From NCBI GenBank assembly GCA_947630455.1, contig CANRHP010000004.1, positions 20,414-84,413 on the forward strand: a DNA stretch of 64,000 bases, written 5' to 3'. The notes under the pieces are model-generated. The model was given only the letters and a program-made list of their open reading frames with translations, was not told the origin of the DNA and did not search any database. This stretch comes from an uncultured Clostridia bacterium. GTDB lineage: Bacteria; Bacillota; Clostridia; Christensenellales; CAG-314. This document shows, piece after piece, positions 1-64,000 of the stretch (positions are counted from its first letter, which is position 1; each line of letters opens with the position of its first letter). A program made the position numbers and the translations under genes.

Positions 1-2082
1 CTTGCTTTTGACAATACACAAATTGTCGAAGCTGTATATACGCCGATTGAATATACGATTACCTTTGTATGCAACAACAATAAAGAAATTTCCGATTTAC
101 ACTACAATATAGAAAGTTCCATTTCGTTGCCCGATGCAGGCACAAAACCGTACAGTCAATTTTTAGGATGGTGTCGCGAGGAAAATTTGTCCGACACCCC
201 ATTCAAATCATTGCCGAAAGGCACTGTCGGCAACATGACTCTTTATGCAAAATGGAAAGGAGAAGACAAGCACGTTGTTCTGAATCCGAACAACGGCACC
301 GTAAGTAACACATCTATTACAATTGAGTACGGAACAACCTTTACAATAGAAGTCCCGCTTTTGGAAGGAAGTAATTTTGTTGGATGGTTTACGGAATCCG
401 GTACGCAATTGACGGACGCGCAGGGCAAAGGATTGGCGGCTTGGAATATAGGTGAAAACACGACCACCCTATTTGCCCATTGGTCTCATCTTTCATATAC
501 CGTACACTATGTTGTCAACGGGGGAAGCGATATTGCCGATCAACAATATGAATATGGACAGAAGCTCAAGTTCCCCGACAACCCCACGAAGGCAAATATG
601 GAATTTGCAGGGTGGTATTTGGACAATGGTTTTGCCGAACGTGCCGAAGAGGGTATATCGGTTACTTCAAACCTTACTCTGTATGCAAAATGGGATCAGG
701 TTGTGGCAATCCACAATGCTGAAGAATTGAAGCTCGTGAACAGCAACCCAAATCAAGATTACTATTTGGCTAATGACATAAATTTACTTGGAGAACAATG
801 GTCTCCGTTGGAAAATTTCTACGGCACTTTTGACGGACGCAATCACAGAATTTACAATTTTACTATGTCTGTTAGTTTAACAGCCTATGACGAGATAGGA
901 TTTTTTGCCGTAAATGAAGGTACGATAACTAATCTGACGTTGGAGGCTATGGTGTTTAATTACACTACGACGCAGGAATCGTACGCGGGAGGCTTGGTAG
1001 GCATAAACAGAGGCGATATAGAAAATTGTATAATAAGTGACAGCGATATTACCGTGCATGGCAACTTTCACGAATCCAACGCAATCATGAGGTTCGGAGG
1101 CTTATGCGGTCTTAACGAAGGCAAAGTAGTCAACAGCAAAATCTCGGATACGCGTTTGACAATGGTGCATGAATGTACTTCCGAAAAAAGAACTTCTTCG
1201 AACAGCTCGTGTAATGCCAAAGCTTATGTTGCGTCTGTCGTCGGAGAAAATTCCGGCGCAATAGAGCAGTGTTTCAGCGACGCTGTCATTTCCATCACAC
1301 AAAATTCTATCAATCAATATGATTCGAGGTTTTGGCTTTCTGACTTTTCTCCGATAAGTTGGGTATATGCGGGCGGTATAGTAGGTTATCAGAAAGAACA
1401 AGGGAGTATGCTGCAATGTGAATTCGCTTCTTCCTTGTCTGTTCGCACGGGTACCGTAAAAGCAATTGAGGGCAGCAAATATTTCGGCACGTACAATTTT
1501 GTCGGCGGCTTGGTAGGAGAGGCTTACGGAAGCATTTCCTTGTGCGTAGCGCGCGGGTCATTAACAGCTAATGCAAACGATCAAAGCTATGTCGGCGGCT
1601 TGGCGGGAAGCGTTTATGGAAACGTGAGCAACTGCTATTCCCAAACGGATATTGATATTGGCGAAGAGGGTAAATATCAAACATCGGATGGATTTGTCGG
1701 TATTAACTACGGAACAATAAGAAACTGCTATTCCGGTGGAAGAATTGTCAGAGTAAAAACAGCTGCCAACGCTTTTTGCGGTAGCAATCAAGGTTCGGGT
1801 TCGATAGTCGGATGTATTGCGCTTACAAAATTGGAGTGCAGCGGAAGCAATGTTTCTAAATTTGTTATGGAAAACCAAGGAACATTGACGAGAAGTTATC
1901 ACGCTGATAATATATACGGCGGTGGCGATTATGCGTCGGATTTCACTGAGGAAAGAGATGTAAGTAAATTGCAAAGTTACGATTTCCTTGTCAATGAACT
2001 GTATTGGGATGAAGCGCAATGGTCGTTGGATCCGACGGGTGCCGCTGTGCCCAAATTGGCTTGGGAAAAAACAACTGTTTAA
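1..2082 (+). CDS. Cell-surface protein, 5' end cut by the window edge; Listeria-Bacteroides (InlB B-type) repeats followed by multiple GLUG motifs
   Basis: Frame 1 is open from nt 1; the track ORF at 127 begins at an internal TTG. Repeats of the F.GW....TLYAKW type are followed by about 7 copies of GGLVG.N.G.I.NC (GLUG motif). Confidence 0.8.
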   Translation, partial: LAFDNTQIVEAVYTPIEYTITFVCNNNKEISDLHYNIESSISLPDAGTKPYSQFLGWCREENLSDTPFKSLPKGTVGNMTLYAKWKGEDKHVVLNPNNGTVSNTSITIEYGTTFTIEVPLLEGSNFVGWFTESGTQLTDAQGKGLAAWNIGENTTTLFAHWSHLSYTVHYVVNGGSDIADQQYEYGQKLKFPDNPTKANMEFAGWYLDNGFAERAEEGISVTSNLTLYAKWDQVVAIHNAEELKLVNSNPNQDYYLANDINLLGEQWSPLENFYGTFDGRNHRIYNFTMSVSLTAYDEIGFFAVNEGTITNLTLEAMVFNYTTTQESYAGGLVGINRGDIENCIISDSDITVHGNFHESNAIMRFGGLCGLNEGKVVNSKISDTRLTMVHECTSEKRTSSNSSCNAKAYVASVVGENSGAIEQCFSDAVISITQNSINQYDSRFWLSDFSPISWVYAGGIVGYQKEQGSMLQCEFASSLSVRTGTVKAIEGSKYFGTYNFVGGLVGEAYGSISLCVARGSLTANANDQSYVGGLAGSVYGNVSNCYSQTDIDIGEEGKYQTSDGFVGINYGTIRNCYSGGRIVRVKTAANAFCGSNQGSGSIVGCIALTKLECSGSNVSKFVMENQGTLTRSYHADNIYGGGDYASDFTEERDVSKLQSYDFLVNELYWDEAQWSLDPTGAAVPKLAWEKTTV

Positions 2083-2115
2083 TTCAATCGACGTAAGCTC
2101 GTTTTTCCTCCCGAC

Positions 2116-2144
2116 TTGACTTGTATCCGTCGTTGTGATACAAT
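2116..2144 (+). promoter_or_regulatory. Sigma-A type promoter (TTGACT-17 bp-TACAAT, TG-extended)
   Basis: TTGACT 2116-2121, 17-bp spacer ending in TGA, TACAAT 2139-2144; lies upstream of the 2165 CDS. Confidence 0.6.
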
Positions 2145-2164
2145 ATCATCAAAGGAGCAAGTGA

Positions 2165-2371
2165 ATGGAGCAAAGCAAGATCGACAGAATAAACGAGCTG
2201 GCGCGCAAATCCAAAACTCCCGCGGGGCTTACCACGGAGGAAAAGGAAGAGCAATTTCGTCTGCGCCGCGAGTACATCGCCGAGTGGCGGAAGGCAGCCG
2301 AAGCCACCCTCGACAGTGTCTACATCGTGGACGACAAGGGCAACGAGCGCAAGCTCAGTAAAAAAGATTGA
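2165..2371 (+). CDS. DUF896 / UPF0291 family small protein (YnzC-like)
   Basis: 68 aa. The pattern IDRINELARKSK...LT.EEK.EQ..LRREY resembles B. subtilis YnzC. AGGAG lies upstream of the ATG. Confidence 0.8.
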   Translation: MEQSKIDRINELARKSKTPAGLTTEEKEEQFRLRREYIAEWRKAAEATLDSVYIVDDKGNERKLSKKD

Positions 2372-2373
2372 AC

Positions 2374-2402
2374 AACGCCGCAGGCAACTGCGGCGTTATT
2401 TT
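2374..2402 (+). terminator. Rho-independent terminator
   Basis: AACGCCGCAG-GCAA-CTGCGGCGTT hairpin followed by a T-rich run. Confidence 0.75.
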
Positions 2403-2446
2403 GTAATAAAAACAGCATATATATAGCAAAATCTGCTCGACAAATA

Positions 2447-2475
2447 TTGACAACATATCTTAATAATGATAAAAT
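2447..2475 (+). promoter_or_regulatory. Sigma-A type promoter (TTGACA-17 bp-TAAAAT, TG-extended)
   Basis: TTGACA 2447-2452, TAAAAT 2470-2475, spacer of 17 bp. Confidence 0.65.
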
Positions 2476-2549
2476 GCAAATATACAACAACGCAGAATAC
2501 ATAAGCTTTGCAGTGTGTTCCGACCGCAGGTCGGGGCAAAGGATAAAAG

Positions 2550-4277
2550 ATGGATGAAAGTATATTGACCCCCGTCAAGTCCTATTTCGACGAGTATCAA
2601 GCCAAAAACAAGCAGCTGACGGAGCAATACTTCGACGAGCTGGTGAGGCAGTCCGGCGTATCCAAGGAGGAAAACGCCGCGCTCATGGAGGAGCGGGCAA
2701 AGGCGCTGGACAAATTGAAGGTTGCCGACGCCGGCTTGCGAAAGTACAAGGGACTCAAAATTTTTTTGATAACAATGACGGTGCTTTTGCTGTTAGCAGG
2801 CACGATAACCTGCATTGCAATGTGGAATGGACAGCAGCGCTGGATAGGAATACTTGTCGCTGCGCTGTGCGTCGCCGTTGCCGCGGCGTTGATAGCTATA
2901 GTGTGCGCTTTGCTTAACAAGCGTATCAAGGACGGCGGCAAGGTGGTGGACGAACACAAAAGGACCGTTGCGGATATCGAAAATGAAGCATGGCGGCAAA
3001 TGCAGCCCCTCAACTCCAAATACGATTGGAACATTCCAAACAAGCTTATTTACCAAACGGTGCCGCAAATTCAGCTGGACAAGTACTTTGATGAGGAAAA
3101 GCTTGCCTATTTTGATAAACGCTGCACACTGGGCGTTTACGGAGAGGACAGCTCGGCAGTGTGCGTAAAGAGCGGCAACAGCGACGGCAGACCATTTTTG
3201 TATACGCGTTTTTTGCGACAAAGCATGGTGCCTCACACCTACACCGGTACTCGCGTCGTCACCTGGACGGAGTGGGAAACGGACTCCCAAGGCAACAGGC
3301 GCAGCGTTACCCGCTCGGAAACCTTGTTTGCAACACTGGTTAAGCCTATGCCCGACTATCGTCATGTGACGTATTTGTTTTTCGGCTGCGACGCGGCGGC
3401 GGATCTGCATTTTCGCCGAGAGCCTACGGTGCCTGCTGACGCGGACGACAAGGATATTGACAAGTTGATCAAACGCGGAGAAAAGGCGTTGGAAAAGAAG
3501 TCTCGTCAGGCGGTAAACGACGGGAAAAGCTACAACAAGCTGGCAAACAGCGAGTTCGAGGTGTTGTTCGGCGCGGACAACCGCGACAATGAATTGCAGT
3601 TCCGTATGATGTTTACGCCGTTGGCACAGCAAAACATGGTGGAGCTTTTGACAAGCAAAAAGCCCTACGGAGACGACTTTTATTTCGACAAGTTGGGTGC
3701 CGTCAACGTGATACGTTCTCGGCACAGCGCGCAACTTGCGATAGACGCAAATCCCACAAGGTTCATAGATTTCGATCTTGCCCGCGCGCGGCAAAATTTT
3801 GTGGACTTCAACTGCGACTATTTCCGTTCGCTTTACTTCGACTTTGCGCCATTGTTTTCGGTGCCGCTGTACACGCAGGATACTCCCGCAAACAAATTCG
3901 GCGAGTGCACCAAGGCAGGCAATATAGGCGAGTGGGAAGCGGAAGCGGTTTCAAACTATTTCGACAACAAGCTGCTTGCACATCCGTCTACGGCGACGGA
4001 ATTGATACTTAAAGCCCAAACGGAAGTGGGCGAGCAGGGCACTGTGGCGCACATTACCGCTCACAGCTTTGAGGCGGTGCCGCAGGTAGATTTTGTTCCC
4101 GTTCATTGCAGAGACGGCAACACTTACGGGGTGCCGGTGCATTGGACGCTCTATATGCCGTTGGAACAAACAACGGATATACACATGCAGGCGTTGGACG
4201 TAACGCGTGAGCAATTCAACAGCGACAATGCGGACAATTCGATGTTTGTAGGCGGTATAAAGGCAAAAATATTGTAG
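2550..4277 (+). CDS. Hypothetical membrane protein: N-terminal coiled-coil, two TM helices, about 450-aa C-terminal domain of unknown family
   Basis: 575-aa ORF. Hydrophobic helices IFLITMTVLLLLAGTITCIAMW and WIGILVAALCVAVAAALIAIVCALL. I recognise no named motif. Confidence 0.7.
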   Translation: MDESILTPVKSYFDEYQAKNKQLTEQYFDELVRQSGVSKEENAALMEERAKALDKLKVADAGLRKYKGLKIFLITMTVLLLLAGTITCIAMWNGQQRWIGILVAALCVAVAAALIAIVCALLNKRIKDGGKVVDEHKRTVADIENEAWRQMQPLNSKYDWNIPNKLIYQTVPQIQLDKYFDEEKLAYFDKRCTLGVYGEDSSAVCVKSGNSDGRPFLYTRFLRQSMVPHTYTGTRVVTWTEWETDSQGNRRSVTRSETLFATLVKPMPDYRHVTYLFFGCDAAADLHFRREPTVPADADDKDIDKLIKRGEKALEKKSRQAVNDGKSYNKLANSEFEVLFGADNRDNELQFRMMFTPLAQQNMVELLTSKKPYGDDFYFDKLGAVNVIRSRHSAQLAIDANPTRFIDFDLARARQNFVDFNCDYFRSLYFDFAPLFSVPLYTQDTPANKFGECTKAGNIGEWEAEAVSNYFDNKLLAHPSTATELILKAQTEVGEQGTVAHITAHSFEAVPQVDFVPVHCRDGNTYGVPVHWTLYMPLEQTTDIHMQALDVTREQFNSDNADNSMFVGGIKAKIL

Positions 4278-4365
4278 CGAAACAAGCCTTAACAATCGTA
4301 CCAAAGGGCAAAACCGCACAAAACCGTATTTAGCATAAAAAAAATCAAAAAAGGAGATAAAAGCT

Positions 4366-5028
4366 ATGGCAAACGAACTTGATGAAATGACCGGCCCGAT
4401 AAATCCCGACGGCAAGGATGTCAACGTTATTCAAAAGCAGCTCCCCGTCAAGGTGGGCGTAGGCAGCATAATATTTGAGGTTATGCTTTGGATCTTGGGT
4501 ATCATTCCCGGCATTGTGTTTCTATTTATGAAGGTCAAAGCCAAAAATTATCTGCAACAGCTGCAGCAAAAGCTGCAGCATGACGCGTCGCAGATAGACA
4601 ACTATCTCGAGCAGCGTGTGGTAGTGTTGGAAAACACCGCAAAAATTTTGGAGCGCAGCATCGATCTCGACAAGTCCACCTTCACACAGATAGCGGCGCT
4701 GCGAAGCGGGCACATCGCCGATGAGGATCGTGCAAGCGTAGCAAGCACAATTGACAATCTTCATGCGCAGATCAATGTAGCATTGGAAAACTATCCCGAG
4801 CTCAAAGCGCATCAGGATATCCAACAGGCAATGAGTCAAAACGCCTATCTGCAAAAGGAAATTACCGCAGCGCGCGAGCTGTACAACGACACCGTAAATC
4901 AATGGAACCGCGACATTTACGCTTGGCCCACAAAGATGATCGTCGCCGCCCGCGCCGGATACACAACGCGTATCCCGTTTACCGCGTCGCAAGAAGTAAA
5001 GCAGCGCGCTCGTGAAGTATTTTTCTGA
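4366..5028 (+). CDS. lemA: LemA family membrane protein
   Basis: One N-terminal TM helix. LemA-like C-terminal half (NYPELKA...AR..YN..V..WN....WP). AGGAG RBS. Confidence 0.8.
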   Translation: MANELDEMTGPINPDGKDVNVIQKQLPVKVGVGSIIFEVMLWILGIIPGIVFLFMKVKAKNYLQQLQQKLQHDASQIDNYLEQRVVVLENTAKILERSIDLDKSTFTQIAALRSGHIADEDRASVASTIDNLHAQINVALENYPELKAHQDIQQAMSQNAYLQKEITAARELYNDTVNQWNRDIYAWPTKMIVAARAGYTTRIPFTASQEVKQRAREVFF

Positions 5029-5055
5029 GATATTTTTACTGGTTTTTGCAGTGGC

Positions 5056-5080
5056 AACCACCCGTTTTTCGGGTGGTTTT
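5056..5080 (+). terminator. Rho-independent terminator
   Basis: AACCACCCG-TTTTT-CGGGTGGTT hairpin followed by a T run. Confidence 0.7.
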
Positions 5081-5132
5081 GCTGTTGTCGGGCAGAGTAA
5101 CATATTGACGAAATTTTAGTTTGTAAATTTGC

Positions 5133-5161
5133 TTGCAAAGTGGTGCAATATTTGTTAAAAT
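5133..5161 (+). promoter_or_regulatory. Sigma-A type promoter of the ileS leader (TTGCAA-17 bp-TAAAAT)
   Basis: TTGCAA 5133-5138, TAAAAT 5156-5161. Confidence 0.6.
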
Positions 5162-5169
5162 ATAGTAAA

Positions 5170-5435
5170 TTTATATCAAATACGTCCGAGTGGGGACAAG
5201 ACTGCGGATGTCAAGCGGCACAGAGAGTGCGCTCATCGGCTGAAAGGCGCGTCCGATTGCTCCGAAAGCTATCACCCCGCAAGTAGATCTGCCGAAACAA
5301 TAGTAGGCAAATACGGCAAGCGCTCCGTTATCTTGGCGCACGGTATAATCTGCACATATACGCATTTGTGCAGCCGTACCTGTTGGAAATGGTTGCAAGC
5401 CAAACGGCGTGTTTTTCTGACGCGCCGCTTTTTTA
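5170..5435 (+). promoter_or_regulatory. T-box leader, probable Ile specifier (AUC)
   Basis: AGAGAG bulge motif near 5222. GAAAGCU-AUC-A specifier-loop-like context near 5266-5274. UGGU-containing T-box-like segment near 5389. Terminator CGGCGTG...CGCGCCG plus T6 at 5404-5435. Lies directly upstream of ileS. Not folded computationally. Confidence 0.6.
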
Positions 5436-5581
5436 TTGCAATTTCTCCGCTCGGGCAAGTGTTTGCTATGTAGAAAAGTTAACGGTACTGCAATATAAGC
5501 GTTTCTCCGCCCGTGCAGCACTATAACTACCTTAAACGCGATTAGCTGATTTTACCTAAATTATCCACAAGGAGAATATCT

Positions 5582-8500
5582 ATGTCCAAATACAACAAGG
5601 TCGACAGCTCTCTTAACTTCGTCGACAGAGAAAAACAAATTCTCAAATTTTGGAAAGACAACAAAATTTTCGAACAGACTGCCGCAAAGGGCGACAGCAG
5701 CTTTACTTTCTATGATGGTCCTCCGACAGCCAACGGTAAGCCGCATATAGGGCATGTTCTGACGCGATCCATAAAGGATCTCATCCCCCGCTATCGCGTG
5801 ATGAAGGGGTACAACGTGCTGCGCAAAGCGGGCTGGGATACTCACGGACTGCCCGTCGAGCTGGAGGTGGAAAAACAGCTGGGCATAAACGGAAAAAAAC
5901 AAATCGAAGAGTACGGCATCGAACCTTTTGTGGAAAAGTGCAAAGAGTCCGTTTGGAAGTATAAGGGAGAGTGGGAAGAACTGTCCGACCGCGTTGCGTA
6001 TTGGGCGGATATGGAACACCCCTACGTTACGTACGACAACAACTACATCGAGTCGGAGTGGTGGGCGCTCAAAAACATCTACGACAAGGGTCTGCTGTAC
6101 AAGGGCTTCAAGATAGTTCCATATTGCCCCCGTTGCGGCACGGCTTTGTCCTCGCACGAGGTGGCGCAAGGCTACAAGGACGTCAAGGAAAAGTCCGCAG
6201 TGGCGCGTTTCGAGCTGACGGAGCAGCCGGGCACCTATTTTCTCGCCTGGACGACCACGCCTTGGACGCTGCCCAGCAACGTCGCGCTGTGTATGAACGC
6301 CGATTTCGACTACGCAACGATCGAGCATGACGGCGCGCGCTACATTCTCGCCAAGGAGCTTGTTTCCAAGCATTTCGAGGAGGGCACGTACTCCGTCGTG
6401 GACGTCAAAAAGGGCAGTAGCTACGAGCGCGTACACTACAAGCCTTTGTACGGCTACGCCGATGTGTCCGATCGCGACTGCTACTACGTCACAAACGACG
6501 ACTACGTCACCCTTACCGACGGCACGGGCATAGTACACATCGCGCCCGCTTTCGGCGAGGACGACTCCAACGTGGGTCGCCGCTACGATCTGCCTTTTGT
6601 GCAGCTTGTGGGAGAGGACGGCAAGTTTATCGAGGGCTGCGGCGAGTTAACCGGCGTGTTCTGCAAGGACGCGGACAAGCTTATTTTGCGTGACCTCAAA
6701 AACCGCGGCTTGCTGCAAGCGGAGTTGATGTTCGAACACAGCTATCCTCATTGTTGGCGCTGCGACACGCCCTTGATTTACTATGCGCGTAAATCCTGGT
6801 TCATCAAGATGACGGCGGTCAAGGACGAACTGAAAAATATCAATTATTCCATCAATTGGATCCCGCCAACGATTGGGTCGGGACGTATGGGTAACTTTCT
6901 GGAAAATGTCATTGATTGGGGCATTTCCCGCGATCGCTATTGGGGTACGCCGCTGCCGGTGTGGATATGCAGCAAGTGCGGCAAGCTTCATGTGATAGGC
7001 AGCCGCAAAGAGCTTGCCGATAAGTGCGGCTGCAGCGAGGACATAGAGCTTCACCGTCCCTTCATCGACAAGTGCACCTGGAAGTGCGACTGCGGCGGTG
7101 AATTTGTGCGTACTCCCGAGGTGATAGATTGTTGGTTCGACAGCGGAAGTATGCCTTATGCGCAGTTCCATTATCCTTTTGAAAACAAAGAGCTGTTTGA
7201 GCGCAATTTCCCCGCAGATTTCATCAGCGAAGCGGTAGATCAAACGCGCGGTTGGTTTTACGTGTTGCTTGCCGTTTCTACGCTGCTGTTTCACAAAGCG
7301 CCCTTCAAAAACTGTATTGTGTTGGGTCTGGTGGGAGACGAACATGGAGTCAAGATGAGCAAGCACAAGGGCAACGTGGTCGATCCGTGGGACAGCTTCA
7401 ACAAGCAGGGCGCCGACGCGGTGCGTTGGTATTTTTACACTTCGTCCGCTCCTTGGCTGCCCAGCCGCTATTATGACGAGGCTGTAAGTGAAACGCAGCG
7501 CAAATTTCTCGGCACACTGTGGAACACCTACGCTTTCTATGTGTTGTATGCCGACATAGATAACTTTGACCCGTCCGAATATGATTTGCACAAGTGTAAG
7601 CTTACTCTTATGGATAAGTGGATTTTGTCCGAGGTCAATCAGCTGGTAAAAACAGTGGATGAGGGGCTTTCAAGGTATGAAATAACCGAATCCGCGCGTG
7701 CCATTGAGCGTTTTACGGATATGCTTTCCAACTGGTACGTGCGGCGCTGCCGCGAGAGGTATTGGGGCAGTGAATGGACTGCGGACAAGCAAGCGGCATA
7801 TATGACGCTCTACACAGTTTTGGATACTTTGGTAAAGGTAGCGGCGCCCTTTGTACCTTTCATTACGGAAAGTATCTATCAAAATATAACCGCCAACTGC
7901 TTTACCGACGCTCCGAAAAGCGTTCACATGTGCGATTTTCCGTCGGTTGATGAAAAATATATAAACAAGCACCTCAATAAAACTATGGAAAAAGTGTTGG
8001 ACCTCGTAGTGTTGGGACGCAGCGCCCGCAATGCAGCCAACGTCAAAAATCGTCAACCTCTTGCGCGTATGTACGTGGCTACAGACGGCAAATTGAATGA
8101 GGAGATGGCGGATATCATAAAAAATGAGCTCAATGTCAAGGAGCTTGTGACGGTTGATTCTGCCGAGGAATTTGCCGAGTACGAAATCAAACCTCAGTTG
8201 AAAACGCTGGGACCAAAATACGGCAAGTTGTTGGGCAAGATACGCGTTGCCCTTGCAAATTTGGGTGCCAAAGCGCGCGATGTTGTGGAACATGTCAAAA
8301 ACGGAGGAAAACATTTGTTTGATCTGGACGGCGATAAGGTGGAGGTCACCGAGGGCGATTTGCTCATTTCCTCCAAAAACAAAGAGGGCTATTCCGTCGT
8401 ATCCGACCGCGGAGATACCGTCGCATTGGACGTTACCTTAACGCCCGAGCTAATAGAGGAAGGCACTGTCAGAGAAATCGTCAGCAAGATACAAACCATG

Positions 8501-8713
8501 CGTAAAGAATGTGACTTCGTCGTAACCGATCACATAAACGTGGGCTACGAGGCGGACGAACATCTTGCCAAAGTGATTGCTGACAACGCGGCAGAAATAG
8601 CCGACGGCTGTCTTGCCGACAGCGTTTTGCCTGCAACAAGCGGATCCTTTGGCAAGCAATGGGATATCAACGGAGAGAAATTTACGCTGTATCTGACTAA
8701 ATCCGTAAAATGA
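5582..8713 (+). CDS. ileS: Isoleucine--tRNA ligase, long type-2 form
   Basis: 1043 aa. HIGH motif (PHIGH), KMSKS motif (KMSKH), class I editing-domain architecture. GGAG RBS. Confidence 0.95.
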   Translation: MSKYNKVDSSLNFVDREKQILKFWKDNKIFEQTAAKGDSSFTFYDGPPTANGKPHIGHVLTRSIKDLIPRYRVMKGYNVLRKAGWDTHGLPVELEVEKQLGINGKKQIEEYGIEPFVEKCKESVWKYKGEWEELSDRVAYWADMEHPYVTYDNNYIESEWWALKNIYDKGLLYKGFKIVPYCPRCGTALSSHEVAQGYKDVKEKSAVARFELTEQPGTYFLAWTTTPWTLPSNVALCMNADFDYATIEHDGARYILAKELVSKHFEEGTYSVVDVKKGSSYERVHYKPLYGYADVSDRDCYYVTNDDYVTLTDGTGIVHIAPAFGEDDSNVGRRYDLPFVQLVGEDGKFIEGCGELTGVFCKDADKLILRDLKNRGLLQAELMFEHSYPHCWRCDTPLIYYARKSWFIKMTAVKDELKNINYSINWIPPTIGSGRMGNFLENVIDWGISRDRYWGTPLPVWICSKCGKLHVIGSRKELADKCGCSEDIELHRPFIDKCTWKCDCGGEFVRTPEVIDCWFDSGSMPYAQFHYPFENKELFERNFPADFISEAVDQTRGWFYVLLAVSTLLFHKAPFKNCIVLGLVGDEHGVKMSKHKGNVVDPWDSFNKQGADAVRWYFYTSSAPWLPSRYYDEAVSETQRKFLGTLWNTYAFYVLYADIDNFDPSEYDLHKCKLTLMDKWILSEVNQLVKTVDEGLSRYEITESARAIERFTDMLSNWYVRRCRERYWGSEWTADKQAAYMTLYTVLDTLVKVAAPFVPFITESIYQNITANCFTDAPKSVHMCDFPSVDEKYINKHLNKTMEKVLDLVVLGRSARNAANVKNRQPLARMYVATDGKLNEEMADIIKNELNVKELVTVDSAEEFAEYEIKPQLKTLGPKYGKLLGKIRVALANLGAKARDVVEHVKNGGKHLFDLDGDKVEVTEGDLLISSKNKEGYSVVSDRGDTVALDVTLTPELIEEGTVREIVSKIQTMRKECDFVVTDHINVGYEADEHLAKVIADNAAEIADGCLADSVLPATSGSFGKQWDINGEKFTLYLTKSVK

Positions 8714-8730
8714 TGTAATTGCATAAAAAA

Positions 8731-8757
8731 GCGAACCGCATTGGTTCGCTTTTTTTT
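8731..8757. terminator. Bidirectional rho-independent terminator between convergent genes
   Basis: GCGAACC-GCAT-TGGTTCGC hairpin flanked by an A6 run upstream and a T8 run downstream. Confidence 0.8.
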
Positions 8758-8770
8758 GATGAAGTTGCTG

Positions 8771-9145
8771 TTACAAGAGAGCCGTGGGGCTTATCAGCTC
8801 AAGAACTCCTGCTGCATAAAATATAATATTGAAGATCCAATTTACTACCGAGATAACGATACCCGCGATGGCGAGTCCCTGTCCCCTTTCAAAATTTGTT
8901 TTTGCTTTTTTCAATCCGATAATGGAGCAGATTAAGCCGACTATGGGTATGAAAAAGGAAAAGACAAAACCGACTATGCAAAGCGCATTGAATTTGGGTT
9001 GGTAAGTATAGTTGGTGTTTTCAGCATGTTCTGTTTCTACATTGTCTGTCGAATTGCCGCATATCGGACAAATCTGCGCATCATTATCAATTTCCGCACC
9101 GCATTTACTACAGTATTTGATTATTTGACCTCCATCCGATTTCAA
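8771..9145 (-). CDS. Zinc-ribbon plus DUF4190-like small membrane protein
   Basis: CSKCG...CPICG zinc ribbon at the N-terminus, then two hydrophobic helices. Confidence 0.7.
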   Translation of the reverse strand: MKSDGGQIIKYCSKCGAEIDNDAQICPICGNSTDNVETEHAENTNYTYQPKFNALCIVGFVFSFFIPIVGLICSIIGLKKAKTNFERGQGLAIAGIVISVVNWIFNIIFYAAGVLELISPTALL

Positions 9146-9211
9146 TTAAAGCTTGAAATACCTACTTATTTTAGCATAGAATTTATGTGCGGTCAATATT
9201 CCGAAAAACAG

Positions 9212-9240
9212 TTGAATAAAACTTTTTTTTTGTATATAAT
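9212..9240 (+). promoter_or_regulatory. Sigma-A type promoter (TTGAAT-17 bp-TATAAT) with a T9 run in the spacer
   Basis: TTGAAT 9212-9217, TATAAT 9235-9240. The ATG at 9247 is only 6 nt past the -10 box and has no SD. Confidence 0.6.
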
Positions 9241-9246
9241 TGAGCT

Positions 9247-10116
9247 ATGCATATCAATAACGAATGGGAAGATTATCGTATAATTGCCACAGGTGACGGC
9301 GAAAAGTTGGAGCGTTGGAAGGATATAGTGTTGCTTCGTCCCGATCCGCAGGTTATTTGGCATGCCGCAAAACCGCTTGCGGACGTTGTGTCTCCCTCTG
9401 CTCGCTACATTCGTTCCGTTAGCGGCGGCGGACATTGGGAGTTTGATAAAAAACTTCCCGATAGTTGGGTGGTATCCTGGAGAAATCTTCGATTTAATGT
9501 CCGTCCGATGAATTTCAAGCATACGGGGCTTTTTCCCGAGCAGGCTGCCAATTGGGCGACTATGATAGATTTGATACAAAACGCGGGCAGACCCGTGAAT
9601 GTGCTCAACCTGTTTGCCTACACGGGCGGCGCAACCGTCGCATGTCTGAGCGCCGGAGCAAGCGTGTGTCACGTAGACGCCGCCAAAAATATGGTGGAAA
9701 TGGCAAAAGAAAACGTCGCGCTTTCGGGACTTGAAGGCAAACCCGTCCGCTATATTGTGGAAGACTGCCGCAAATTTGTAAAGCGCGAAATACGTCGTGG
9801 CAATCGCTATAATGCAATAGTGTTGGATCCACCCAGCTTCGGACGGGGCGCGAACAGTGAGGAATGGAAGCTGGAACGTGATATTTACGACTTTCTCACG
9901 CTATGTGCTGAGGTGCTTGGCGACGATCCGCTTTTTGTCTTGCTCAACAGCTATACAACGGGACTTCAACCTGCTGTGTTGGACAATTTGTTAAGGTTGA
10001 CAATGCCTCAAAACGGCAATGTAACTGCATATGAGGTATGCTTGCCCACCGATGAGGGCACGGTGCTGCCGTGCGGAGCAAGCGGACTTTGGACCAAAGG
10101 AGAAAAATATGAGTAG
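9247..10116 (+). CDS. Class I SAM-dependent RNA methyltransferase (RlmI/YwbD-related, no PUA domain)
   Basis: 289 aa. N-terminal W.DY.....GDGEKLERW signature and a Rossmann methyltransferase core (NLFAYTGG, LDPPSF). Confidence 0.75.
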   Translation: MHINNEWEDYRIIATGDGEKLERWKDIVLLRPDPQVIWHAAKPLADVVSPSARYIRSVSGGGHWEFDKKLPDSWVVSWRNLRFNVRPMNFKHTGLFPEQAANWATMIDLIQNAGRPVNVLNLFAYTGGATVACLSAGASVCHVDAAKNMVEMAKENVALSGLEGKPVRYIVEDCRKFVKREIRRGNRYNAIVLDPPSFGRGANSEEWKLERDIYDFLTLCAEVLGDDPLFVLLNSYTTGLQPAVLDNLLRLTMPQNGNVTAYEVCLPTDEGTVLPCGASGLWTKGEKYE

Positions 10117-10891
10117 AACATTCACGATGGATGATGTGGCAATCCTGCACGAGGACAACAGTGTGTTGGTAGTCGTAAAACCCCAAAACATTCCCAGTCA
10201 GGCGGACGCGAGCGGCGACTTGGATTTGTTGACGCTGCTCAAACAGTACATCAAGGACAAGTACAACAAACCGGGAAACGTTTACCTTGGGTTGGTACAC
10301 CGACTTGACCGTCCGACGGGCGGCATCATGGTGTTTGCAAAAAACAGCAAAGCCGCCGAGCGTTTGAGCAGGCAGATAACGGAAGGCGACATGACCAAGC
10401 AGTATCTTGCTGCGGTGGTGGGCACTCCGCGCGAAAAGAAGGGTACGCTTGTCAACTATCTCAAAAAGAATGCTCTTACCAACAATGTTTATGTTGCCAC
10501 CTTCGGCGATCATGACGCCAAACGCGCCGAACTCAGCTATGAGGTGTTGGAAACGCAAGACAGATTATCCTTGGTAAAGGTTCAGTTGGGCACAGGACGC
10601 AGCCATCAGATACGCGTGCAGTTTTCCGCCATTTCCTGCCCCGTTTTCGGAGATGTTCGCTACGGAGGAGATATCACAAAAGGCTGCAATCTTGCCTTGT
10701 GGGCTTATCGTTTGGAATTTGACCACCCCGTATCCAAAGAGCATATGGTATTCGTTGCATATCCCCCTGTTGTCAAACCGTGGAAACGCTTTGATGTGTC
10801 TAAATATGTAGAGCAGTTTTCCGACAGTGACGATGACTTTGACGGCGTACCGTTGTACACAAATCCACAAACGGACGACGACCTCGATTAG
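10109..10891 (+). CDS. RluA-family pseudouridine synthase
   Basis: HRLDRPTGG catalytic motif and SHQIRVQ motif. Start moved to ATG 10109 behind AAAGGAG, overlapping the upstream stop by 8 nt. Confidence 0.85.
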   Translation: MSRTFTMDDVAILHEDNSVLVVVKPQNIPSQADASGDLDLLTLLKQYIKDKYNKPGNVYLGLVHRLDRPTGGIMVFAKNSKAAERLSRQITEGDMTKQYLAAVVGTPREKKGTLVNYLKKNALTNNVYVATFGDHDAKRAELSYEVLETQDRLSLVKVQLGTGRSHQIRVQFSAISCPVFGDVRYGGDITKGCNLALWAYRLEFDHPVSKEHMVFVAYPPVVKPWKRFDVSKYVEQFSDSDDDFDGVPLYTNPQTDDDLD

Positions 10892-10909
10892 ATTTTTTGC
10901 ATAAATCGA

Positions 10910-10937
10910 CTTTCGCACACGCTGCGAAAGTTTTTTT
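10910..10937 (+). terminator. Rho-independent terminator
   Basis: CTTTCGCA-CACGC-TGCGAAAG hairpin plus T7. Confidence 0.8.
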
Positions 10938-10967
10938 ATTTATTTTCCGTAAATTTGCTTAAAGCTG

Positions 10968-10996
10968 TTGACAAATAATGCTACGCAATGTATAGT
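10968..10996 (+). promoter_or_regulatory. Sigma-A type promoter (TTGACA-17 bp-TATAGT)
   Basis: TTGACA 10968-10973, TATAGT 10991-10996. Confidence 0.65.
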
Positions 10997-11034
10997 ATTA
11001 GACGATGAATAGTATTATACGCTTGGAGGCAGTT

Positions 11035-13422
11035 ATGATTACATTAAGTAATGTGAGCAAGATTTACAAATCGAAATCAGGACAGCAGGTACGTGCGCTG
11101 AACAAAGTTTCCTTTGTATTGAGCAACAATGGTATGACGTTTATCTTAGGTAAAAGCGGCAGCGGCAAATCCACATTGCTCAATCTGCTTGGCGGATTGG
11201 ATGTGCCGACCGAAGGAAAGATTACGGTGGAGGGAGCGTCGCTCGGTAGTCTTACGCAAGCGGATCTGGATGCATATCGCAACAGCTATGTCGGATTTGT
11301 TTTTCAGGAATACAACTTATTGGAGGACATGAGCGTAAAGGAGAACATCACTCTTGCGCTCACCCTTTCCAAGGATACGAACGTCGAGCTCAAAGTGGCA
11401 AACGCGTTGAGACAGGTGGAACTGTCGGAGGACTATCTCACGCGCCGTATCAATGAGCTTTCGGGCGGTGAAAAGCAGCGAGTGGCAATTGCCCGCAGTA
11501 TCGTAAAGGACAGCAAATTGATATTGGCGGACGAGCCGACGGGAAATCTGGACAGCGCAACGGGCGAAAGTATATGGAAAATTCTCAAAAAACTTTCGGA
11601 AACGAAGCTTGTGGTGGTGGTTTCTCACGATCGCGAAAGCGCCGAGCGTTTTGCCGACAGAACAATAGAGATTGCCGACGGTGAGGTGAAGCGAGACAGT
11701 CATCCTCAGTCCGAAACAACCGCTCGATCACAGTTCGCTCCGCGAAAGCTGCGTTTACCCTTTGTTACGCGCATCAAGTTGGCATGGCAAAGCTTGTTCA
11801 AGCGCAAGTTTCGGGCGATCAGCGCTATAATATTGGCTATTTTTGGCACGGTCACATTGGTGATCGTGCAAATGTTGCTGAGTTTCGATCGGGTGCAGTT
11901 TGTTGCGGATATGGTAAACATCTACGATGTGCCCAGTGCCGTTTTGTGGCAGCGTACGGAAGAAGGGCAGTCCTCTTACTATTGTACCGTAAAGCAAAGC
12001 TCGAGGGATTTTTTGGCGGAAAACTGCGACTACTTTTTGGGAGAACAGATAAGAAACAAACAGCAGTTGCTGAATATGGGCTGCAAATTTATCGGTGAGG
12101 CGGCGGAGTTGGACAGTCACTCTTTCTATATTACGTCAAGCTACCTGGATTACATTGTCAGTCGTTACGCGGATAAGGGCTATGCGATAGTGAGCGGGAA
12201 GGAGGTCCCATTGTCACAATTCGATAACGATCACGGGGAGCTTGTCGGAAAACAAGTTTATTTTCCCGACGAATTCAACTATGAAAGCGGATTGCCTGTG
12301 CTTTCGGGAATTGTGGACAGCTCCGTCGAAGGTAAAAATGTATATATGACGGATTTGGGCTACATATTTGCATTGGAAAACTTCGAGCATTGGTATTCGT
12401 ATCGGCTGAATAGTATGGGGGAAGACATAAGCGACACATTAGCCATGGGTGACAAATTGTACAACGGAGGTTTTGAGCTTGCAAGCAAGTTGAGATGGAC
12501 ACACGGCGTGTTGATTGGTGACGGATTGGTGGTAAATGAGGATGAGTATCCTATCATAGGTTCCGGAGAAGTGATGATAAACTTCGAGCTGTACAGCAAG
12601 CTCTTTGACGACGCCAAATCCCTTTCGTACTACGTAACGGAAGAGCTGGGCAATTACTCGCGTGAGGATGATCAACCGCTTCCAGAGCATTTGGGGGAGA
12701 CTATTCATCTCAAATTGCTGGACATTGAAGGCGGTTTGCTGTACGATATGGGGCCGCTGAAGCTTGTGGGTGTGGTTTTGCTGCAAGCGAATAGCGCCGT
12801 TTATATGAATATCATCGACGCAAACAGGTGCATGGCACAACTCAACGAATCTGTGACGGTGGGATTGAGCTCCGTTGACGATATTGTTGATTTCTTGCGG
12901 CAAGCAGAGGAACACGGATTGGAGGTGCGCAGCATCGGAACCGTTCGTTCGAAGGATGAAAGCGTCAACCGCGACGTAGAGGAGATCTCCGAATTGTTGG
13001 AAGACGCTGCTTCGCACGGCAAATGGATATTCGGTATATTGGGCGGAGTGCTTTTGTTTGTGCTGATTATGATTGTGATCAACATCATATCCCTATCCGT
13101 CGCCTCTCGCAAAAGAGAAACGGGTATTCTCACTGCGCTGGGCATGTCCCGCAAGGATACTGTGGCAATGTTTTTGTACGAAACATTGATAATATCCGTT
13201 ATCGGCTTTGTCGGATCTATCGTGCTGTCGCTTGTAGCGTCCACCGTTATCAACGCTTGTTTGCTTTCACAGTTTGTGATTACGATACCGTTTTTGCACT
13301 TCGGCTGGCTGTCCGCTGCGATAATCGCTATTGTAAACTTCGCTTTGCTGCCATTGGCAACGCTGCTGCCGCTTGGAAAGATCATCAAAATGCAGCCGGC
13401 AGATGCAATACGAGCGCTTTGA
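11035..13422 (+). CDS. Fused ABC transporter ATPase plus FtsX/MacB-type permease
   Basis: Walker [10 protein letters not shown], signature LSGGEKQR, Walker [10 protein letters not shown]-terminal FtsX-like TM bundle with a large extracytoplasmic domain between TM1 and TM2. Start at ATG 11035 behind GGAGG. Confidence 0.85.
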
Positions 13423-13436
13423 TACATGAGGTGAAA

Positions 13437-15830
13437 ATGCTGCAGCTTTCGAATGTAAGTAAATTTTATGTCAGTCAAACGGGACAAGATGTTCGGGCAT
13501 TGAACGACGTCAGCGTCTGCCTTCCCGACAGAGGGTTGGTTTGTATTCTCGGCAAAAGCGGCAGCGGCAAATCTACCCTGCTCAATTTGCTGGGAGGTTT
13601 GGATAAACCCACTTCGGGGGACATTTCCGTAGACGGACTGTCTTTGGCAAGCTTTTCCCCTGCGGACTGCGACGCCTACCGAAATGACTATTTGGGATTT
13701 ATTTTTCAGGAATTCAATTTGTTGAGCGACCTCAACGTGCGGCAAAATATCGCGCTTGCGCTGCAGCTTAATCGCGGTGAAAACGATACTGATATTGTTG
13801 CCGAGGCTTTGCGGCAGGTGGGGCTTGATGACAGTTATTTTGCAAGGCGTATAGGAGAGCTTTCCGGAGGCGAAAAACAGCGCGTAGCCATTGCCCGCTG
13901 TATCGTAAAGAACAGCAAGCTTCTTTTAGCTGACGAACCGACGGGCAATCTGGACAGCAGCACGGCAGAAAGTATTTGGACGATCCTGAAAAACCTCTCT
14001 CAAAGCAGAACCGTTGTTGTAGTAACGCACGACAGAGAAAGCGCGCAAATATATGCCGACCGATTAATAGAGCTCGACGACGGCAAGCTTGTATCCGATA
14101 CCAATAGTCAACACCCGCTGTCGGATGTTAAACAGCCGAAATTCATTTCCAAAAAGCTTCCTTTCAAAACCGCTGTCACATTGGGCTGGGGCAATATTAA
14201 AAGTCGTGCGGTGAAAACGGTAAACGCAGTGCTGCTTTTAGTATTTTGCGTGTCTGCATTGTTGATTACACAAATGTTTTTTTGCTTTTCGGTGCCGCGC
14301 ACTATTGGACAGTTTACGGCAGACTACAACGTGCCCTTTGTATTGACAACGCAGCAAGCCGTAGGCCGCAATGAAAAAGGGAAAACGCAGGAACCCGGTA
14401 TTATTAAACCGAGGACGGAGGCTTGGCTGGACAGTCATGCAGACTATATAGTCAACTGTACAGTGTCAAGCAGTGAACAGCTGCGCAGATTTGGCTTTTC
14501 GTTTGTGGGAAAAGTGTTGGAGCCCTTGGGCAATTCCTACTACGTGACGAGCGATTTTCTCGATTCTGCGATACTTGACGGCGCTTACATGATAGCGGAC
14601 GGTGTATTGACGCGCATATTGCCGGAGGTTCATTCCTACGATTTGTTGGTAGGCAAACAGGTTTATTTGTCTCAAATTTTTTCGGATGATACGGAATTCC
14701 CCACCTTATGCGGAGTGATAAATTCCGATTCCGTTCCCGCATCCGTTGAACATTATATGCCGCCGGTATTTGCCTCCGAAGATTTCGGCGATTACTATTG
14801 GGCGCATATACCGAAGTTTTCTTCAGTCTACAACGGCAACGGCGTCAGGGATGTGACGGCGTATTTCGGTGATATCGGGTACTCCGATTCTTTTTTCATC
14901 ACACCCGTTGCAAATGACAACGTCGCAATGACGGCTCAAAACGTGACAGAATACGTTTGCGGTGATAATGAAATCATTTTGAGCTACGAAATGCTTTCCG
15001 CTTTGTACGATGTGGAACCGAAGCAAGAGTTTTTTCAGACACGTTACGGAGAAGATTGTATTGTTGCCTGTCCAAAGCATGTGGGACAAAGAATACATTT
15101 TGCCATCACCGATTCGGACACGGGCAAGACGCTGGTGGATCTGGGAGAACTGACTATTGCCGGAGTGAGCTTCAAAACTATCACAGAATCGAAAAATAAT
15201 ATGCAAATAACGCTGTCTCCGTCACGTTTCGACCGGGTAGTCAAAGCGCTCAAATGCGGCGCACACATATTGGTGGCTGCCGACAGGGGCGACCCGAGCA
15301 GTTTGTTTGTGCAGCTTGATAGGCGCAGCATTGTTCTGCAAATGGGCGGAGCAGTGCAAACGGACGACGGCGGCAATAAAGACTGCGTTGAGGTGACATT
15401 AAATGTTCAGGAGCGCTTGATGATTCTTTCCGTTGTCATGATCGTCATTGCGCTGATACTGTTGGTTATTATGGGGCTGATGATTTCCAATCTGATAGGC
15501 TGCGGCATACTTGACCGTAGTAAGGACATTGGTATACTGTCCGCATTAGGAATACCTTATCGAAATATATACGTTGTCTTTTTGATGGAGGTGGTGTTTA
15601 TTGCCGTAATCGGATTTATATTTTCGCTATGTCTTTCTTTCGGTTTTGCTGCGTTGTGCAACAATATTTACAGCAGCGACTATATGCAGAGCTTGCAATT
15701 TTTCCGAGTGGACTTCGTCACGCTGCCCACGGCTGTGATAAGTGCCTTTGTTTTTCCGCTGCTTGCCGCGCTTGTACCCTTGCGAAAAATATCCAAGCTT
15801 AATCCGATAGACGCTATAAGGCATCTTTAA
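13437..15830 (+). CDS. Fused ABC transporter ATPase plus FtsX/MacB-type permease (tandem paralogue)
   Basis: Same motif set ([25 protein letters not shown]). Start at ATG 13437 (MLQLSNVSKFY), parallel to the start of the upstream paralogue. The track start at 13023 overlaps the previous gene. Confidence 0.85.
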   Translation: MLQLSNVSKFYVSQTGQDVRALNDVSVCLPDRGLVCILGKSGSGKSTLLNLLGGLDKPTSGDISVDGLSLASFSPADCDAYRNDYLGFIFQEFNLLSDLNVRQNIALALQLNRGENDTDIVAEALRQVGLDDSYFARRIGELSGGEKQRVAIARCIVKNSKLLLADEPTGNLDSSTAESIWTILKNLSQSRTVVVVTHDRESAQIYADRLIELDDGKLVSDTNSQHPLSDVKQPKFISKKLPFKTAVTLGWGNIKSRAVKTVNAVLLLVFCVSALLITQMFFCFSVPRTIGQFTADYNVPFVLTTQQAVGRNEKGKTQEPGIIKPRTEAWLDSHADYIVNCTVSSSEQLRRFGFSFVGKVLEPLGNSYYVTSDFLDSAILDGAYMIADGVLTRILPEVHSYDLLVGKQVYLSQIFSDDTEFPTLCGVINSDSVPASVEHYMPPVFASEDFGDYYWAHIPKFSSVYNGNGVRDVTAYFGDIGYSDSFFITPVANDNVAMTAQNVTEYVCGDNEIILSYEMLSALYDVEPKQEFFQTRYGEDCIVACPKHVGQRIHFAITDSDTGKTLVDLGELTIAGVSFKTITESKNNMQITLSPSRFDRVVKALKCGAHILVAADRGDPSSLFVQLDRRSIVLQMGGAVQTDDGGNKDCVEVTLNVQERLMILSVVMIVIALILLVIMGLMISNLIGCGILDRSKDIGILSALGIPYRNIYVVFLMEVVFIAVIGFIFSLCLSFGFAALCNNIYSSDYMQSLQFFRVDFVTLPTAVISAFVFPLLAALVPLRKISKLNPIDAIRHL

Positions 15831-15894
15831 AGGAAATAAGCTTCAACGTATTTTGCAGAATGTGCACTGTAAAATACTTCCGAGCGAAGGCTTT

Positions 15895-16404
15895 TTACAT
15901 CAGCTTTGTTACTGCAAGAACGGCAAGAATAATCGCTGAAAATACATTTGTGTGAGTCAGCGTCACCTTTTTTGCCAATGCCTGTCCCAATGTTACAGTC
16001 AGATAATGCGTCACTGCAAATACCGCGGGAGTTATCCAAGCAAGACCGTCCCCCGCAAAGGAAAAATTGGCAATAGCCGCGTCTAACCCCACAGCGACGC
16101 CTATCGTCATACTCTCTCCCAATGTAACGGCAGATAGAGTTGCGTGAGATTCCTCGCGACGGAACAGCGTGAGCGCCGCCAACATAAAAAGCAGCGCGCC
16201 GCCGAAGTAGTCTACCGCCCGCTTTGCCGCAAGAGCCAAAGCCTGTCCAACGAATGATGTGAAAAGGCACAGCAGCAATGTTATCAGTGCAACTGCCGAC
16301 GGCAGCATTGTACTTGCACGCTTGTTGAGGGACAGTGAAAATCCTGCCATAAAGCTATCCAGCGAAACAACTATTGCCGTGACGGCAACTGTCACAACTT
16401 TCAA
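15895..16404 (-). CDS. ytaF: DUF204 membrane protein, YtaF/MntP-like
   Basis: 169 aa, polytopic. N-terminus (...VSLDSF..GFS) resembles sporulation membrane protein YtaF and the manganese efflux pump family. TTG start behind AAGGAG. Confidence 0.65.
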   Translation of the reverse strand: MKVVTVAVTAIVVSLDSFMAGFSLSLNKRASTMLPSAVALITLLLCLFTSFVGQALALAAKRAVDYFGGALLFMLAALTLFRREESHATLSAVTLGESMTIGVAVGLDAAIANFSFAGDGLAWITPAVFAVTHYLTVTLGQALAKKVTLTHTNVFSAIILAVLAVTKLM

Positions 16405-16528
16405 ATAAGGTCTCCTTTGTTTTCTTCGGTAACGGAGTATTTTGCACCCTATACTATTCGTATGCAGTCTCTTGAAATTGTGTTTTGATGTGCAATTGTC
16501 TGTTGGTGTATTTTATTTTGGTAAATAG

Positions 16529-16557
16529 TTGACAATCTAATCAAATAAATGTAAAAT
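16529..16557 (+). promoter_or_regulatory. Sigma-A type promoter (TTGACA-17 bp-TAAAAT)
   Basis: TTGACA 16529-16534, TAAAAT 16552-16557. Predicts a leader of about 100 nt before ATG 16663. Confidence 0.65.
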
Positions 16558-16662
16558 ATCCCTATATGCGGTTATATGTCGCAGCCTTTGGTATGTCTTT
16601 TTGCTGCAGTAGGCTGGGACAAAACCGTTCACGACAAGTTGGGCGCAAGCCCTTCCGGAGGA

Positions 16663-18279
16663 ATGATGAAAAAGTTTATAAGTATTATTGTTGCATTGGC
16701 GCTTCTTATCAGCATGCTTACGCTGACAACGTTTGCTTTTGCGGAAGACAATGGCGGTGAAGGCTCGGGTACGCCTACAGAGCCCTCTCGTTCGGTAACA
16801 TTTAACGACGCAGCCTTCAGAAAATACGTAATTGACGCTTTGGATGATGAAAACGTTGCTCAGGGAAATTCGTTTTGGGTGGAAATGAGCAGAACCTTTT
16901 CGTTGGAGAATAAGTGGTGGGAGGACGCCGCAAAGGTTCATGAAATTTTCGAAGGAATCAACTACAGATATCAGCCGGTAGAGGATACCGAGGACAAGAA
17001 AGATGAATTTGTCGTTCATTACGACTATGCAAACCCGACTGAGGGTGATCCGTATACCGAAGCGGACGCATTAGAGGACGGTTCATACAAGGAAACCGCA
17101 CATTTCAAGCTTCCGGATGCTCCCGTTGCCGCAACTCACAAGGAGTCTGTCGACGGAGAAGAAAAGGATGTTCCTAACGCTTACTTTGCAGGTTGGCAGA
17201 TCGAGTCCGCCGAAGAACTGCCCGTACATCTTCAGGGTGTTTTTGCGGCAGGCACTTCGATAGCTATGCCCGCAAGCAATATCACGGTAAAAGCAGTGTG
17301 GAAGGCCACCGAAGAAGAAGCCAAGTCGGAGCTTGTGCCCGATGATAAGCTTTATATGATCTATGTTTCACCAAGCGGTTCCGACACGGAGGATATGGAT
17401 AAATGGAGCTCGGTTGCTGTAACAAGTACTATCAATCTTACTACACAGGGTGCTTGGTCTTTCCGTTTTGTTGTTATTGACGGAGCCAAGGCAAGCGAGA
17501 GCGGTTACAGCTATGACTTTGACGATATGCTTGCCACAACCTACGACAATATTCTTGCGCTGATCGGAGAGGGCGGCCATTCGGATGAAGAATTGACCGC
17601 TGCCAATTGCACGCTCAGATACAACGCTGAAGATACGACTGCTCCCGAATTTGATTTGTCTACCACTCAGAAAAACAAGGTGGACGAAGGCTTGACGGTG
17701 GGAACGACCTATTCTATTTCCACCAGTCTCGAAATAGAGGATTGTTCGGCAACAAGCAGCAATGTTACCTACAAGGTGTACAAAAAGGTGGGTACCGATG
17801 TTGACGGAGCAGACAGTGCGGGTTGGTTGCTTATTCTTGACAGCGAAAAGAGAGAGGTAACAGAAGGCTACGAAAACTGCATCACATCAAGCGGAGTGAT
17901 CACTCCTTTAGCGGAAGATGTAACGGGCGACAAAATTTACAAGATCATCTACTCCATCAAGGATCCCGTCTCCGGAAAAGAAGGCGTAAGACCGGCCTCG
18001 GCAGGTGAAACGCAAACAGGTGTGTATAATCCCGAAATGTTGCTCGAAGTCAAGCCAAATCTCAACTCCGGTTCTGCAAAATCTATCGAAGTATGGAAGA
18101 TCGTGCTGTATGTCATTGCAGGCTTGTCAGCAGTAGGAATTATCGTGCTGCTTTGCATCAAGCCCAAAGAACAAAAAACCGATGCTCGTTACAATGCGGG
18201 CTCCGCAAATAATACAGACGGCACCGCCGTAGAGTCAAAGGCAGAGGAAACAGACTCTCCAAACGATAAAAAAGAATAA
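16663..18279 (+). CDS. Secreted surface protein with signal peptide and C-terminal TM anchor
   Basis: Start at MMKKFISIIVALALLISMLTLTTFAFA behind GGAGGA. One InlB B-repeat-like segment (YFAGWQ...VKAVW). C-terminal helix IVLYVIAGLSAVGIIVLLCI plus a charged tail. Confidence 0.75.
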   Translation: MMKKFISIIVALALLISMLTLTTFAFAEDNGGEGSGTPTEPSRSVTFNDAAFRKYVIDALDDENVAQGNSFWVEMSRTFSLENKWWEDAAKVHEIFEGINYRYQPVEDTEDKKDEFVVHYDYANPTEGDPYTEADALEDGSYKETAHFKLPDAPVAATHKESVDGEEKDVPNAYFAGWQIESAEELPVHLQGVFAAGTSIAMPASNITVKAVWKATEEEAKSELVPDDKLYMIYVSPSGSDTEDMDKWSSVAVTSTINLTTQGAWSFRFVVIDGAKASESGYSYDFDDMLATTYDNILALIGEGGHSDEELTAANCTLRYNAEDTTAPEFDLSTTQKNKVDEGLTVGTTYSISTSLEIEDCSATSSNVTYKVYKKVGTDVDGADSAGWLLILDSEKREVTEGYENCITSSGVITPLAEDVTGDKIYKIIYSIKDPVSGKEGVRPASAGETQTGVYNPEMLLEVKPNLNSGSAKSIEVWKIVLYVIAGLSAVGIIVLLCIKPKEQKTDARYNAGSANNTDGTAVESKAEETDSPNDKKE

Positions 18280-18295
18280 TCTCATAAAAAACGAA

Positions 18296-18327
18296 AGCGC
18301 CGAGTAATTTTACTTGGCGCTTTTTTT
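18296..18327. terminator. Rho-independent terminator between convergent genes
   Basis: GCGCCGAGT-AATTTT-ACTTGGCGC hairpin plus T7. Confidence 0.75.
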
Positions 18328-18388
18328 GTACAATAAAATTAATTACAGTTTAGCTTGGTGTGTATTGGTACGCACATGTGAGCATAGT

Positions 18389-19360
18389 TCAGCCGAACAA
18401 AATGAAATCCGCATGTTTATTGACTTCTATTGTTCCGATAAGATCGGACAGTCCCACAAAACGCGCCGGATTAACGGTCCAAATTTTGATTGCCTCCGTC
18501 AATGGTAAGCTACAGTAGGTTACTACGTTTGCTAAACCTTGATAAGCATCTTCGGTATCGGCGGTAATTGCAGCCAGCTTGTCTCCTTTGATTTTTTGCA
18601 GCAGCGGCAATACGCTTTTATTCACATGTTTTTCATCGAACACAGTCATGCAATAACAGTTGTGCAAAAGCGCGCTTCCTGCAACACCCAAATCGCTTTT
18701 TGAAAGCAAGGACATTACGTTACCCCAATCGGTGACCCCCTTTGCGCCTACCTTAAACGCTTTTGTCACCGTTTCTCCATCCGCATTGCTGTGTCCCACG
18801 GAAACCGTTACCTTGCTGTCCGAAACCTCGGAAATAAATTCCAATGCGTTTGAAAGCTCGGGCGCTACCGTAATAAGCTTTATTTTGCCTTCCGCGGCTT
18901 TTTGATACGTGATAAATTTGTCCATCGAAGGCTTTTGCAGCAGGCAGCTTGGACTGTCGCAGCAGTCGGGTGCAACAAAGGGACCGTCAAGATGAATGCC
19001 CTTTATTTCGGGATAGTCCTTTGCGAGCGTCGCAATCAGAGCAAGCTGTGTGCACAGCTTTTCGTCAGTATCCGCTTTAAGCGTGGGAAAAACCGTTCCA
19101 ACTCCGTGCGCGATGTAGTATTCCAAAATTTTTTTCATTCCGTCACTATCGGCATTGTTGAAATTGTAATTTGCCGCGCCGTAGCTGCACAAATCCACAA
19201 GGGCGGGCAATATATATCGGTTAGTGCAGTCTACAACCTCCGTTTGTTCGTCGGCAACGACATCTGGAGCTATTTCGATAATTCTTCCATGGTTGGCAAC
19301 AATATCTGTTTTTATCAATCTGTTTCCGATAAGCACGCTTCCGTTTTTGTAAAGTATCAT
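18389..19360 (-). CDS. NagA-like amidohydrolase-fold protein with substituted metal/catalytic positions
   Basis: Reads collinear with N-acetylglucosamine-6-phosphate deacetylase (GIHLDGPF, VGHSNAD, ADFILF). The HxH site reads LCSY instead. Start at ATG 19360 behind AGGAGA. Confidence 0.65.
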   Translation of the reverse strand: MILYKNGSVLIGNRLIKTDIVANHGRIIEIAPDVVADEQTEVVDCTNRYILPALVDLCSYGAANYNFNNADSDGMKKILEYYIAHGVGTVFPTLKADTDEKLCTQLALIATLAKDYPEIKGIHLDGPFVAPDCCDSPSCLLQKPSMDKFITYQKAAEGKIKLITVAPELSNALEFISEVSDSKVTVSVGHSNADGETVTKAFKVGAKGVTDWGNVMSLLSKSDLGVAGSALLHNCYCMTVFDEKHVNKSVLPLLQKIKGDKLAAITADTEDAYQGLANVVTYCSLPLTEAIKIWTVNPARFVGLSDLIGTIEVNKHADFILFG

Positions 19361-19368
19361 GATATCTC

Positions 19369-20538
19369 CTATTTGTCGCTTACGCGCAGTACAAAACATT
19401 TGAGGTAGTGAGTTTCTAATGCCTCAAGCAGTGTCGGATGATCGGGAGCCTGAGAACGTACTTCAATACACTGTACGCTTCTGCCGCTGCGATGTGCCGC
19501 GTCTGACAACATTTTTTCAAACGCCGCTTGCGATACATGGTGTGAGCAACTGCAGGTTACAAGATATCCGTCGTTTTTCAACAATTTCATTGCCAGTGTG
19601 TTGATGTCGGCGTAGCCGCGCAGCGCGTCCTGAGCTTCGTGCGCCGTCTTTGTAAAAGCAGGCGGATCAAGTATTATGCAATCAAATTGTTTATCCGAGC
19701 TTTTGTATTCACGCAGCAATTCAAATACATCCGCGCAAACTGTTTTTATATTTCCGAAGCCGTTGAGCTCGGCATTTAGATTGACGTTGGAAAGCGCAAA
19801 TTCAGACGCGTCAACAGCGGTCACGCCTTCGGCTGTCGTTGCAGCATTCAATGCAAAGCCGCCGCTGTTGCAAAAACAGTCCAAAACTTCACCCTTGGCA
19901 TATCTACGGATTGCTGCTCGGTTTTCCTTTTGATCCAGAAAATAACCGGTTTTTTGACCTTGCCGCAGGCTTACGGCCATTCTAAGTCCGTTTTCCGTTA
20001 TTTCAACCCATTCGGGTACTTCGCCGTAGAGAAGCCCTGTTTCCTCCGGCAATCCCTCTTTTTTACGTACTGCCACATCCGATCGTTCGTAAATTCCTTT
20101 AGGCGCAAATTCATCTATCAAAGCCTTTATGATAACGCTTTTATGTTGATATATGCCCAAAGAAAGCAGCTGTACCGACAGATAGTCGCCGTATTTGTCC
20201 ACGATAAGTGCGGGCAAGCTGTCTGCCTCGGCAAATACAGCGCGATAGCAGTTGTCGTAGCCCAAATTGCGGCGCCGCTCGTTTGCGGTATGAATACGCT
20301 CGGCGATCACTGCGTCACAGTCTGTTCTGCCGTCACGGATAAATATTCGTACAAGAATTTTTGACGCATGGTTGATGAAACCGCTTCCGATGTACCGTCC
20401 GTCGGCGGTGTAAACTGTGCTTAAGCTTCCGTTTTTGTCTTTGCCGACTATTCTCGCGACCTCGTTTGCGTACACCCATGGATGTCCGTCTTCAATTCGT
20501 TTTTCTTCGCCCTTTTTTAGATAAATTTCGTATGACAT
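19369..20538 (-). CDS. RlmI/YwbD-type SAM-dependent rRNA methyltransferase with PUA domain
   Basis: 389 aa. N-terminal KKGEEKRIEDGHPWVYANEV (PUA-like) and a class I methyltransferase core (LDCFCNSGGF, ILDPPAF). Confidence 0.85.
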   Translation of the reverse strand: MSYEIYLKKGEEKRIEDGHPWVYANEVARIVGKDKNGSLSTVYTADGRYIGSGFINHASKILVRIFIRDGRTDCDAVIAERIHTANERRRNLGYDNCYRAVFAEADSLPALIVDKYGDYLSVQLLSLGIYQHKSVIIKALIDEFAPKGIYERSDVAVRKKEGLPEETGLLYGEVPEWVEITENGLRMAVSLRQGQKTGYFLDQKENRAAIRRYAKGEVLDCFCNSGGFALNAATTAEGVTAVDASEFALSNVNLNAELNGFGNIKTVCADVFELLREYKSSDKQFDCIILDPPAFTKTAHEAQDALRGYADINTLAMKLLKNDGYLVTCSCSHHVSQAAFEKMLSDAAHRSGRSVQCIEVRSQAPDHPTLLEALETHYLKCFVLRVSDK

Positions 20539-20949
20539 TTTTGGATTTATTCTCGCTTTACGGCAGCTTGTAATGGTTTTGTGCCGAGTAAGATTGTCGC
20601 TCTGCGTTTGAGGTTTGGCTCAAGGCGCCAATTGATTGTAAGCTGATCAGTATATTAAATTATAGACTATCTACCCAAAAAAAGCAAATCTTACTCAAGC
20701 GTAGATAGAGATTTTGTGAATAAACGGTTTTTGCGGTTAGCCGCGTCGCTTAGCAGTTGTGTTGCCTGTTGCCGCGAAGCTACGCAAATGTTGGAATAAA
20801 GCTATGTCTAATAGGAAAATGAGAGTAGAGTAAACGTGTTCCTTTTGCCGTAAACAGTCGGTAAACCCGTTTTTTACAAGTGATAGGTAAGCAGCATGCC
20901 TGAAGGTTGCCGGTTTTCGAAAATTTTTGCAAAATTGGTTATAAAACGC

Positions 20950-20978
20950 TGGACAGAAATCCGAAATCGGATTATAAT
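20950..20978 (+). promoter_or_regulatory. Promoter (TGGACA-17 bp-TATAAT) with an embedded 16-bp perfect palindrome; candidate MarR operator
   Basis: TGGACA 20950-20955, TATAAT 20973-20978. AATCCGA-AA-TCGGATT at 20958-20973 fills the spacer. Confidence 0.6.
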
Positions 20979-21010
20979 AAAGTACGAAATAGAATTTTAG
21001 GAGTAAAGTT

Positions 21011-21448
21011 ATGAATGAACGCATATTTTTTTACAGGCTTGGAAAGCTCGTGTATCAAATTGATGGCGTGTACGATAGGTATGGAAAAAGCTGTCGCGTA
21101 AGCTCTCCCAATCTGCTTTGGATACTATACGCTTTAAACGACGGTAAGCGGCACAGTCAGAAGCAGCTCTGCGACGATTGGGCGATCCCGCGGAGCACGG
21201 CAAATACAATCATCAAGGATTTAGAAAGCAAAAAATATATCGCGCTCTCCCAAATCAAGGGAGAGCGGCGGGAATTGCTCGTATCTCTCACCCCAAGCGG
21301 GAGGGAGTATGCGGACGGGATATTGTCCGATCTCTATAAAAGGGAAAAGGAAATTTACTCGGAGATGGAAAATCCCGAAGCTCTTCTTGACACTTTGCAG
21401 GAGTTAGCGGCGAAATTGCAAAAAATAGCCGCAAGGGAGAATAAATGA
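21011..21448 (+). CDS. MarR family transcriptional regulator
   Basis: 145 aa. Winged-helix pattern (...RSTANTIIKDLESKKYI...). AGGAG RBS. Confidence 0.8.
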   Translation: MNERIFFYRLGKLVYQIDGVYDRYGKSCRVSSPNLLWILYALNDGKRHSQKQLCDDWAIPRSTANTIIKDLESKKYIALSQIKGERRELLVSLTPSGREYADGILSDLYKREKEIYSEMENPEALLDTLQELAAKLQKIAARENK

Positions 21449-21927
21449 TGAGTCGGAAAATTTTGGCAGCATATTTTTCTGCAAGCGGAACGACGAAACG
21501 AACGGCGATATCGCTTGCAAAAGCCGCGAATGCAGACCTGTTTGAGATCGAACCCGAAGAGCCTTATACAAGTGCCGACCTCGATTGGAGGAACAAAAGG
21601 AGCCGTTCGTCGATAGAGATGAACGATCCCGCCTCCCGACCCGAAATCAAAAATCGCCTCGCAAATATGGCGGACTACGACATCGTGTTTATCGGCTTCC
21701 CTATTTGGTGGTACACGGCGCCGGCAATTATCAAGACCTTTCTCGAGAGCTACGATTTTGAGGGCAAAACCATCATTCTCTTTGCGACAAGCGGAGGGAG
21801 CGGACTGGACAAAACTGAAAGCGCATTGAAACCGTGTGCTCCGACCGCCGTTTGGAAGGGAGGAAGGCTTGTAAACGGCGCCACAGAAGGCTCTCTCAAA
21901 GCTTGGGTGGCGAGTTTGAATTTGTAA
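21445..21927 (+). CDS. Flavodoxin-family protein (cytoplasmic)
   Basis: ILAAYFSASGTT FMN-loop-like N-terminus and FIGFPIWW motif. Start overlaps the marR stop (ATGA). Confidence 0.8.
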   Translation: MMSRKILAAYFSASGTTKRTAISLAKAANADLFEIEPEEPYTSADLDWRNKRSRSSIEMNDPASRPEIKNRLANMADYDIVFIGFPIWWYTAPAIIKTFLESYDFEGKTIILFATSGGSGLDKTESALKPCAPTAVWKGGRLVNGATEGSLKAWVASLNL

Positions 21928-22123
21928 GGATCCGTTGTAATGACGGGCAGTTCGCAAAAGCACAATTTGTTCAAAACGTTTGCATGGTATCTTATTTAAA
22001 AAATACGGGGCGTAGTTCTCGGATATGGTTGCGGAACACCCGATATTACGGCTTGTTTTCGGTATATGGCAAAGGCTATGAGCTTGGCAAGAATATAAAT
22101 AATCAATTATAAGGAGTAACAAT

Positions 22124-22876
22124 ATGAACAAGATCACACAGGATGCGGGAAGAAAGTCTCTCGGGGAGTTTGCCCCCGACTTCGCACATTATAACGACGA
22201 TATTCTCTTCGGAGAAAATTGGAACAACCGCGATATAGACCACAAAATGCGGTGTATCATCACAGTAGTGGCTCTTATGTCGTCGGGAGTTACGGATAGC
22301 TCGCTTCGTTATCATCTTGAAAATGCCAAAAAGGCGGGTGTGACGAGGAAAGAAATTGCTGCAGTTGTCACGCACGTCGGCTTTTACGTCGGCTGGCCCA
22401 AAGCATGGGCGGTATTCAACATGGCGAAAGAGGTTTGGGTGGAAGAATCGGCGCAAACGGCTATGGCGGCGCATGCAAACGAAATGGTATTTCCTATCGG
22501 CGCACCGAACGACGGATTTAAACAGTATTTCAGCGGGAAAAGCTACCTTGCCCCCGTTTCTAAACAACAGGTTGGCATTTTCAACGTTACGTTCGAGCCC
22601 TCCTGCCGAAATAATTGGCATATCCACCATGCGGATAAAGGCGGCGGACAAATTCTCATCTGCGTTGCGGGGCGCGGCTACTATCAAGAGTGGGGCAAGG
22701 AAGCCGTTGAGATGAAACCGGGCGACTGCATCAACATTCCTGCGGGCGTTAAGCATTGGCACGGCGCGGCAAGGGACAGTTGGTTCTCCCATCTCGCGAT
22801 TGAGGTGCCGGGTGAAAACAGCTCAAACGAGTGGCTTGAGCCTGTCGCAGAGGACGAATACAACAAGCTTCCGTGA
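22124..22876 (+). CDS. Carboxymuconolactone decarboxylase (AhpD-like) domain fused to a cupin domain
   Basis: N-terminal CMD-like helices (...VTHVGFYVGWPKAW). C-terminal cupin (WHIHH....GGQILICVAGRG...IPAGVKHWHGA). Confidence 0.75.
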   Translation: MNKITQDAGRKSLGEFAPDFAHYNDDILFGENWNNRDIDHKMRCIITVVALMSSGVTDSSLRYHLENAKKAGVTRKEIAAVVTHVGFYVGWPKAWAVFNMAKEVWVEESAQTAMAAHANEMVFPIGAPNDGFKQYFSGKSYLAPVSKQQVGIFNVTFEPSCRNNWHIHHADKGGGQILICVAGRGYYQEWGKEAVEMKPGDCINIPAGVKHWHGAARDSWFSHLAIEVPGENSSNEWLEPVAEDEYNKLP

Positions 22877-22888
22877 GTGAGGTGGAAC

Positions 22889-23182
22889 ATGGCATTGACC
22901 ATTAATATCTATTATACGGGTACGAAGGGCAGCGCGAGAAAATTTGTTGAGGAAATGAACGCAAGCGGGCTTGTCGAAAAAATTCGCGCTGAAAAAGGCA
23001 ATCTCCGCTATAATTATTTCCTTTCTGTGGACGATCCCGAAACTATCTTGCTGATTGACGTTTGGGAAGATCAGGAAGCCCTCGACTTCCATCATAAAAG
23101 CCCTATGATGAAGGAAATCGCCGCACTGCGCGAGAAATATTGTCTCAAAATGAAGGTGCAAAAATTTAACGAAATAAATTGA
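22889..23182 (+). CDS. ABM-domain (antibiotic biosynthesis monooxygenase-like) protein
   Basis: About 97 aa. LLIDVWEDQEALDFHHKSPMM is typical of ABM/quinol monooxygenase-like proteins. Start at ATG 22889 behind GAGGTGG. Confidence 0.7.
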   Translation: MALTINIYYTGTKGSARKFVEEMNASGLVEKIRAEKGNLRYNYFLSVDDPETILLIDVWEDQEALDFHHKSPMMKEIAALREKYCLKMKVQKFNEIN

Positions 23183-23199
23183 TTTTTAGGAGTAATGAA

Positions 23200-23805
23200 A
23201 TGAAAAGAATCAAATGGCGGTACTGCTTTCTGATGGCGGTAATTGTCTGCTTTTTGTTCACATTTACGGCTTGCGGCGACGATAAGGGAAAAATTGTAAC
23301 GTCCGATTCGACAATACTTGTGGCGTATTTTTCCTGCACCGGCAACACGGAAAAAATAGCGGGCTATATTGCGGAATTTACCGGCGGTACGCTTTATCAG
23401 ATCACACCTGCCGAACCTTATACGAACGCCGATCTGAATTATAACGACAGCAGCAGTCGTACGACAAAAGAGCAAAACGACGATTCGGCTCGTCCTGCAA
23501 TCAGCGGCAACGTCAAAAATATGGCGGATTATGAAGTTATCTTTCTCGGTTATCCAATATGGTGGGAAGAAGCACCGAAGATCATCTATACTTTTCTCGA
23601 AAGTTACGATTTTTCCGGCAAGACGATAATTCCGTTCTGCACCTCGGGCGGCACCGGTATTGAGGCAAGCGTTACAAATTTGAAAAAACTTGATACCGGA
23701 GTTGAATGGTTTAAAGGCAACAAATTTTCCTCGTCGACTTCGAAAAACGAAGTGGAAGTCTGGATCAATAGCTTAAACGCCTGTAGAGGTGCACTATGGC
23801 GATAG
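23200..23805 (+). CDS. Exported lipoprotein consisting of a flavodoxin domain
   Basis: Signal peptide plus lipobox (FLFTFTAC-GDD), then a flavodoxin module (ILVAYFSCTGNTEK...LGYPIWW). AGGAG RBS before ATG 23200. Confidence 0.75.
   Translation: MKRIKWRYCFLMAVIVCFLFTFTACGDDKGKIVTSDSTILVAYFSCTGNTEKIAGYIAEFTGGTLYQITPAEPYTNADLNYNDSSSRTTKEQNDDSARPAISGNVKNMADYEVIFLGYPIWWEEAPKIIYTFLESYDFSGKTIIPFCTSGGTGIEASVTNLKKLDTGVEWFKGNKFSSSTSKNEVEVWINSLNACRGALWR
23317..23647 (+). repeat. Copy 1 of a 331-bp near-identical direct repeat (flavodoxin module)
   Basis: Hand alignment with 25833-26163 shows 2 mismatches in 331 bp. Flanks are unrelated. Confidence 0.9.
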
Positions 23806-24737
23806 ATTTTCATGCACATATCATTACCCCGGAATACAAGCGGGGATTGGAATCCTTGGGCATCGACCCCATTGTCGCCGATGGATTTGCTTTGCCAAAT
23901 TGGAGTACGGAAGCACACCTCGGATTTATGCGGGAAGCGGAGATTGAGCATACTGTGCTTTCTTCGCCCACGCCGCACCTTTGGTGCGACGATGAGAGGC
24001 TCACTGCAAAAATACACAGGGAAGTCAATTGTTCCATTGCGGAAATCTGCAAAAAATATCCCGACAAATTCTCCTTTGTCGCTTCCGTTCCCCTTCCTTA
24101 TGCACACGCTGCGATTGAAGAATACCGCTATGCAAAGGAGAAGCTTGGTGCGGTCGGCGTGAAGCTCACGACAAATTCTGGCGGGGTATATTTGGGCGAT
24201 CCTTTACTGGATGATTTTATGAGGGAACTCGATAAAAATCGCGCGCTTGCGATCATTCATCCGCAGAGAGCCGCAGAGTATCCCCAAACGCTTATCACGG
24301 GAAAGGTTGCCGCAATCTTTGAGTATCCCACCGATACGACGCGGACGGTTCTCAACATGATAGCACATAAAGTCATGACTAAATTTCCGAAAATTCGGTT
24401 CGTTATTCCGCATACAGGTTCGTTTCTACCCTATATGCTGCAGCGATTTACAGGCGTTTCGCAAGTATTGGCGTCGCTCGACATTATGGAGATTGTGGAT
24501 GTACAAAAAGAATTTCAAAATTTATATTTCGATATCGCGGGAGACCCCGAACCCGTCGCCCTCGATATGCTGCTAATGGTGGCGAGCGAAGATAAAATCG
24601 TGTACGGAAGCGACTTTCCGCACTCCCCTGCGAAGGTCGTTCTTGCAAAGAAAAAGCATTTGGATGAAAACCCAAAATATACCAGACTTATCCGCAAAAT
24701 TTACGCAGAAAACGAAAGAAATTGTCTTGGAAAATAG
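23796..24737 (+). CDS. Amidohydrolase_2 family protein (ACMSD/LigW-like non-oxidative decarboxylase fold)
   Basis: IDFHAH at the N-terminus, internal IIHPQ and VIPHTG, C-terminal GSDFPH. This is the metal-ligand pattern of the amidohydrolase-2 family. Confidence 0.75.
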   Translation: MAIDFHAHIITPEYKRGLESLGIDPIVADGFALPNWSTEAHLGFMREAEIEHTVLSSPTPHLWCDDERLTAKIHREVNCSIAEICKKYPDKFSFVASVPLPYAHAAIEEYRYAKEKLGAVGVKLTTNSGGVYLGDPLLDDFMRELDKNRALAIIHPQRAAEYPQTLITGKVAAIFEYPTDTTRTVLNMIAHKVMTKFPKIRFVIPHTGSFLPYMLQRFTGVSQVLASLDIMEIVDVQKEFQNLYFDIAGDPEPVALDMLLMVASEDKIVYGSDFPHSPAKVVLAKKKHLDENPKYTRLIRKIYAENERNCLGK

Positions 24738-24755
24738 AAAAAGGAACAAACTATC

Positions 24756-26300
24756 ATGAAAAAGCTTGTTTATATTTTATTAGCTGTTTTGCTTTGTATG
24801 AATTTTGTTCTCTCCGCTTGCGGCGAAAAAGGCGGCGGCAACAACAGCAACAAAAATGATCACGAATACGATATATATTACACCGTGACCTTTGACAGTC
24901 AAGGAGGAAGCGCGGTTGACAGTCAGCGAGTACTCGCGGGAAATCCCGCCACAGTGCCTACTTCTCCTACTAAAAGCAATTGTGAATTTAACGGTTGGTA
25001 TCGCTCGTCAAGCGACGCTGTGCAATGGAACTTTGCCACCGACCGCGTTAACGAAAATATCACGCTTTACGCCCATTGGACGGAGAAACAGGATACGCTT
25101 GTGCCAAGTGAGATGCTTACGTTCGAAAAGAGCGTTGAAGGATTTATCGTCACGGGCGACAGTGGGCAGTTGGCAAGTATTGTCATTCCCGCCGAACATG
25201 ACGGCGTGCCCGTCGTCGGAATTGCCGACAGCGCGTTTGCCTACTCAAAGCACATGTCGGAGATTCTCTCCGTGACCATTCCCGACAGCGTGACGGAAAT
25301 CGGCAAAAACGCTTTCCACAATCAGTCCGCGCTCGTTTCGGTGGATATCGGTACAAACAGCAAACTTGAAAAGATCGGGAACAACGCATTTTCGGGCAAC
25401 AGCGCACTCAAATCCATCTATTTGCCTGCAGGATTGAACTCCCTCGGTGATGACGTTTTCAACAACTGCGGCGGTTTGAAAACAATCACGGTTGCGGCGG
25501 AAAACACCCGTTATTCGGGAGAGGGGAATTGCCTCATAGATAACTCAACGCATACTCTTATTCGCGGCAGCAATACGAGTGTCATTCCCGAAACGGTTAC
25601 AAAGATAGGTGTGGCGGCGTTTCGCAGAGCAACGCTTACGGTGCTCACGATTCCGACATCTGTTACTTCCATTGAAAAATATGCCATTTCCGACAGCGCG
25701 ATCACAAAGATAAATTACAATGGCACTTCTGCGGAATGGGAAACCCTCATGGCAGCGTCGTCAAAATATTGGGATATGGGCAAGGAAACGGTTGAAGTTG
25801 TTTTCTCGGACACGACAAGAACAAGTCATATTCTTGTGGCGTACTTTTCCTGCACCGGCAACACGGAAAAAATAGCGGGCTATATTGCGGAATTTACCGG
25901 CGGTACGCTTTATCAGATCACACCTGCCGAACCTTATACGAACGCCGATCTGAATTATAACGACAGCAGCAGTCGTACGACAAAAGAGCAAAACGACGAT
26001 TCGGCTCGTCCTGCAATCAGCGGCAACGTCAAAAATATGGCGGATTATGAAGTTATCTTTCTCGGTTATCCAATATGGTGGGAAGAAGCACCGAAGATCA
26101 TCTATACTTTTCTCGAAAGTTACGATTTTTCCGGCAAGACGATAATCCCGTTCTGCACCTCGGCAAGCAGTCCTATGGGCAGTAGCGCAAATAATTTGCA
26201 CAGCCTAACAAGCGGCGCAATTTGGCAAAGCGGTATGCACTTTTCCGGCAATTCAACGCAAGGCAATGTACAGTCCTGGCTAAACGGCTTGGAGTACTAA
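24756..26300 (+). CDS. Exported lipoprotein: InlB B-repeat, BspA-type leucine-rich repeats and a C-terminal flavodoxin domain
   Basis: Lipobox FVLSAC-GEKGG. B-repeat (F.GWYRS...ITLYAHW). LRR_5-like repeats (IP.SVT.IG..AF). The C-terminal 150 aa are almost identical to the 23200 protein. Confidence 0.8.
   Translation: MKKLVYILLAVLLCMNFVLSACGEKGGGNNSNKNDHEYDIYYTVTFDSQGGSAVDSQRVLAGNPATVPTSPTKSNCEFNGWYRSSSDAVQWNFATDRVNENITLYAHWTEKQDTLVPSEMLTFEKSVEGFIVTGDSGQLASIVIPAEHDGVPVVGIADSAFAYSKHMSEILSVTIPDSVTEIGKNAFHNQSALVSVDIGTNSKLEKIGNNAFSGNSALKSIYLPAGLNSLGDDVFNNCGGLKTITVAAENTRYSGEGNCLIDNSTHTLIRGSNTSVIPETVTKIGVAAFRRATLTVLTIPTSVTSIEKYAISDSAITKINYNGTSAEWETLMAASSKYWDMGKETVEVVFSDTTRTSHILVAYFSCTGNTEKIAGYIAEFTGGTLYQITPAEPYTNADLNYNDSSSRTTKEQNDDSARPAISGNVKNMADYEVIFLGYPIWWEEAPKIIYTFLESYDFSGKTIIPFCTSASSPMGSSANNLHSLTSGAIWQSGMHFSGNSTQGNVQSWLNGLEY
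25833..26163 (+). repeat. Copy 2 of the 331-bp near-identical direct repeat
   Basis: See copy 1. The two mismatches are T/C transitions (GCGTAT/GCGTAC and GATAATT/GATAATC). Confidence 0.9.
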
Positions 26301-26336
26301 AAACCTTCTGCGGTAAGAGAAAATATAGTTATGACA

Positions 26337-26370
26337 GAAAAACAGCGAGGAAATATTTCTCGCTGTTTTT
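26337..26370. terminator. Bidirectional rho-independent terminator
   Basis: AAAAACAGCGAG-GAAATATTT-CTCGCTGTTTTT hairpin between convergent genes. Confidence 0.8.
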
Positions 26371-26449
26371 GTGATTTGTTCACAGATGTATTTCGGTAAC
26401 AAAATTTTTATTTGTTTTCTTATCGCTATCGTTAATGTTGGATTTGCCC

Positions 26450-27583
26450 TTATATCGACGACTTGGAAATCATTTCCACTGCGTTGAGTAAAGAATAACA
26501 TTCTTCCTTTTCTGTAATACAGCTGACGGAAGCACGCACGACGCCTTGCTCAAAGGTGCCCAGATATCGGTGCATCAATGGCGCGCATTGCAGCCCGCCG
26601 CGTACTGCCACATCATATTTTTCGGCGAGCAGATCGGAAATTTCCGTACTGTCCCGCTTACCTATGTTAAAAGCCACAATGCCGCTCTTATTCGGTTGAG
26701 AGTAAATTGTTACACCGTGTATTTTTTGCAGTCCTTCGAGAATGGTGCGCTGCATTTCCACAACCGTTTCTCGATTGTGTTTCCAGTTCGCCAGCCACCA
26801 ATCCAAACCGGCATTCATTGCAAGAATGGCAGGACATGGCAATGTGCCGCTTTCCAGACAGTCAGGCACTGTGTTCGGCTGGTAATACAGGTGACTTTCC
26901 GTCCCTGTTCCGCCGTAATTTATTGGACGGGGAATGGCACGCTTGCCGAATATCAGGGCGCCTGCGCCTTGCATTGCATGCAGTCCTTTGTGCGCAGCTA
27001 TTGCTACCATGTCAACATTTGCTTTTGCCATATCAAGAGCAAAGTAACCAATGCTTTGAGCGCAGTCCACCAACAGTTTTACATTGCGGCGTCGGCATAC
27101 GAGACCGATTTCGTCCACATTTTGCGCAGTTCCTGTAACATTGCTTGCATGTGACACGCACACAAGGTAAGTATTGGGTCGCAAGCATCGTTCTATTTCT
27201 TCGGCAGTGATCATCCCGGCGGAATTGGGTTGCGCAACGGAAACTTCGACATAGCCTTTCTTTTTAAGCTGCATTACCGGCCGTAATACGGAGTTGTGCT
27301 CGGTTGCGGTGATAACCACGTGTCCTCGCTGCGCTGTGCCGAGTATCGCGAGGTTCAGCGCTGCAGTACAGCCTCCGGTAAACGCCACATGCAGCTCGCT
27401 GTCGTTGTTGAGCATCAGGTGCAGTTTGCGGCGAGTTTCGTACAGCTTTTCCTGCAGTGTGAGCGACAGCTTGTTTCCACTGCGGTTTGGATTGTAAGGA
27501 TACTTTGTCAGACAGTCCGTCACCGCGTCAATAACTTGCTGCGGTTTGTAATTAGTCGTAGCGGCATTGTCGAGGTAAATCAT
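26450..27583 (-). CDS. Class V aminotransferase / cysteine desulfurase family protein
   Basis: IYLDNAATT N-terminus; AIAAHKGLH region fits the PLP-lysine motif; SHASNVTG. Start moved to ATG 27583 behind GGAGA. Confidence 0.8.
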   Translation of the reverse strand: MIYLDNAATTNYKPQQVIDAVTDCLTKYPYNPNRSGNKLSLTLQEKLYETRRKLHLMLNNDSELHVAFTGGCTAALNLAILGTAQRGHVVITATEHNSVLRPVMQLKKKGYVEVSVAQPNSAGMITAEEIERCLRPNTYLVCVSHASNVTGTAQNVDEIGLVCRRRNVKLLVDCAQSIGYFALDMAKANVDMVAIAAHKGLHAMQGAGALIFGKRAIPRPINYGGTGTESHLYYQPNTVPDCLESGTLPCPAILAMNAGLDWWLANWKHNRETVVEMQRTILEGLQKIHGVTIYSQPNKSGIVAFNIGKRDSTEISDLLAEKYDVAVRGGLQCAPLMHRYLGTFEQGVVRASVSCITEKEECYSLLNAVEMISKSSI

Positions 27584-27685
27584 ATTATTCTCCACACACT
27601 TTTTTGACACTTGTTCAGTAATATATTTTATGGGAATATTTTTGCCGTATGCCACGGGTTGCGCCTTTTACATAAGGAGAAAATT

Positions 27686-27937
27686 ATGGAATATATTTTA
27701 GCCGTGTACCGTTCGAGAAACGTTGCAATAAAGGCATACAATTATTTGATAAGCAACGGCGTCACCTGCGCGCTTGTGTCCACTCCGCGTGGCGCAGGTG
27801 TTGGATGCGGATTATCTGTAAAGCTCTCCCGCGACGACTTTTTTCGTATGAGGCAAGTGTTGTCACGCGGCGAAAGCTTTGTCGGATTTTTTCTCTACAA
27901 AAACACATACAGCGGCGGTACGCTTACTCGTCTGTGA
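27686..27937 (+). CDS. DUF3343-like small protein (putative S/Se carrier)
   Basis: 83 aa. YILAVYRS...A...L...G......TPR...GCG pattern. Divergent from the cysteine desulfurase gene. AAGGAGA RBS. Confidence 0.65.
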   Translation: MEYILAVYRSRNVAIKAYNYLISNGVTCALVSTPRGAGVGCGLSVKLSRDDFFRMRQVLSRGESFVGFFLYKNTYSGGTLTRL

Positions 27938-27952
27938 ATACAGTGCAAACTC

Positions 27953-27981
27953 TTGAAAATTTACGGCATTTGGGGTATAAT
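27953..27981 (+). promoter_or_regulatory. Sigma-A type promoter (TTGAAA-17 bp-TATAAT)
   Basis: TTGAAA 27953-27958, TATAAT 27976-27981. Confidence 0.6.
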
Positions 27982-28013
27982 ATATTTGGTTAAATTTAAT
28001 TAAATCAGCCGAA

Positions 28014-28685
28014 TTGTTGTACCCTTCCCTTTTTGAGGAGCAAACGGACGTGACAGATACAAAAGCTATTTTAGAAATACTTTCAAAAGATTTTCCGGAC
28101 GCCAAGAGCGAATTGCATTTCAACTCTCCGTATGAGTTGATCGTTGCGGTTATTTTGTCCGCGCAGTGTACAGACAAACGAGTCAATTTGGTAACTCCGG
28201 CATTGTTTAACGAGGCTCCGACGGTGGACAAGCTTGCTGCAATACCCACCGAACGTTTGGAAATGCTCATTCGTTCCTGTGGATTTTATCACACAAAGGC
28301 GGCTCATCTAAAACAGATGGCGCACGATGTTGTAGAGCGCTTCGGCGGCAATATACCCGACAATCTCGACGATCTTCAAACTCTTGCGGGAGTTGGACGT
28401 AAAACCGCCAACGTTGTGTATGCCGTCGGTTTCGGCGGACAGGCTATTGCAGTGGATACTCACGTTTTTCGCGTATCCAACAGGCTTGGCATTGCGAGCG
28501 CCGACAACGTACTGGACACCGAAAAACAACTTATGCAGGTCATTCCTAGGGAACAATGGGCAGACAGTCATCACTACATATTGCTGCACGGCAGATACGT
28601 GTGTAAAGCTCAGCGACCGCTGTGCGACCAATGTTCAGTGAAAAGCTATTGCAAATACTACGAGGAACATCATGCCGAACATTGA
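28014..28685 (+). CDS. nth: Endonuclease III
   Basis: ELIVAVILSAQCTD, HhH-GPD motif LAGVGRKTANVV and a C-terminal 4-Cys cluster (C.......C..C.....C). The start is uncertain: TTG 28014 or GTG 28050 behind GAGGAG. Confidence 0.9.
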   Translation: MLYPSLFEEQTDVTDTKAILEILSKDFPDAKSELHFNSPYELIVAVILSAQCTDKRVNLVTPALFNEAPTVDKLAAIPTERLEMLIRSCGFYHTKAAHLKQMAHDVVERFGGNIPDNLDDLQTLAGVGRKTANVVYAVGFGGQAIAVDTHVFRVSNRLGIASADNVLDTEKQLMQVIPREQWADSHHYILLHGRYVCKAQRPLCDQCSVKSYCKYYEEHHAEH

Positions 28686-29853
28686 TAGCGTCAATTTTAC
28701 AGAGGAATGTAATCGTTGCTTGCATTGTGCAAAACCACGCTGCAAGGCGGCATGTCCCGTAGGCAATGATATTCCGCTTTTTTTGCAGCTTGTGGCGCAG
28801 GGGAGAAAACAAGACGCAGTCCACCTTATAGGACACCCGTTCGGAGAGGTGTGCGGTTATGTCTGTCCTCATGAGCAGCAATGTCAAGGCGGATGTGTGC
28901 TTTCGGCGCGTAAGGCTGCAGTTGCCGTGGGAGCGGTGGAACGGGCTGTATTTGCCGACAATCCCTACAAGCTTCAGCGTGTCGGTCAGCTTGCCAAGGG
29001 CCGCAGAATCGCGGTTGTGGGCGGCGGTGTCGCCGGCTTGACATTTGCATCAAAGCTGTACGAGCAAGGCGCTTTTGTTACTATTTTTGAACGCAAAAAG
29101 CTTCTTTCCACACTTTGGCTCATTCCGGATTTTCGCCTTCCGAGACAGGCTCTCAAGCGTATAGAGGAGCAAGCGGCGGGTAAATTTTCCGTTGTGGAGC
29201 AAAACGTAGACGCCGCAAAGCTTGCGGAGCTGACAAAACAATTCGATGTCGTATTTCTTTCGACCGGCGCACAAAAATTGTACACTTTGGGGGTCAAAGG
29301 AGAGGAATTTTCCACTCCATTCAGCGTTTTTCTCGACTCGGAGAGTGAATTTCGGAAGAAGTGCGTCAACTTCAACGGTAAAAAGATCGTAGTCATTGGC
29401 GGCGGAAATACTGCAATGGATTGCGCGCGGCTTGCTGCAAGAAAAGGTTCAATAGTCACTGTGGCATACCGTCGTACGCGTTCGGATATGCCGGCTTTCG
29501 ACAAGGAAGCGGCTGCCGCCCAAGAAGAAGGGGTGCAATTTATCTATAACGTTGCGCCTATTGCAATAGAAAAGCAAAATAGTCTTGTTCTGACGTTGGC
29601 TCAAACGGAAAGCGAGGGAAGGGGTAAGCTTATTGTTACCGACCAAGTGCGTAATATGAGCTGTGACGTGGTTGTGTCCGCTTTGGGCAGTAGCTTTGAC
29701 AATAGTATTGTTGACGGTTGCAACGGCGACATCCGTCATTCGTTTACCAATGTCTACATCGGAGGAGACGCCTCCGGCGGTAAAACGGTGGCGGAGGCAG
29801 TACATGACGCATTGACAGAGGCGCAAAAGGCGATTGAAAGCTTTGGCAGGTAA
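28672..29853 (+). CDS. GltD-like NAD(P)H-dependent FAD/Fe-S oxidoreductase
   Basis: N-terminal Cys clusters (C..C....C...CP; CGYVCPHEQQCQGGC). Two GxGxxG dinucleotide folds (VVGGGVAG, VIGGGNTA). Confidence 0.75.
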   Translation: MPNIDSVNFTEECNRCLHCAKPRCKAACPVGNDIPLFLQLVAQGRKQDAVHLIGHPFGEVCGYVCPHEQQCQGGCVLSARKAAVAVGAVERAVFADNPYKLQRVGQLAKGRRIAVVGGGVAGLTFASKLYEQGAFVTIFERKKLLSTLWLIPDFRLPRQALKRIEEQAAGKFSVVEQNVDAAKLAELTKQFDVVFLSTGAQKLYTLGVKGEEFSTPFSVFLDSESEFRKKCVNFNGKKIVVIGGGNTAMDCARLAARKGSIVTVAYRRTRSDMPAFDKEAAAAQEEGVQFIYNVAPIAIEKQNSLVLTLAQTESEGRGKLIVTDQVRNMSCDVVVSALGSSFDNSIVDGCNGDIRHSFTNVYIGGDASGGKTVAEAVHDALTEAQKAIESFGR

Positions 29854-29856
29854 AAT

Positions 29857-31119
29857 ATGTTTATAGATAAGGTAAAAATTTACATCAAGGCAGGCAACGG
29901 CGGCAATGGTTCAGCCAGCTTGCATACAGAAAAATATATCAACAACGGCGGTCCCGACGGCGGTGATGGCGGAAAAGGCGGTGACGTCATATTTGTTGCA
30001 ACATCCTCCGAAAACACGCTTAACGCTTTTCATTATCAAAAGCATTTTCGTGCGGGCGACGGCGAAAACGGGGGCAGACAGCGATCCTTTGGCAAACAGG
30101 GCGCCGATATTGTAGTAAAAGTGCCCGTTGGCACCGTGATCAAAAATAATGACGGAGAAATTGTGGCGGATATGTTTGCGGACGGCCAACGCGAGGTAAT
30201 CCTTCAAGGGGGCAAGGGCGGCAGAGGTAACTGGCATTTCAAAACCTCTCGTAGACAATCTCCGTCGTTTGCCGAACACGGTGTAAAAACACAGGAATAT
30301 GAAGTGACCTTGGAGCTTAAGACCATTGCCGACGTAGGTTTGGTTGGCTTTCCCAATGTGGGTAAAAGCACGCTGCTCTCCGTTGTGTCCGACGCGAAGC
30401 CCAAGATTGCAAACTACCATTTTACAACGCTCAGTCCAAATCTCGGAGTGGTAGGCTATTACGACACAAGCTTTGTTATGGCGGACATTCCCGGACTGAT
30501 CGAGGGCGCAAGTGAGGGCGCCGGACTCGGACTCGGCTTTTTGCGTCATATAGAAAGGACGCGCTTGCTTGTGCATGTGTTGGATATTTCCGGCAGTGAA
30601 GATCGCGACCCACTGTCTGACTTCGAGCTGATAAATACCGAGATTTACAGCTACGACGCCAAATTGAAGGATTTACCTATGATTGTGGCTGCCAACAAAA
30701 TGGACATGCCCGGCGCAGAAGAAAATTTGGCACGGTTTCGGGCGAAGTACGGCAATAAGTACGAGATCATTCCAATGACGACCATTATCCATGAGGGCGC
30801 AGAAGAGCTCATTACCTGTATTGTAAAACAATTGGCGCTTTTGCCTCCTCCGGAGCCAATGAGCTTTACGCCGGTAAAACTACAAAAGGAACAATCCGAC
30901 GATTTCGAGATAGATATGCTGGAGGAAGGAGTTTTCGAAGTTACCGGAGGATTGGTAGAAGAGTTGAACCGAAAGGTGAATTTGGACGACTATGACAGCT
31001 TTCGCTATTTTCAACGGGTGATCAGAGATCGCGGCGTAGTTGCGGAATTGCGTAAGCGCGGCGCCACAGATGGCAGTACCGTTATTATCGGTGATATAGA
31101 ATTTGAGTTTGTCGATTAG
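29857..31119 (+). CDS. obg: GTPase Obg/CgtA
   Basis: Glycine-rich Obg fold (GGNGGNGS...GGDGGKGG), G1 GFPNVGKST, G3 DIPG, G4 NKMD, and a C-terminal OCT-like domain. Confidence 0.95.
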   Translation: MFIDKVKIYIKAGNGGNGSASLHTEKYINNGGPDGGDGGKGGDVIFVATSSENTLNAFHYQKHFRAGDGENGGRQRSFGKQGADIVVKVPVGTVIKNNDGEIVADMFADGQREVILQGGKGGRGNWHFKTSRRQSPSFAEHGVKTQEYEVTLELKTIADVGLVGFPNVGKSTLLSVVSDAKPKIANYHFTTLSPNLGVVGYYDTSFVMADIPGLIEGASEGAGLGLGFLRHIERTRLLVHVLDISGSEDRDPLSDFELINTEIYSYDAKLKDLPMIVAANKMDMPGAEENLARFRAKYGNKYEIIPMTTIIHEGAEELITCIVKQLALLPPPEPMSFTPVKLQKEQSDDFEIDMLEEGVFEVTGGLVEELNRKVNLDDYDSFRYFQRVIRDRGVVAELRKRGATDGSTVIIGDIEFEFVD

Positions 31120-31126
31120 AGGAAAT

Positions 31127-31420
31127 ATGATTACAACAAAACAAAGAAGCAGATTAAAATCATTAGCCAACACGCTTAAACCGCTTGTTACCGTTGGCAA
31201 AGAAGGACTGACGGAAAATATTGTAAAAGAAATAGCGGTGGCGCTTTACCACCGCGAATTAGTAAAAGTAGCGGCGCTCAAAAGCTGTGAGCTTTCCGCA
31301 AGAGAAATGTGTCGTGAAGTATGCGAATGCCTTGGCTGCGAACCTGTACTTTGTATAGGTAATCGTTTTGTTGTATACAAACGTAGTGACAAGGACGGCA
31401 TAGAGCACATTGAGATATGA
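31127..31420 (+). CDS. yhbY: YhbY-family (CRM domain) RNA-binding ribosome assembly protein
   Basis: LT.KQR..LKSLAN.LKP.V.VGK.GLT motif. Start at ATG 31127 behind GAGGAA. Confidence 0.85.
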   Translation: MITTKQRSRLKSLANTLKPLVTVGKEGLTENIVKEIAVALYHRELVKVAALKSCELSAREMCREVCECLGCEPVLCIGNRFVVYKRSDKDGIEHIEI

Positions 31421-31932
31421 AAATTTTGGTTTTTGCGGATTTTCACGGCAGCGTCGATGCAATACGACGCGCAGCGGAAATCAGCCGCAGTGTAAAACCG
31501 GATAAGACCGTGATATGCGGCGATCTGTTCGGTTGGAGCAGTCCATCGGAAATGGCAGAGCCACTGAACAGTATGGAGGGAGTGTTGTATCTCGTTAGAG
31601 GCAACAACGATTACCGTACAGCCGAAATTTTGTTGCCCTGCGAAATGGAGGACAACGCTTTGATGTATCATTTTCGGCGAACGCTGTTTTTTACTCACGG
31701 TGATCGCTACAATGCTATGCGCATACCGCCGCTGCTCAAAAATGGAGATGTTCTCGTTTACGGTCATACGCACATGGGAATGCTCGGCACAAACAACGGA
31801 GTTTATTTATGCAATGTGGGTTCGCTTGCTCGTCCGCGAGACGGTCAGCCGTGTTATTTGATATTGGATGAAGGAGGCGCAATCTTGTTCTCTCCGGACG
31901 GTTTAGAGTTATCCCGAATGAGTTGGAACTGA
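31417..31932 (+). CDS. YfcE/MJ0936-type metallophosphoesterase
   Basis: MKILVFADFHG, GDL, RGNND and GHTH motifs. Confidence 0.8.
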   Translation: MKILVFADFHGSVDAIRRAAEISRSVKPDKTVICGDLFGWSSPSEMAEPLNSMEGVLYLVRGNNDYRTAEILLPCEMEDNALMYHFRRTLFFTHGDRYNAMRIPPLLKNGDVLVYGHTHMGMLGTNNGVYLCNVGSLARPRDGQPCYLILDEGGAILFSPDGLELSRMSWN

Positions 31933-32007
31933 TCAATTTATTGCGGCAGACATTGTCTGCCTATATTTTTGAATATTTTCACACGTAACGAAAGGTAAAA
32001 TATTGTT

Positions 32008-33135
32008 ATGTCAAACGTAAATAGATTGTTTTCTGTTCGCAAAATCTACGATCCCGACAAATCTGACGCATTGTTTGTAAAAGCAATGCGTGACAACTGT
32101 CGATATCAGTATAAACACTGTCGCGAATATTGCGAAATACTGGATAGAGAAGGCTTTTCACCCGACGACATCAAAACGTCGATTGACCTTGCACGATTAC
32201 CCTTTTTGCCAACGCTCTATCTCAAACGTCACCGATTGACGTCAATGTCTGCACGGCGCTTGATATTGAAGGTGACGAGCAGTGGCACAAGCGGGGCAAA
32301 GTCCTTTGTGGGCTTCAATATGCGCAGTATGCGAAACGCCTTCAAAATGGTGTGCCGCGTCGCGCGCTATCACAAGCTTTGGTCGGCGAGGCTGACTCGC
32401 TACGTGATCTTCGGTTACCGTCCATGTCGTGACAACAGTCTCGGCGCGTCCAAATCTGCCTGGGGCTTTACTTTTTTTGCGCCTGCCGCTTCCCGTGTGT
32501 ATGCTTTGGAGCGCAAACAAGGAGGATACAAGCTTGATCTTGCTAATATCAAATCAAAGCTCGTAAAATATTCCAAAGGACATCTTCCCGTGCGCACGAT
32601 GGGGTTTCCCGCCTATACCTTCTTTTTGCTGCGGCAGATGAAGGAAGAGGGTATATCTGTAAGATTACCTAAAGGCTCTTTGGTGTGTCTCGGCGGCGGA
32701 TGGAAACAATTTTATGCGGAAAAAGTCAGTAAGGAGGAGTTCTACAAGCTCTGTTACGAGGTTTTAGGTGTGGATGATAAACATGTCGTGGAGTTTTTCG
32801 GTGCAGTGGAACATCCGATTCTTTATACCGATTGCCGCTTTCACCATTTTCACGTACCGGCTTACAGTCGGGTCATAATACGCGATGTAGACACACTTAA
32901 GCCGCTTCCCTACGGTGAGGCGGGCTTGGTCAATTTACTCACTCCTGTCTTTGACAGCGGACCAATGCTTAGCATCCTGACGGATGATATCGGCGTGCTG
33001 CACAATGAGGGCTGTCCTTGCGGAGCATCCGCGCCCCACTTGGAAATATTGGGCAGAACGGGCGTCAAGGATATAGTTACATGTGCACAGGGTGCCGAAA
33101 GCCTGCTTAAAGACATGTTAAAGGAGGATTTATGA
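32008..33135 (+). CDS. LuxE-family acyl-protein synthetase / acyl-adenylating enzyme
   Basis: 375 aa. TSSGTSG AMP-binding-type loop. The overall pattern fits the LuxE family, and the adjacent gene is LuxC-like. Confidence 0.65.
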   Translation: MSNVNRLFSVRKIYDPDKSDALFVKAMRDNCRYQYKHCREYCEILDREGFSPDDIKTSIDLARLPFLPTLYLKRHRLTSMSARRLILKVTSSGTSGAKSFVGFNMRSMRNAFKMVCRVARYHKLWSARLTRYVIFGYRPCRDNSLGASKSAWGFTFFAPAASRVYALERKQGGYKLDLANIKSKLVKYSKGHLPVRTMGFPAYTFFLLRQMKEEGISVRLPKGSLVCLGGGWKQFYAEKVSKEEFYKLCYEVLGVDDKHVVEFFGAVEHPILYTDCRFHHFHVPAYSRVIIRDVDTLKPLPYGEAGLVNLLTPVFDSGPMLSILTDDIGVLHNEGCPCGASAPHLEILGRTGVKDIVTCAQGAESLLKDMLKEDL

Positions 33136-34391
33136 TACTATATAAAGGCAAAATTTATCCCGACAGCATGCAAAATGAACTTATCGACCGATTGGAAGGA
33201 GATATTGCCGCAACATTGTCCAATCAGTCCCCTATCACAGCGGAAACGGTTATTGCTGCGGGTGATAAGCTGTACCGCAAAGCGGCAGAAGGTCGCTATG
33301 ATAACATCGCATTGCCGTTGTTAAAGGATTTCGGCATAGAGTATGATCGTTATCAGACAATGGCGAAGGCTTTTTCTGCGGAGATGCTGCGTTACAAGTG
33401 TGAGATAGAGTTGGGCAAGGATTGGCGTGAGTTGCCTCCGCTGTATTGCGGTACAACGCGCAGAATTGTCCCGCTTGGCGTGCTTTTTCATATTGCGGCA
33501 GGCAACGTGGACGGTTTGCCCGCTTTCAGCGTCGCCGAAGGTTTGCTTGCGGGCAATATCAATGTGCTCAAATTGCCGTCGGGTGATAGCGGTATGTCCG
33601 TTAAATTACTTTCCGATCTCATCGCGGAAGAACCCTCGCTTGCCGACTACATCTATGTGTTCGATGTACCATCTACCGAGCTTGCAACGCTCAAACGTCT
33701 TGCGCACTTGGCGGACGGAGTTGTGGTGTGGGGAGGAGACATAGCCCAACGTGCTGCACGTGATATGTGCGATATCAACACCAAAATAATTCCTTGGGGT
33801 CACAAGCTGTCCTTTGCTTATGCGACAATAAGCGCATCGGATGAGCAGCTTCGCGCCCTCGCCTGCCATATTTGCTCAACGGAACAATTGCTGTGCTCTT
33901 CATGTCAGGGCATTTATCTTGATACCGACAGCTCGGAAGAGCTAAAAAAATTTGCTCGCCGCTTTTTCGACATTTTTCGCGAGGAAAACAACCGTCTCGG
34001 CAAAGCGAATATCGCTATGCGCGGACGCAACGCGGTAGAGCTGTACACAAAAATACTGGAAGGAGCAGGCGATGATGTGTTGACGGCAGACGGAGTTTCT
34101 GTGGAAGTGTGCAAGGGTACAGAGCTTCAGCTATCCAAAACACACAGAAATGTTTGGATAAAGGCATTGCCACGTGACTGCGTAGTTAAGACGCTCAAGC
34201 CCAACAAAGGATATCTGCAAACGTGCGGTTTACTTTGCCTTGCCGAGGATAAGCAAACGCTTGCGGATATGCTCATACGTGCAGGCGTAGTGCGCATAAC
34301 GGGCGGTGATATGAGTCGAACGGCGTTTGGAGAAGCGCATGACGGCGTCTATCCTTTGCGCGAATATACGCGTATAGCTGAGATAGATTAG
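33132..34391 (+). CDS. LuxC-family acyl-CoA (acyl-protein) reductase
   Basis: 419 aa. ALDH-superfamily-like segments (HIAAGNVDGLP..S...GLLAGNINVLKLPS). Translationally coupled to the LuxE-like gene (ATGA overlap). Confidence 0.65.
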   Translation: MILYKGKIYPDSMQNELIDRLEGDIAATLSNQSPITAETVIAAGDKLYRKAAEGRYDNIALPLLKDFGIEYDRYQTMAKAFSAEMLRYKCEIELGKDWRELPPLYCGTTRRIVPLGVLFHIAAGNVDGLPAFSVAEGLLAGNINVLKLPSGDSGMSVKLLSDLIAEEPSLADYIYVFDVPSTELATLKRLAHLADGVVVWGGDIAQRAARDMCDINTKIIPWGHKLSFAYATISASDEQLRALACHICSTEQLLCSSCQGIYLDTDSSEELKKFARRFFDIFREENNRLGKANIAMRGRNAVELYTKILEGAGDDVLTADGVSVEVCKGTELQLSKTHRNVWIKALPRDCVVKTLKPNKGYLQTCGLLCLAEDKQTLADMLIRAGVVRITGGDMSRTAFGEAHDGVYPLREYTRIAEID

Positions 34392-34447
34392 TAAAATTTT
34401 AGGATGTCATAAATCAATCCTATATTGTCAAATTTTTTTGCAAAATA

Positions 34448-34476
34448 TTGCGTAAACAAACTTATTGTGATATACT
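34448..34476 (+). promoter_or_regulatory. Sigma-A type promoter (TTGCGT-17 bp-TATACT, TG-extended)
   Basis: TTGCGT 34448-34453, TATACT 34471-34476. Confidence 0.5.
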
Positions 34477-34515
34477 TATTTCATTGTAATTTATTTTTGG
34501 GAGGACAATCAATCT

Positions 34516-35208
34516 ATGCAATATTCACACGAAGTAGAATTGATGCAATGCGTTGCAAAGGGTTGCAATCACGGTCCCGCACCCATTCCCGAAGAAGGAA
34601 AATGGGTCGCTGCTACGCAAATCAAGGATATCAACGGCTTGACGCACGGCTGCGGCTGCTGTGCACCTCAACAGGGAACATGCAAGCTTACGCTAAATGT
34701 TAAAGACGGAGTCATTCAGGAAGCGCTCGTTGAAACTATCGGCTGCTCCGGTATGACTCACTCGGCGGCTATGGCGGCGGAAATTTTGCCCGGCAAGACC
34801 ATACTCGAAGCTTTGAACACCGACCTAGTGTGCGATGCAATCAACGTTGCTATGCGCGAACTGTTTTTGCAAATCGTTTACGGACGCACTCAATCGGCAT
34901 TTTCCGATGACGGTTTGCCTATCGGTGCAGGACTTGAGGACCTCGGTAAAGGTTTGAGAAGTCAGGTGGGTACGATGTATTCCACTGCCAAGAAGGGTCC
35001 TCGCTATCTGGAAATGGCAGAGGGTTATGTTACACATCTCGCACTGGATGAGGGCAATGAAATTATCGGTTACGAATACGTCAATCTCGGCGTATTGATG
35101 AAAAACATATCCGAAGGTATGGACGCCAATGAGGCGCTCAACAAGGCAAAGAAACACTACGGACGTTACGAAAACGCCGCTAAATACATAGTACCGCGCA
35201 ATGAGTAA
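34516..35208 (+). CDS. NifU/IscU-like Cys-rich protein (partner of the GGGtGRT protein)
   Basis: 230 aa. Cys motifs CVAKGC, HGCGCCAPQQGTC and ETIGCSG, and the IscU-like LPGKTILEAL segment. Confidence 0.65.
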   Translation: MQYSHEVELMQCVAKGCNHGPAPIPEEGKWVAATQIKDINGLTHGCGCCAPQQGTCKLTLNVKDGVIQEALVETIGCSGMTHSAAMAAEILPGKTILEALNTDLVCDAINVAMRELFLQIVYGRTQSAFSDDGLPIGAGLEDLGKGLRSQVGTMYSTAKKGPRYLEMAEGYVTHLALDEGNEIIGYEYVNLGVLMKNISEGMDANEALNKAKKHYGRYENAAKYIVPRNE

Positions 35209-35221
35209 GGAGGAGCAAACA

Positions 35222-36220
35222 ATGGCTGTCACATTTGAAGGTTATGAAAGAAGAATAGACAAAATCAACTCCGAACTCAAAAAGTACGGACTCGAAAACC
35301 TCGAAGAAGCGCGTGAGCTGTGTCTCAGCCACGGCGTAAACGTAGAAGAAATAGTCAAGGGCGTGCAGCCGATTGCATTCGAAAATGCAGTTTGGGCGTA
35401 CACTCTCGGTTGTGCAATCGCTTTCAAAAAGGGCGTAAAGAACGCCGCTGAGGTAAGCGAGTGCATCGGCTTGGGACTTCAGGCATTCTGTATTCCGGGC
35501 AGCGTGGCAGATCAACGCCAAGTCGGTTTGGGACACGGCAATTTGGGTGCAATGCTGTTGAGAGAAGAAACGGACTGCTTTGCATTTCTTGCTGGGCACG
35601 AATCCTTTGCGGCCGCCGAGGGCGCGATCGGTATTGCCCGCAATGCCAACAAGGCACGCAAAAAACCTCTGCGCGTTATACTTAACGGTCTCGGCAAGGA
35701 CGCCGCATACATCATTTCACGTATAAACGGCTTTACCTATGTTCAAACAAAGTATGACTACTACACGGGCGAGCTCAACATCGTACGTGAGGTGGCATTT
35801 TCCGACGGCGAGCGCGCGAAGGTGCGTTGCTACGGCGCAGATGATGTCAATGAGGGCGTTGCCATAATGCGTTTCGAAAAGGTTGATGTGTCCATTACGG
35901 GCAACTCCACAAATCCCACGCGTTTCCAACATCCCGTTGCGGGAACCTACAAAAAGTGGTGTCAGGAAAACGGCAAAAAATATTTCTCTGTTGCAAGCGG
36001 CGGCGGCACAGGGCGTACGCTTCACCCGGACAATGTAGCGGCAGGTCCGGCGTCCTACGGTATGACGGACACACTGGGACGTATGCATAGTGACGCTCAA
36101 TTTGCGGGCAGCAGCTCTGTTCCGGCGCACGTTGAGATGATGGGACTTATAGGCATGGGCAACAACCCGATGGTTGGTGCGACCGTGGCTTGTTCCGTTG
36201 CCGTTGCCTTGGCTTTGTAG
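35222..36220 (+). CDS. GGGtGRT-motif protein (conserved, function unknown)
   Basis: Contains the literal SGGGTGRTLHP motif. Start at ATG 35222, 8 nt after AGGAGG; the track start at 35201 overlaps the upstream stop. Confidence 0.8.
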   Translation: MAVTFEGYERRIDKINSELKKYGLENLEEARELCLSHGVNVEEIVKGVQPIAFENAVWAYTLGCAIAFKKGVKNAAEVSECIGLGLQAFCIPGSVADQRQVGLGHGNLGAMLLREETDCFAFLAGHESFAAAEGAIGIARNANKARKKPLRVILNGLGKDAAYIISRINGFTYVQTKYDYYTGELNIVREVAFSDGERAKVRCYGADDVNEGVAIMRFEKVDVSITGNSTNPTRFQHPVAGTYKKWCQENGKKYFSVASGGGTGRTLHPDNVAAGPASYGMTDTLGRMHSDAQFAGSSSVPAHVEMMGLIGMGNNPMVGATVACSVAVALAL

Positions 36221-36282
36221 TATTGCTCAAATCCATCTGGCTGTCGCGCTAAGCGACCCCAAAATTTCATTTTAGGCTAATT

Positions 36283-36316
36283 CAAAACACTCAAGTCGAA
36301 CGACTTGAGTGTTTTG
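36283..36316 (+). terminator. Rho-independent terminator (15-bp perfect stem)
   Basis: AAAACACTCAAGTCG-AA-CGACTTGAGTGTTTT hairpin. Confidence 0.8.
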
Positions 36317-36733
36317 CCGCTTTTGGGCAGGATAATTTTACCGCAAGAAACGAGTCTATTTACACAGTGTTTTGCAAGCTCATACAAACCGGTTTTATCC
36401 ACGAATTTCAATTCTCTTTTATACAAAGCGATCCTGTTGATTTTATCTTTAAAGCTTGCGGTGATTTGTACTTTTTTAAACTTTACCATTTCTATGGGCA
36501 GGGCTTGGAGAGAGTATTATCTCAACCTGAAATCTGATTTTCTATTGCACATAGGAAGTTATAACTTCCTCAGAGAATTAAAAAAGTGAATTTGTTTTGT
36601 GTTGTTGCCAAACGTTTATTTTGTTGCTCATTGGGATATCTTGGAAAGCTTCAAAAACAAAGAGAAATTTATTCTATGGTAAATATATTCTTATTTTTGT
36701 TGTTATTGCAGTCATTAAATTTATTGAGCAATA

Positions 36734-36762
36734 TTGATTTATCTAAATTAAAGTTATATAAT
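36734..36762 (+). promoter_or_regulatory. Sigma-A type promoter (TTGATT-17 bp-TATAAT)
   Basis: TTGATT 36734-36739, TATAAT 36757-36762. Confidence 0.6.
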
Positions 36763-36790
36763 CTAATAAAAGCTTTGTATTTGAGGAAAC

Positions 36791-39451
36791 ATGAAATCAC
36801 ACAAAAGAAAAAATATTTTATTACTATTGTTGATATTGGCGCTTTGTGTTTGTGTATGTACATTAGTTGCATGTCACAATTCCAACGGCACTACACCCGA
36901 AAAACCCAATCCGCCTACAAAGGATCCTACCGGTACTACCCAACAGCACACGCATAATTATATACTGAGCTCAACGATCCCTGCTACCTGTACGGAAAAG
37001 GGCAGTAATATATACGTATGCGCTTGTGGGAGCGGCTATACCGACCCGATCCCCGCATTGGGACATGATTTGATTTATGTATCGTCGGATGACGGTGAAA
37101 CACACTGCAAGATGTGTCGTCGCTGCGACTACAAAACAGAAAAGGAAGCGCACAGCTACGACAATATTGTCGATGTAAGGCATGCCACATGTACGGAGGA
37201 AGGCTTGCAGACTGCAACGTGTGAGTGCGGTGCGTCGGTTTCGCAGATTTTATCTAAGCTCGATCACAAATTTAATGTTTACAAATACGATGACGGTGAG
37301 CATTGGAGGGTATGTGAAATGTGTCTGATGCCGCAGCCGAACAGTCGCGTCAGCCACAGCTTTGATACACAAAAGAGCTTCAATGCGGCTACTTGTACCG
37401 AGCAGGGCAGCATGGTGATGCAATGCCGTTGCGGCGCAACCGAAGAAACTATACTTCCCGTTGTACCTCACGATTTTCAATACAATCACAACGATACGGA
37501 GCATTGGAAACAGTGCAGCTCATGCACGCTTGAGCAGAAAGGAAGTCGGGCAGCGCACAATATGCAACTGTCCTCGCAAAGTGCAACATGTGTCAAAGAC
37601 GGGGTAACGGTCACATTCTGCGATTGTGGTTTGTCTCAAACTGAAACAACGCCGGCATTGGGGCACAATACGGACAAATCGGTTTTTGCTTATCGCAATG
37701 ATGAGGGGCATTTTTACAGCTGCAAGCGCTGCGGCGAAACGGTAAAGGAACAGCATACTCTTGAGGACGCTGACTGTCCCGACGGGCGCAACAAAGCGCC
37801 TGCATGCAGTGTTCAAGGGCATCAGGACAAGAAGTGTTCTGTATGCGGCTATACTTTTCACACAACAATACCTGCCGCAGGACACAAATATAAATACGAC
37901 GAAACAACTCGCAAGGAACCCACATGCACGCAAAAGGGCAGTGTGGAAAAGGTGTGCTCCGTTTGCGGAGACAGACAAACAGAAACAATCCCAACCATCG
38001 ATCATATTTGGGCAAAAGCTTGGCAGTCGGACGACAGCAGCCATTGGCACACATGCACCGTATGCGGAGCAAAACAAAGTGCAGCAGGGCACAGCTACGT
38101 AACGCAGGACAGCAAGGCTGCCACCTGTCTGACAGAGGGCTATACAAAAGAAAAATGCTCTGAATGTGAACACATCCGAACAACCGTTCTGCCAAAGGGA
38201 GAGCACAACTATCAGCTCGATCCCGTTGATTACCGCGATGCAACATGCACGGAACAGGGATATCATTGGTACGAATGTTCCGTTTGCCACGACAGAAAAA
38301 AAGAGTATGAAGATCTGTTGCCCCACAATATTGTCTCAGTTTCCGCCAAGGCGGCGACAGAAACCGAAAAGGGCTGGGTGGAGCATTTTGCCTGCACATT
38401 TTGCGGGAAAAAATTCAAGACACAAACAGATCAGTTTCCTCTCACGGACGAAGATGTTTATCTCCCTGCCCTAACGCCTATGGAGCTGAGAAGTATCGCC
38501 GAATTAAAAAATGTCGCGAAGGATTTTCTCGATGTTCCCAGCATAGAGAAATATCAGATTTCTGCGTCGGTATTTATGATACAGGACAACGCTATTTGGC
38601 TAACTGATGACAGTGATGACATTATTTTTACCGTTAATGATACCAAATACGCGTTAAATACAATTAACGAAGGCGATATCGTCACTCTTAAAGGATGTTT
38701 GCTTGGTACAAGCGACGGCGCAGATCTGGTGGATTTGGAAATAGTGTCCGTAGACGACGGCAAGCCTAACACGGTAACCGTAACGGCAGATATGACCTTT
38801 GAAGCCCAGCCCGACAAATTTTATGCTCATTCGAGTTCCGCTTATTATACGTTTGTAAATTACATTTCGGTCACTCAAAGCTGCTATTACGATCAACCTA
38901 TTTTGGGTGAAACGCTGCACTTCGAGTATGTTGACTACAGCGGTGTACTTATCGGCAGCTTTGTTATCAACGGTAAATCCTACACAATGCATAACGGTTC
39001 GTTGGACTACGAGGTCAAAGGCGATGTAAATATCCAAGTGACATTTGCAGAGTATCCTCTCAACATTGTATCGGTTGAGGAAATTGTTACAACACCAAGC
39101 GGAGTGGATGTGGAGGTTGATCCCTACATAACTTATCGCTACGACGGCAATGCCAATACGTACGGACGGTTGTATGCAAACTCTCATTTGCGCTTTACTG
39201 TCACAAATGCATATATAACGCGCATAGAAATAGAATTTGAGGAATTTAATCAAAACGACAAACTGAAAAACAATCTCATTTATTTGGGCAGTGATCTAAA
39301 TCATAAAGCACAAGTTGCGTACAAGCTTGATGGACTCAAAGTGGTGTTGAATTTCGACGTCGCTAAAAAGTACGCGTTTTTTGAGTACAGCGCGGTTGCA
39401 CAGGCGCGTATAAAAACTCTTATTATACAGTACGAAACATATAATACATAA
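36791..39451 (+). CDS. Lipoprotein with a tandem Cys/His-rich module array and a C-terminal beta-rich region
   Basis: Lipobox CTLVAC-HNS. About 9 modules of ATCTE.G....C.CG.......P..GH alternate with about 5 modules of DD..HW..C..C.......H (aa 53-545). The C-terminal 340 aa lack Cys. Confidence 0.8.
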   Translation: MKSHKRKNILLLLLILALCVCVCTLVACHNSNGTTPEKPNPPTKDPTGTTQQHTHNYILSSTIPATCTEKGSNIYVCACGSGYTDPIPALGHDLIYVSSDDGETHCKMCRRCDYKTEKEAHSYDNIVDVRHATCTEEGLQTATCECGASVSQILSKLDHKFNVYKYDDGEHWRVCEMCLMPQPNSRVSHSFDTQKSFNAATCTEQGSMVMQCRCGATEETILPVVPHDFQYNHNDTEHWKQCSSCTLEQKGSRAAHNMQLSSQSATCVKDGVTVTFCDCGLSQTETTPALGHNTDKSVFAYRNDEGHFYSCKRCGETVKEQHTLEDADCPDGRNKAPACSVQGHQDKKCSVCGYTFHTTIPAAGHKYKYDETTRKEPTCTQKGSVEKVCSVCGDRQTETIPTIDHIWAKAWQSDDSSHWHTCTVCGAKQSAAGHSYVTQDSKAATCLTEGYTKEKCSECEHIRTTVLPKGEHNYQLDPVDYRDATCTEQGYHWYECSVCHDRKKEYEDLLPHNIVSVSAKAATETEKGWVEHFACTFCGKKFKTQTDQFPLTDEDVYLPALTPMELRSIAELKNVAKDFLDVPSIEKYQISASVFMIQDNAIWLTDDSDDIIFTVNDTKYALNTINEGDIVTLKGCLLGTSDGADLVDLEIVSVDDGKPNTVTVTADMTFEAQPDKFYAHSSSAYYTFVNYISVTQSCYYDQPILGETLHFEYVDYSGVLIGSFVINGKSYTMHNGSLDYEVKGDVNIQVTFAEYPLNIVSVEEIVTTPSGVDVEVDPYITYRYDGNANTYGRLYANSHLRFTVTNAYITRIEIEFEEFNQNDKLKNNLIYLGSDLNHKAQVAYKLDGLKVVLNFDVAKKYAFFEYSAVAQARIKTLIIQYETYNT
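36947..38425 (+). repeat. Coding tandem array of Cys/His modules (protein-level repeat; DNA copies are diverged)
   Basis: Periodic recurrence of the motifs above when reading the translation. Confidence 0.75.
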
Positions 39452-39471
39452 TCTCAATATAAAAATAAATC

Positions 39472-39499
39472 GGAGCGACTGAAAAAGCCGCTCCCTTTT
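39472..39499. terminator. Rho-independent terminator between convergent genes
   Basis: GGAGCG-loop-CGCTCC hairpin followed by CTTTTC. Confidence 0.55.
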
Positions 39500-39550
39500 C
39501 AATTGTTCATTACGATATGCCGTATACAATGCAGCGCAGTTAAAAAGTTG

Positions 39551-40348
39551 TTACTGCAAATAGTTGGCGCGAAGCCTCTGCACCTCACTGTCCGTTACTC
39601 CGCAGTGACGTACAAAGCTATCCGCACTGCCGAAATTACGTTCTATTTCGTTCCAAAAGCTTTCCAAATAGCTTTGTTCCACAAGCAGCATAGATCTTAC
39701 CAACTCCAGCCTGTCTGCGGATACGTGCGGACGTACCTTTGCAAGAATACTTTGCGCATGTTCGTTTACCTGTTCGTTGGTTTGCAGATAGTCGTACATT
39801 ATATCGTCACGGCTTGCTCCAAGGCAATGAAGCAGCAGCGCCGTGCAGGTACCGCATCGGTCTTTGCCGCCGCTGCAGTGCCACAATGTTGCGCCGTCAA
39901 TGGGTTTATTTGCAAGTATTTTGAGAAATTTACCGTATCCCTCGTGACTATGCGGATTTTCCGCAAATTGACGGTATAATATGCGCATATGCTCCATTGG
40001 CGTTTCGCCGCGCGCCAGCATGCGGTCGATGCCTGCTTGCAGCTTGACGGCGATCGTGGGGCCATCCAGCGTTTCGTAACTGATGCCAAAGGTGGTGGCG
40101 CTCATAATGGATATATTGACGAACTCCACATCATCCATACTGCCGTCGGGATGATTGGCTATTTCCGTCGGTGTACGCAAGTCGATCACTCGTCCCAATC
40201 CGTGTTTTTTGAGAGTTGCTGTGTCATTTGCGCTGATAATGCTAAGGTGTCCCGACCGTATCAGACGGTTATATTGTATCTTTCCGTATGGCGTCACAAT
40301 GCCGCCCAAATCGCGTGCGTTTGCAACCTGCTCCAAATCTATTTTCAT
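39551..40348 (-). CDS. Protein-tyrosine phosphatase-like protein (Y_phosphatase3 type)
   Basis: HCSGGKDRCG, which is the HCX5R(S/T)-type catalytic P-loop. Confidence 0.8.
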   Translation of the reverse strand: MKIDLEQVANARDLGGIVTPYGKIQYNRLIRSGHLSIISANDTATLKKHGLGRVIDLRTPTEIANHPDGSMDDVEFVNISIMSATTFGISYETLDGPTIAVKLQAGIDRMLARGETPMEHMRILYRQFAENPHSHEGYGKFLKILANKPIDGATLWHCSGGKDRCGTCTALLLHCLGASRDDIMYDYLQTNEQVNEHAQSILAKVRPHVSADRLELVRSMLLVEQSYLESFWNEIERNFGSADSFVRHCGVTDSEVQRLRANYLQ

Positions 40349-40349
40349 A

Positions 40350-40961
40350 TCAGTTCAACTTTTTCTTGATGCCGTCGATTATCATATTTATGGCAATTTC
40401 GTTGTGACCGCCCTGCGGTATTATCAAATCGGCTTTAGCCTTGGACGGCTCTACAAATTGTTCGTGCATGGGCTTGACAGTGGTGAGATATTGATGAACT
40501 ACCGAATCCATACTGCGCCCGCGTTCCTTCACGTCACGTGTCAGACGGCGTATAAAGCGTACATCGGCGTCGGCGTCTACGAATAATTTTATGTCGCAAA
40601 GACGGCACAGTCTACTATCGGTGTATATCAAAATGCCCTCCGCTATGATGATTTTTGCACTGTCCATTTTTTGCCACTGAACATTGCGCATGTGCTGTGT
40701 AAAATCGTAGGTGGGGTGCATAATGGAATTGCCTTTTTTCAGCTCTTTTATATGCTCAATCATCAAATCGGTATCCAAGCTGTCGGGATGATCGTAGTTG
40801 AGCAGCGCCCTTTCCTCTAACGACAGGTCGTCATGCTGTTTATAGTAAAAGTCGTGACTGAGCAATATCGCATCGTTGCCGAATGCCTCAAAAAGCCTTT
40901 CGGCTACGGTGGTTTTGCCCGAAGCTGTTCCGCCTGCGATACCGATTACAATATTCATCAT
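40350..40961 (-). CDS. udk: Uridine kinase
   Basis: P-loop IGIAGGTASGKTT and the udk-like DHPDS.D motif; 203 aa. Confidence 0.9.
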   Translation of the reverse strand: MMNIVIGIAGGTASGKTTVAERLFEAFGNDAILLSHDFYYKQHDDLSLEERALLNYDHPDSLDTDLMIEHIKELKKGNSIMHPTYDFTQHMRNVQWQKMDSAKIIIAEGILIYTDSRLCRLCDIKLFVDADADVRFIRRLTRDVKERGRSMDSVVHQYLTTVKPMHEQFVEPSKAKADLIIPQGGHNEIAINMIIDGIKKKLN

Positions 40962-40980
40962 GGGTTACCTCGCCGTTGAT

Positions 40981-41010
40981 ATTTTAACATTGCAGACTGC
41001 TTATTGTCAA
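40981..41010 (-). promoter_or_regulatory. Sigma-A type promoter of the udk operon (TTGACA-18 bp-TAAAAT on the minus strand)
   Basis: Reverse complement of 41005-41010 is TTGACA; reverse complement of 40981-40986 is TAAAAT. Confidence 0.55.
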
Positions 41011-41237
41011 ATATATTTGTTTCGTGGCAAAAACGGCTAATAAGTAGCAGTTATATAAAAGATTATGAGCCGGTTGCAGCTTCGGGCATGCGGTTTTTCC
41101 CGTAAATGTAAAAGTTATCGAAAAGTAAAGTGTATTTGTCACTTAATTGATCGGTTTACACAGCATTTTGTTTTCATTAAATAACTTCGTCACTCCGAAA
41201 AAAAACGAAATTTTCGCTCTCCACCGACACGACCGGT

Positions 41238-41266
41238 TTGACACAAAATGCGCGGTGCTGTATAAT
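41238..41266 (+). promoter_or_regulatory. Perfect-consensus sigma-A promoter (TTGACA-17 bp-TATAAT) about 400 nt upstream of the next CDS
   Basis: TTGACA 41238-41243, TATAAT 41261-41266. Confidence 0.65.
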
Positions 41267-41662
41267 ATTGCGCAAGGTAATTTCTGAAAATGACAGCAAG
41301 CATTGGGATCAATGTATAGCAAAATCTCGCATAGACAATTGCAATTCGCAGTCAGAATATAATAAATTTCGCAATTTGATAAAAAACTGGTATCTATGTG
41401 GAGCTTGCTGAAATATTTCAGATAGTATGCTATACCGAAAAAATCGGAATAGGTACAAGCTCATCGAAACCAAACGTAAATGTAAGTGTCATTTGAGAAT
41501 TGAACTTAGGCATCGGCCAATCCACTAAAGGAATTTCTCAGATGTGGAATGTTGTCGGAAATTGAACGGAAGAAACAGATTTATAAAAAATTTTTGCGTT
41601 GTTACGCAGGAAAAAATCGCGATTTTCAAAAACGCGAATAACACACATAGGAAAAATTACAA

Positions 41663-44600
41663 ATGATACAATACCGAGCAGGCATAGATATAGGCTCAAC
41701 CACGGTGAAATTGGTTTTGGTTGACAGCAACGGCGAAATAGTATTCGGAGAATACCGCCGTCATTTTTCTCGCACGCAAGCTACGCTTCACAGTCTTTTA
41801 GAGCAAGCAAAGCAGCAATTGGGCAGTTGTTCTCTCCTTGTGAATATCACGGGATCGGGAGGTATAGGACTCGGCAAAGCGCTGGGCATTAATTTCGTAC
41901 AGGAGGTTGTTGCAACAAGTGCGGCAGTCAAAAAAATAGTGCCGATGACTGATGTGGCAATTGAGCTGGGCGGTGAGGATGCTAAAATTATTTACTTTGG
42001 CAGTACAGTAGAAGAACGAATGAACGGTGTATGTGCCGGAGGCACAGGTTCTTTTATAGACCAGATGGCTTCTCTGCTTCAAACGGACGCGCAGGGTCTG
42101 AACGAAGCGGCAAAAGAATATAAAACAATTTATCCTATTGCCGCCCGTTGCGGAGTATTTGCAAAGACGGATATTCAACCGCTTATCAATGATGGGGCGA
42201 CAAAAGCGGATCTGGCTGTATCCGTGTTTCAGGCTGTTGTCAATCAAACGATCTCGGGTCTTGCTCAGGGCAAGCCCATACGCGGAACCGTAGCATTTCT
42301 GGGTGGCCCCTTGCATTACTTGTCCGAGTTGAAAAAAGCATTCGTTCGCACGCTGCATTTAACAAACGAAACGGCGCTGGATCCCGACAATTCTCACTTG
42401 TTTGCGGCTTACGGAGCGGCAATAAACTCCGGTTGTACGGCGGTGGACATGGTTAAGCTGCTGCACAAATTGGAGCACGGGGTGCAAGTTGAGGACGAAA
42501 TAAAGCGTTTGCCTCCTCTTTTCGAAGGTGCACAGGATTACAAGGAATTTTGTGAGCGCCACAGCCGGGCAAGAGTTTCAAAGGGCGTTTTGACTGACTA
42601 CAAAGGAAACTGTTTTTTGGGAGTGGACGCGGGTTCAACAACAACGAAGATCGCTCTTATCGGGGAAAAAGGCGAATTGTTGTTTTGGCACTATGCAAAC
42701 AACAACGGAAATCCTATTCGAACTGCGGTGTATGCCCTCGAACAGCTGCGCAGTCGGATACCGCCTACTGCGAAAATTGTCCGCGCGTGTTCTACCGGTT
42801 ATGGTGAGTCCTTGCTAAAAACGGCGCTGTGTCTTGATGACGGCGAAGTGGAAACGATCGCGCACACCAAAGCCGCGGCATTTTTTGACAAGGACGTCGA
42901 TTGCGTTTTGGATATTGGCGGTCAGGATATGAAGTATATCCGATTGAAGGACGGCTATGTGGATTCGGTCGTATTAAACGAAGCGTGCTCGTCGGGCTGC
43001 GGTTCGTTTATAGAGAATTTCGCTAATTCTCTCAATTTGACCGTAAGCGAATTCGCTAGTAAAGCTCTGTTTGCTCCCGCTCCCGTGGATTTGGGCACTC
43101 GGTGTACGGTTTTCATGAATTCCAACGTCAAACAAGCGCAAAAGGAGGGCATAAGCGTAGAAAACATTTCTGCAGGGCTTGCCTACTCCGTGATAAAAAA
43201 CGCATTGTACAAGGTGATAAAGCTTACAAATCCGCAGCAGCTGGGGCGCAATGTTGTAGTTCAGGGCGGTACATTTTACAACCAAGCGGTATTGCGCGCA
43301 TTTGAAAAAATAGCAAATGTACAGGCAGTCTGTCCGGATATTGCAGGTATTATGGGCGCATTCGGCGCAGCGTTGATTGCCAAAGAACGGTATGACGGCG
43401 GCTCCTCCTCAATGTTGCTGTTGGATGAAGTTTCTTCCTTGAGTTACACAACTACCACCGCGCACTGTAAAGGCTGCGTAAACAATTGTATGCTCACAGT
43501 AAATACTTTTTCCGGTGGTCGCAAACACATAACAGGTAATAGGTGTGAGCGAGGTTTGGGCATAAAGACAACGGCAGCTAAGGGTGCGAATTTGGTGGAG
43601 TACAAGCGTAAGCGCATTTTCGAATACGCCGCGTTGGAGCATGCACCGAGAGGGGATATCGGTATTCCGAGAGTACTCAATATCTACGAAAATTTTCCTT
43701 TTTGGGCAACTTTTTTTCGTGAATTGGGCTTCAAGGTGGTTCTGTCGCCGCAATCCAACAGACAGTTGTACGAGCTGGGAATGGAATCGATTCCCTCCGA
43801 ATCCGAGTGTTATCCCGCAAAGCTTGCGCACGGACATGTTCAATGGCTTATTGACAACGGAATTAAAACAATTTTTCACCCATGTGTGTTTTATGAGCGC
43901 TGCGAGACGAAGCATGCGCAAAATCATTACAACTGTCCCATTGTGGTATCCTATGCAGAAAATCTTAAAAATAACGTGGAGGATATAGCGGACAAGGGTG
44001 TGAAGTATATACGCCCGTTCTTGGCTTTTACCGACAAAAGAACCGTGGAAAAAGCGTTGATAAGGCTGTGTCGTGATGTGTGGAAAATCTCCGCCTGCGA
44101 GGTACGCCGTGCTGTTGGGCTTGCTTGGAACGAACAACTTGCGGCAAAGTCCGACATTTGTACCGAAGGTGCGCGTGTGCTTAAAGAAATGCGCAAGAGC
44201 GGCAGAAACGGTATTGTTTTGGCGGGGCGTCCTTATCATATCGACAGGGAAATAAATCACGGGATTGCAGAATTGATCGCTTCCTACGGTTTTGATGTTT
44301 TTACGGAAGACAGTCTGCCGATAGACTTTGAGCCCTCGCGTCCGTTGCGGGTCGTTGATCAATGGACATATCATTCGAGACTGTACAATGCTGCGGAATT
44401 TGTTTCTCGATGTGACGATTTGGAATTGGTTCAATTAAACTCCTTCGGCTGCGGATTGGATGCGGTCACGACCGATCAGGTCAGTGAGATTCTGGAAAAA
44501 AATCGCAAGCTTTACACTGTATTGAAAATAGATGAAGTAAACAATCTCGGCGCAGTACGTATCAGGATACGGAGCTTGATTGCGGCAATAAAAATGCGGC

Positions 44601-45871
44601 AAAAAAAGAATATAAAACCGTTGTATCAATCAGTTGCTTACAACCGTTCGCAATATACCCAACAAATGAACGCTTCGGGGTATACAATACTTGCCCCGCA
44701 AATGAGTCCCATTCATTTTGATATAGTTGAGCCCGTTTTCAGGAAATACGGCTACAATTTTGAATTGTTGCGCAACGATAACAAGCGCGCAGTCGATTTC
44801 GGCTTGCAATACGTCAACAACGATGCCTGTTATCCGTCAATATTAACCGTCGGGCAAATAATGGAGGCAGTGCTGTCCGGACGTTATGATACCGACAGAC
44901 TCGCAGTAATGATGACTCAAACCGGCGGCTGCTGCAGAGCAAGCAACTATGTGGCATTTATTCGCAGGGCTTTGGATAAAGCGGGATTGTCGCATATTCC
45001 CGTTATTTCTCTCAATGCCAATGGAATAGAAGAAAACGGCGGCTTTAAACCGACCTTCAATTTGGTGTACGACGCAGCAAAGGCGATAGTGTATGGCGAT
45101 TTGTTGATGCGTTGTCTGTATCATGTTCGTCCTTACGAACAGCAGTCAGGCTCTGCAAATGCTCTTTTTGACAAATGGAAAACAATTTGTATCCAGTCGC
45201 TTGTAAGCAAGCACTGTAATTATAAATACAAGGATATCTGCAAACAACTTGTGCGGGAATTTGATGAGCTGCCCTTGGTTGAAGGCTTGAAAAAGCCTCG
45301 TGTGGGAATAGTGGGAGAGATTCTCGTCAAATATATGCCGCTTGCCAACAACAATTTGGTGGAGCTGCTGGAAAAAGAGGGCGCGGAAGCAGTCGTCCCG
45401 GATTTGATGGACTTTATGAATTACAGCTTGTACAATCAGAAGTATAGAAGCGAGCATTATTTTACAAGCGGTATTGCTTTACAGAAGTGTCGTCTGGGAC
45501 TTTGGGCAATCAAAACGATACGTAAACCCGCTATTGAGGCACTTGCTGCAAGCAAACGTTTTGAAGCGCCGATGCCGATTGATAAGATCGCCGAAATGAC
45601 CAAGCCGTATCTGTCTATTGGCAATCAGTATGGCGAGGGGTGGTTTTTGACGGGTGAGATGCTGGAGCTTTTGACATCAGGAACGGATAATATTGTATGT
45701 ATACAGCCATTTGCCTGTTTGCCTAACCATGTCGTGGGTAAAGGTGTACTTAAAACCTTAAAGGTACATTATCCCAGTGCAAATATAGTCGCCGTAGATT
45801 ACGACCCCGGAGCAAGCGAGGTTAATCAACTAAATCGAATTAAGTTGATGCTGTCACAAGCGGAAGCATAA
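41663..45871 (+). CDS. Fusion of two BcrAD/BadFG-type activase ATPase domains with a 2-hydroxyacyl-CoA dehydratase-related (DUF2229-type) region
   Basis: Two actin-fold ATPase starts (GIDIGSTTVKLVL; GVDAGSTTTKIAL), each followed by a CAGGTG/CSSGCG-like cluster segment. Long C-terminal region of about 750 aa. Confidence 0.8.
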   Translation: MIQYRAGIDIGSTTVKLVLVDSNGEIVFGEYRRHFSRTQATLHSLLEQAKQQLGSCSLLVNITGSGGIGLGKALGINFVQEVVATSAAVKKIVPMTDVAIELGGEDAKIIYFGSTVEERMNGVCAGGTGSFIDQMASLLQTDAQGLNEAAKEYKTIYPIAARCGVFAKTDIQPLINDGATKADLAVSVFQAVVNQTISGLAQGKPIRGTVAFLGGPLHYLSELKKAFVRTLHLTNETALDPDNSHLFAAYGAAINSGCTAVDMVKLLHKLEHGVQVEDEIKRLPPLFEGAQDYKEFCERHSRARVSKGVLTDYKGNCFLGVDAGSTTTKIALIGEKGELLFWHYANNNGNPIRTAVYALEQLRSRIPPTAKIVRACSTGYGESLLKTALCLDDGEVETIAHTKAAAFFDKDVDCVLDIGGQDMKYIRLKDGYVDSVVLNEACSSGCGSFIENFANSLNLTVSEFASKALFAPAPVDLGTRCTVFMNSNVKQAQKEGISVENISAGLAYSVIKNALYKVIKLTNPQQLGRNVVVQGGTFYNQAVLRAFEKIANVQAVCPDIAGIMGAFGAALIAKERYDGGSSSMLLLDEVSSLSYTTTTAHCKGCVNNCMLTVNTFSGGRKHITGNRCERGLGIKTTAAKGANLVEYKRKRIFEYAALEHAPRGDIGIPRVLNIYENFPFWATFFRELGFKVVLSPQSNRQLYELGMESIPSESECYPAKLAHGHVQWLIDNGIKTIFHPCVFYERCETKHAQNHYNCPIVVSYAENLKNNVEDIADKGVKYIRPFLAFTDKRTVEKALIRLCRDVWKISACEVRRAVGLAWNEQLAAKSDICTEGARVLKEMRKSGRNGIVLAGRPYHIDREINHGIAELIASYGFDVFTEDSLPIDFEPSRPLRVVDQWTYHSRLYNAAEFVSRCDDLELVQLNSFGCGLDAVTTDQVSEILEKNRKLYTVLKIDEVNNLGAVRIRIRSLIAAIKMRQKKNIKPLYQSVAYNRSQYTQQMNASGYTILAPQMSPIHFDIVEPVFRKYGYNFELLRNDNKRAVDFGLQYVNNDACYPSILTVGQIMEAVLSGRYDTDRLAVMMTQTGGCCRASNYVAFIRRALDKAGLSHIPVISLNANGIEENGGFKPTFNLVYDAAKAIVYGDLLMRCLYHVRPYEQQSGSANALFDKWKTICIQSLVSKHCNYKYKDICKQLVREFDELPLVEGLKKPRVGIVGEILVKYMPLANNNLVELLEKEGAEAVVPDLMDFMNYSLYNQKYRSEHYFTSGIALQKCRLGLWAIKTIRKPAIEALAASKRFEAPMPIDKIAEMTKPYLSIGNQYGEGWFLTGEMLELLTSGTDNIVCIQPFACLPNHVVGKGVLKTLKVHYPSANIVAVDYDPGASEVNQLNRIKLMLSQAEA

Positions 45872-46078
45872 CGATGTGTTTTTGTATGTCCGGTTTTTAT
45901 GCGGTCGAACGTTGTATTCCTTCACTGTGATATGACAATTCCCCGAACGTTTAGTAAAAACATCGGAAAGCTTGAGAAATGACCCGATAAACGGTGCCTT
46001 ACCGGTCACATCAATGTCGGTTTGTTTGGTTATGTTTGGAGCTATGTCAACTAATATTTGCAAAAGTGGTAAATATTA

Positions 46079-46107
46079 TTGACAATTCTGCGTAAAAGTT
46101 CTATACT
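46079..46107 (+). promoter_or_regulatory. Sigma-A type promoter of tRNA-Gln (TTGACA-17 bp-TATACT)
   Basis: TTGACA 46079-46084, TATACT 46102-46107; lies 11 nt before the tRNA 5' end. Confidence 0.65.
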
Positions 46108-46118
46108 GTTTACGTTAT

Positions 46119-46193
46119 TGGGGTATCGCCAAGCGGTAAGGCAACGGATTCTGACTCCGTCATCCGCAGGTTCAAATCCTGCTACCCTAGCCA
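46119..46193 (+). tRNA. tRNA-Gln (anticodon CUG), CCA encoded
   Basis: Cloverleaf read by hand: acceptor TGGGGTA/TACCCTA, anticodon stem ACGGA/TCCGT with loop TTCTGAC, T-arm GCAGG-TTCAAAT-CCTGC. Close to E. coli tRNA-Gln2. Confidence 0.9.
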
Positions 46194-46221
46194 AACAGTT
46201 ACCGTATCGAGCGGTTATAAC

Positions 46222-46250
46222 AAAAGGAACGCATAAATTGCGTTCCTTTT
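46222..46250 (+). terminator. Rho-independent terminator after the tRNA
   Basis: AAAAGGAACGCA-TAAA-TTGCGTTCCTTTT hairpin. Confidence 0.8.
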
Positions 46251-46359
46251 ACGTTGCTTTTTGCAAAGTATTTGGTTTGTGCGCGTATCAAAAAAAACGT
46301 ATGAGTATCGCTCGTGTATATGTATGTTAAGCAAATGCTGCGTGAAACACAGTGCGCGT

Positions 46360-46803
46360 TTAGTCGTTGTTGCTCTTTGCAACAGCTTCTTGCGGCTGCT
46401 GCTCGTTTTCGTATGAGATTTCGTCGGATATTTTCTTTGTTTCGGCGGCAGAGTCGTCGTCCGACGTTTCCTCGGAGCTTGTCAAGTCAAAAACCCCCTT
46501 GTCGCCGTCTCGTTCGCCGCTGACGGGCAATGCCTCTTGCTGCTTTGCTTTTTTCTTAGCAAGATAGTCTTTTACAAGGAAAACAATATGCACTACGATC
46601 AAAGCGGCGTTCATAAAGGCAGTGGAATATGCGGGAAGCAATATGCCGTATATAACAAACGCCACGCAGCCGCAAATGTTGATCAAACGCGTTATTGTTT
46701 GTTTACTGAATAAAAACGACACCAACACGAATGCAGAGGCAATTATACCCAGCCATTCATTTTTAAGTATTTCGACAAAAGTAACTCCGAGAGCAGATAA
46801 CAT
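46360..46803 (-). CDS. Small three-TM membrane protein with an acidic C-terminal tail
   Basis: 147 aa. Three hydrophobic helices, then a Lys-rich and Asp/Glu/Ser-rich tail. GGAGAA RBS. Confidence 0.6.
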   Translation of the reverse strand: MLSALGVTFVEILKNEWLGIIASAFVLVSFLFSKQTITRLINICGCVAFVIYGILLPAYSTAFMNAALIVVHIVFLVKDYLAKKKAKQQEALPVSGERDGDKGVFDLTSSEETSDDDSAAETKKISDEISYENEQQPQEAVAKSNND

Positions 46804-46917
46804 ATAAATTCTCCTTTTTTTTAGATTTTCAATATTTTATTACGGGTTCGGCGTTTTGCAAATCATGTCGGCGTTTTCGCCGTTAATTTTAGATTTGAGA
46901 CTTTTTTACCTCTGGCG

Positions 46918-47682
46918 TCAATTTTTTTCAAATCGAAAGTAGTCTGCGCATTTTACACAGACAAGATTATATTTTGCTGCGAGATTGATAGACGCTGTGT
47001 TATCCGTCACAATATAGGCGTAGGGAATGTCTCCGTTGGCAATCACCTCATTGCAGAGCGCCGTCATAACCTTAAGCGCATAACCCTTGTGACGGTATTC
47101 AGGCAGTGTATACAGCATACCGAGACTTTTTTCCAAATGACACAAACACCAACAAATCGGCTTGCCGTTCACGGTTATCGCGGCAGAGGGATGTCGCGCA
47201 AGGCACTCCTTTATCTCATCGGTATAGGCGTGATAGTGTGTGCCGTCGGAAACAAGCTGAGCAAATTCGGGCGAAAGCGGATGTATATTTTGATTGTTTA
47301 TATACGGCAAGGCCTGTCCGTTCCAAACGTAAAGATAGCAATGAGTTTCGTATTCGTATTTATAGCTGTCGCGCAACCATTCGGTAACGCACGGATCCAC
47401 GCCGCAAAGCTCTACCTTGCCGCAAATCGGAGCAAGCACCTCTGCAACAAAGGCACGGCAGTCCGTCACAAAACAGCATTTGTGTACATCTCCCACCCGT
47501 GCCACGAGCGCAAAATTATCTCCGTCCTGCCACACAACGGTTTCGTCGGAGAGACTGCAATAGCCCTCGAATATAAGCATATCCGGACGGGATTTGAACA
47601 TTTTCAGCAATTCGGGCGACGGTATCAATCGTTTCATTTCAACAAAAGCTTTTATAGCGGGATAAAGTATATCCGCAATCAA
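46918..47682 (-). CDS. GNAT-family N-acetyltransferase (FR47-like C-terminal domain)
   Basis: YRHKGYALKVMTALCNEVI...G..PYAYI...N..S..LA is an acetyl-CoA-binding-like segment. Start uncertain: the track uses TTG and no SD is seen. Confidence 0.6.
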   Translation of the reverse strand: MIADILYPAIKAFVEMKRLIPSPELLKMFKSRPDMLIFEGYCSLSDETVVWQDGDNFALVARVGDVHKCCFVTDCRAFVAEVLAPICGKVELCGVDPCVTEWLRDSYKYEYETHCYLYVWNGQALPYINNQNIHPLSPEFAQLVSDGTHYHAYTDEIKECLARHPSAAITVNGKPICWCLCHLEKSLGMLYTLPEYRHKGYALKVMTALCNEVIANGDIPYAYIVTDNTASINLAAKYNLVCVKCADYFRFEKN

Positions 47683-47830
47683 ATATTTATAGATTTTTGC
47701 TAAGTATACCAGAAAACCAAAATTTTTTCAATAGTTTGCGCAGAACAATATGGCAATTGGCAGCTAAAACGTCCTAATTTTAGAGTGGTTTTTACAGCGG
47801 ATTGATTTATAGGCATTTACGGTGTGTGGG

Positions 47831-47859
47831 TTGACACAATTTGTAGAATTTGGTATATT
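47831..47859 (+). promoter_or_regulatory. Sigma-A type promoter (TTGACA-17 bp-TATATT) 6 nt from the start codon
   Basis: TTGACA 47831-47836, TATATT 47854-47859. ATG at 47866 with no SD. Confidence 0.6.
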
Positions 47860-47865
47860 TGATTT

Positions 47866-48684
47866 ATGAAATGCGATTTGCACTTACATTCCAATTTGTC
47901 GGATGGTACATTCTCTCCGGAGGCGTTGGTGAATATGTCCAAGGAGCGCGGACTGGATTGCATTGCCATCACCGATCATGACACCTTTGCAGGGACTCGC
48001 CGCGCACACGACTATGCCGTCAGAGTTGGTCTGAAATACATAGTGGGCGCGGAGCTTTCCACTGTGCAAGACGGCATTGATGTGCACATGCTTGCCTACA
48101 ATGTGGATATAGACAATCCCGAGCTTGCAAGGGCAATGGAAAACGTACGCAATCTGCGCAACGTACGCAATGAAGCGATAGCCTCCAAGCTTGCCGAACA
48201 CGGTATGCCGATAGACATGTCAGCTCTCCTTGCTCGGACCCAAGGCTCGGTGGGGCGTCCCGTCATTGCTCGGGAAATGGTGCGGCTTGGTTACTGTGAA
48301 AGCGTTGTAGAAGCCTTTGAAAAGTATATCGGCACAGGAAAGTGCTGCTATGTACAGACGCAAAGACTCACACCTGCAGAGGCAATACGGCTTACGCTTC
48401 GTTTCGGAGGTATTCCCGTGTTGGCGCATCCCAAGCAGCTTCATCTTGACAAGGCTTCGTTCGAAAAGTTTCTTAAGACCCTTGTTGCTGCCGGGCTGTC
48501 CGGTATTGAAGCCAACTATTTTGCACACAATACCAACGAGCGTAGCTACTACACCCGTATGGCGAAAAAATATAAGCTCATAGTCACCGGAGGAAGCGAT
48601 TTCCATGATTATGTGCACGGAGTGGAAATAGGTACTAAAAGCTTTTCGCCCAACGGTTACACTCGCAAGGTATTGGGTATATGA
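47866..48684 (+). CDS. PHP-domain phosphoesterase (TrpH/YciV-like)
   Basis: CDLHLHSNLSDG, ITDHD and HP...SDFH motifs. Confidence 0.85.
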   Translation: MKCDLHLHSNLSDGTFSPEALVNMSKERGLDCIAITDHDTFAGTRRAHDYAVRVGLKYIVGAELSTVQDGIDVHMLAYNVDIDNPELARAMENVRNLRNVRNEAIASKLAEHGMPIDMSALLARTQGSVGRPVIAREMVRLGYCESVVEAFEKYIGTGKCCYVQTQRLTPAEAIRLTLRFGGIPVLAHPKQLHLDKASFEKFLKTLVAAGLSGIEANYFAHNTNERSYYTRMAKKYKLIVTGGSDFHDYVHGVEIGTKSFSPNGYTRKVLGI

Positions 48685-49913
48685 AAAAATTCTACATTTT
48701 TTTGACGCTTGCGCTCGCTTTGTTTGCGAGCGTTTTTATTTGTAAAACGGCTTTTGCAGAGATTGATCCTTGGGATGTTTGTGTGGAAGTGGAGCACAAC
48801 GGAGATGTATTTCGTTACAAGTTAAGCGATAAGCTCTACGGAATAACCGATCAGGCTCAACAGCGCGGTTTCTATCTCGGCGCGCGCAGCAAACGCACTT
48901 TCTGCAGCAGCCTTATTGACGGCGGCTTGCCGGAACGCGCCGTCTACAATTATTTACTGCCCGATTTTGACTCCATTCTTAAGCATTTTTCCTATGTTTG
49001 CTGTAAGCGTTCTGATGCCGAGGTGAAGTTTGGAAAAAACGGATTTTCCTATCGAGCAGGACATGATGGTGTGGAAATAAATGAAAAAAAGCTCTTTGAT
49101 GAAATGCTCGATTCCAACGGCAGACTTCTGAAAATTACATTGCCGCTGAATGTTGACAAGGCGGTCACCGTTGAGCAGCTCAAAAGCAACACTGTGCTGC
49201 GCGGTACGTTCAGTACTACTTTTCGCAGCAGCGGAGCCAATAGAATACACAATATTATGCTTGCTGCAAGCAGTCTGAACGGCACGACTGTTGGCGTAAA
49301 CGAAATTTTTTCTTTCAATGGTATTGTGGGCAACCGAACCGAAGCCAACGGCTACAAAACTTCCAAGGTTATATTGGACGGCAATTATACAGAAGGCGTA
49401 GGCGGCGGCGTTTGTCAGGTGTCAACGACCTTGTACAATGCTTTGCTGCTTGCGGGGTTTGTACCCAACGCGGTGCAGCATTCGTTGGTATCAAGTTACG
49501 TCATGGCGGGTTTTGACGCAATGGTAAGCTATGGCGCTGCGGATCTGACGTTTATCAACGACACGGGACATCCCATCTACATTGCCGCAGCAGCACACAA
49601 TAAAACGATTACCTTCAATGTGTATGGAGAGCCGAATCCCTACAAAATAGTGCGGGAAAATGTCGAGGTGCGCGACCGCTTTGCTACGAGCTATGTTGTA
49701 GACGCGCAGAAATACCCCGAATTGGTTTATGTCGATCAGATCAAGGTATTGGTAGGCGGTTCCGACGGCGTCAAAAGCAAGTCCTATCTTAAATACTATT
49801 TGGACGGCAAGCTTGTTGAAACCAAATTGATACGAAGCAACAAATACAAACGTGTTGATGCGGTCATAGCTCGCGGTTATTTGCAGCGTAGTGAAGAATT
49901 GCCCGAAGGATAA
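48681..49913 (+). CDS. VanW family protein with N-terminal signal/anchor
   Basis: VanW core (GGGVCQVSTTLYNA). Start overlaps the upstream stop (ATGA). Confidence 0.8.
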   Translation: MKKFYIFLTLALALFASVFICKTAFAEIDPWDVCVEVEHNGDVFRYKLSDKLYGITDQAQQRGFYLGARSKRTFCSSLIDGGLPERAVYNYLLPDFDSILKHFSYVCCKRSDAEVKFGKNGFSYRAGHDGVEINEKKLFDEMLDSNGRLLKITLPLNVDKAVTVEQLKSNTVLRGTFSTTFRSSGANRIHNIMLAASSLNGTTVGVNEIFSFNGIVGNRTEANGYKTSKVILDGNYTEGVGGGVCQVSTTLYNALLLAGFVPNAVQHSLVSSYVMAGFDAMVSYGAADLTFINDTGHPIYIAAAAHNKTITFNVYGEPNPYKIVRENVEVRDRFATSYVVDAQKYPELVYVDQIKVLVGGSDGVKSKSYLKYYLDGKLVETKLIRSNKYKRVDAVIARGYLQRSEELPEG

Positions 49914-49965
49914 AAGGTATTTGTATTTTTCGTCAAAAACTTTCATCTATTTTATCATTATATTA

Positions 49966-49994
49966 TTGATTTATGACGCCAAATCAAGTATAAT
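49966..49994 (+). promoter_or_regulatory. Sigma-A type promoter (TTGATT-17 bp-TATAAT)
   Basis: TTGATT 49966-49971, TATAAT 49989-49994. Confidence 0.6.
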
Positions 49995-50054
49995 TATGCT
50001 ACCAAAGTAGGCGCAAAATTGATTTTTGCGTCATTACAAGCCAAGGAGAAAAGG

Positions 50055-51575
50055 ATGCCTACCAAAAAGGAACAACCGCAAATATTTACTATGCCGAACA
50101 GCGTAGAGGCAGAGCAAAGCATACTTTGTTGTATTTTGCGTGACGAGACATTTCAGGCGGACATAATTGCTTCCCTCAAGGCGGAAGATTTTTATCAAAA
50201 CAATCATGCGACGATATTTTCCGCGATGAAGGAGATCAACTCCGTTACACGACGCGTAGGTGATGAAACCAAGAATAACACCGTCAACCTCACTTCGCTG
50301 ATTGACCACCTAAGACGCAATGGTAAGCTTGCCGACGTAGGGGATATTGATTACATCACGCGGTTGAACGACTTTTTACCGAGTACCGCTAATTTTGAGG
50401 AGTATAAACAAATTGTTATACGTGCCTCAAAAATGCGTCAGCTGATACGTATTTGCGGCGAGGTTACTCAAAAAGCACGCAGCTATGCCAGCGCAGAGGA
50501 CGTTATTACCTATGCGGAGGAAGAGATATTTAAACTGGCTCAAGGCGAATCCGGCGGCGGATTGGTTTCTTTGTCGGAAGAAACCGGACGCACGCTGATG
50601 CAAATCAACGAGCGGTTCAAAAATCCCGGAATGTTCCGCGGCATAGAAACGGGTTTCAAATGGCTGGATCGAATGACAAACGGCCTGCACGGTGGGGAGC
50701 TTATAATACTTGCTGCCCGTCCCGGTGTGGGAAAATCCGCGCTTGCCATGAACATGGTGGAGCATGTGGCGAAAAGCGGCAAAACGGTGGCTGTGTTCAG
50801 TCTCGAAATGTCCAATCAGCAGCTGATCGAACGTTTGCTTTCCAGTATGTCAACCGTTCCCTTGGAATATATCAAGAGCGGACAATTGCCGGGCGGTGTA
50901 TCCGATTTGTCCAAACTGCGTGTTGCGCAAGATACGATTTGCTCTAAAATGCGGTTATTCGGTAATGAAAAAACGGATATCACTACTGCGGAGATAGCAT
51001 CACAGTGTCGTCGGCTCAAAGCGCAGCACGGCTTGGATCTGATCGTGATCGACTATTTGCAGTTGATGAACGGCGACGATAGAGAAAAAAATCGCAACGA
51101 CGGCAGAACTCAGGAAGTTGCGGCAATATCGCGTTCTCTGAAAAAGCTTGCAAAACAACTCAACGTTCCCATTATTGCCCTATCACAGCTCAAGCGCGAC
51201 GCCGAAATTCGAAACATCAAGGGCAAGGAAGGCGGCGGCGAGCCAGTACTGAGCGATTTGAGAGAATCGGGGGCAATCGAACAGGACGCGGATATCGTTA
51301 TGTTTATACACAAGGAAACGTCTGACAACGGATCTGCAAGATTCAGTCTCATCATTGCAAAGCACCGAAACGGTGAAACGGGCAATATGCCGTTACATTG
51401 GCTGGGTAAGATCGTGCGTTTCGTGGACGACGATTATCTTAACCGTCACAATATACGTATTTCGCCCGCTGCGGAACCCGTTGCACAGCAGCCCGAGATT
51501 CCCGACGCCGAGCCGGAATATTCTGAACCGCAAGACGAGGCGGCATTTATAAAGGACGACAAAACGGAAAATTGA
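50055..51575 (+). CDS. dnaB: Replicative DNA helicase DnaB
   Basis: N-terminal P.S.EAEQSIL; Walker A ARPGVGKSA; IVIDYLQLM; SQL.R; ESG.IEQDAD. Start at ATG 50055 behind AAGGAGAA. About 50 extra acidic C-terminal residues. Confidence 0.95.
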   Translation: MPTKKEQPQIFTMPNSVEAEQSILCCILRDETFQADIIASLKAEDFYQNNHATIFSAMKEINSVTRRVGDETKNNTVNLTSLIDHLRRNGKLADVGDIDYITRLNDFLPSTANFEEYKQIVIRASKMRQLIRICGEVTQKARSYASAEDVITYAEEEIFKLAQGESGGGLVSLSEETGRTLMQINERFKNPGMFRGIETGFKWLDRMTNGLHGGELIILAARPGVGKSALAMNMVEHVAKSGKTVAVFSLEMSNQQLIERLLSSMSTVPLEYIKSGQLPGGVSDLSKLRVAQDTICSKMRLFGNEKTDITTAEIASQCRRLKAQHGLDLIVIDYLQLMNGDDREKNRNDGRTQEVAAISRSLKKLAKQLNVPIIALSQLKRDAEIRNIKGKEGGGEPVLSDLRESGAIEQDADIVMFIHKETSDNGSARFSLIIAKHRNGETGNMPLHWLGKIVRFVDDDYLNRHNIRISPAAEPVAQQPEIPDAEPEYSEPQDEAAFIKDDKTEN

Positions 51576-51593
51576 CATTAAGGATACATAGGT

Positions 51594-53234
51594 ATGAATG
51601 AGTTCAAAAATTTTATCGAGGAAATAATCGACAGCGATTTGGCAAGCGGCAAGGTAAGCGAGGTTTGTACTCGTTTCCCGCCCGAGCCCAACGGCTATTT
51701 GCACATAGGACACGCTAAGAGTCTCTGTATAAATTTCGGGATAAAGGCTAAGTACGGAGGAAAGTGTAATCTGCGTTTTGACGACACCAATCCGAGCAAA
51801 GAAGACGTCGAGTATGTAGAGTCAATAAAATCGGATATAGAATGGCTCGGGTTCAGTTGGGACAAATTGCTTTTTGCCAGCGACTACTTCGATGTGATGT
51901 TCGATTGCGCCGTAAGGCTTATCAAAAAGGGGCTTGCCTACGTCAGTGACGAAACTGCCGAGGAAATACGTGAACGTCGGGGAACCTTGTACGAACCCGG
52001 TATCGAAAGTCCCTATCGCAATCGCAGTGTAGAGGAAAATTTAAAGCTGTTTTACGAAATGCGCGACGGAGTTTATCCCGACGGTGCCAAGGTGCTTCGC
52101 GCAAGAATCGACATGGCGTCCCCCAATCTCAACATGCGTGACCCCGTGATATATCGGGTGCTTCATGCCACTCATCACAACACGGGAGACAAATGGTGTA
52201 TCTATCCGATGTACGATTTCGCGCACCCCATAGAGGACGCACACGAAGGCATAACGCACTCGATATGCACATTGGAATTTGAGGACCATCGTCCGCTATA
52301 CGATTGGGTAGTACGCGAGTGTGAATTTCCCGAGCCCTTGCCGCAGCAAATAGAATTTGCCCGTCTCAACATAACCAATACGATTATGTCCAAGAGATAT
52401 CTCAAAAAGCTGGTGGATGAAGGCAAGGTGTTGGGTTGGGACGATCCGCGTATGCCAACGCTTTCCGGTATACGCCGCAGAGGTTATCCGCCCGAAGCAA
52501 TACGTGATTTTTGTGAGCGTATAGGCGTATCTAAGGCTAATAGCGAGGTTCAGGCAAGCTACCTTGAATCCTGCGTAAGGGACAATCTCAACCGTACGGC
52601 AAATCGTGTTATGGCGGTTTTCGATCCGCTGAAAGTGGTGCTTACCAACTACGAAGGGTCGGAATTGGTGCAGGTGGAAAACAATGGCAATGCCGAAACA
52701 TTGACATTCAGACAGGTGCCGTTTTCCAAAATTTTATATATCGACCGCAGCGACTTTGCATTGACGCCGCCGCCAAAATATTACCGTCTCAAACCGGACG
52801 GCTATGTACGTTTGAAGGGCGCCTACATCATTCATTTTGACGAAGCTTTGACAGACAGCGACGGCAGCGTTGTCGAATTGCATTGCTCGATCGTCCCCAA
52901 TTCCAAATCCGGCGAGGATACAAGCGGTATAAAAGTAAAGGGCGTCATTCAGTGGGTGGACGCCGCAACATGTGTGGACGTAACTGTGCGTAAGCTGCAA
53001 AGTTTGCTTACCGATGCCGTAGACGGCGTTATAGACTTCAATGAGCGATTCAATGCCGACAGTATGCAAGTGGTTACTGCAAAGGTGGAGCGTAGTTTGC
53101 TTTCCGCCAAAGCGGAAGATCGTTTCCAATTTATGCGCGTAGGTTATTACGTTCTGGATCGCGACAGCAAAGCGGACAAGCTTGTTTTTAACGAAATTGT
53201 GTCGCTTAAGGACAGCTTCAATCCAACGAAGTAA
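51594..53234 (+). CDS. glnS: Glutamine--tRNA ligase
   Basis: [16 protein letters not shown] (HIGH) and IMSKR (KMSKS variant); 546 aa with a GlnRS-type C-terminal beta-barrel region. Confidence 0.9.
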
Positions 53235-53256
53235 AAATTTGAGTCAAAGGTTAATC

Positions 53257-53285
53257 TTGACATTCCCTACGGAATAAGGTACAAT
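53257..53285 (+). promoter_or_regulatory. Sigma-A type promoter (TTGACA-17 bp-TACAAT)
   Basis: TTGACA 53257-53262, TACAAT 53280-53285. Confidence 0.65.
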
Positions 53286-53315
53286 ATTTAAATGTAATTT
53301 ACAAGGATCGGCGAT

Positions 53316-54131
53316 ATGAAAGTATGCAAAAACTGCGGTGAGATCAACGTAAACGATTCGTCCTACTGTTGCAACTGCGGCGGAAACAACTTCACAATAC
53401 AGGAGGAAACAGTTTGTCCCAATTGCGGCGCGATAAATGACAAATCCTATCAGCACTGCACAAATTGCGGCAAACCGTTGAGCGACGCGCCCGAAGGGTA
53501 CACTCCCGTCCCCATCAACCTCAAAGAAGAGCTGTCAACCGGTTATGCAACGGGTGCCATGTCTATACCGTCAGAGATGGCGCGCTGTCCTCATTGCGGC
53601 TCTTTGGTGCCTATCACGGCGATATTTTGTCAAAAATGCGGCGTCAGCGTCGCAAATTTGCACAGTCACAGGGTGGTAGAGCGCAAGGTTTGTCCTCATT
53701 GCGGGCGACTCAACAAGCTGGAGGCGGATCTGTGCGCTTACTGCTTCGGATCACTTGTCAACGCCGAAACGGAGCACCTGCAGGTAACGCACGAAAGTCA
53801 CAATCTCGGCGATCTGATCGTCAGACAGGCTTATCTTGAGGATGTCAACGGAAAAAACGTCATTTGTCCCAATTGCGGAACGCTCAATCCCGACAGTGAA
53901 CCGTTTTGCGTCAATTGCGGTCTCAAGTTGGAAATCGAAGAAATCAAGAGGTATTGTCCCAAGTGCGGTGCGGAAAACTCCGCGGACAGTTCATTTTGTT
54001 TCAAGTGCCGTTACAGCTTTGAAGGCGATTCTCCCGACAGGATAGAAAAATGGACGTGCCCCAGCTGCGAGCATGTCAATGAAAAAGACGATTTGTTTTG
54101 TCCCAACTGCGGACAGAAGAAAAAAGTATAG
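53316..54131 (+). CDS. Soluble protein made of seven zinc-ribbon units
   Basis: Seven C..CG-(9-12 aa)-C..CG units read in the translation. Confidence 0.75.
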   Translation: MKVCKNCGEINVNDSSYCCNCGGNNFTIQEETVCPNCGAINDKSYQHCTNCGKPLSDAPEGYTPVPINLKEELSTGYATGAMSIPSEMARCPHCGSLVPITAIFCQKCGVSVANLHSHRVVERKVCPHCGRLNKLEADLCAYCFGSLVNAETEHLQVTHESHNLGDLIVRQAYLEDVNGKNVICPNCGTLNPDSEPFCVNCGLKLEIEEIKRYCPKCGAENSADSSFCFKCRYSFEGDSPDRIEKWTCPSCEHVNEKDDLFCPNCGQKKKV

Positions 54132-54140
54132 GAGGTGTCT

Positions 54141-55067
54141 ATGGGCGCTAACAGCTACAATATCTGCCCGCGCTGCGGCAACAGCAATGCTTTAAGTGCC
54201 AAATACTGCTCCCGTTGCGGCGGACAGCTCAAGGTTCCCGAAGAACCTGTCATATGTCACAAATGTCACGCGCGCAACAGTCCCATGGCTAATTTTTGCC
54301 GCAACTGCGGCGCTGAGCTGAAGGTGGGCTGGGAAACGAAAATATGCCCCAAATGCGGCAAGGAGGTTGACGCTCACGACAGCGTTTGTACATGCGGCTA
54401 TTCGTTTGTGACTTTTCAGCAGACGGCGCCGGCTGTGCAGCCGCCGGCAGGAACGCGTGCCAAAATTTCCGGCACAAGCAAAAAAATGTACAAGGTCAAG
54501 GGCGGAAGAGGCTGGGCGATTGTTTCGTTCGTATTTCTTTTGCTGCTTGCCTACTATATTTTTATGCCATTGCAAATAGGAAATTTGTTGTATCGTCCCG
54601 AGGCGTTGAGCAAATTTGACAAAGGGTTTGTAACCGTCAGCTCGGAGCCGGTACTTTATTGGTACGGCGGCGAATGTATCTCGGCTTTTATTAAAAACGC
54701 GGCGGAAGGAACGCTGTCCTCGTTCGGCGCTGCAAATATCATGATAGCGGCGCTTGTCGCAATTGCCGTGATCACAATGGCAGTTCAGCTGATCCTTTGC
54801 ATCGTTCGTATTTTTAACGACAAACGCAACAAGTATATCGGCTGGTACTATCTGGTTATGTGCGGAATATATTGCTTGCTGATCAGCTTGATAACCATTT
54901 TCAGCAGACCCGGTATTGCAGAGTCATTGTCCGCATTATCGAAAGCGTTTTCGCTGCCAGAGGGATATACTGTAGGCTACGCGTTATGGAGCTTGCCGGT
55001 GTACTATTTGTTCTTCTTCCTGATTTCCCTTTGCTCTCGTGCCAAGCTATTGAAGGAGCACAAATAA
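54141..55067 (+). CDS. Membrane protein with three N-terminal zinc ribbons and several TM helices
   Basis: CPRCG...CSRCG, CHKCH...CRNCG and CPKCG...C.CG, then hydrophobic helices. ATG 54141 lies 5 nt after AGGAGG. Confidence 0.75.
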   Translation: MGANSYNICPRCGNSNALSAKYCSRCGGQLKVPEEPVICHKCHARNSPMANFCRNCGAELKVGWETKICPKCGKEVDAHDSVCTCGYSFVTFQQTAPAVQPPAGTRAKISGTSKKMYKVKGGRGWAIVSFVFLLLLAYYIFMPLQIGNLLYRPEALSKFDKGFVTVSSEPVLYWYGGECISAFIKNAAEGTLSSFGAANIMIAALVAIAVITMAVQLILCIVRIFNDKRNKYIGWYYLVMCGIYCLLISLITIFSRPGIAESLSALSKAFSLPEGYTVGYALWSLPVYYLFFFLISLCSRAKLLKEHK

Positions 55068-55100
55068 ACCCGTATTACACAACATTGACAACCAAACCCA

Positions 55101-55133
55101 AAAGACCATTTTCGTTTAGTTGTGGTCTTTTGT
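55101..55133 (+). terminator. Rho-independent terminator
   Basis: AAAGACCAT-loop-GTGGTCTTTT hairpin. Confidence 0.6.
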
Positions 55134-55154
55134 GATGTTTGAAAGAGGTATAGG

Positions 55155-56945
55155 ATGAAAATAACGTCACAATTATTGAGAGAAAAATTTTTGGAATTTT
55201 TCAGTGAACGCGGACATGCCGTCATAAAATCGGCAAGTCTCATTCCCGAAAACGATCCAAGCGTATTGTTTACGACAGCGGGTATGCATCCGCTCATTCC
55301 CTATCTGTTAGGGCAAAAGCACCCTGCCGGACGTCGTCTTACCGATGTCCAGAAGTGCGTTCGGACGGGCGACATAGAGGAGGTTGGCGATGACAGCCAT
55401 TTAACCTTCTTCGAGATGTTAGGCAACTGGTCTTTAGGCGATTACTTCAATCACGAATCCATCGCCTGGAGCTATGAATTTTTGACGGACAAAAAATATC
55501 TCGGCTTGGATCCCAACCGTATATCGGTCACGGTGTTTGCCGGTGATGATGATGCACCTCGCGACGAAGATTCGGCAAGAGTTTGGGAGGAGTGCGGTAT
55601 CCCGAAGGAGAGAATATTCTATCTGCCCAAAAAGAACAATTGGTGGATTGCCGGCACAACGGGACCATGCGGACCGGATACGGAAATTTTTTGGGATACG
55701 GGCAAGCCCGCCTGTTCCGATCACTGCGATCCAAGCTGTGACTGCGGCAAATATCTGGAGATATGGAACAACGTGTTTATGCAGTTCAATCGTCAGGCAG
55801 ATGGTTCTTATTTGCCGCTCGCACAAAAAAATGTAGATACCGGTATGGGGCTCGAGCGCACCGTATGCGTGCTTAACGGTCTCAGATCCGTCTATGACAT
55901 TGACCTTTTCCAAGGTGCTCTTGCAAAGATTGAAGAGCTAAGCGGCAAAAACTACGGCAGTGACGTCAAAACAACCAAGGCAATGCGCATAATTGCAGAT
56001 CATGTGCGTACGGCGACGTTTTTACTGGGCGATCCTGTTGGCGTTGTGCCGAGCAATGTGGATCAAGGCTATGTGTTGAGACGTCTCATACGCCGTGCCG
56101 TTCGTATGGCAAACACTCTCGATATGCCCAAGGGCAGTATATCGCAGATCGCGCGCGTTTACATAGATGTTTACCGTGATGTGTACGCCGAGCTGGTTGC
56201 CAATGCCGATAAAATTATTGACGAGCTGGACAAGGAAGAAGATCGTTTTGTCAAAACGCTTGTTGCCGGTGAAAAGGAATTTTTCAAGGTTATATCTCAC
56301 ATATCCGGCAGCGTTGTTCCCGGAGGAACGGCGTTCAAGCTTTATGACACGTTCGGTTTTCCTGTGGAGATGACTGTGGAGCTTGCCGCGGAGAATGGGT
56401 ATACCGTGGATGTGGAGGGCTTCAAACAAAAGTATGCCGAGCACCAGGCCAAATCGCATGCCGGCAGCGAACAACGCTTCAAGGGAGGTATGGCGGAAGG
56501 TGGAGGCATAGAAACCACCTATCTGCACACGGCAACGCACTTGTTGCAGGCGGCATTGCGCAGGGTACTCGGAGACGAAGTCAAGCAAAAGGGCAGCAAC
56601 ATAACTCCCGAGCGTTTGCGTTTCGATTTCAGCTTTTCGCGTCCGATGACGGCGGAGGAAATCGCCGAAACAGAGCGCCTTGTCAATGAGGCAATAGAGC
56701 GCCGTTTACCCGTCACTTGTGAGGAAATGCCGATAGAGGACGCGCGCAAAACGGGCGCTATCGGTTTGTTCGGCGACAGATACGGCGAGGTTGTCAAGGT
56801 TTACACAATGGGTGATTTCAGCAAAGAAATATGCGGCGGACCTCACGCCGAAAACACGGGTGATTTGGGACGTTTTGTTATCACAAAGGAACAATCCTCT
56901 TCCGCAGGCGTAAGGCGTATCAAAGCCGAATTGCACAGAGATTGA
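55155..56945 (+). CDS. alaS: Alanine--tRNA ligase, short form (catalytic, tRNA-recognition and editing domains; no C-Ala domain)
   Basis: N-terminal FL.FF..RGH......SL.P.NDPS.LFT.AGM and FFEMLGNWS.GDYF. Editing-site motifs HTATH and CGGPH near the C-terminus. Only 596 aa. Confidence 0.8.
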   Translation: MKITSQLLREKFLEFFSERGHAVIKSASLIPENDPSVLFTTAGMHPLIPYLLGQKHPAGRRLTDVQKCVRTGDIEEVGDDSHLTFFEMLGNWSLGDYFNHESIAWSYEFLTDKKYLGLDPNRISVTVFAGDDDAPRDEDSARVWEECGIPKERIFYLPKKNNWWIAGTTGPCGPDTEIFWDTGKPACSDHCDPSCDCGKYLEIWNNVFMQFNRQADGSYLPLAQKNVDTGMGLERTVCVLNGLRSVYDIDLFQGALAKIEELSGKNYGSDVKTTKAMRIIADHVRTATFLLGDPVGVVPSNVDQGYVLRRLIRRAVRMANTLDMPKGSISQIARVYIDVYRDVYAELVANADKIIDELDKEEDRFVKTLVAGEKEFFKVISHISGSVVPGGTAFKLYDTFGFPVEMTVELAAENGYTVDVEGFKQKYAEHQAKSHAGSEQRFKGGMAEGGGIETTYLHTATHLLQAALRRVLGDEVKQKGSNITPERLRFDFSFSRPMTAEEIAETERLVNEAIERRLPVTCEEMPIEDARKTGAIGLFGDRYGEVVKVYTMGDFSKEICGGPHAENTGDLGRFVITKEQSSSAGVRRIKAELHRD

Positions 56946-56961
56946 TAAAGATGTTTCACTC

Positions 56962-57001
56962 AAAAAGGGACTTCGGAATTTTCCGAGGTCCCTGTTTTTT
57001 T
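56962..57001. terminator. Bidirectional rho-independent terminator between convergent alaS and GSIII genes
   Basis: GGGACTTCGG-AATTTT-CCGAGGTCCC hairpin flanked by A5 and T8 runs. Confidence 0.8.
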
Positions 57002-57011
57002 GACTAAAACC

Positions 57012-59069
57012 TTATTTTACACCAAACAACATTTGTCCGTATGTGGGCAGCGACCAAAGCTCTGCCGGTGTCAAAGCCTCCAGCATATCTGCCGATCTGC
57101 GCAGCGATTCAAGCGCGGGTGCCAAGGTGTCGCGGCAGTAGCGTGCCTGATCATCCAATTCACCCGAGGAAGAAAGCTCGTTCAGCAATTTTTTCAGTCT
57201 GAGCATGCGAATTTCCAGCCTCTGCAGCAGCTTGGTTATCCTCTCTGCCGAGCTTTGTTCCGTCTGACAGCTTGCTTCAAGCGCGCCTTTGTTTTGCGCT
57301 GTTTGAGCGAGCATACCGACGTACTTTTCCGCGCTGTACGATATATGCTTGCGGCACATTTCCAAGGCAACTGTTGCTTCAACTCGCACTGTGTTTATGT
57401 AATTTTCCAACATTATCTTTTGTCTTGCGGCAACTTCCCTCAGGTTAAGTACGTTGTGGCGCGAAAGCAGGTTTACATTGTGCGCATTGGTAAGAGCCAA
57501 AGACGAATCGACACAGTCGGAGCCCTTCAATCCGCGCAGCTTTGCTTCTGCAGCCCACTCGTCAGAGTAGTTGTTGCCGCTGAAAATAACGCGTTTATGT
57601 GCTAAAAATGTTTCCGTCACCAATTCTCCCGCGCTTTTCATCACATTCGGCGCATGAGCGAGTCTGTCGGCAAACTGTCTGAGACTTTCCGCAACGGCGG
57701 TGTTCAGCGCCGTATTTACATCGGCTATCGAAGTCGATGCTCCAACCGAACGAAATTCGAATTTGTTTCCGCAAAAGGCAAACGGTGAGGTACGATTTCT
57801 ATCTGTATTTTTGCCGATATTGGGCAAAATATCTATACCGAAACGCCATTTTCCGTTTGTTGCAATGCTTACGGCACGCTCCAACGACTGTCCCAAAAAT
57901 ACTGTCAGTACTCGTGGCGGCGCTTCATAGCCGCCCAAACGGCAATCGTTGCCGTGCGACGAAACGGCGGCAAGCAGCAATTCGTGATAGTCGTCCACGG
58001 CTTTGACGATCGCAGCCAAAAAAAGCAAAAATCGCGCGTTTTGTAACGGAGTTGTACCTGGCTCCAAAAGATTTTCGTCTCCGTCCGTCAACAACGACCA
58101 ATTGTTGTGTTTTCCGCTGCCGTTTACAAAGGAAAAGGGCTTTTCGTGCAGCAAGCAGGCAAAACCGTGCCTATCCGCAGTTTGTTTCAGCACCTCCATG
58201 GTAATTTGGTTGCTGTCTGCGGCAAGGTTGACGCGCGTGTAACAGGGCGCCAGCTCGTGTTGGTGCGGCGCAACCTCGTTGTGCTCGGTTCTTACAAGTA
58301 TTCCGAGCTTCCACAGCTCTCTGTCCACATCCTGCATAAAGTCGAGCACTCTGTCGTTTATCGGACAAAAGTAATGGTCGTCAAATTCCTGTCCCTTGGG
58401 AGCCGCCGCTCCAAACAAGGTACGCCCGGCGTACACAAGATCGGGTCGCTTGTCAAACAGCGATTTGTCTATGAGAAAGTACTCCTGTTCGGCGCCAACC
58501 ACTGCGTAAACGTGGTTTATCCCTTCTCCCAAGGCGTTCAGCACGCGTACTGCCTGTTTGTCCAACGCCTTGCAGCTTCTGAGCAGCGGAGTTTTTTTGT
58601 CCAAAACCTCGCCGCTTGCTCCGCAAAAGGTAGACGGAACATACAGACAGCCATCCTTAACAAAAGGATAACTTGTCACATCCCACTGCGTCAGTCCCCT
58701 TGCTTCGTAAATGCAGCGCATGCCTCCGCTGGGAAAGCTGCTTGCGTCCCCTTCCCCCTTGGACAGCTCCTTGCCGCGAAACTTCAACAGTGCGTTGTAG
58801 CTGCGGTTCAGACAAAACAGGCTGTCCCTTTTGCCTGCGGTACAATTGTTCAGCGGGCTGAACCAGTGAGTGTAGCGTGTTGCGCCCTTTCGGATTGCCC
58901 AGCGGCACAAAGCTTTTGCATATACATCTCGTGCTTTGGGCGGCACTTCGGAAAAATTATCGCGGGCATTTACTATCAAATTGTATGTAGCTTTAGGCAG
59001 ATATTTCTTCATTTTTACTTCGTCGAAAACGCAATCTGCAAAGGCGTCTTTATTGTGTGTGTATTTCAT
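57012..59069 (-). CDS. glnN: Glutamine synthetase type III
   Basis: 685 aa. N-terminal region with THWFSPL resembles the Bacteroides GlnN THWFQPL segment. Size and layout fit GSIII. Confidence 0.85.
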   Translation of the reverse strand: MKYTHNKDAFADCVFDEVKMKKYLPKATYNLIVNARDNFSEVPPKARDVYAKALCRWAIRKGATRYTHWFSPLNNCTAGKRDSLFCLNRSYNALLKFRGKELSKGEGDASSFPSGGMRCIYEARGLTQWDVTSYPFVKDGCLYVPSTFCGASGEVLDKKTPLLRSCKALDKQAVRVLNALGEGINHVYAVVGAEQEYFLIDKSLFDKRPDLVYAGRTLFGAAAPKGQEFDDHYFCPINDRVLDFMQDVDRELWKLGILVRTEHNEVAPHQHELAPCYTRVNLAADSNQITMEVLKQTADRHGFACLLHEKPFSFVNGSGKHNNWSLLTDGDENLLEPGTTPLQNARFLLFLAAIVKAVDDYHELLLAAVSSHGNDCRLGGYEAPPRVLTVFLGQSLERAVSIATNGKWRFGIDILPNIGKNTDRNRTSPFAFCGNKFEFRSVGASTSIADVNTALNTAVAESLRQFADRLAHAPNVMKSAGELVTETFLAHKRVIFSGNNYSDEWAAEAKLRGLKGSDCVDSSLALTNAHNVNLLSRHNVLNLREVAARQKIMLENYINTVRVEATVALEMCRKHISYSAEKYVGMLAQTAQNKGALEASCQTEQSSAERITKLLQRLEIRMLRLKKLLNELSSSGELDDQARYCRDTLAPALESLRRSADMLEALTPAELWSLPTYGQMLFGVK

Positions 59070-59085
59070 AACTTTTTCCTTATTT

Positions 59086-59114
59086 ACAATATGATTTTAT
59101 GCAAAGATTTGCAA
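59086..59114 (-). promoter_or_regulatory. Candidate GSIII promoter (TTGCAA-17 bp-TATTGT, minus strand) overlapped by a 14-bp palindrome
   Basis: Minus-strand TTGCAA at 59109-59114, TATTGT at 59086-59091. TGCAAA-GA-TTTGCA palindrome at 59100-59113. Confidence 0.4.
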
Positions 59115-59144
59115 CAAACTTGTTTTTTTTGCCGCGTCAATTGC

Positions 59145-59173
59145 TTGACAATCTTCCGCGCTGTTTGTATAAT
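59145..59173 (+). promoter_or_regulatory. Perfect-consensus sigma-A promoter of rplM-rpsI (TTGACA-17 bp-TATAAT)
   Basis: TTGACA 59145-59150, TATAAT 59168-59173. Confidence 0.7.
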
Positions 59174-59179
59174 AGAAAG

Positions 59180-59291
59180 GCTGTGAGTAATTCGGCGAAG
59201 TATTTTAAGCTCTGCTTCGTCTAAACCGCATTTCCACTGGCGGTAATTGCTCAACCGTGAACAGCGACAATCTTAAATCAGGAGTAAAACT
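59180..59291 (+). promoter_or_regulatory. rplM 5' leader, candidate ribosomal protein L13 leader
   Basis: About 110-nt untranslated leader between the promoter and rplM. An L13 autoregulatory leader is known at this position in Firmicutes. I did not verify the motif itself. Confidence 0.35.
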
Positions 59292-59726
59292 ATGATAAAA
59301 ACTTACATGGCCAAAAAAGAGGCCGTTGAAAGAAAATGGTACGTCGTAGACGCTGCGGACAAACCGCTCGGGCGTGTGGCAAGCCAAGTTGCAGCTATAC
59401 TGCGCGGCAAAAACAAACCCACCTTCACGCCCAATGTGGATTGCGGCGATCACGTCATTGTCATCAACTGCGACAAGGTAGTGTTGACGGGCGACAAGCT
59501 CACAAAGAAAATGTATGTTCGCCGTTCTCCCAGACCGGGTCATCTCAAAAGGACCCAATACGCCAAGCTCATGGCGGAGAGAAGTGATTTTGCTATGATG
59601 CACGCCGTCAAGGGTATGCTTCCTCACAACAGTCTCGGCAGAAAGATGCTCACAAAGCTCCGCGTCTACAAGGGAGCAGAACACAAGCACGAAGCACAAC
59701 ATCCCGAAGTGCTGGTGCTCGAGTAA
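59292..59726 (+). CDS. rplM: 50S ribosomal protein L13
   Basis: 144 aa. WYVVDA..K.LGR.AS..A..LRGK.KP.FTP is highly conserved. Confidence 0.97.
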
Positions 59727-59740
59727 GGAGGAAATGACAA

Positions 59741-60151
59741 ATGGCTAAGGTAAAATCAACCAAAAAGGTACAATTTTGGGGAACAGGAAGAAGAAAGAAA
59801 TCTATCGCTCGCGTTCGTCTTATTCCCGGCGGAAACGGAACAATAACCATCAATCAGCGTGACATCGACCAATATTTCGGTCTCGACACACTCAAGTACA
59901 TTGTTCGTCAACCTCTCAACGCCACCGAGACTCTCGGCAAGTACGATGTTGTAGTCAACGTAAGCGGCGGTGGTTACACCGGACAGGCAGGCGCTATTCG
60001 CCACGGTATTTCCCGCGCGTTGGTAGTTGCAGGCGAAGACAAGGCGATCCTCAAAAAGAACGGCTTCCTTACCCGTGATCCTCGTATGAAGGAACGTAAG
60101 AAGTACGGTTTGAAAAAGGCGCGCAAGGCTCCGCAATTCAGCAAGCGCTAA
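59741..60151 (+). CDS. rpsI: 30S ribosomal protein S9
   Basis: 136 aa. GTGRRK.S.ARV and the C-terminal GGG..GQAGA.RHGI.RAL...RD.R..ERKK.G..KARK.PQFSKR. Confidence 0.97.
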
Positions 60152-60225
60152 TCGCCCATTGTACGTCAGTTGTCATCGGCTGTATCAAGCCGGGCAACAT
60201 TTACAACCAAATATTTTCCATCAAG

Positions 60226-60259
60226 ATCCGATCTTTGTTCAAAAGGTCGGATTTTTTTT
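60226..60259 (+). terminator. Rho-independent terminator of rplM-rpsI
   Basis: 11-bp stem ATCCGATCTTT/AAAGGTCGGAT followed by T8. Confidence 0.85.
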
Positions 60260-60293
60260 ACTTCACACTTCAGTCTGTTGTTTTCTCTGTAAT

Positions 60294-60306
60294 CCCCCCC
60301 CCACCC
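60294..60306. repeat. Homopolymer tract C9-A-C3
   Basis: Read directly. It is inverted relative to the G11 tract at 60414-60424. Confidence 0.95.
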
Positions 60307-60341
60307 AATATTTAGGTAATTTTTGACCCTACAAAGCGTCT

Positions 60342-60375
60342 AAAAGTTTGAAAATGAAAAAATTTTCAAATTTTT
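60342..60375. repeat. 34-bp AT-rich near-palindrome (14-bp arms, 1 mismatch; perfect core TTTGAAAAT-N6-ATTTTCAAA)
   Basis: Read directly. Lies 25-58 bp upstream of the -35 box. Confidence 0.85.
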
Positions 60376-60399
60376 TAATTTTAATGTTGTTTTAATTTA

Positions 60400-60430
60400 T
60401 TGACAAATGCGCTGGGGGGGGGGGTATCAT
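60400..60430 (+). promoter_or_regulatory. Promoter with G11 tract in the spacer (TTGACA-19 bp-TATCAT); candidate phase-variable promoter
   Basis: TTGACA 60400-60405, G11 60414-60424, TATCAT 60425-60430. Confidence 0.55.
60414..60424. repeat. Homopolymer tract G11
   Basis: Read directly. Confidence 0.95.
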
Positions 60431-60488
60431 TGGTATTACATACAAATGTGAAAACTATGTATAACTAAATAGAAAGGAGGAAATCACA

Positions 60489-63400
60489 ATGACGCACAAA
60501 TTACACGGAAAAACATTGCTCATAGCCGTTTTTGCGGTTGTGCTGGTGCTTGCGCTCGGCGCGGCGGTGTTTTTCAGCGTATATTTAGCAAGTAACTCGG
60601 CAAAAGCCGAAGAGCAGCTTGTGCTCGACGGCAACACGGCGGACTATTCGATTTTAAACGACCATTCTAACGGCGTTAACAATTTTTGGACATATAGCCG
60701 TAGTAATAACGAATGGACCACCGGAGTCAAAAGAGCAGGTGCTTCAAACAACGGCGATGAGGCTAAGGCTTCTGTTTTGACGCTCAAGGTTACCAAGGAC
60801 GGTGACATTGCTTTTCAATGGAAGCTATCACTTGCATCTTCCAGTGCTGTTGCCGTGAGACATTATACCAATGTTCCCGAGGACGGCAGTCTTGAAACGG
60901 CTACTGTGGAATGGATCTACAACAAGGGCGAAGTAGATGAATTTAGTGCTAAAAAAAGATGTTTTGGTGATGAAGAACATTATCAAGGAAAGCTTGAAAC
61001 TGACACACAGAAGAATTACCAAAATATCACCGTTTCGGATTGCAAGGCAGGCGATTACGTAACCATTGCATATATGTGCAGCAGCAACGGCTCGTCAAAC
61101 ACTTATAATTTGAAGGTCAAGGGTCTTAAAGTTCCCGATACTCAATTTACAATTACTGCCAGGGTTGCAGATGGCCAATCGGAATTCGGCACAATCAAAA
61201 CGGAAAGAGAGGGTGAGGTATCTCAAGAGGGCGTTTTGGCAGCAAAGCGCGGCTATGATGAGTCTGTAACCTTCACGGCAGTACCCAGCGAGGGTTATGT
61301 TGCATATTGGACAAATGCCGATGGATCAAAAATCATAAGCTCCACGGAGGAATACTCCGTCAGCAATATTGCCGAAGGCAACGATGGAAGCGAGTTTACT
61401 GTAAACTTTGTTGAGTTGGCGGACAAGGAATCGTTGATAACCATGACCGAGCAGTCAGAGGATAACCCTTATTGGCAACTCACAGGTGAAGGCAAATACG
61501 AGCTGGTAGATATCAAGGAAACAGAGAAAGGCTCTGCAAACTACATTGATGAACAAACCTTGATGATAGAATTTGTCGGAGAAAAATATTTGTCCTTCGA
61601 TTACTCATTGATTAAAGAGAACAATTTATCAACCGGTTCTCTTCTCAGCTTGAGAATTCATGTGGACAACACTTACCCGGATGGCATCATAAATGGTTCA
61701 CTTAAGGCAACGGGTTCTCCCGATGCCGAGGGTTCGCCGCTTCGCGTTAATGTGCACATTGCAGGTGAAGGCTACCACAAAGTGCGCCTGACTGCATATT
61801 GCGGTGGTTCTTCTAACCAACACCTTTTTGGCAATGAAAAGCTTTCGGTAGAAAACATTACTCTTTCCGATGAGGCTCCAACGGAGAACATCGTGGTTGT
61901 TTACGATTCGCGCCTTGCCGAACTCTATTATAAAGACGAGCTCGTTCCTGCGCAGAACGAAGGTGAGGTCGTTGAGCAGCAGCTTACGGTACCTATTGGA
62001 ATCTCATACAAAATAAAGCTGGTTCCCAGAACAGACGTTATCTCTTCTATCGACAACGTCAGCACAACGTCCGCCAAGTTCCTTTCGGGCGAAGCAAACG
62101 TTGTTCCATTGATAGGGAGCGGTCCGTCTTTTTCGACCTCTTACGGAAGCGGAAATGTAGAAGTGGAATTGGGACACTATGTTGGCAAGAATTATGCTTT
62201 CGGTAGTTCGGAATATCCTTTGAATGAAGGCGAATCTCAGCTTAAGGTGACGTTTACGTTTATTGAGTATGCTCCGGCACCTATAGTAAAGGTTACCAAG
62301 CAAATGGATAGCGAAATCGAAGAAAATGTGCCGGTGGAAGATGGTCAAATTGTTGAATTCCCATTCCTTAAAACAAATTCGGCAACAGTCTTTGTTCAAA
62401 AGTCCGAAAAATTCAGTCTGGAAAACTATCAAATAAAGATAGACGGTGAATTGTACTCGGGCGTTGAAGACGGAACTATTGAGGGTTATTATGTGTTTGC
62501 TCTCAACGATGTAAGTATTCACTCCGTTGATGTGGCGTATGTCTCCGAGGAGTTCGATTGCTCCAAAGGAAAAATGAGCTTCACCGTCAAGGAGGTTGTT
62601 GAGGGCGGCACGTTGAGTGACATTGTTCACACCCCGGGGCTTAGCGTTACAAGCAAGGTCAACCAGAAGTATTCTACGGCAACGTATAAATGGGACTTTT
62701 CCGGACCGGATTCCGAGGAAAATAACTATGCCTATGGAATGACGGTTAAAGATAGATTTAGAGAAAACGGTTTTGCCGAAACTCAATATATTGCTGCAAA
62801 CCTCATTTTCTCCATGACCGATGAAGTGCAAGAGGAGCAGGGATGCATAACGTTTCAATTTAGACTTGCCGGCCACGATGCAACAGATGCGGGGGGTCGC
62901 CATTTAAGCGGAAAATTATATTACAGGATAGGCAAGGAATTTAGCGCAGACGATAGTAGTAAAAACAGCTTTTCCGATGCAACGCTTATTGCAAGGGCTA
63001 ATGATGCAAATGATGAAAGCTCACTCGAATTGGGCAATGGCGTGGTTGCAGGCTCCGATGGTTGGTATAAGGTCAGCATTGTGGTTCACAAAGGAGAAAA
63101 ACTGTACATCGGCTTTTTGGCTTACTATTCCGGTTCTCGTGCAGGCGACGCGGTTTATGGCGATAGCTCGGTTGCAATTCGTAATGTCGAGTTTATCACA
63201 GGTGAAAAGAACCTGAAGCTTGGTCTGTGTGATGAAACAACAGGCTCCGCAAAGGCAACAGTTGGAGAACAGTCTTACGATGTTGCTGCACAAGGTGAGG
63301 AACAAAGCTTTACAGCTTCGGCAGGTTCAATAATAAACCTGCAAGCCACCCTTGGCAGTGATGAGATCTTCTACGGTTGGACTGTAAACGGAATTCTTGT

Positions 63401-64000
63401 TTCCACTGAAGCCAACGCGGCGATATTTGTTGAAGGCGACAGCGAAATAGTGGCCTACATGGCTAAGGAGCATACCTATGCTGCGCGTTTGGAAGGAAAA
63501 TTTGTCAAAACAATAGAGGACGCCGCAAATCAGGCACAAGACGGTCAAACGATAGTGGTAATAGATAATACCGAAATTACGCATAGCTTCACCATTAACA
63601 GCGGCGTCAGCGTGATTGTGCCCTACAACAGCGAAAACAAATTGACAGCAAACGGCGTTGAAAGGGTAAATGCCGGTACGCAGATTTCCTGGTATAGCAC
63701 TAACTATAAGAACGCTTATCTGAAAGTAACCGTGAAGCAAGGTGTTGAGATAATTGTCAACGGCACCCTTGGCGTGGGCGGTATAATCAACTATCAAGGC
63801 TATGGTCAGCCCTACCAAGGACACACCTCCGGAGCTTACTCCGAGCTTGTTATGGAAGAGGGCAGCAGCATTGTCGTAAAGAACGGCGGAGTAATGGACG
63901 TTTACGGCCGCGTTTGGAACGGCAATAATGAATTGGCAAGTGCTCCAACCGGCAGTATAAAGGTGGAAAACGGCGGTGTGCTCAAGCAGCCCTTCCTCAT
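60489..64000 (+). CDS. Giant membrane-anchored surface protein, 3' end beyond the window (more than 1170 codons); absent from the supplied ORF track
   Basis: AAGGAGG 8 nt before ATG 60489. I translated frame 3 by hand to nt 64000 without meeting a stop. N-terminal anchor LLIAVFAVVLVLALGAAVFFSVYLA. Repeated beta-rich modules and B-repeat-like GY.A.W / F.GW segments. Confidence 0.8.
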   Translation, partial: MTHKLHGKTLLIAVFAVVLVLALGAAVFFSVYLASNSAKAEEQLVLDGNTADYSILNDHSNGVNNFWTYSRSNNEWTTGVKRAGASNNGDEAKASVLTLKVTKDGDIAFQWKLSLASSSAVAVRHYTNVPEDGSLETATVEWIYNKGEVDEFSAKKRCFGDEEHYQGKLETDTQKNYQNITVSDCKAGDYVTIAYMCSSNGSSNTYNLKVKGLKVPDTQFTITARVADGQSEFGTIKTEREGEVSQEGVLAAKRGYDESVTFTAVPSEGYVAYWTNADGSKIISSTEEYSVSNIAEGNDGSEFTVNFVELADKESLITMTEQSEDNPYWQLTGEGKYELVDIKETEKGSANYIDEQTLMIEFVGEKYLSFDYSLIKENNLSTGSLLSLRIHVDNTYPDGIINGSLKATGSPDAEGSPLRVNVHIAGEGYHKVRLTAYCGGSSNQHLFGNEKLSVENITLSDEAPTENIVVVYDSRLAELYYKDELVPAQNEGEVVEQQLTVPIGISYKIKLVPRTDVISSIDNVSTTSAKFLSGEANVVPLIGSGPSFSTSYGSGNVEVELGHYVGKNYAFGSSEYPLNEGESQLKVTFTFIEYAPAPIVKVTKQMDSEIEENVPVEDGQIVEFPFLKTNSATVFVQKSEKFSLENYQIKIDGELYSGVEDGTIEGYYVFALNDVSIHSVDVAYVSEEFDCSKGKMSFTVKEVVEGGTLSDIVHTPGLSVTSKVNQKYSTATYKWDFSGPDSEENNYAYGMTVKDRFRENGFAETQYIAANLIFSMTDEVQEEQGCITFQFRLAGHDATDAGGRHLSGKLYYRIGKEFSADDSSKNSFSDATLIARANDANDESSLELGNGVVAGSDGWYKVSIVVHKGEKLYIGFLAYYSGSRAGDAVYGDSSVAIRNVEFITGEKNLKLGLCDETTGSAKATVGEQSYDVAAQGEEQSFTASAGSIINLQATLGSDEIFYGWTVNGILVSTEANAAIFVEGDSEIVAYMAKEHTYAARLEGKFVKTIEDAANQAQDGQTIVVIDNTEITHSFTINSGVSVIVPYNSENKLTANGVERVNAGTQISWYSTNYKNAYLKVTVKQGVEIIVNGTLGVGGIINYQGYGQPYQGHTSGAYSELVMEEGSSIVVKNGGVMDVYGRVWNGNNELASAPTGSIKVENGGVLKQPFL

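Follow-up and report, generated by a model that had tools for sequence, protein, structure and literature searches.

Can a run of eleven guanines between the two hexamers of a promoter switch the expression of a giant secreted protein on and off in an uncultured gut bacterium? To our knowledge, nearly all phase variation described in Clostridia and in gut commensals generally is inversion by recombinases. The classic hosts of slippage tracts in promoter spacers are Neisseria, Treponema, Bordetella and the mycoplasmas. The original prediction for the present locus held that the G run (G11), together with an inverted C run upstream, forms a switch that operates either by slipped-strand mispairing or by inversion between the two runs. 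The analysis of the window (here, the whole 64-kb stretch of DNA that was analysed), of a second assembly of the same region and of homologous operons suggests that G11 is probably an on/off switch of the slippage type; the observed data are sequences, not switching.

Results

A candidate promoter with a homopolymer in its spacer

Direct reading of the window returned exactly the predicted coordinates of the promoter hexamers, the G11 and C9-A-C3 tracts and the start codon, and likewise the Shine-Dalgarno motif, the 19-bp spacer and the open frame of the giant gene (Table 1). The combination TTGACA-19-TATCAT agrees with the consensus at 11 of 12 positions. From the rpsI terminator to the ATG there is no other strong sigma-A-type candidate; the runner-up in this interval is TTGACC-21-GAAAAT with 9 of 12. 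Because of the terminator, the downstream gene stands apart and must have a promoter of its own. Transcription is predicted to start around position 60437, and the end of the -10 hexamer is separated from the ATG by 58 nt. The tract is not intragenic, because an in-frame TAA (60462-60464) is located between G11 and the ATG.

Table 1. Features of the region between rpsI and the gene for the giant secreted protein
Feature	Position	Strand	Remarks
rplM-rpsI intrinsic terminator	60223-60259	+	Terminator scan; 14-pair stem followed by T8
C9-A-C3 tract	60294-60306	+	Inverted partner of G11; 107 bp upstream
AT-rich upstream promoter region, UP-element-like	60307-60399	not assigned	Holds the 34-bp palindrome
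34-bp palindrome, possible operator	60342-60375		TTTGAAAAT-N6-ATTTTCAAA; arms 60342-60355 and 60362-60375, 14 nt each, 93% complementary, gap 6 nt
Promoter-like site TTGTCA-17-TAAAAT	60378-60406	-	10/12; inside the C/G-bounded segment, pointing away from the gene
-35 hexamer TTGACA	60400-60405	+	Perfect consensus match
19-bp spacer	60406-60424	+	AATGCGCT (60406-60413), then G11 (60414-60424), the proposed slippage tract
-10 hexamer TATCAT	60425-60430	+	5/6 consensus positions matched
Shine-Dalgarno motif AAGGAGG	60474-60480	+	8 nt 5' of ATG 60489
Giant secreted-protein gene, 5' part	60489-64000	+	1170 codons, open to window end

Recalculation of the spacer gave 17 bp for G9, 18 bp for G10 and 19 bp for G11, and thus the excess over 17 bp consists entirely of homopolymer, as had been claimed. 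The further claim, that 17 bp is the norm for the other promoters of the window, could be reproduced approximately: 16 of the 46 sites with a consensus match of at least 10/12 have this spacing, and among the 14 that match at 11/12 or more the count is 10.

The predicted mirror symmetry of the C and G tracts takes the form of an inverted repeat of 14 nt at 86% (9 nt perfect), the arms of which are 105-113 bp apart. The segment bounded by them includes the forward -35 hexamer and excludes the forward -10 hexamer, and it harbours the predicted 34-bp palindrome. The promoter-like site on its minus strand may be fortuitous, given the AT-rich DNA. In silico folding of the DNA from 60280 to 60440 paired the C and G runs without reaching significance (z = -1.87), and the predicted 5' UTR (RNA fold of 60437-60520) was unstructured (z = +0.4).

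Several other readings of the region were dropped. A known riboswitch or leader was discarded because an Rfam scan of 59000-61000 gave no match. A mobile element or MITE was discarded because the AT-rich segment 60307-60399 has no second copy in the window or in the related loci that were fetched, and its flanks lack a target-site duplication. The motif AATGCGC, which is common to this promoter and to one at 41238, is a coincidence, the two regions being otherwise unrelated, and a second match to the palindrome (window 7-30), considered as a shared operator, falls in apparent coding sequence.

The two runs are rare and recur in a second assembly

Apart from G11 and C9, no run of G or C in the window exceeds 6 nt, the next-longest runs comprising six Gs and five Cs; the dinucleotide frequencies would lead one to expect 0.005 G runs of at least 11 and 0.012 C runs of at least 9. 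Among 797,790 bases from 80 rpsI loci of related Clostridia, no G or C run of at least 8 was found, and just five had a length of 7. The likelihood that both long runs of the window co-occur by chance, inverted and 107 bp apart, is negligible. Being uninterrupted, the eleven Gs exceed the length at which homopolymers can slip (about 8 nt or more).

An exact look-up of the RplM protein retrieved one short contig, L081 (ENA sample ERZ27249389, SPAdes, 1602 bp, coverage 1.9), which is 99.94% identical to window positions 58816-60417. The Pfam domains Ribosomal_L13 and Ribosomal_S9 were found on its rplM and rpsI counterparts. It carries an identical C9-A-C3 tract in the same orientation and stops 4 G into the G tract. 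Since both the C tract and the first Gs of G11 reappear in this independently assembled contig, the tracts are not an artefact of the window assembly. Exact look-ups with the RpsI, GS-III and AlaRS proteins gave no matches, and exact-pattern scans for the tract flanks in collections of genomes and metagenome contigs returned nothing; the species is essentially absent from these collections.

The product belongs to a family of giant surface proteins

A signal peptide is predicted at the N-terminus of the giant protein. An exhaustive HMMER search uncovered homologues of 2367-3063 aa in other MAGs, with 32-42% protein identity, which contain C-terminal MBG_2 repeats and also InlB-B-repeat domains. 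(When the giant protein was queried in a word-indexed search, no relatives emerged, and a profile-based version was swamped by repeat-domain giants.) The genes for the homologues are followed by a conserved gene of about 200 codons and the genes for an ABC ATPase, a permease with 12 transmembrane segments and a Big_2 protein of about 1050 aa. The giant protein is thus a member of an MBG-domain surface-protein family, and the signal peptide, the MBG_2/InlB-B homologues and the ABC exporter-like module together characterize its gene as one for a surface or host-interaction function, which bears out the earlier designation as a surface protein. The assignment to the Clostridia is likewise sustained, the RpsI protein of the window being 90% identical to that of a Christensenellaceae MAG. 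Judged by RpsI, L001 and L002 are the nearest relatives (89-90%); there, a different secreted-protein gene follows rpsI and the tract is absent.

G tracts and a predicted inverton in homologous operons

A comparison with related genomes had been proposed alongside the original prediction, and it revealed runs of G9-G12 in other MAGs: of six homologous operons, four have such a run in the 5' regulatory region. The tract is G9 in L083, in L084 and in L085 and L091, G10-T-G in L086 and L090, and G12 in L087. Six G runs of at least 8 were counted in roughly 90 kb of unique sequence from the homologues, and four of them fall in these upstream regions, which measure at most 300 bp. The proteins of L083 and L085 are just 39% identical and the tract flanks differ, and still G9 is common to both loci, which implies that selection keeps the tract.

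The position of the tract relative to the promoter differs from locus to locus, and in the homologues it is outside the spacer of the best promoter. In L083 and L085, G9 is located 23-24 bp upstream of the -35 hexamer of a conserved TTGATT-17-TAAAAT candidate promoter; in L084 the -10 hexamer precedes the tract by about 100 nt, and in L086 and L087 it is found inside a leader ORF. Therefore, a spacer mechanism is locus-specific at best. A C partner is missing in L084, L085 and L086, and L083 has a C7 in the loop of a GC-rich repeat. A 21-nt inverted repeat around the L083 tract is not conserved in L085 and was dismissed as probably due to chance. Just 5' of the G run, L084 and L087 have a CU-rich stretch that could pair with it in RNA.

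In a fifth operon, L082, the G tract is replaced by a resolvase gene and a segment with 26-nt inverted repeats that encloses a TTGACA-17-TATATT promoter. The repeats are 87 bp apart and the resolvase gene is adjacent, so that the segment is a predicted inverton. The G tracts in four of the six homologous operons and the inverton of L082 make it look as if this operon had repeatedly been placed under stochastic switching.

Tract lengths agree between samples

Three between-sample comparisons of homologues revealed no polymorphism of tract length. L085 and L091, which come from different samples with 17-18x coverage, both have G9, and L088 is identical to L089. Between L086 and L090 on the one hand and L087 on the other, the difference is G10-T-G versus G12, the total length being constant; at 4-5x coverage, this T/G change could be an Illumina post-homopolymer error. 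L086 and L087 have only two differences in 13,533 nt, one of which is situated at the tract end. Within the species itself, the comparison consisted of the single contig L081, which ends inside the tract.

Discussion

A proposed slippage tract in a promoter spacer

With moderate confidence, we propose that G11 acts, by slipped-strand mispairing, as a contingency tract within the promoter spacer of the operon for a giant, secreted adhesin-like protein. Replication slippage would add or remove Gs and thereby shift how far apart the -35 and -10 hexamers lie, so that G9 would yield the optimal spacing of 17 bp (on), G10 a spacing of 18 bp (reduced expression) and G11 a spacing of 19 bp (low expression or off), and a population would be a mixture of cells with and without the displayed giant protein. 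What is established is the anatomy of the sequence, the rarity of the tracts, the fact that a second assembly contains them, and the appearance of such tracts ahead of homologous operons; the start of transcription, the slippage itself and the effect of spacer length on expression are inferred.

Several observations favour this proposal: the spacer excess is wholly homopolymer and its removal down to G9 restores 17 bp; this spacing also prevails among the window's other strong promoters; the product, with its signal peptide and its MBG-repeat family, is a typical target; one of just two differences between L086 and L087 is found at the tract end; and L082 carries a resolvase and an invertible promoter at the corresponding place, which points independently to phase variation of the operon. 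The slipped-strand part of the original prediction is strengthened by the lack of a credible competing promoter, by the G9-G12 tracts of the homologues and by the inverton, and it is weakened by the constant lengths between samples and by homologue tracts outside the spacer, both of which limit our confidence. It should be noted that G or C runs of at least 9 are intrinsically prone to slippage in all bacteria studied, so that a constant consensus length is no proof of stability. In T. pallidum, tracts vary from 7 to 11 Gs within isolates, with G9 dominant (PMC7864442).

The architecture has precedents. A poly-G tract between the -35 and -10 hexamers, with an optimum of 17 nt, is present in T. 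pallidum tp0126 (PMC7864442), and a poly-G tract in the same position in N. meningitidis porA (van der Ende 1995, as cited in PMC5084427, ref. 24). The present locus shares with them a G homopolymer of about 9-11 nt between the hexamers of a promoter of the sigma-70 type, here a predicted one, of a surface-protein gene. In these two systems spacing decides expression; at the present locus, G9 would give 17 bp. Unlike them, its host is an uncultured, Gram-positive-type gut member of the Clostridia, Christensenellales-like, its gene is the first of an operon for a giant MBG protein and an ABC module, and it has an inverted C9 partner upstream. The homologues L083 and L085, in contrast to the window locus, resemble the "rheostat" promoters with distal tracts of Bordetella fim (poly-C), H. 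pylori sabA (T tract) and T. pallidum tprE/G/J/L (poly-G), in which the phasing of upstream elements changes with the length of the tract (PMC4081817; PMC7864442). For another gut commensal, the Gram-positive Bifidobacterium breve, PMC9187656 describes G-run slippage that switches a surface colonisation factor in pilus clusters; there the run is intragenic and acts by frameshift, whereas the present tract belongs to a promoter, a coding position being excluded by the in-frame TAA.

Alternative explanations

An alternative that we consider unlikely is that the G run is a fixed cis-element, which would act as a weak, detuned promoter, as a binding or structural element or, where it is transcribed, as an RNA element, while the C run may have arisen as a side product, e.g. 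through template switching at a quasi-palindrome. Lengths that are equal across samples (L085/L091, L088/L089) and across diverged species (G9 in L083, L084 and L085), a tract-promoter geometry that varies by locus and so fits a role other than spacing, and the possible RNA pairing in L084 and L087, which is an inference, would agree with this view. However, runs of this length are so prone to slippage that a constant consensus does not demonstrate stability, an Rfam match is lacking, neither fold is significant (z = -1.9 for DNA, z = +0.4 for RNA), and the inverton of L082 argues for on/off control of the operon.

Quite improbable, in our estimation, is the second mechanism of the original prediction, inversion of a segment of about 131 bp between C9-A-C3 and G11 by a recombinase, by which a promoter inside the segment that is now off would be turned on. 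The inverted repeat exists, although it is short and homopolymeric; as the only two long G/C runs of the window, its arms can hardly be positioned by chance, their geometry is like that of the predicted L082 inverton, and the 10/12 promoter TTGTCA-17-TAAAAT is wholly inside the segment and would face the gene after inversion of 60294-60424. As in C. difficile cwpV and flgB, the Bacteroides invertons and E. coli fimS, inverted repeats bracket a segment of about 110 bp with a candidate promoter upstream of a surface-protein gene. L082 shows this arrangement in textbook form, with its resolvase gene adjacent, whereas in the 60 kb upstream of the present locus no recombinase was found among the 47 ORFs (about 150 aa or more, 127-59069) scanned with Pfam. 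The locus further deviates from known invertons in that its repeats are homopolymeric, only the forward -35 hexamer is inside and a single orientation has been observed, L081 being the one independent contig. The C partner is mostly absent in the homologues, and the internal promoter may have arisen by chance. We know of no characterised recombinase site that resembles homopolymer arms without dyad symmetry.

The slippage model does not need the C9-A-C3 tract and leaves its presence unexplained. In a combined scheme, a small invertible C9-A-C3/G11 promoter cassette with slipping arms would form a dual-mode switch and, beyond this locus, poly-G would be a regulatory device of the whole family. 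Inversion would swap the promoter with the 19-bp spacer for the internal one with 17 bp and slippage would tune the spacing, both jointly governing expression of the giant adhesin operon; within the family, poly-G may be placed in the promoter spacer, upstream of the -35 hexamer, in a leader-ORF attenuator or in the Shine-Dalgarno region. As a whole, this scheme is very improbable. Scarcely credible is a sequencing or assembly artefact (such as poly-G generated by two-colour chemistry, or an error in polishing), because, even though the exact count of eleven Gs is known from the window assembly alone and L081 stops within the tract, an independent assembly has the same C tract and the same first Gs of G11, homologous tracts recur in at least three independent samples, and both tracts are internal, with unique sequence on either side.

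Evolutionary and methodological implications

If slippage at G11 were confirmed, Christensenellales-like uncultured gut bacteria would be found to switch a giant surface protein via homopolymer contingency loci. Members of one operon family would then have gained, depending on the species, either a poly-G tract or an inverton, a natural example of convergence, by separate routes, on bet-hedging at a single gene. The locus also suggests that a class of switches in gut Firmicutes escapes searches for invertons only, such as PhaseFinder, and it flags a site at which metagenome assemblies break or misreport tract length. The end of contig L081 inside its G tract is explicable by its 1.9x coverage.

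Anatomy of the predicted giant-gene promoter

Reading the window bore out all coordinates in the original prediction for the promoter, the two tracts and the ATG, and located the AAGGAGG motif and the palindrome arms (see the table). As a strong intrinsic terminator follows rpsI, the giant gene requires a promoter of its own, and the tract-containing site, which scores 11/12, is the only strong candidate from this terminator to the ATG. An in-frame TAA at 60462-60464 places the G tract upstream of, and not within, the coding region.

Features of the window locus and of homologous giant-protein operons
Locus	Feature	Position	Remark
Window	rplM	59292-59726	upstream of giant gene
Window	rpsI	59741-60151	upstream of giant gene
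Window	strong intrinsic terminator	60223-60259	after rpsI
Window	C9-A-C3	60294-60306	direct reading
Window	34-bp palindrome, 14-nt arms	60342-60355 and 60362-60375	
Window	-35 hexamer TTGACA	60400-60405	direct reading
Window	19-bp spacer, AATGCGCT + G11	G11 at 60414-60424	direct reading
Window	-10 hexamer TATCAT	60425-60430	direct reading
Window	AAGGAGG	60474-60480	direct reading
Window	ATG of giant gene	60489	frame open up to window end, 1170 codons
L083 (P0172)	G9	125 nt before ATG	C7 another 127 bp upstream
L085, L091 (P0003 cluster)	G9	homologous position, identical to that in L083	
L084 (P0001, closest homologue)	G9	89 nt before ATG	
L086, L090, L087 (P0004 cluster)	G10-T-G or G12	285 nt before ATG	
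L088, L089 (P0005)	no upstream tract		G9 over Shine-Dalgarno region of downstream Big_2 gene
L082 (P0002)	no tract; divergent resolvase gene (PF00239, E = 8e-28) and 26-nt inverted repeats	gene 2091-2753; repeats 2823-2848 and 2936-2961	predicted inverton region 2091-3001; enclosed promoter faces P0002 gene

The window has a G+C content of 47%, and its longest runs besides the two tracts are six G's and five C's. Dinucleotide frequencies predict 0.005 G runs of at least 11 and 0.012 C runs of at least nine per window, and 797,790 bases around rpsI in 80 related Clostridia contained no G or C run of at least eight and only five of seven. That the only two long runs should lie 107 bp from each other in inverted orientation cannot be put down to chance. 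Spacer lengths of the consensus-like promoters surveyed across the window peak, as expected, at 17 bp, the length in 16 of the 46 sites scoring at least 10/12 and in 10 of the 14 scoring at least 11/12; this roughly agrees with the original claim on spacers, and substitution of G9 in the spacer restores exactly 17 bp, as had been proposed.

The giant protein and its family

The encoded protein has a signal peptide; no Pfam domain was found in its first 1170 aa, and no relative in the PDB. An exhaustive HMMER search revealed a family of 2367-3063-aa proteins with 32-42% identity over the whole window fragment, and the homologues have MBG_2 repeats at the C-terminus as well as an InlB-type B repeat. 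The term "giant surface protein" is fair. Downstream of the giant gene, all homologous loci share genes for a protein of about 200 aa, an ABC ATPase, a permease (about 580 aa, 12 TM) and a Big_2 protein (about 1050 aa). RpsI is 89-90% identical to that of two MAGs from the mouse gut, with the labels Christensenellaceae and Eubacteriales; both MAGs encode a different secreted protein after rpsI, without a tract. Three further putative surface proteins are encoded in the window, none with a homopolymer tract nearby: 127-2082 (Flg_new and GLUG), 24756-26300 (Flg_new and a BspA-type LRR fused to a flavodoxin domain) and 36791-39451 (886 aa, no Pfam match).

Tracts and a predicted inverton in homologous operons

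The upstream regions of six species-level loci homologous to the giant-gene operon were read. Upstream G tracts are present at four of the six loci and a predicted inverton at another, L082 (GCA_947625385.1, CANQOB010000008.1), where repeats that are 81% complementary and 87 bp apart surround TTGACA-17-TATATT, a segment predicted to be a textbook invertible promoter. The unique homologue sequence, about 90 kb, contains six G runs of at least eight, and four of these lie within upstream regions of at most 300 bp. G9 is kept between L083 and L085 despite a protein identity of 39% and differing immediate flanks. Thus, a hypermutable-type tract or an inverton recurs in the control region of this operon family. 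Judged from sequence, it adds to the interest that homologous operons carry poly-G at different positions, or a predicted inverton instead.

Among the loci compared, only the window locus has its tract in the spacer of a strong promoter. In L083 and L085 it lies 23-24 bp upstream of the -35 box of a conserved TTGATT-17-TAAAAT; in L084 about 100 nt downstream of TTGCAT-17-TAGAAT or, alternatively, between the hexamers of a weak CCGACA-17-GACAAT; and in L086 and L087 within a 42-aa leader ORF closely followed by a terminator hairpin. This ORF (MTKKADKVMNNVTAPSYTGGG[G/C]TCCGLWHKFSHRSTEYKHI; L087 648-805 = L086 1040-1197 = L090 232-389) is located 285 nt before the giant gene; it has a strong SD, stops a few nucleotides short of the hairpin and may be a frameshift-dependent transcription attenuator. 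The G9 of L089 (12525-12545, = L088 14503-14523; tttacG9tggtatctgATG) also covers the final codons of the 12-TM permease gene and is a candidate for a further slippage site, before the gene for a Big_2 protein of about 1035 aa. In L083 (3270-3750, earlier called as a 188-aa gene) and L084 (430-700), the operon is preceded by clusters of GC-rich hairpin (REP-like) repeats; among the L084 copies, one contains G9 (551-559) and its sister copies have GGGGA.

Comparisons of homologous loci revealed no tract-length polymorphism. L085 and L091, from different samples at 17-18x coverage, both have G9 and differ solely in the copy number of a 100-bp tandem repeat that precedes the giant-gene promoter (three copies at L085 3400-3700, four at L091 3300-3700); the variation may be genuine, or a copy may have collapsed in assembly. 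Between L088 and L089 there is no difference. Two of 13,533 positions distinguish L086 from L087. One of them is a T/G change where the tract ends on its 3' side (G10-T-G versus G12, equal in total length), which is a true hotspot or else an Illumina error of the post-homopolymer type, with coverage of 4-5x.

Proposed slipped-strand switching and its alternatives

The best-supported reading, to which we give about an even chance, is that the promoter spacer acts as a slipped-strand switch. Slippage of the G run would reset the -35/-10 spacing: G9 would be on, G10 would give intermediate expression, and G11, the assembled state, would be low or off; the transcription start site, the spacer effect and the slippage rate are the steps that we infer between anatomy and function. 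The slippage originally proposed is favored by the anatomy, the rarity of the tracts and the G tracts of homologous operons, but not by the lack of length polymorphism or the differing positions. The C run is not needed by this model and is left unexplained; a neutral origin through quasi-palindrome template switching is possible. The same mechanism has been described at porA (PMC5084427) and at tp0126 of T. pallidum, with an expression optimum of 17 nt (PMC7864442). Isolates of T. pallidum contain minority lengths of 7-11 beside an unchanged G9 consensus (PMC7864442), and equal lengths in assemblies are therefore no strong argument against slippage. The literature searched contained no paper linking this Christensenellales-like group with homopolymer switches. 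Homopolymer switches in promoter spacers are a known kind of mechanism; this one, if confirmed, would be new in its setting, a giant MBG-protein operon of uncultured Christensenellales-like gut Clostridia.

A fixed element without switching is unlikely, but would fit the constant tract lengths and varied positions; it disagrees with the intrinsic instability of runs of at least nine G's or C's and with the L082 inverton, and neither an Rfam search nor folding supported a structured RNA.

Inversion of the segment between the C and G arms, the other mechanism originally proposed, is improbable. Its geometry resembles that of the L082 inverton, and a promoter wholly inside the segment (TTGTCA-17-TAAAAT, 10/12, minus strand 60406-60378) would face the gene after inversion. 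However, the homopolymeric arms lack dyad symmetry, the Pfam scan of window ORFs (span 127-59069) detected no recombinase domain, the C partner is absent from L084, L085 and L086 while the C7 of L083 is the loop of a GC-rich repeat, and L081, a short independent contig, has the orientation of the window. As assembled, this minus-strand promoter-like site points away from the giant gene and to the rpsI terminator, where there is no gene for it to transcribe; it overlaps the forward -35 box.

That the tracts are an artefact is hardly credible: the window species is nearly missing from the public collections searched, but the one ENA contig recovered (L081; sample ERZ27249389, 1602 bp, 1.9x coverage, 99.94% identity to window 58816-60417) has an identical C9-A-C3 and stops four G's inside the G run, so that the tracts do not stem from a single assembly, which clears their existence though not the exact count of 11. 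The break in the G run is compatible with heterogeneity, and low coverage explains it equally well.

Other features of the window

An unusual neighborhood at 32008-36220 comprises a LuxE-like acyl-protein synthetase and LuxC-like acyl-CoA reductase pair, followed by a 230-aa ORF without a Pfam match and a GGGtGRT-family protein (PF14057, E = 1e-196). The alanyl-tRNA synthetase ORF at 55155-56945, with a terminator just after it, encodes only 596 aa (tRNA-synt_2c and tRNA_SAD); the usual bacterial AlaRS is longer.
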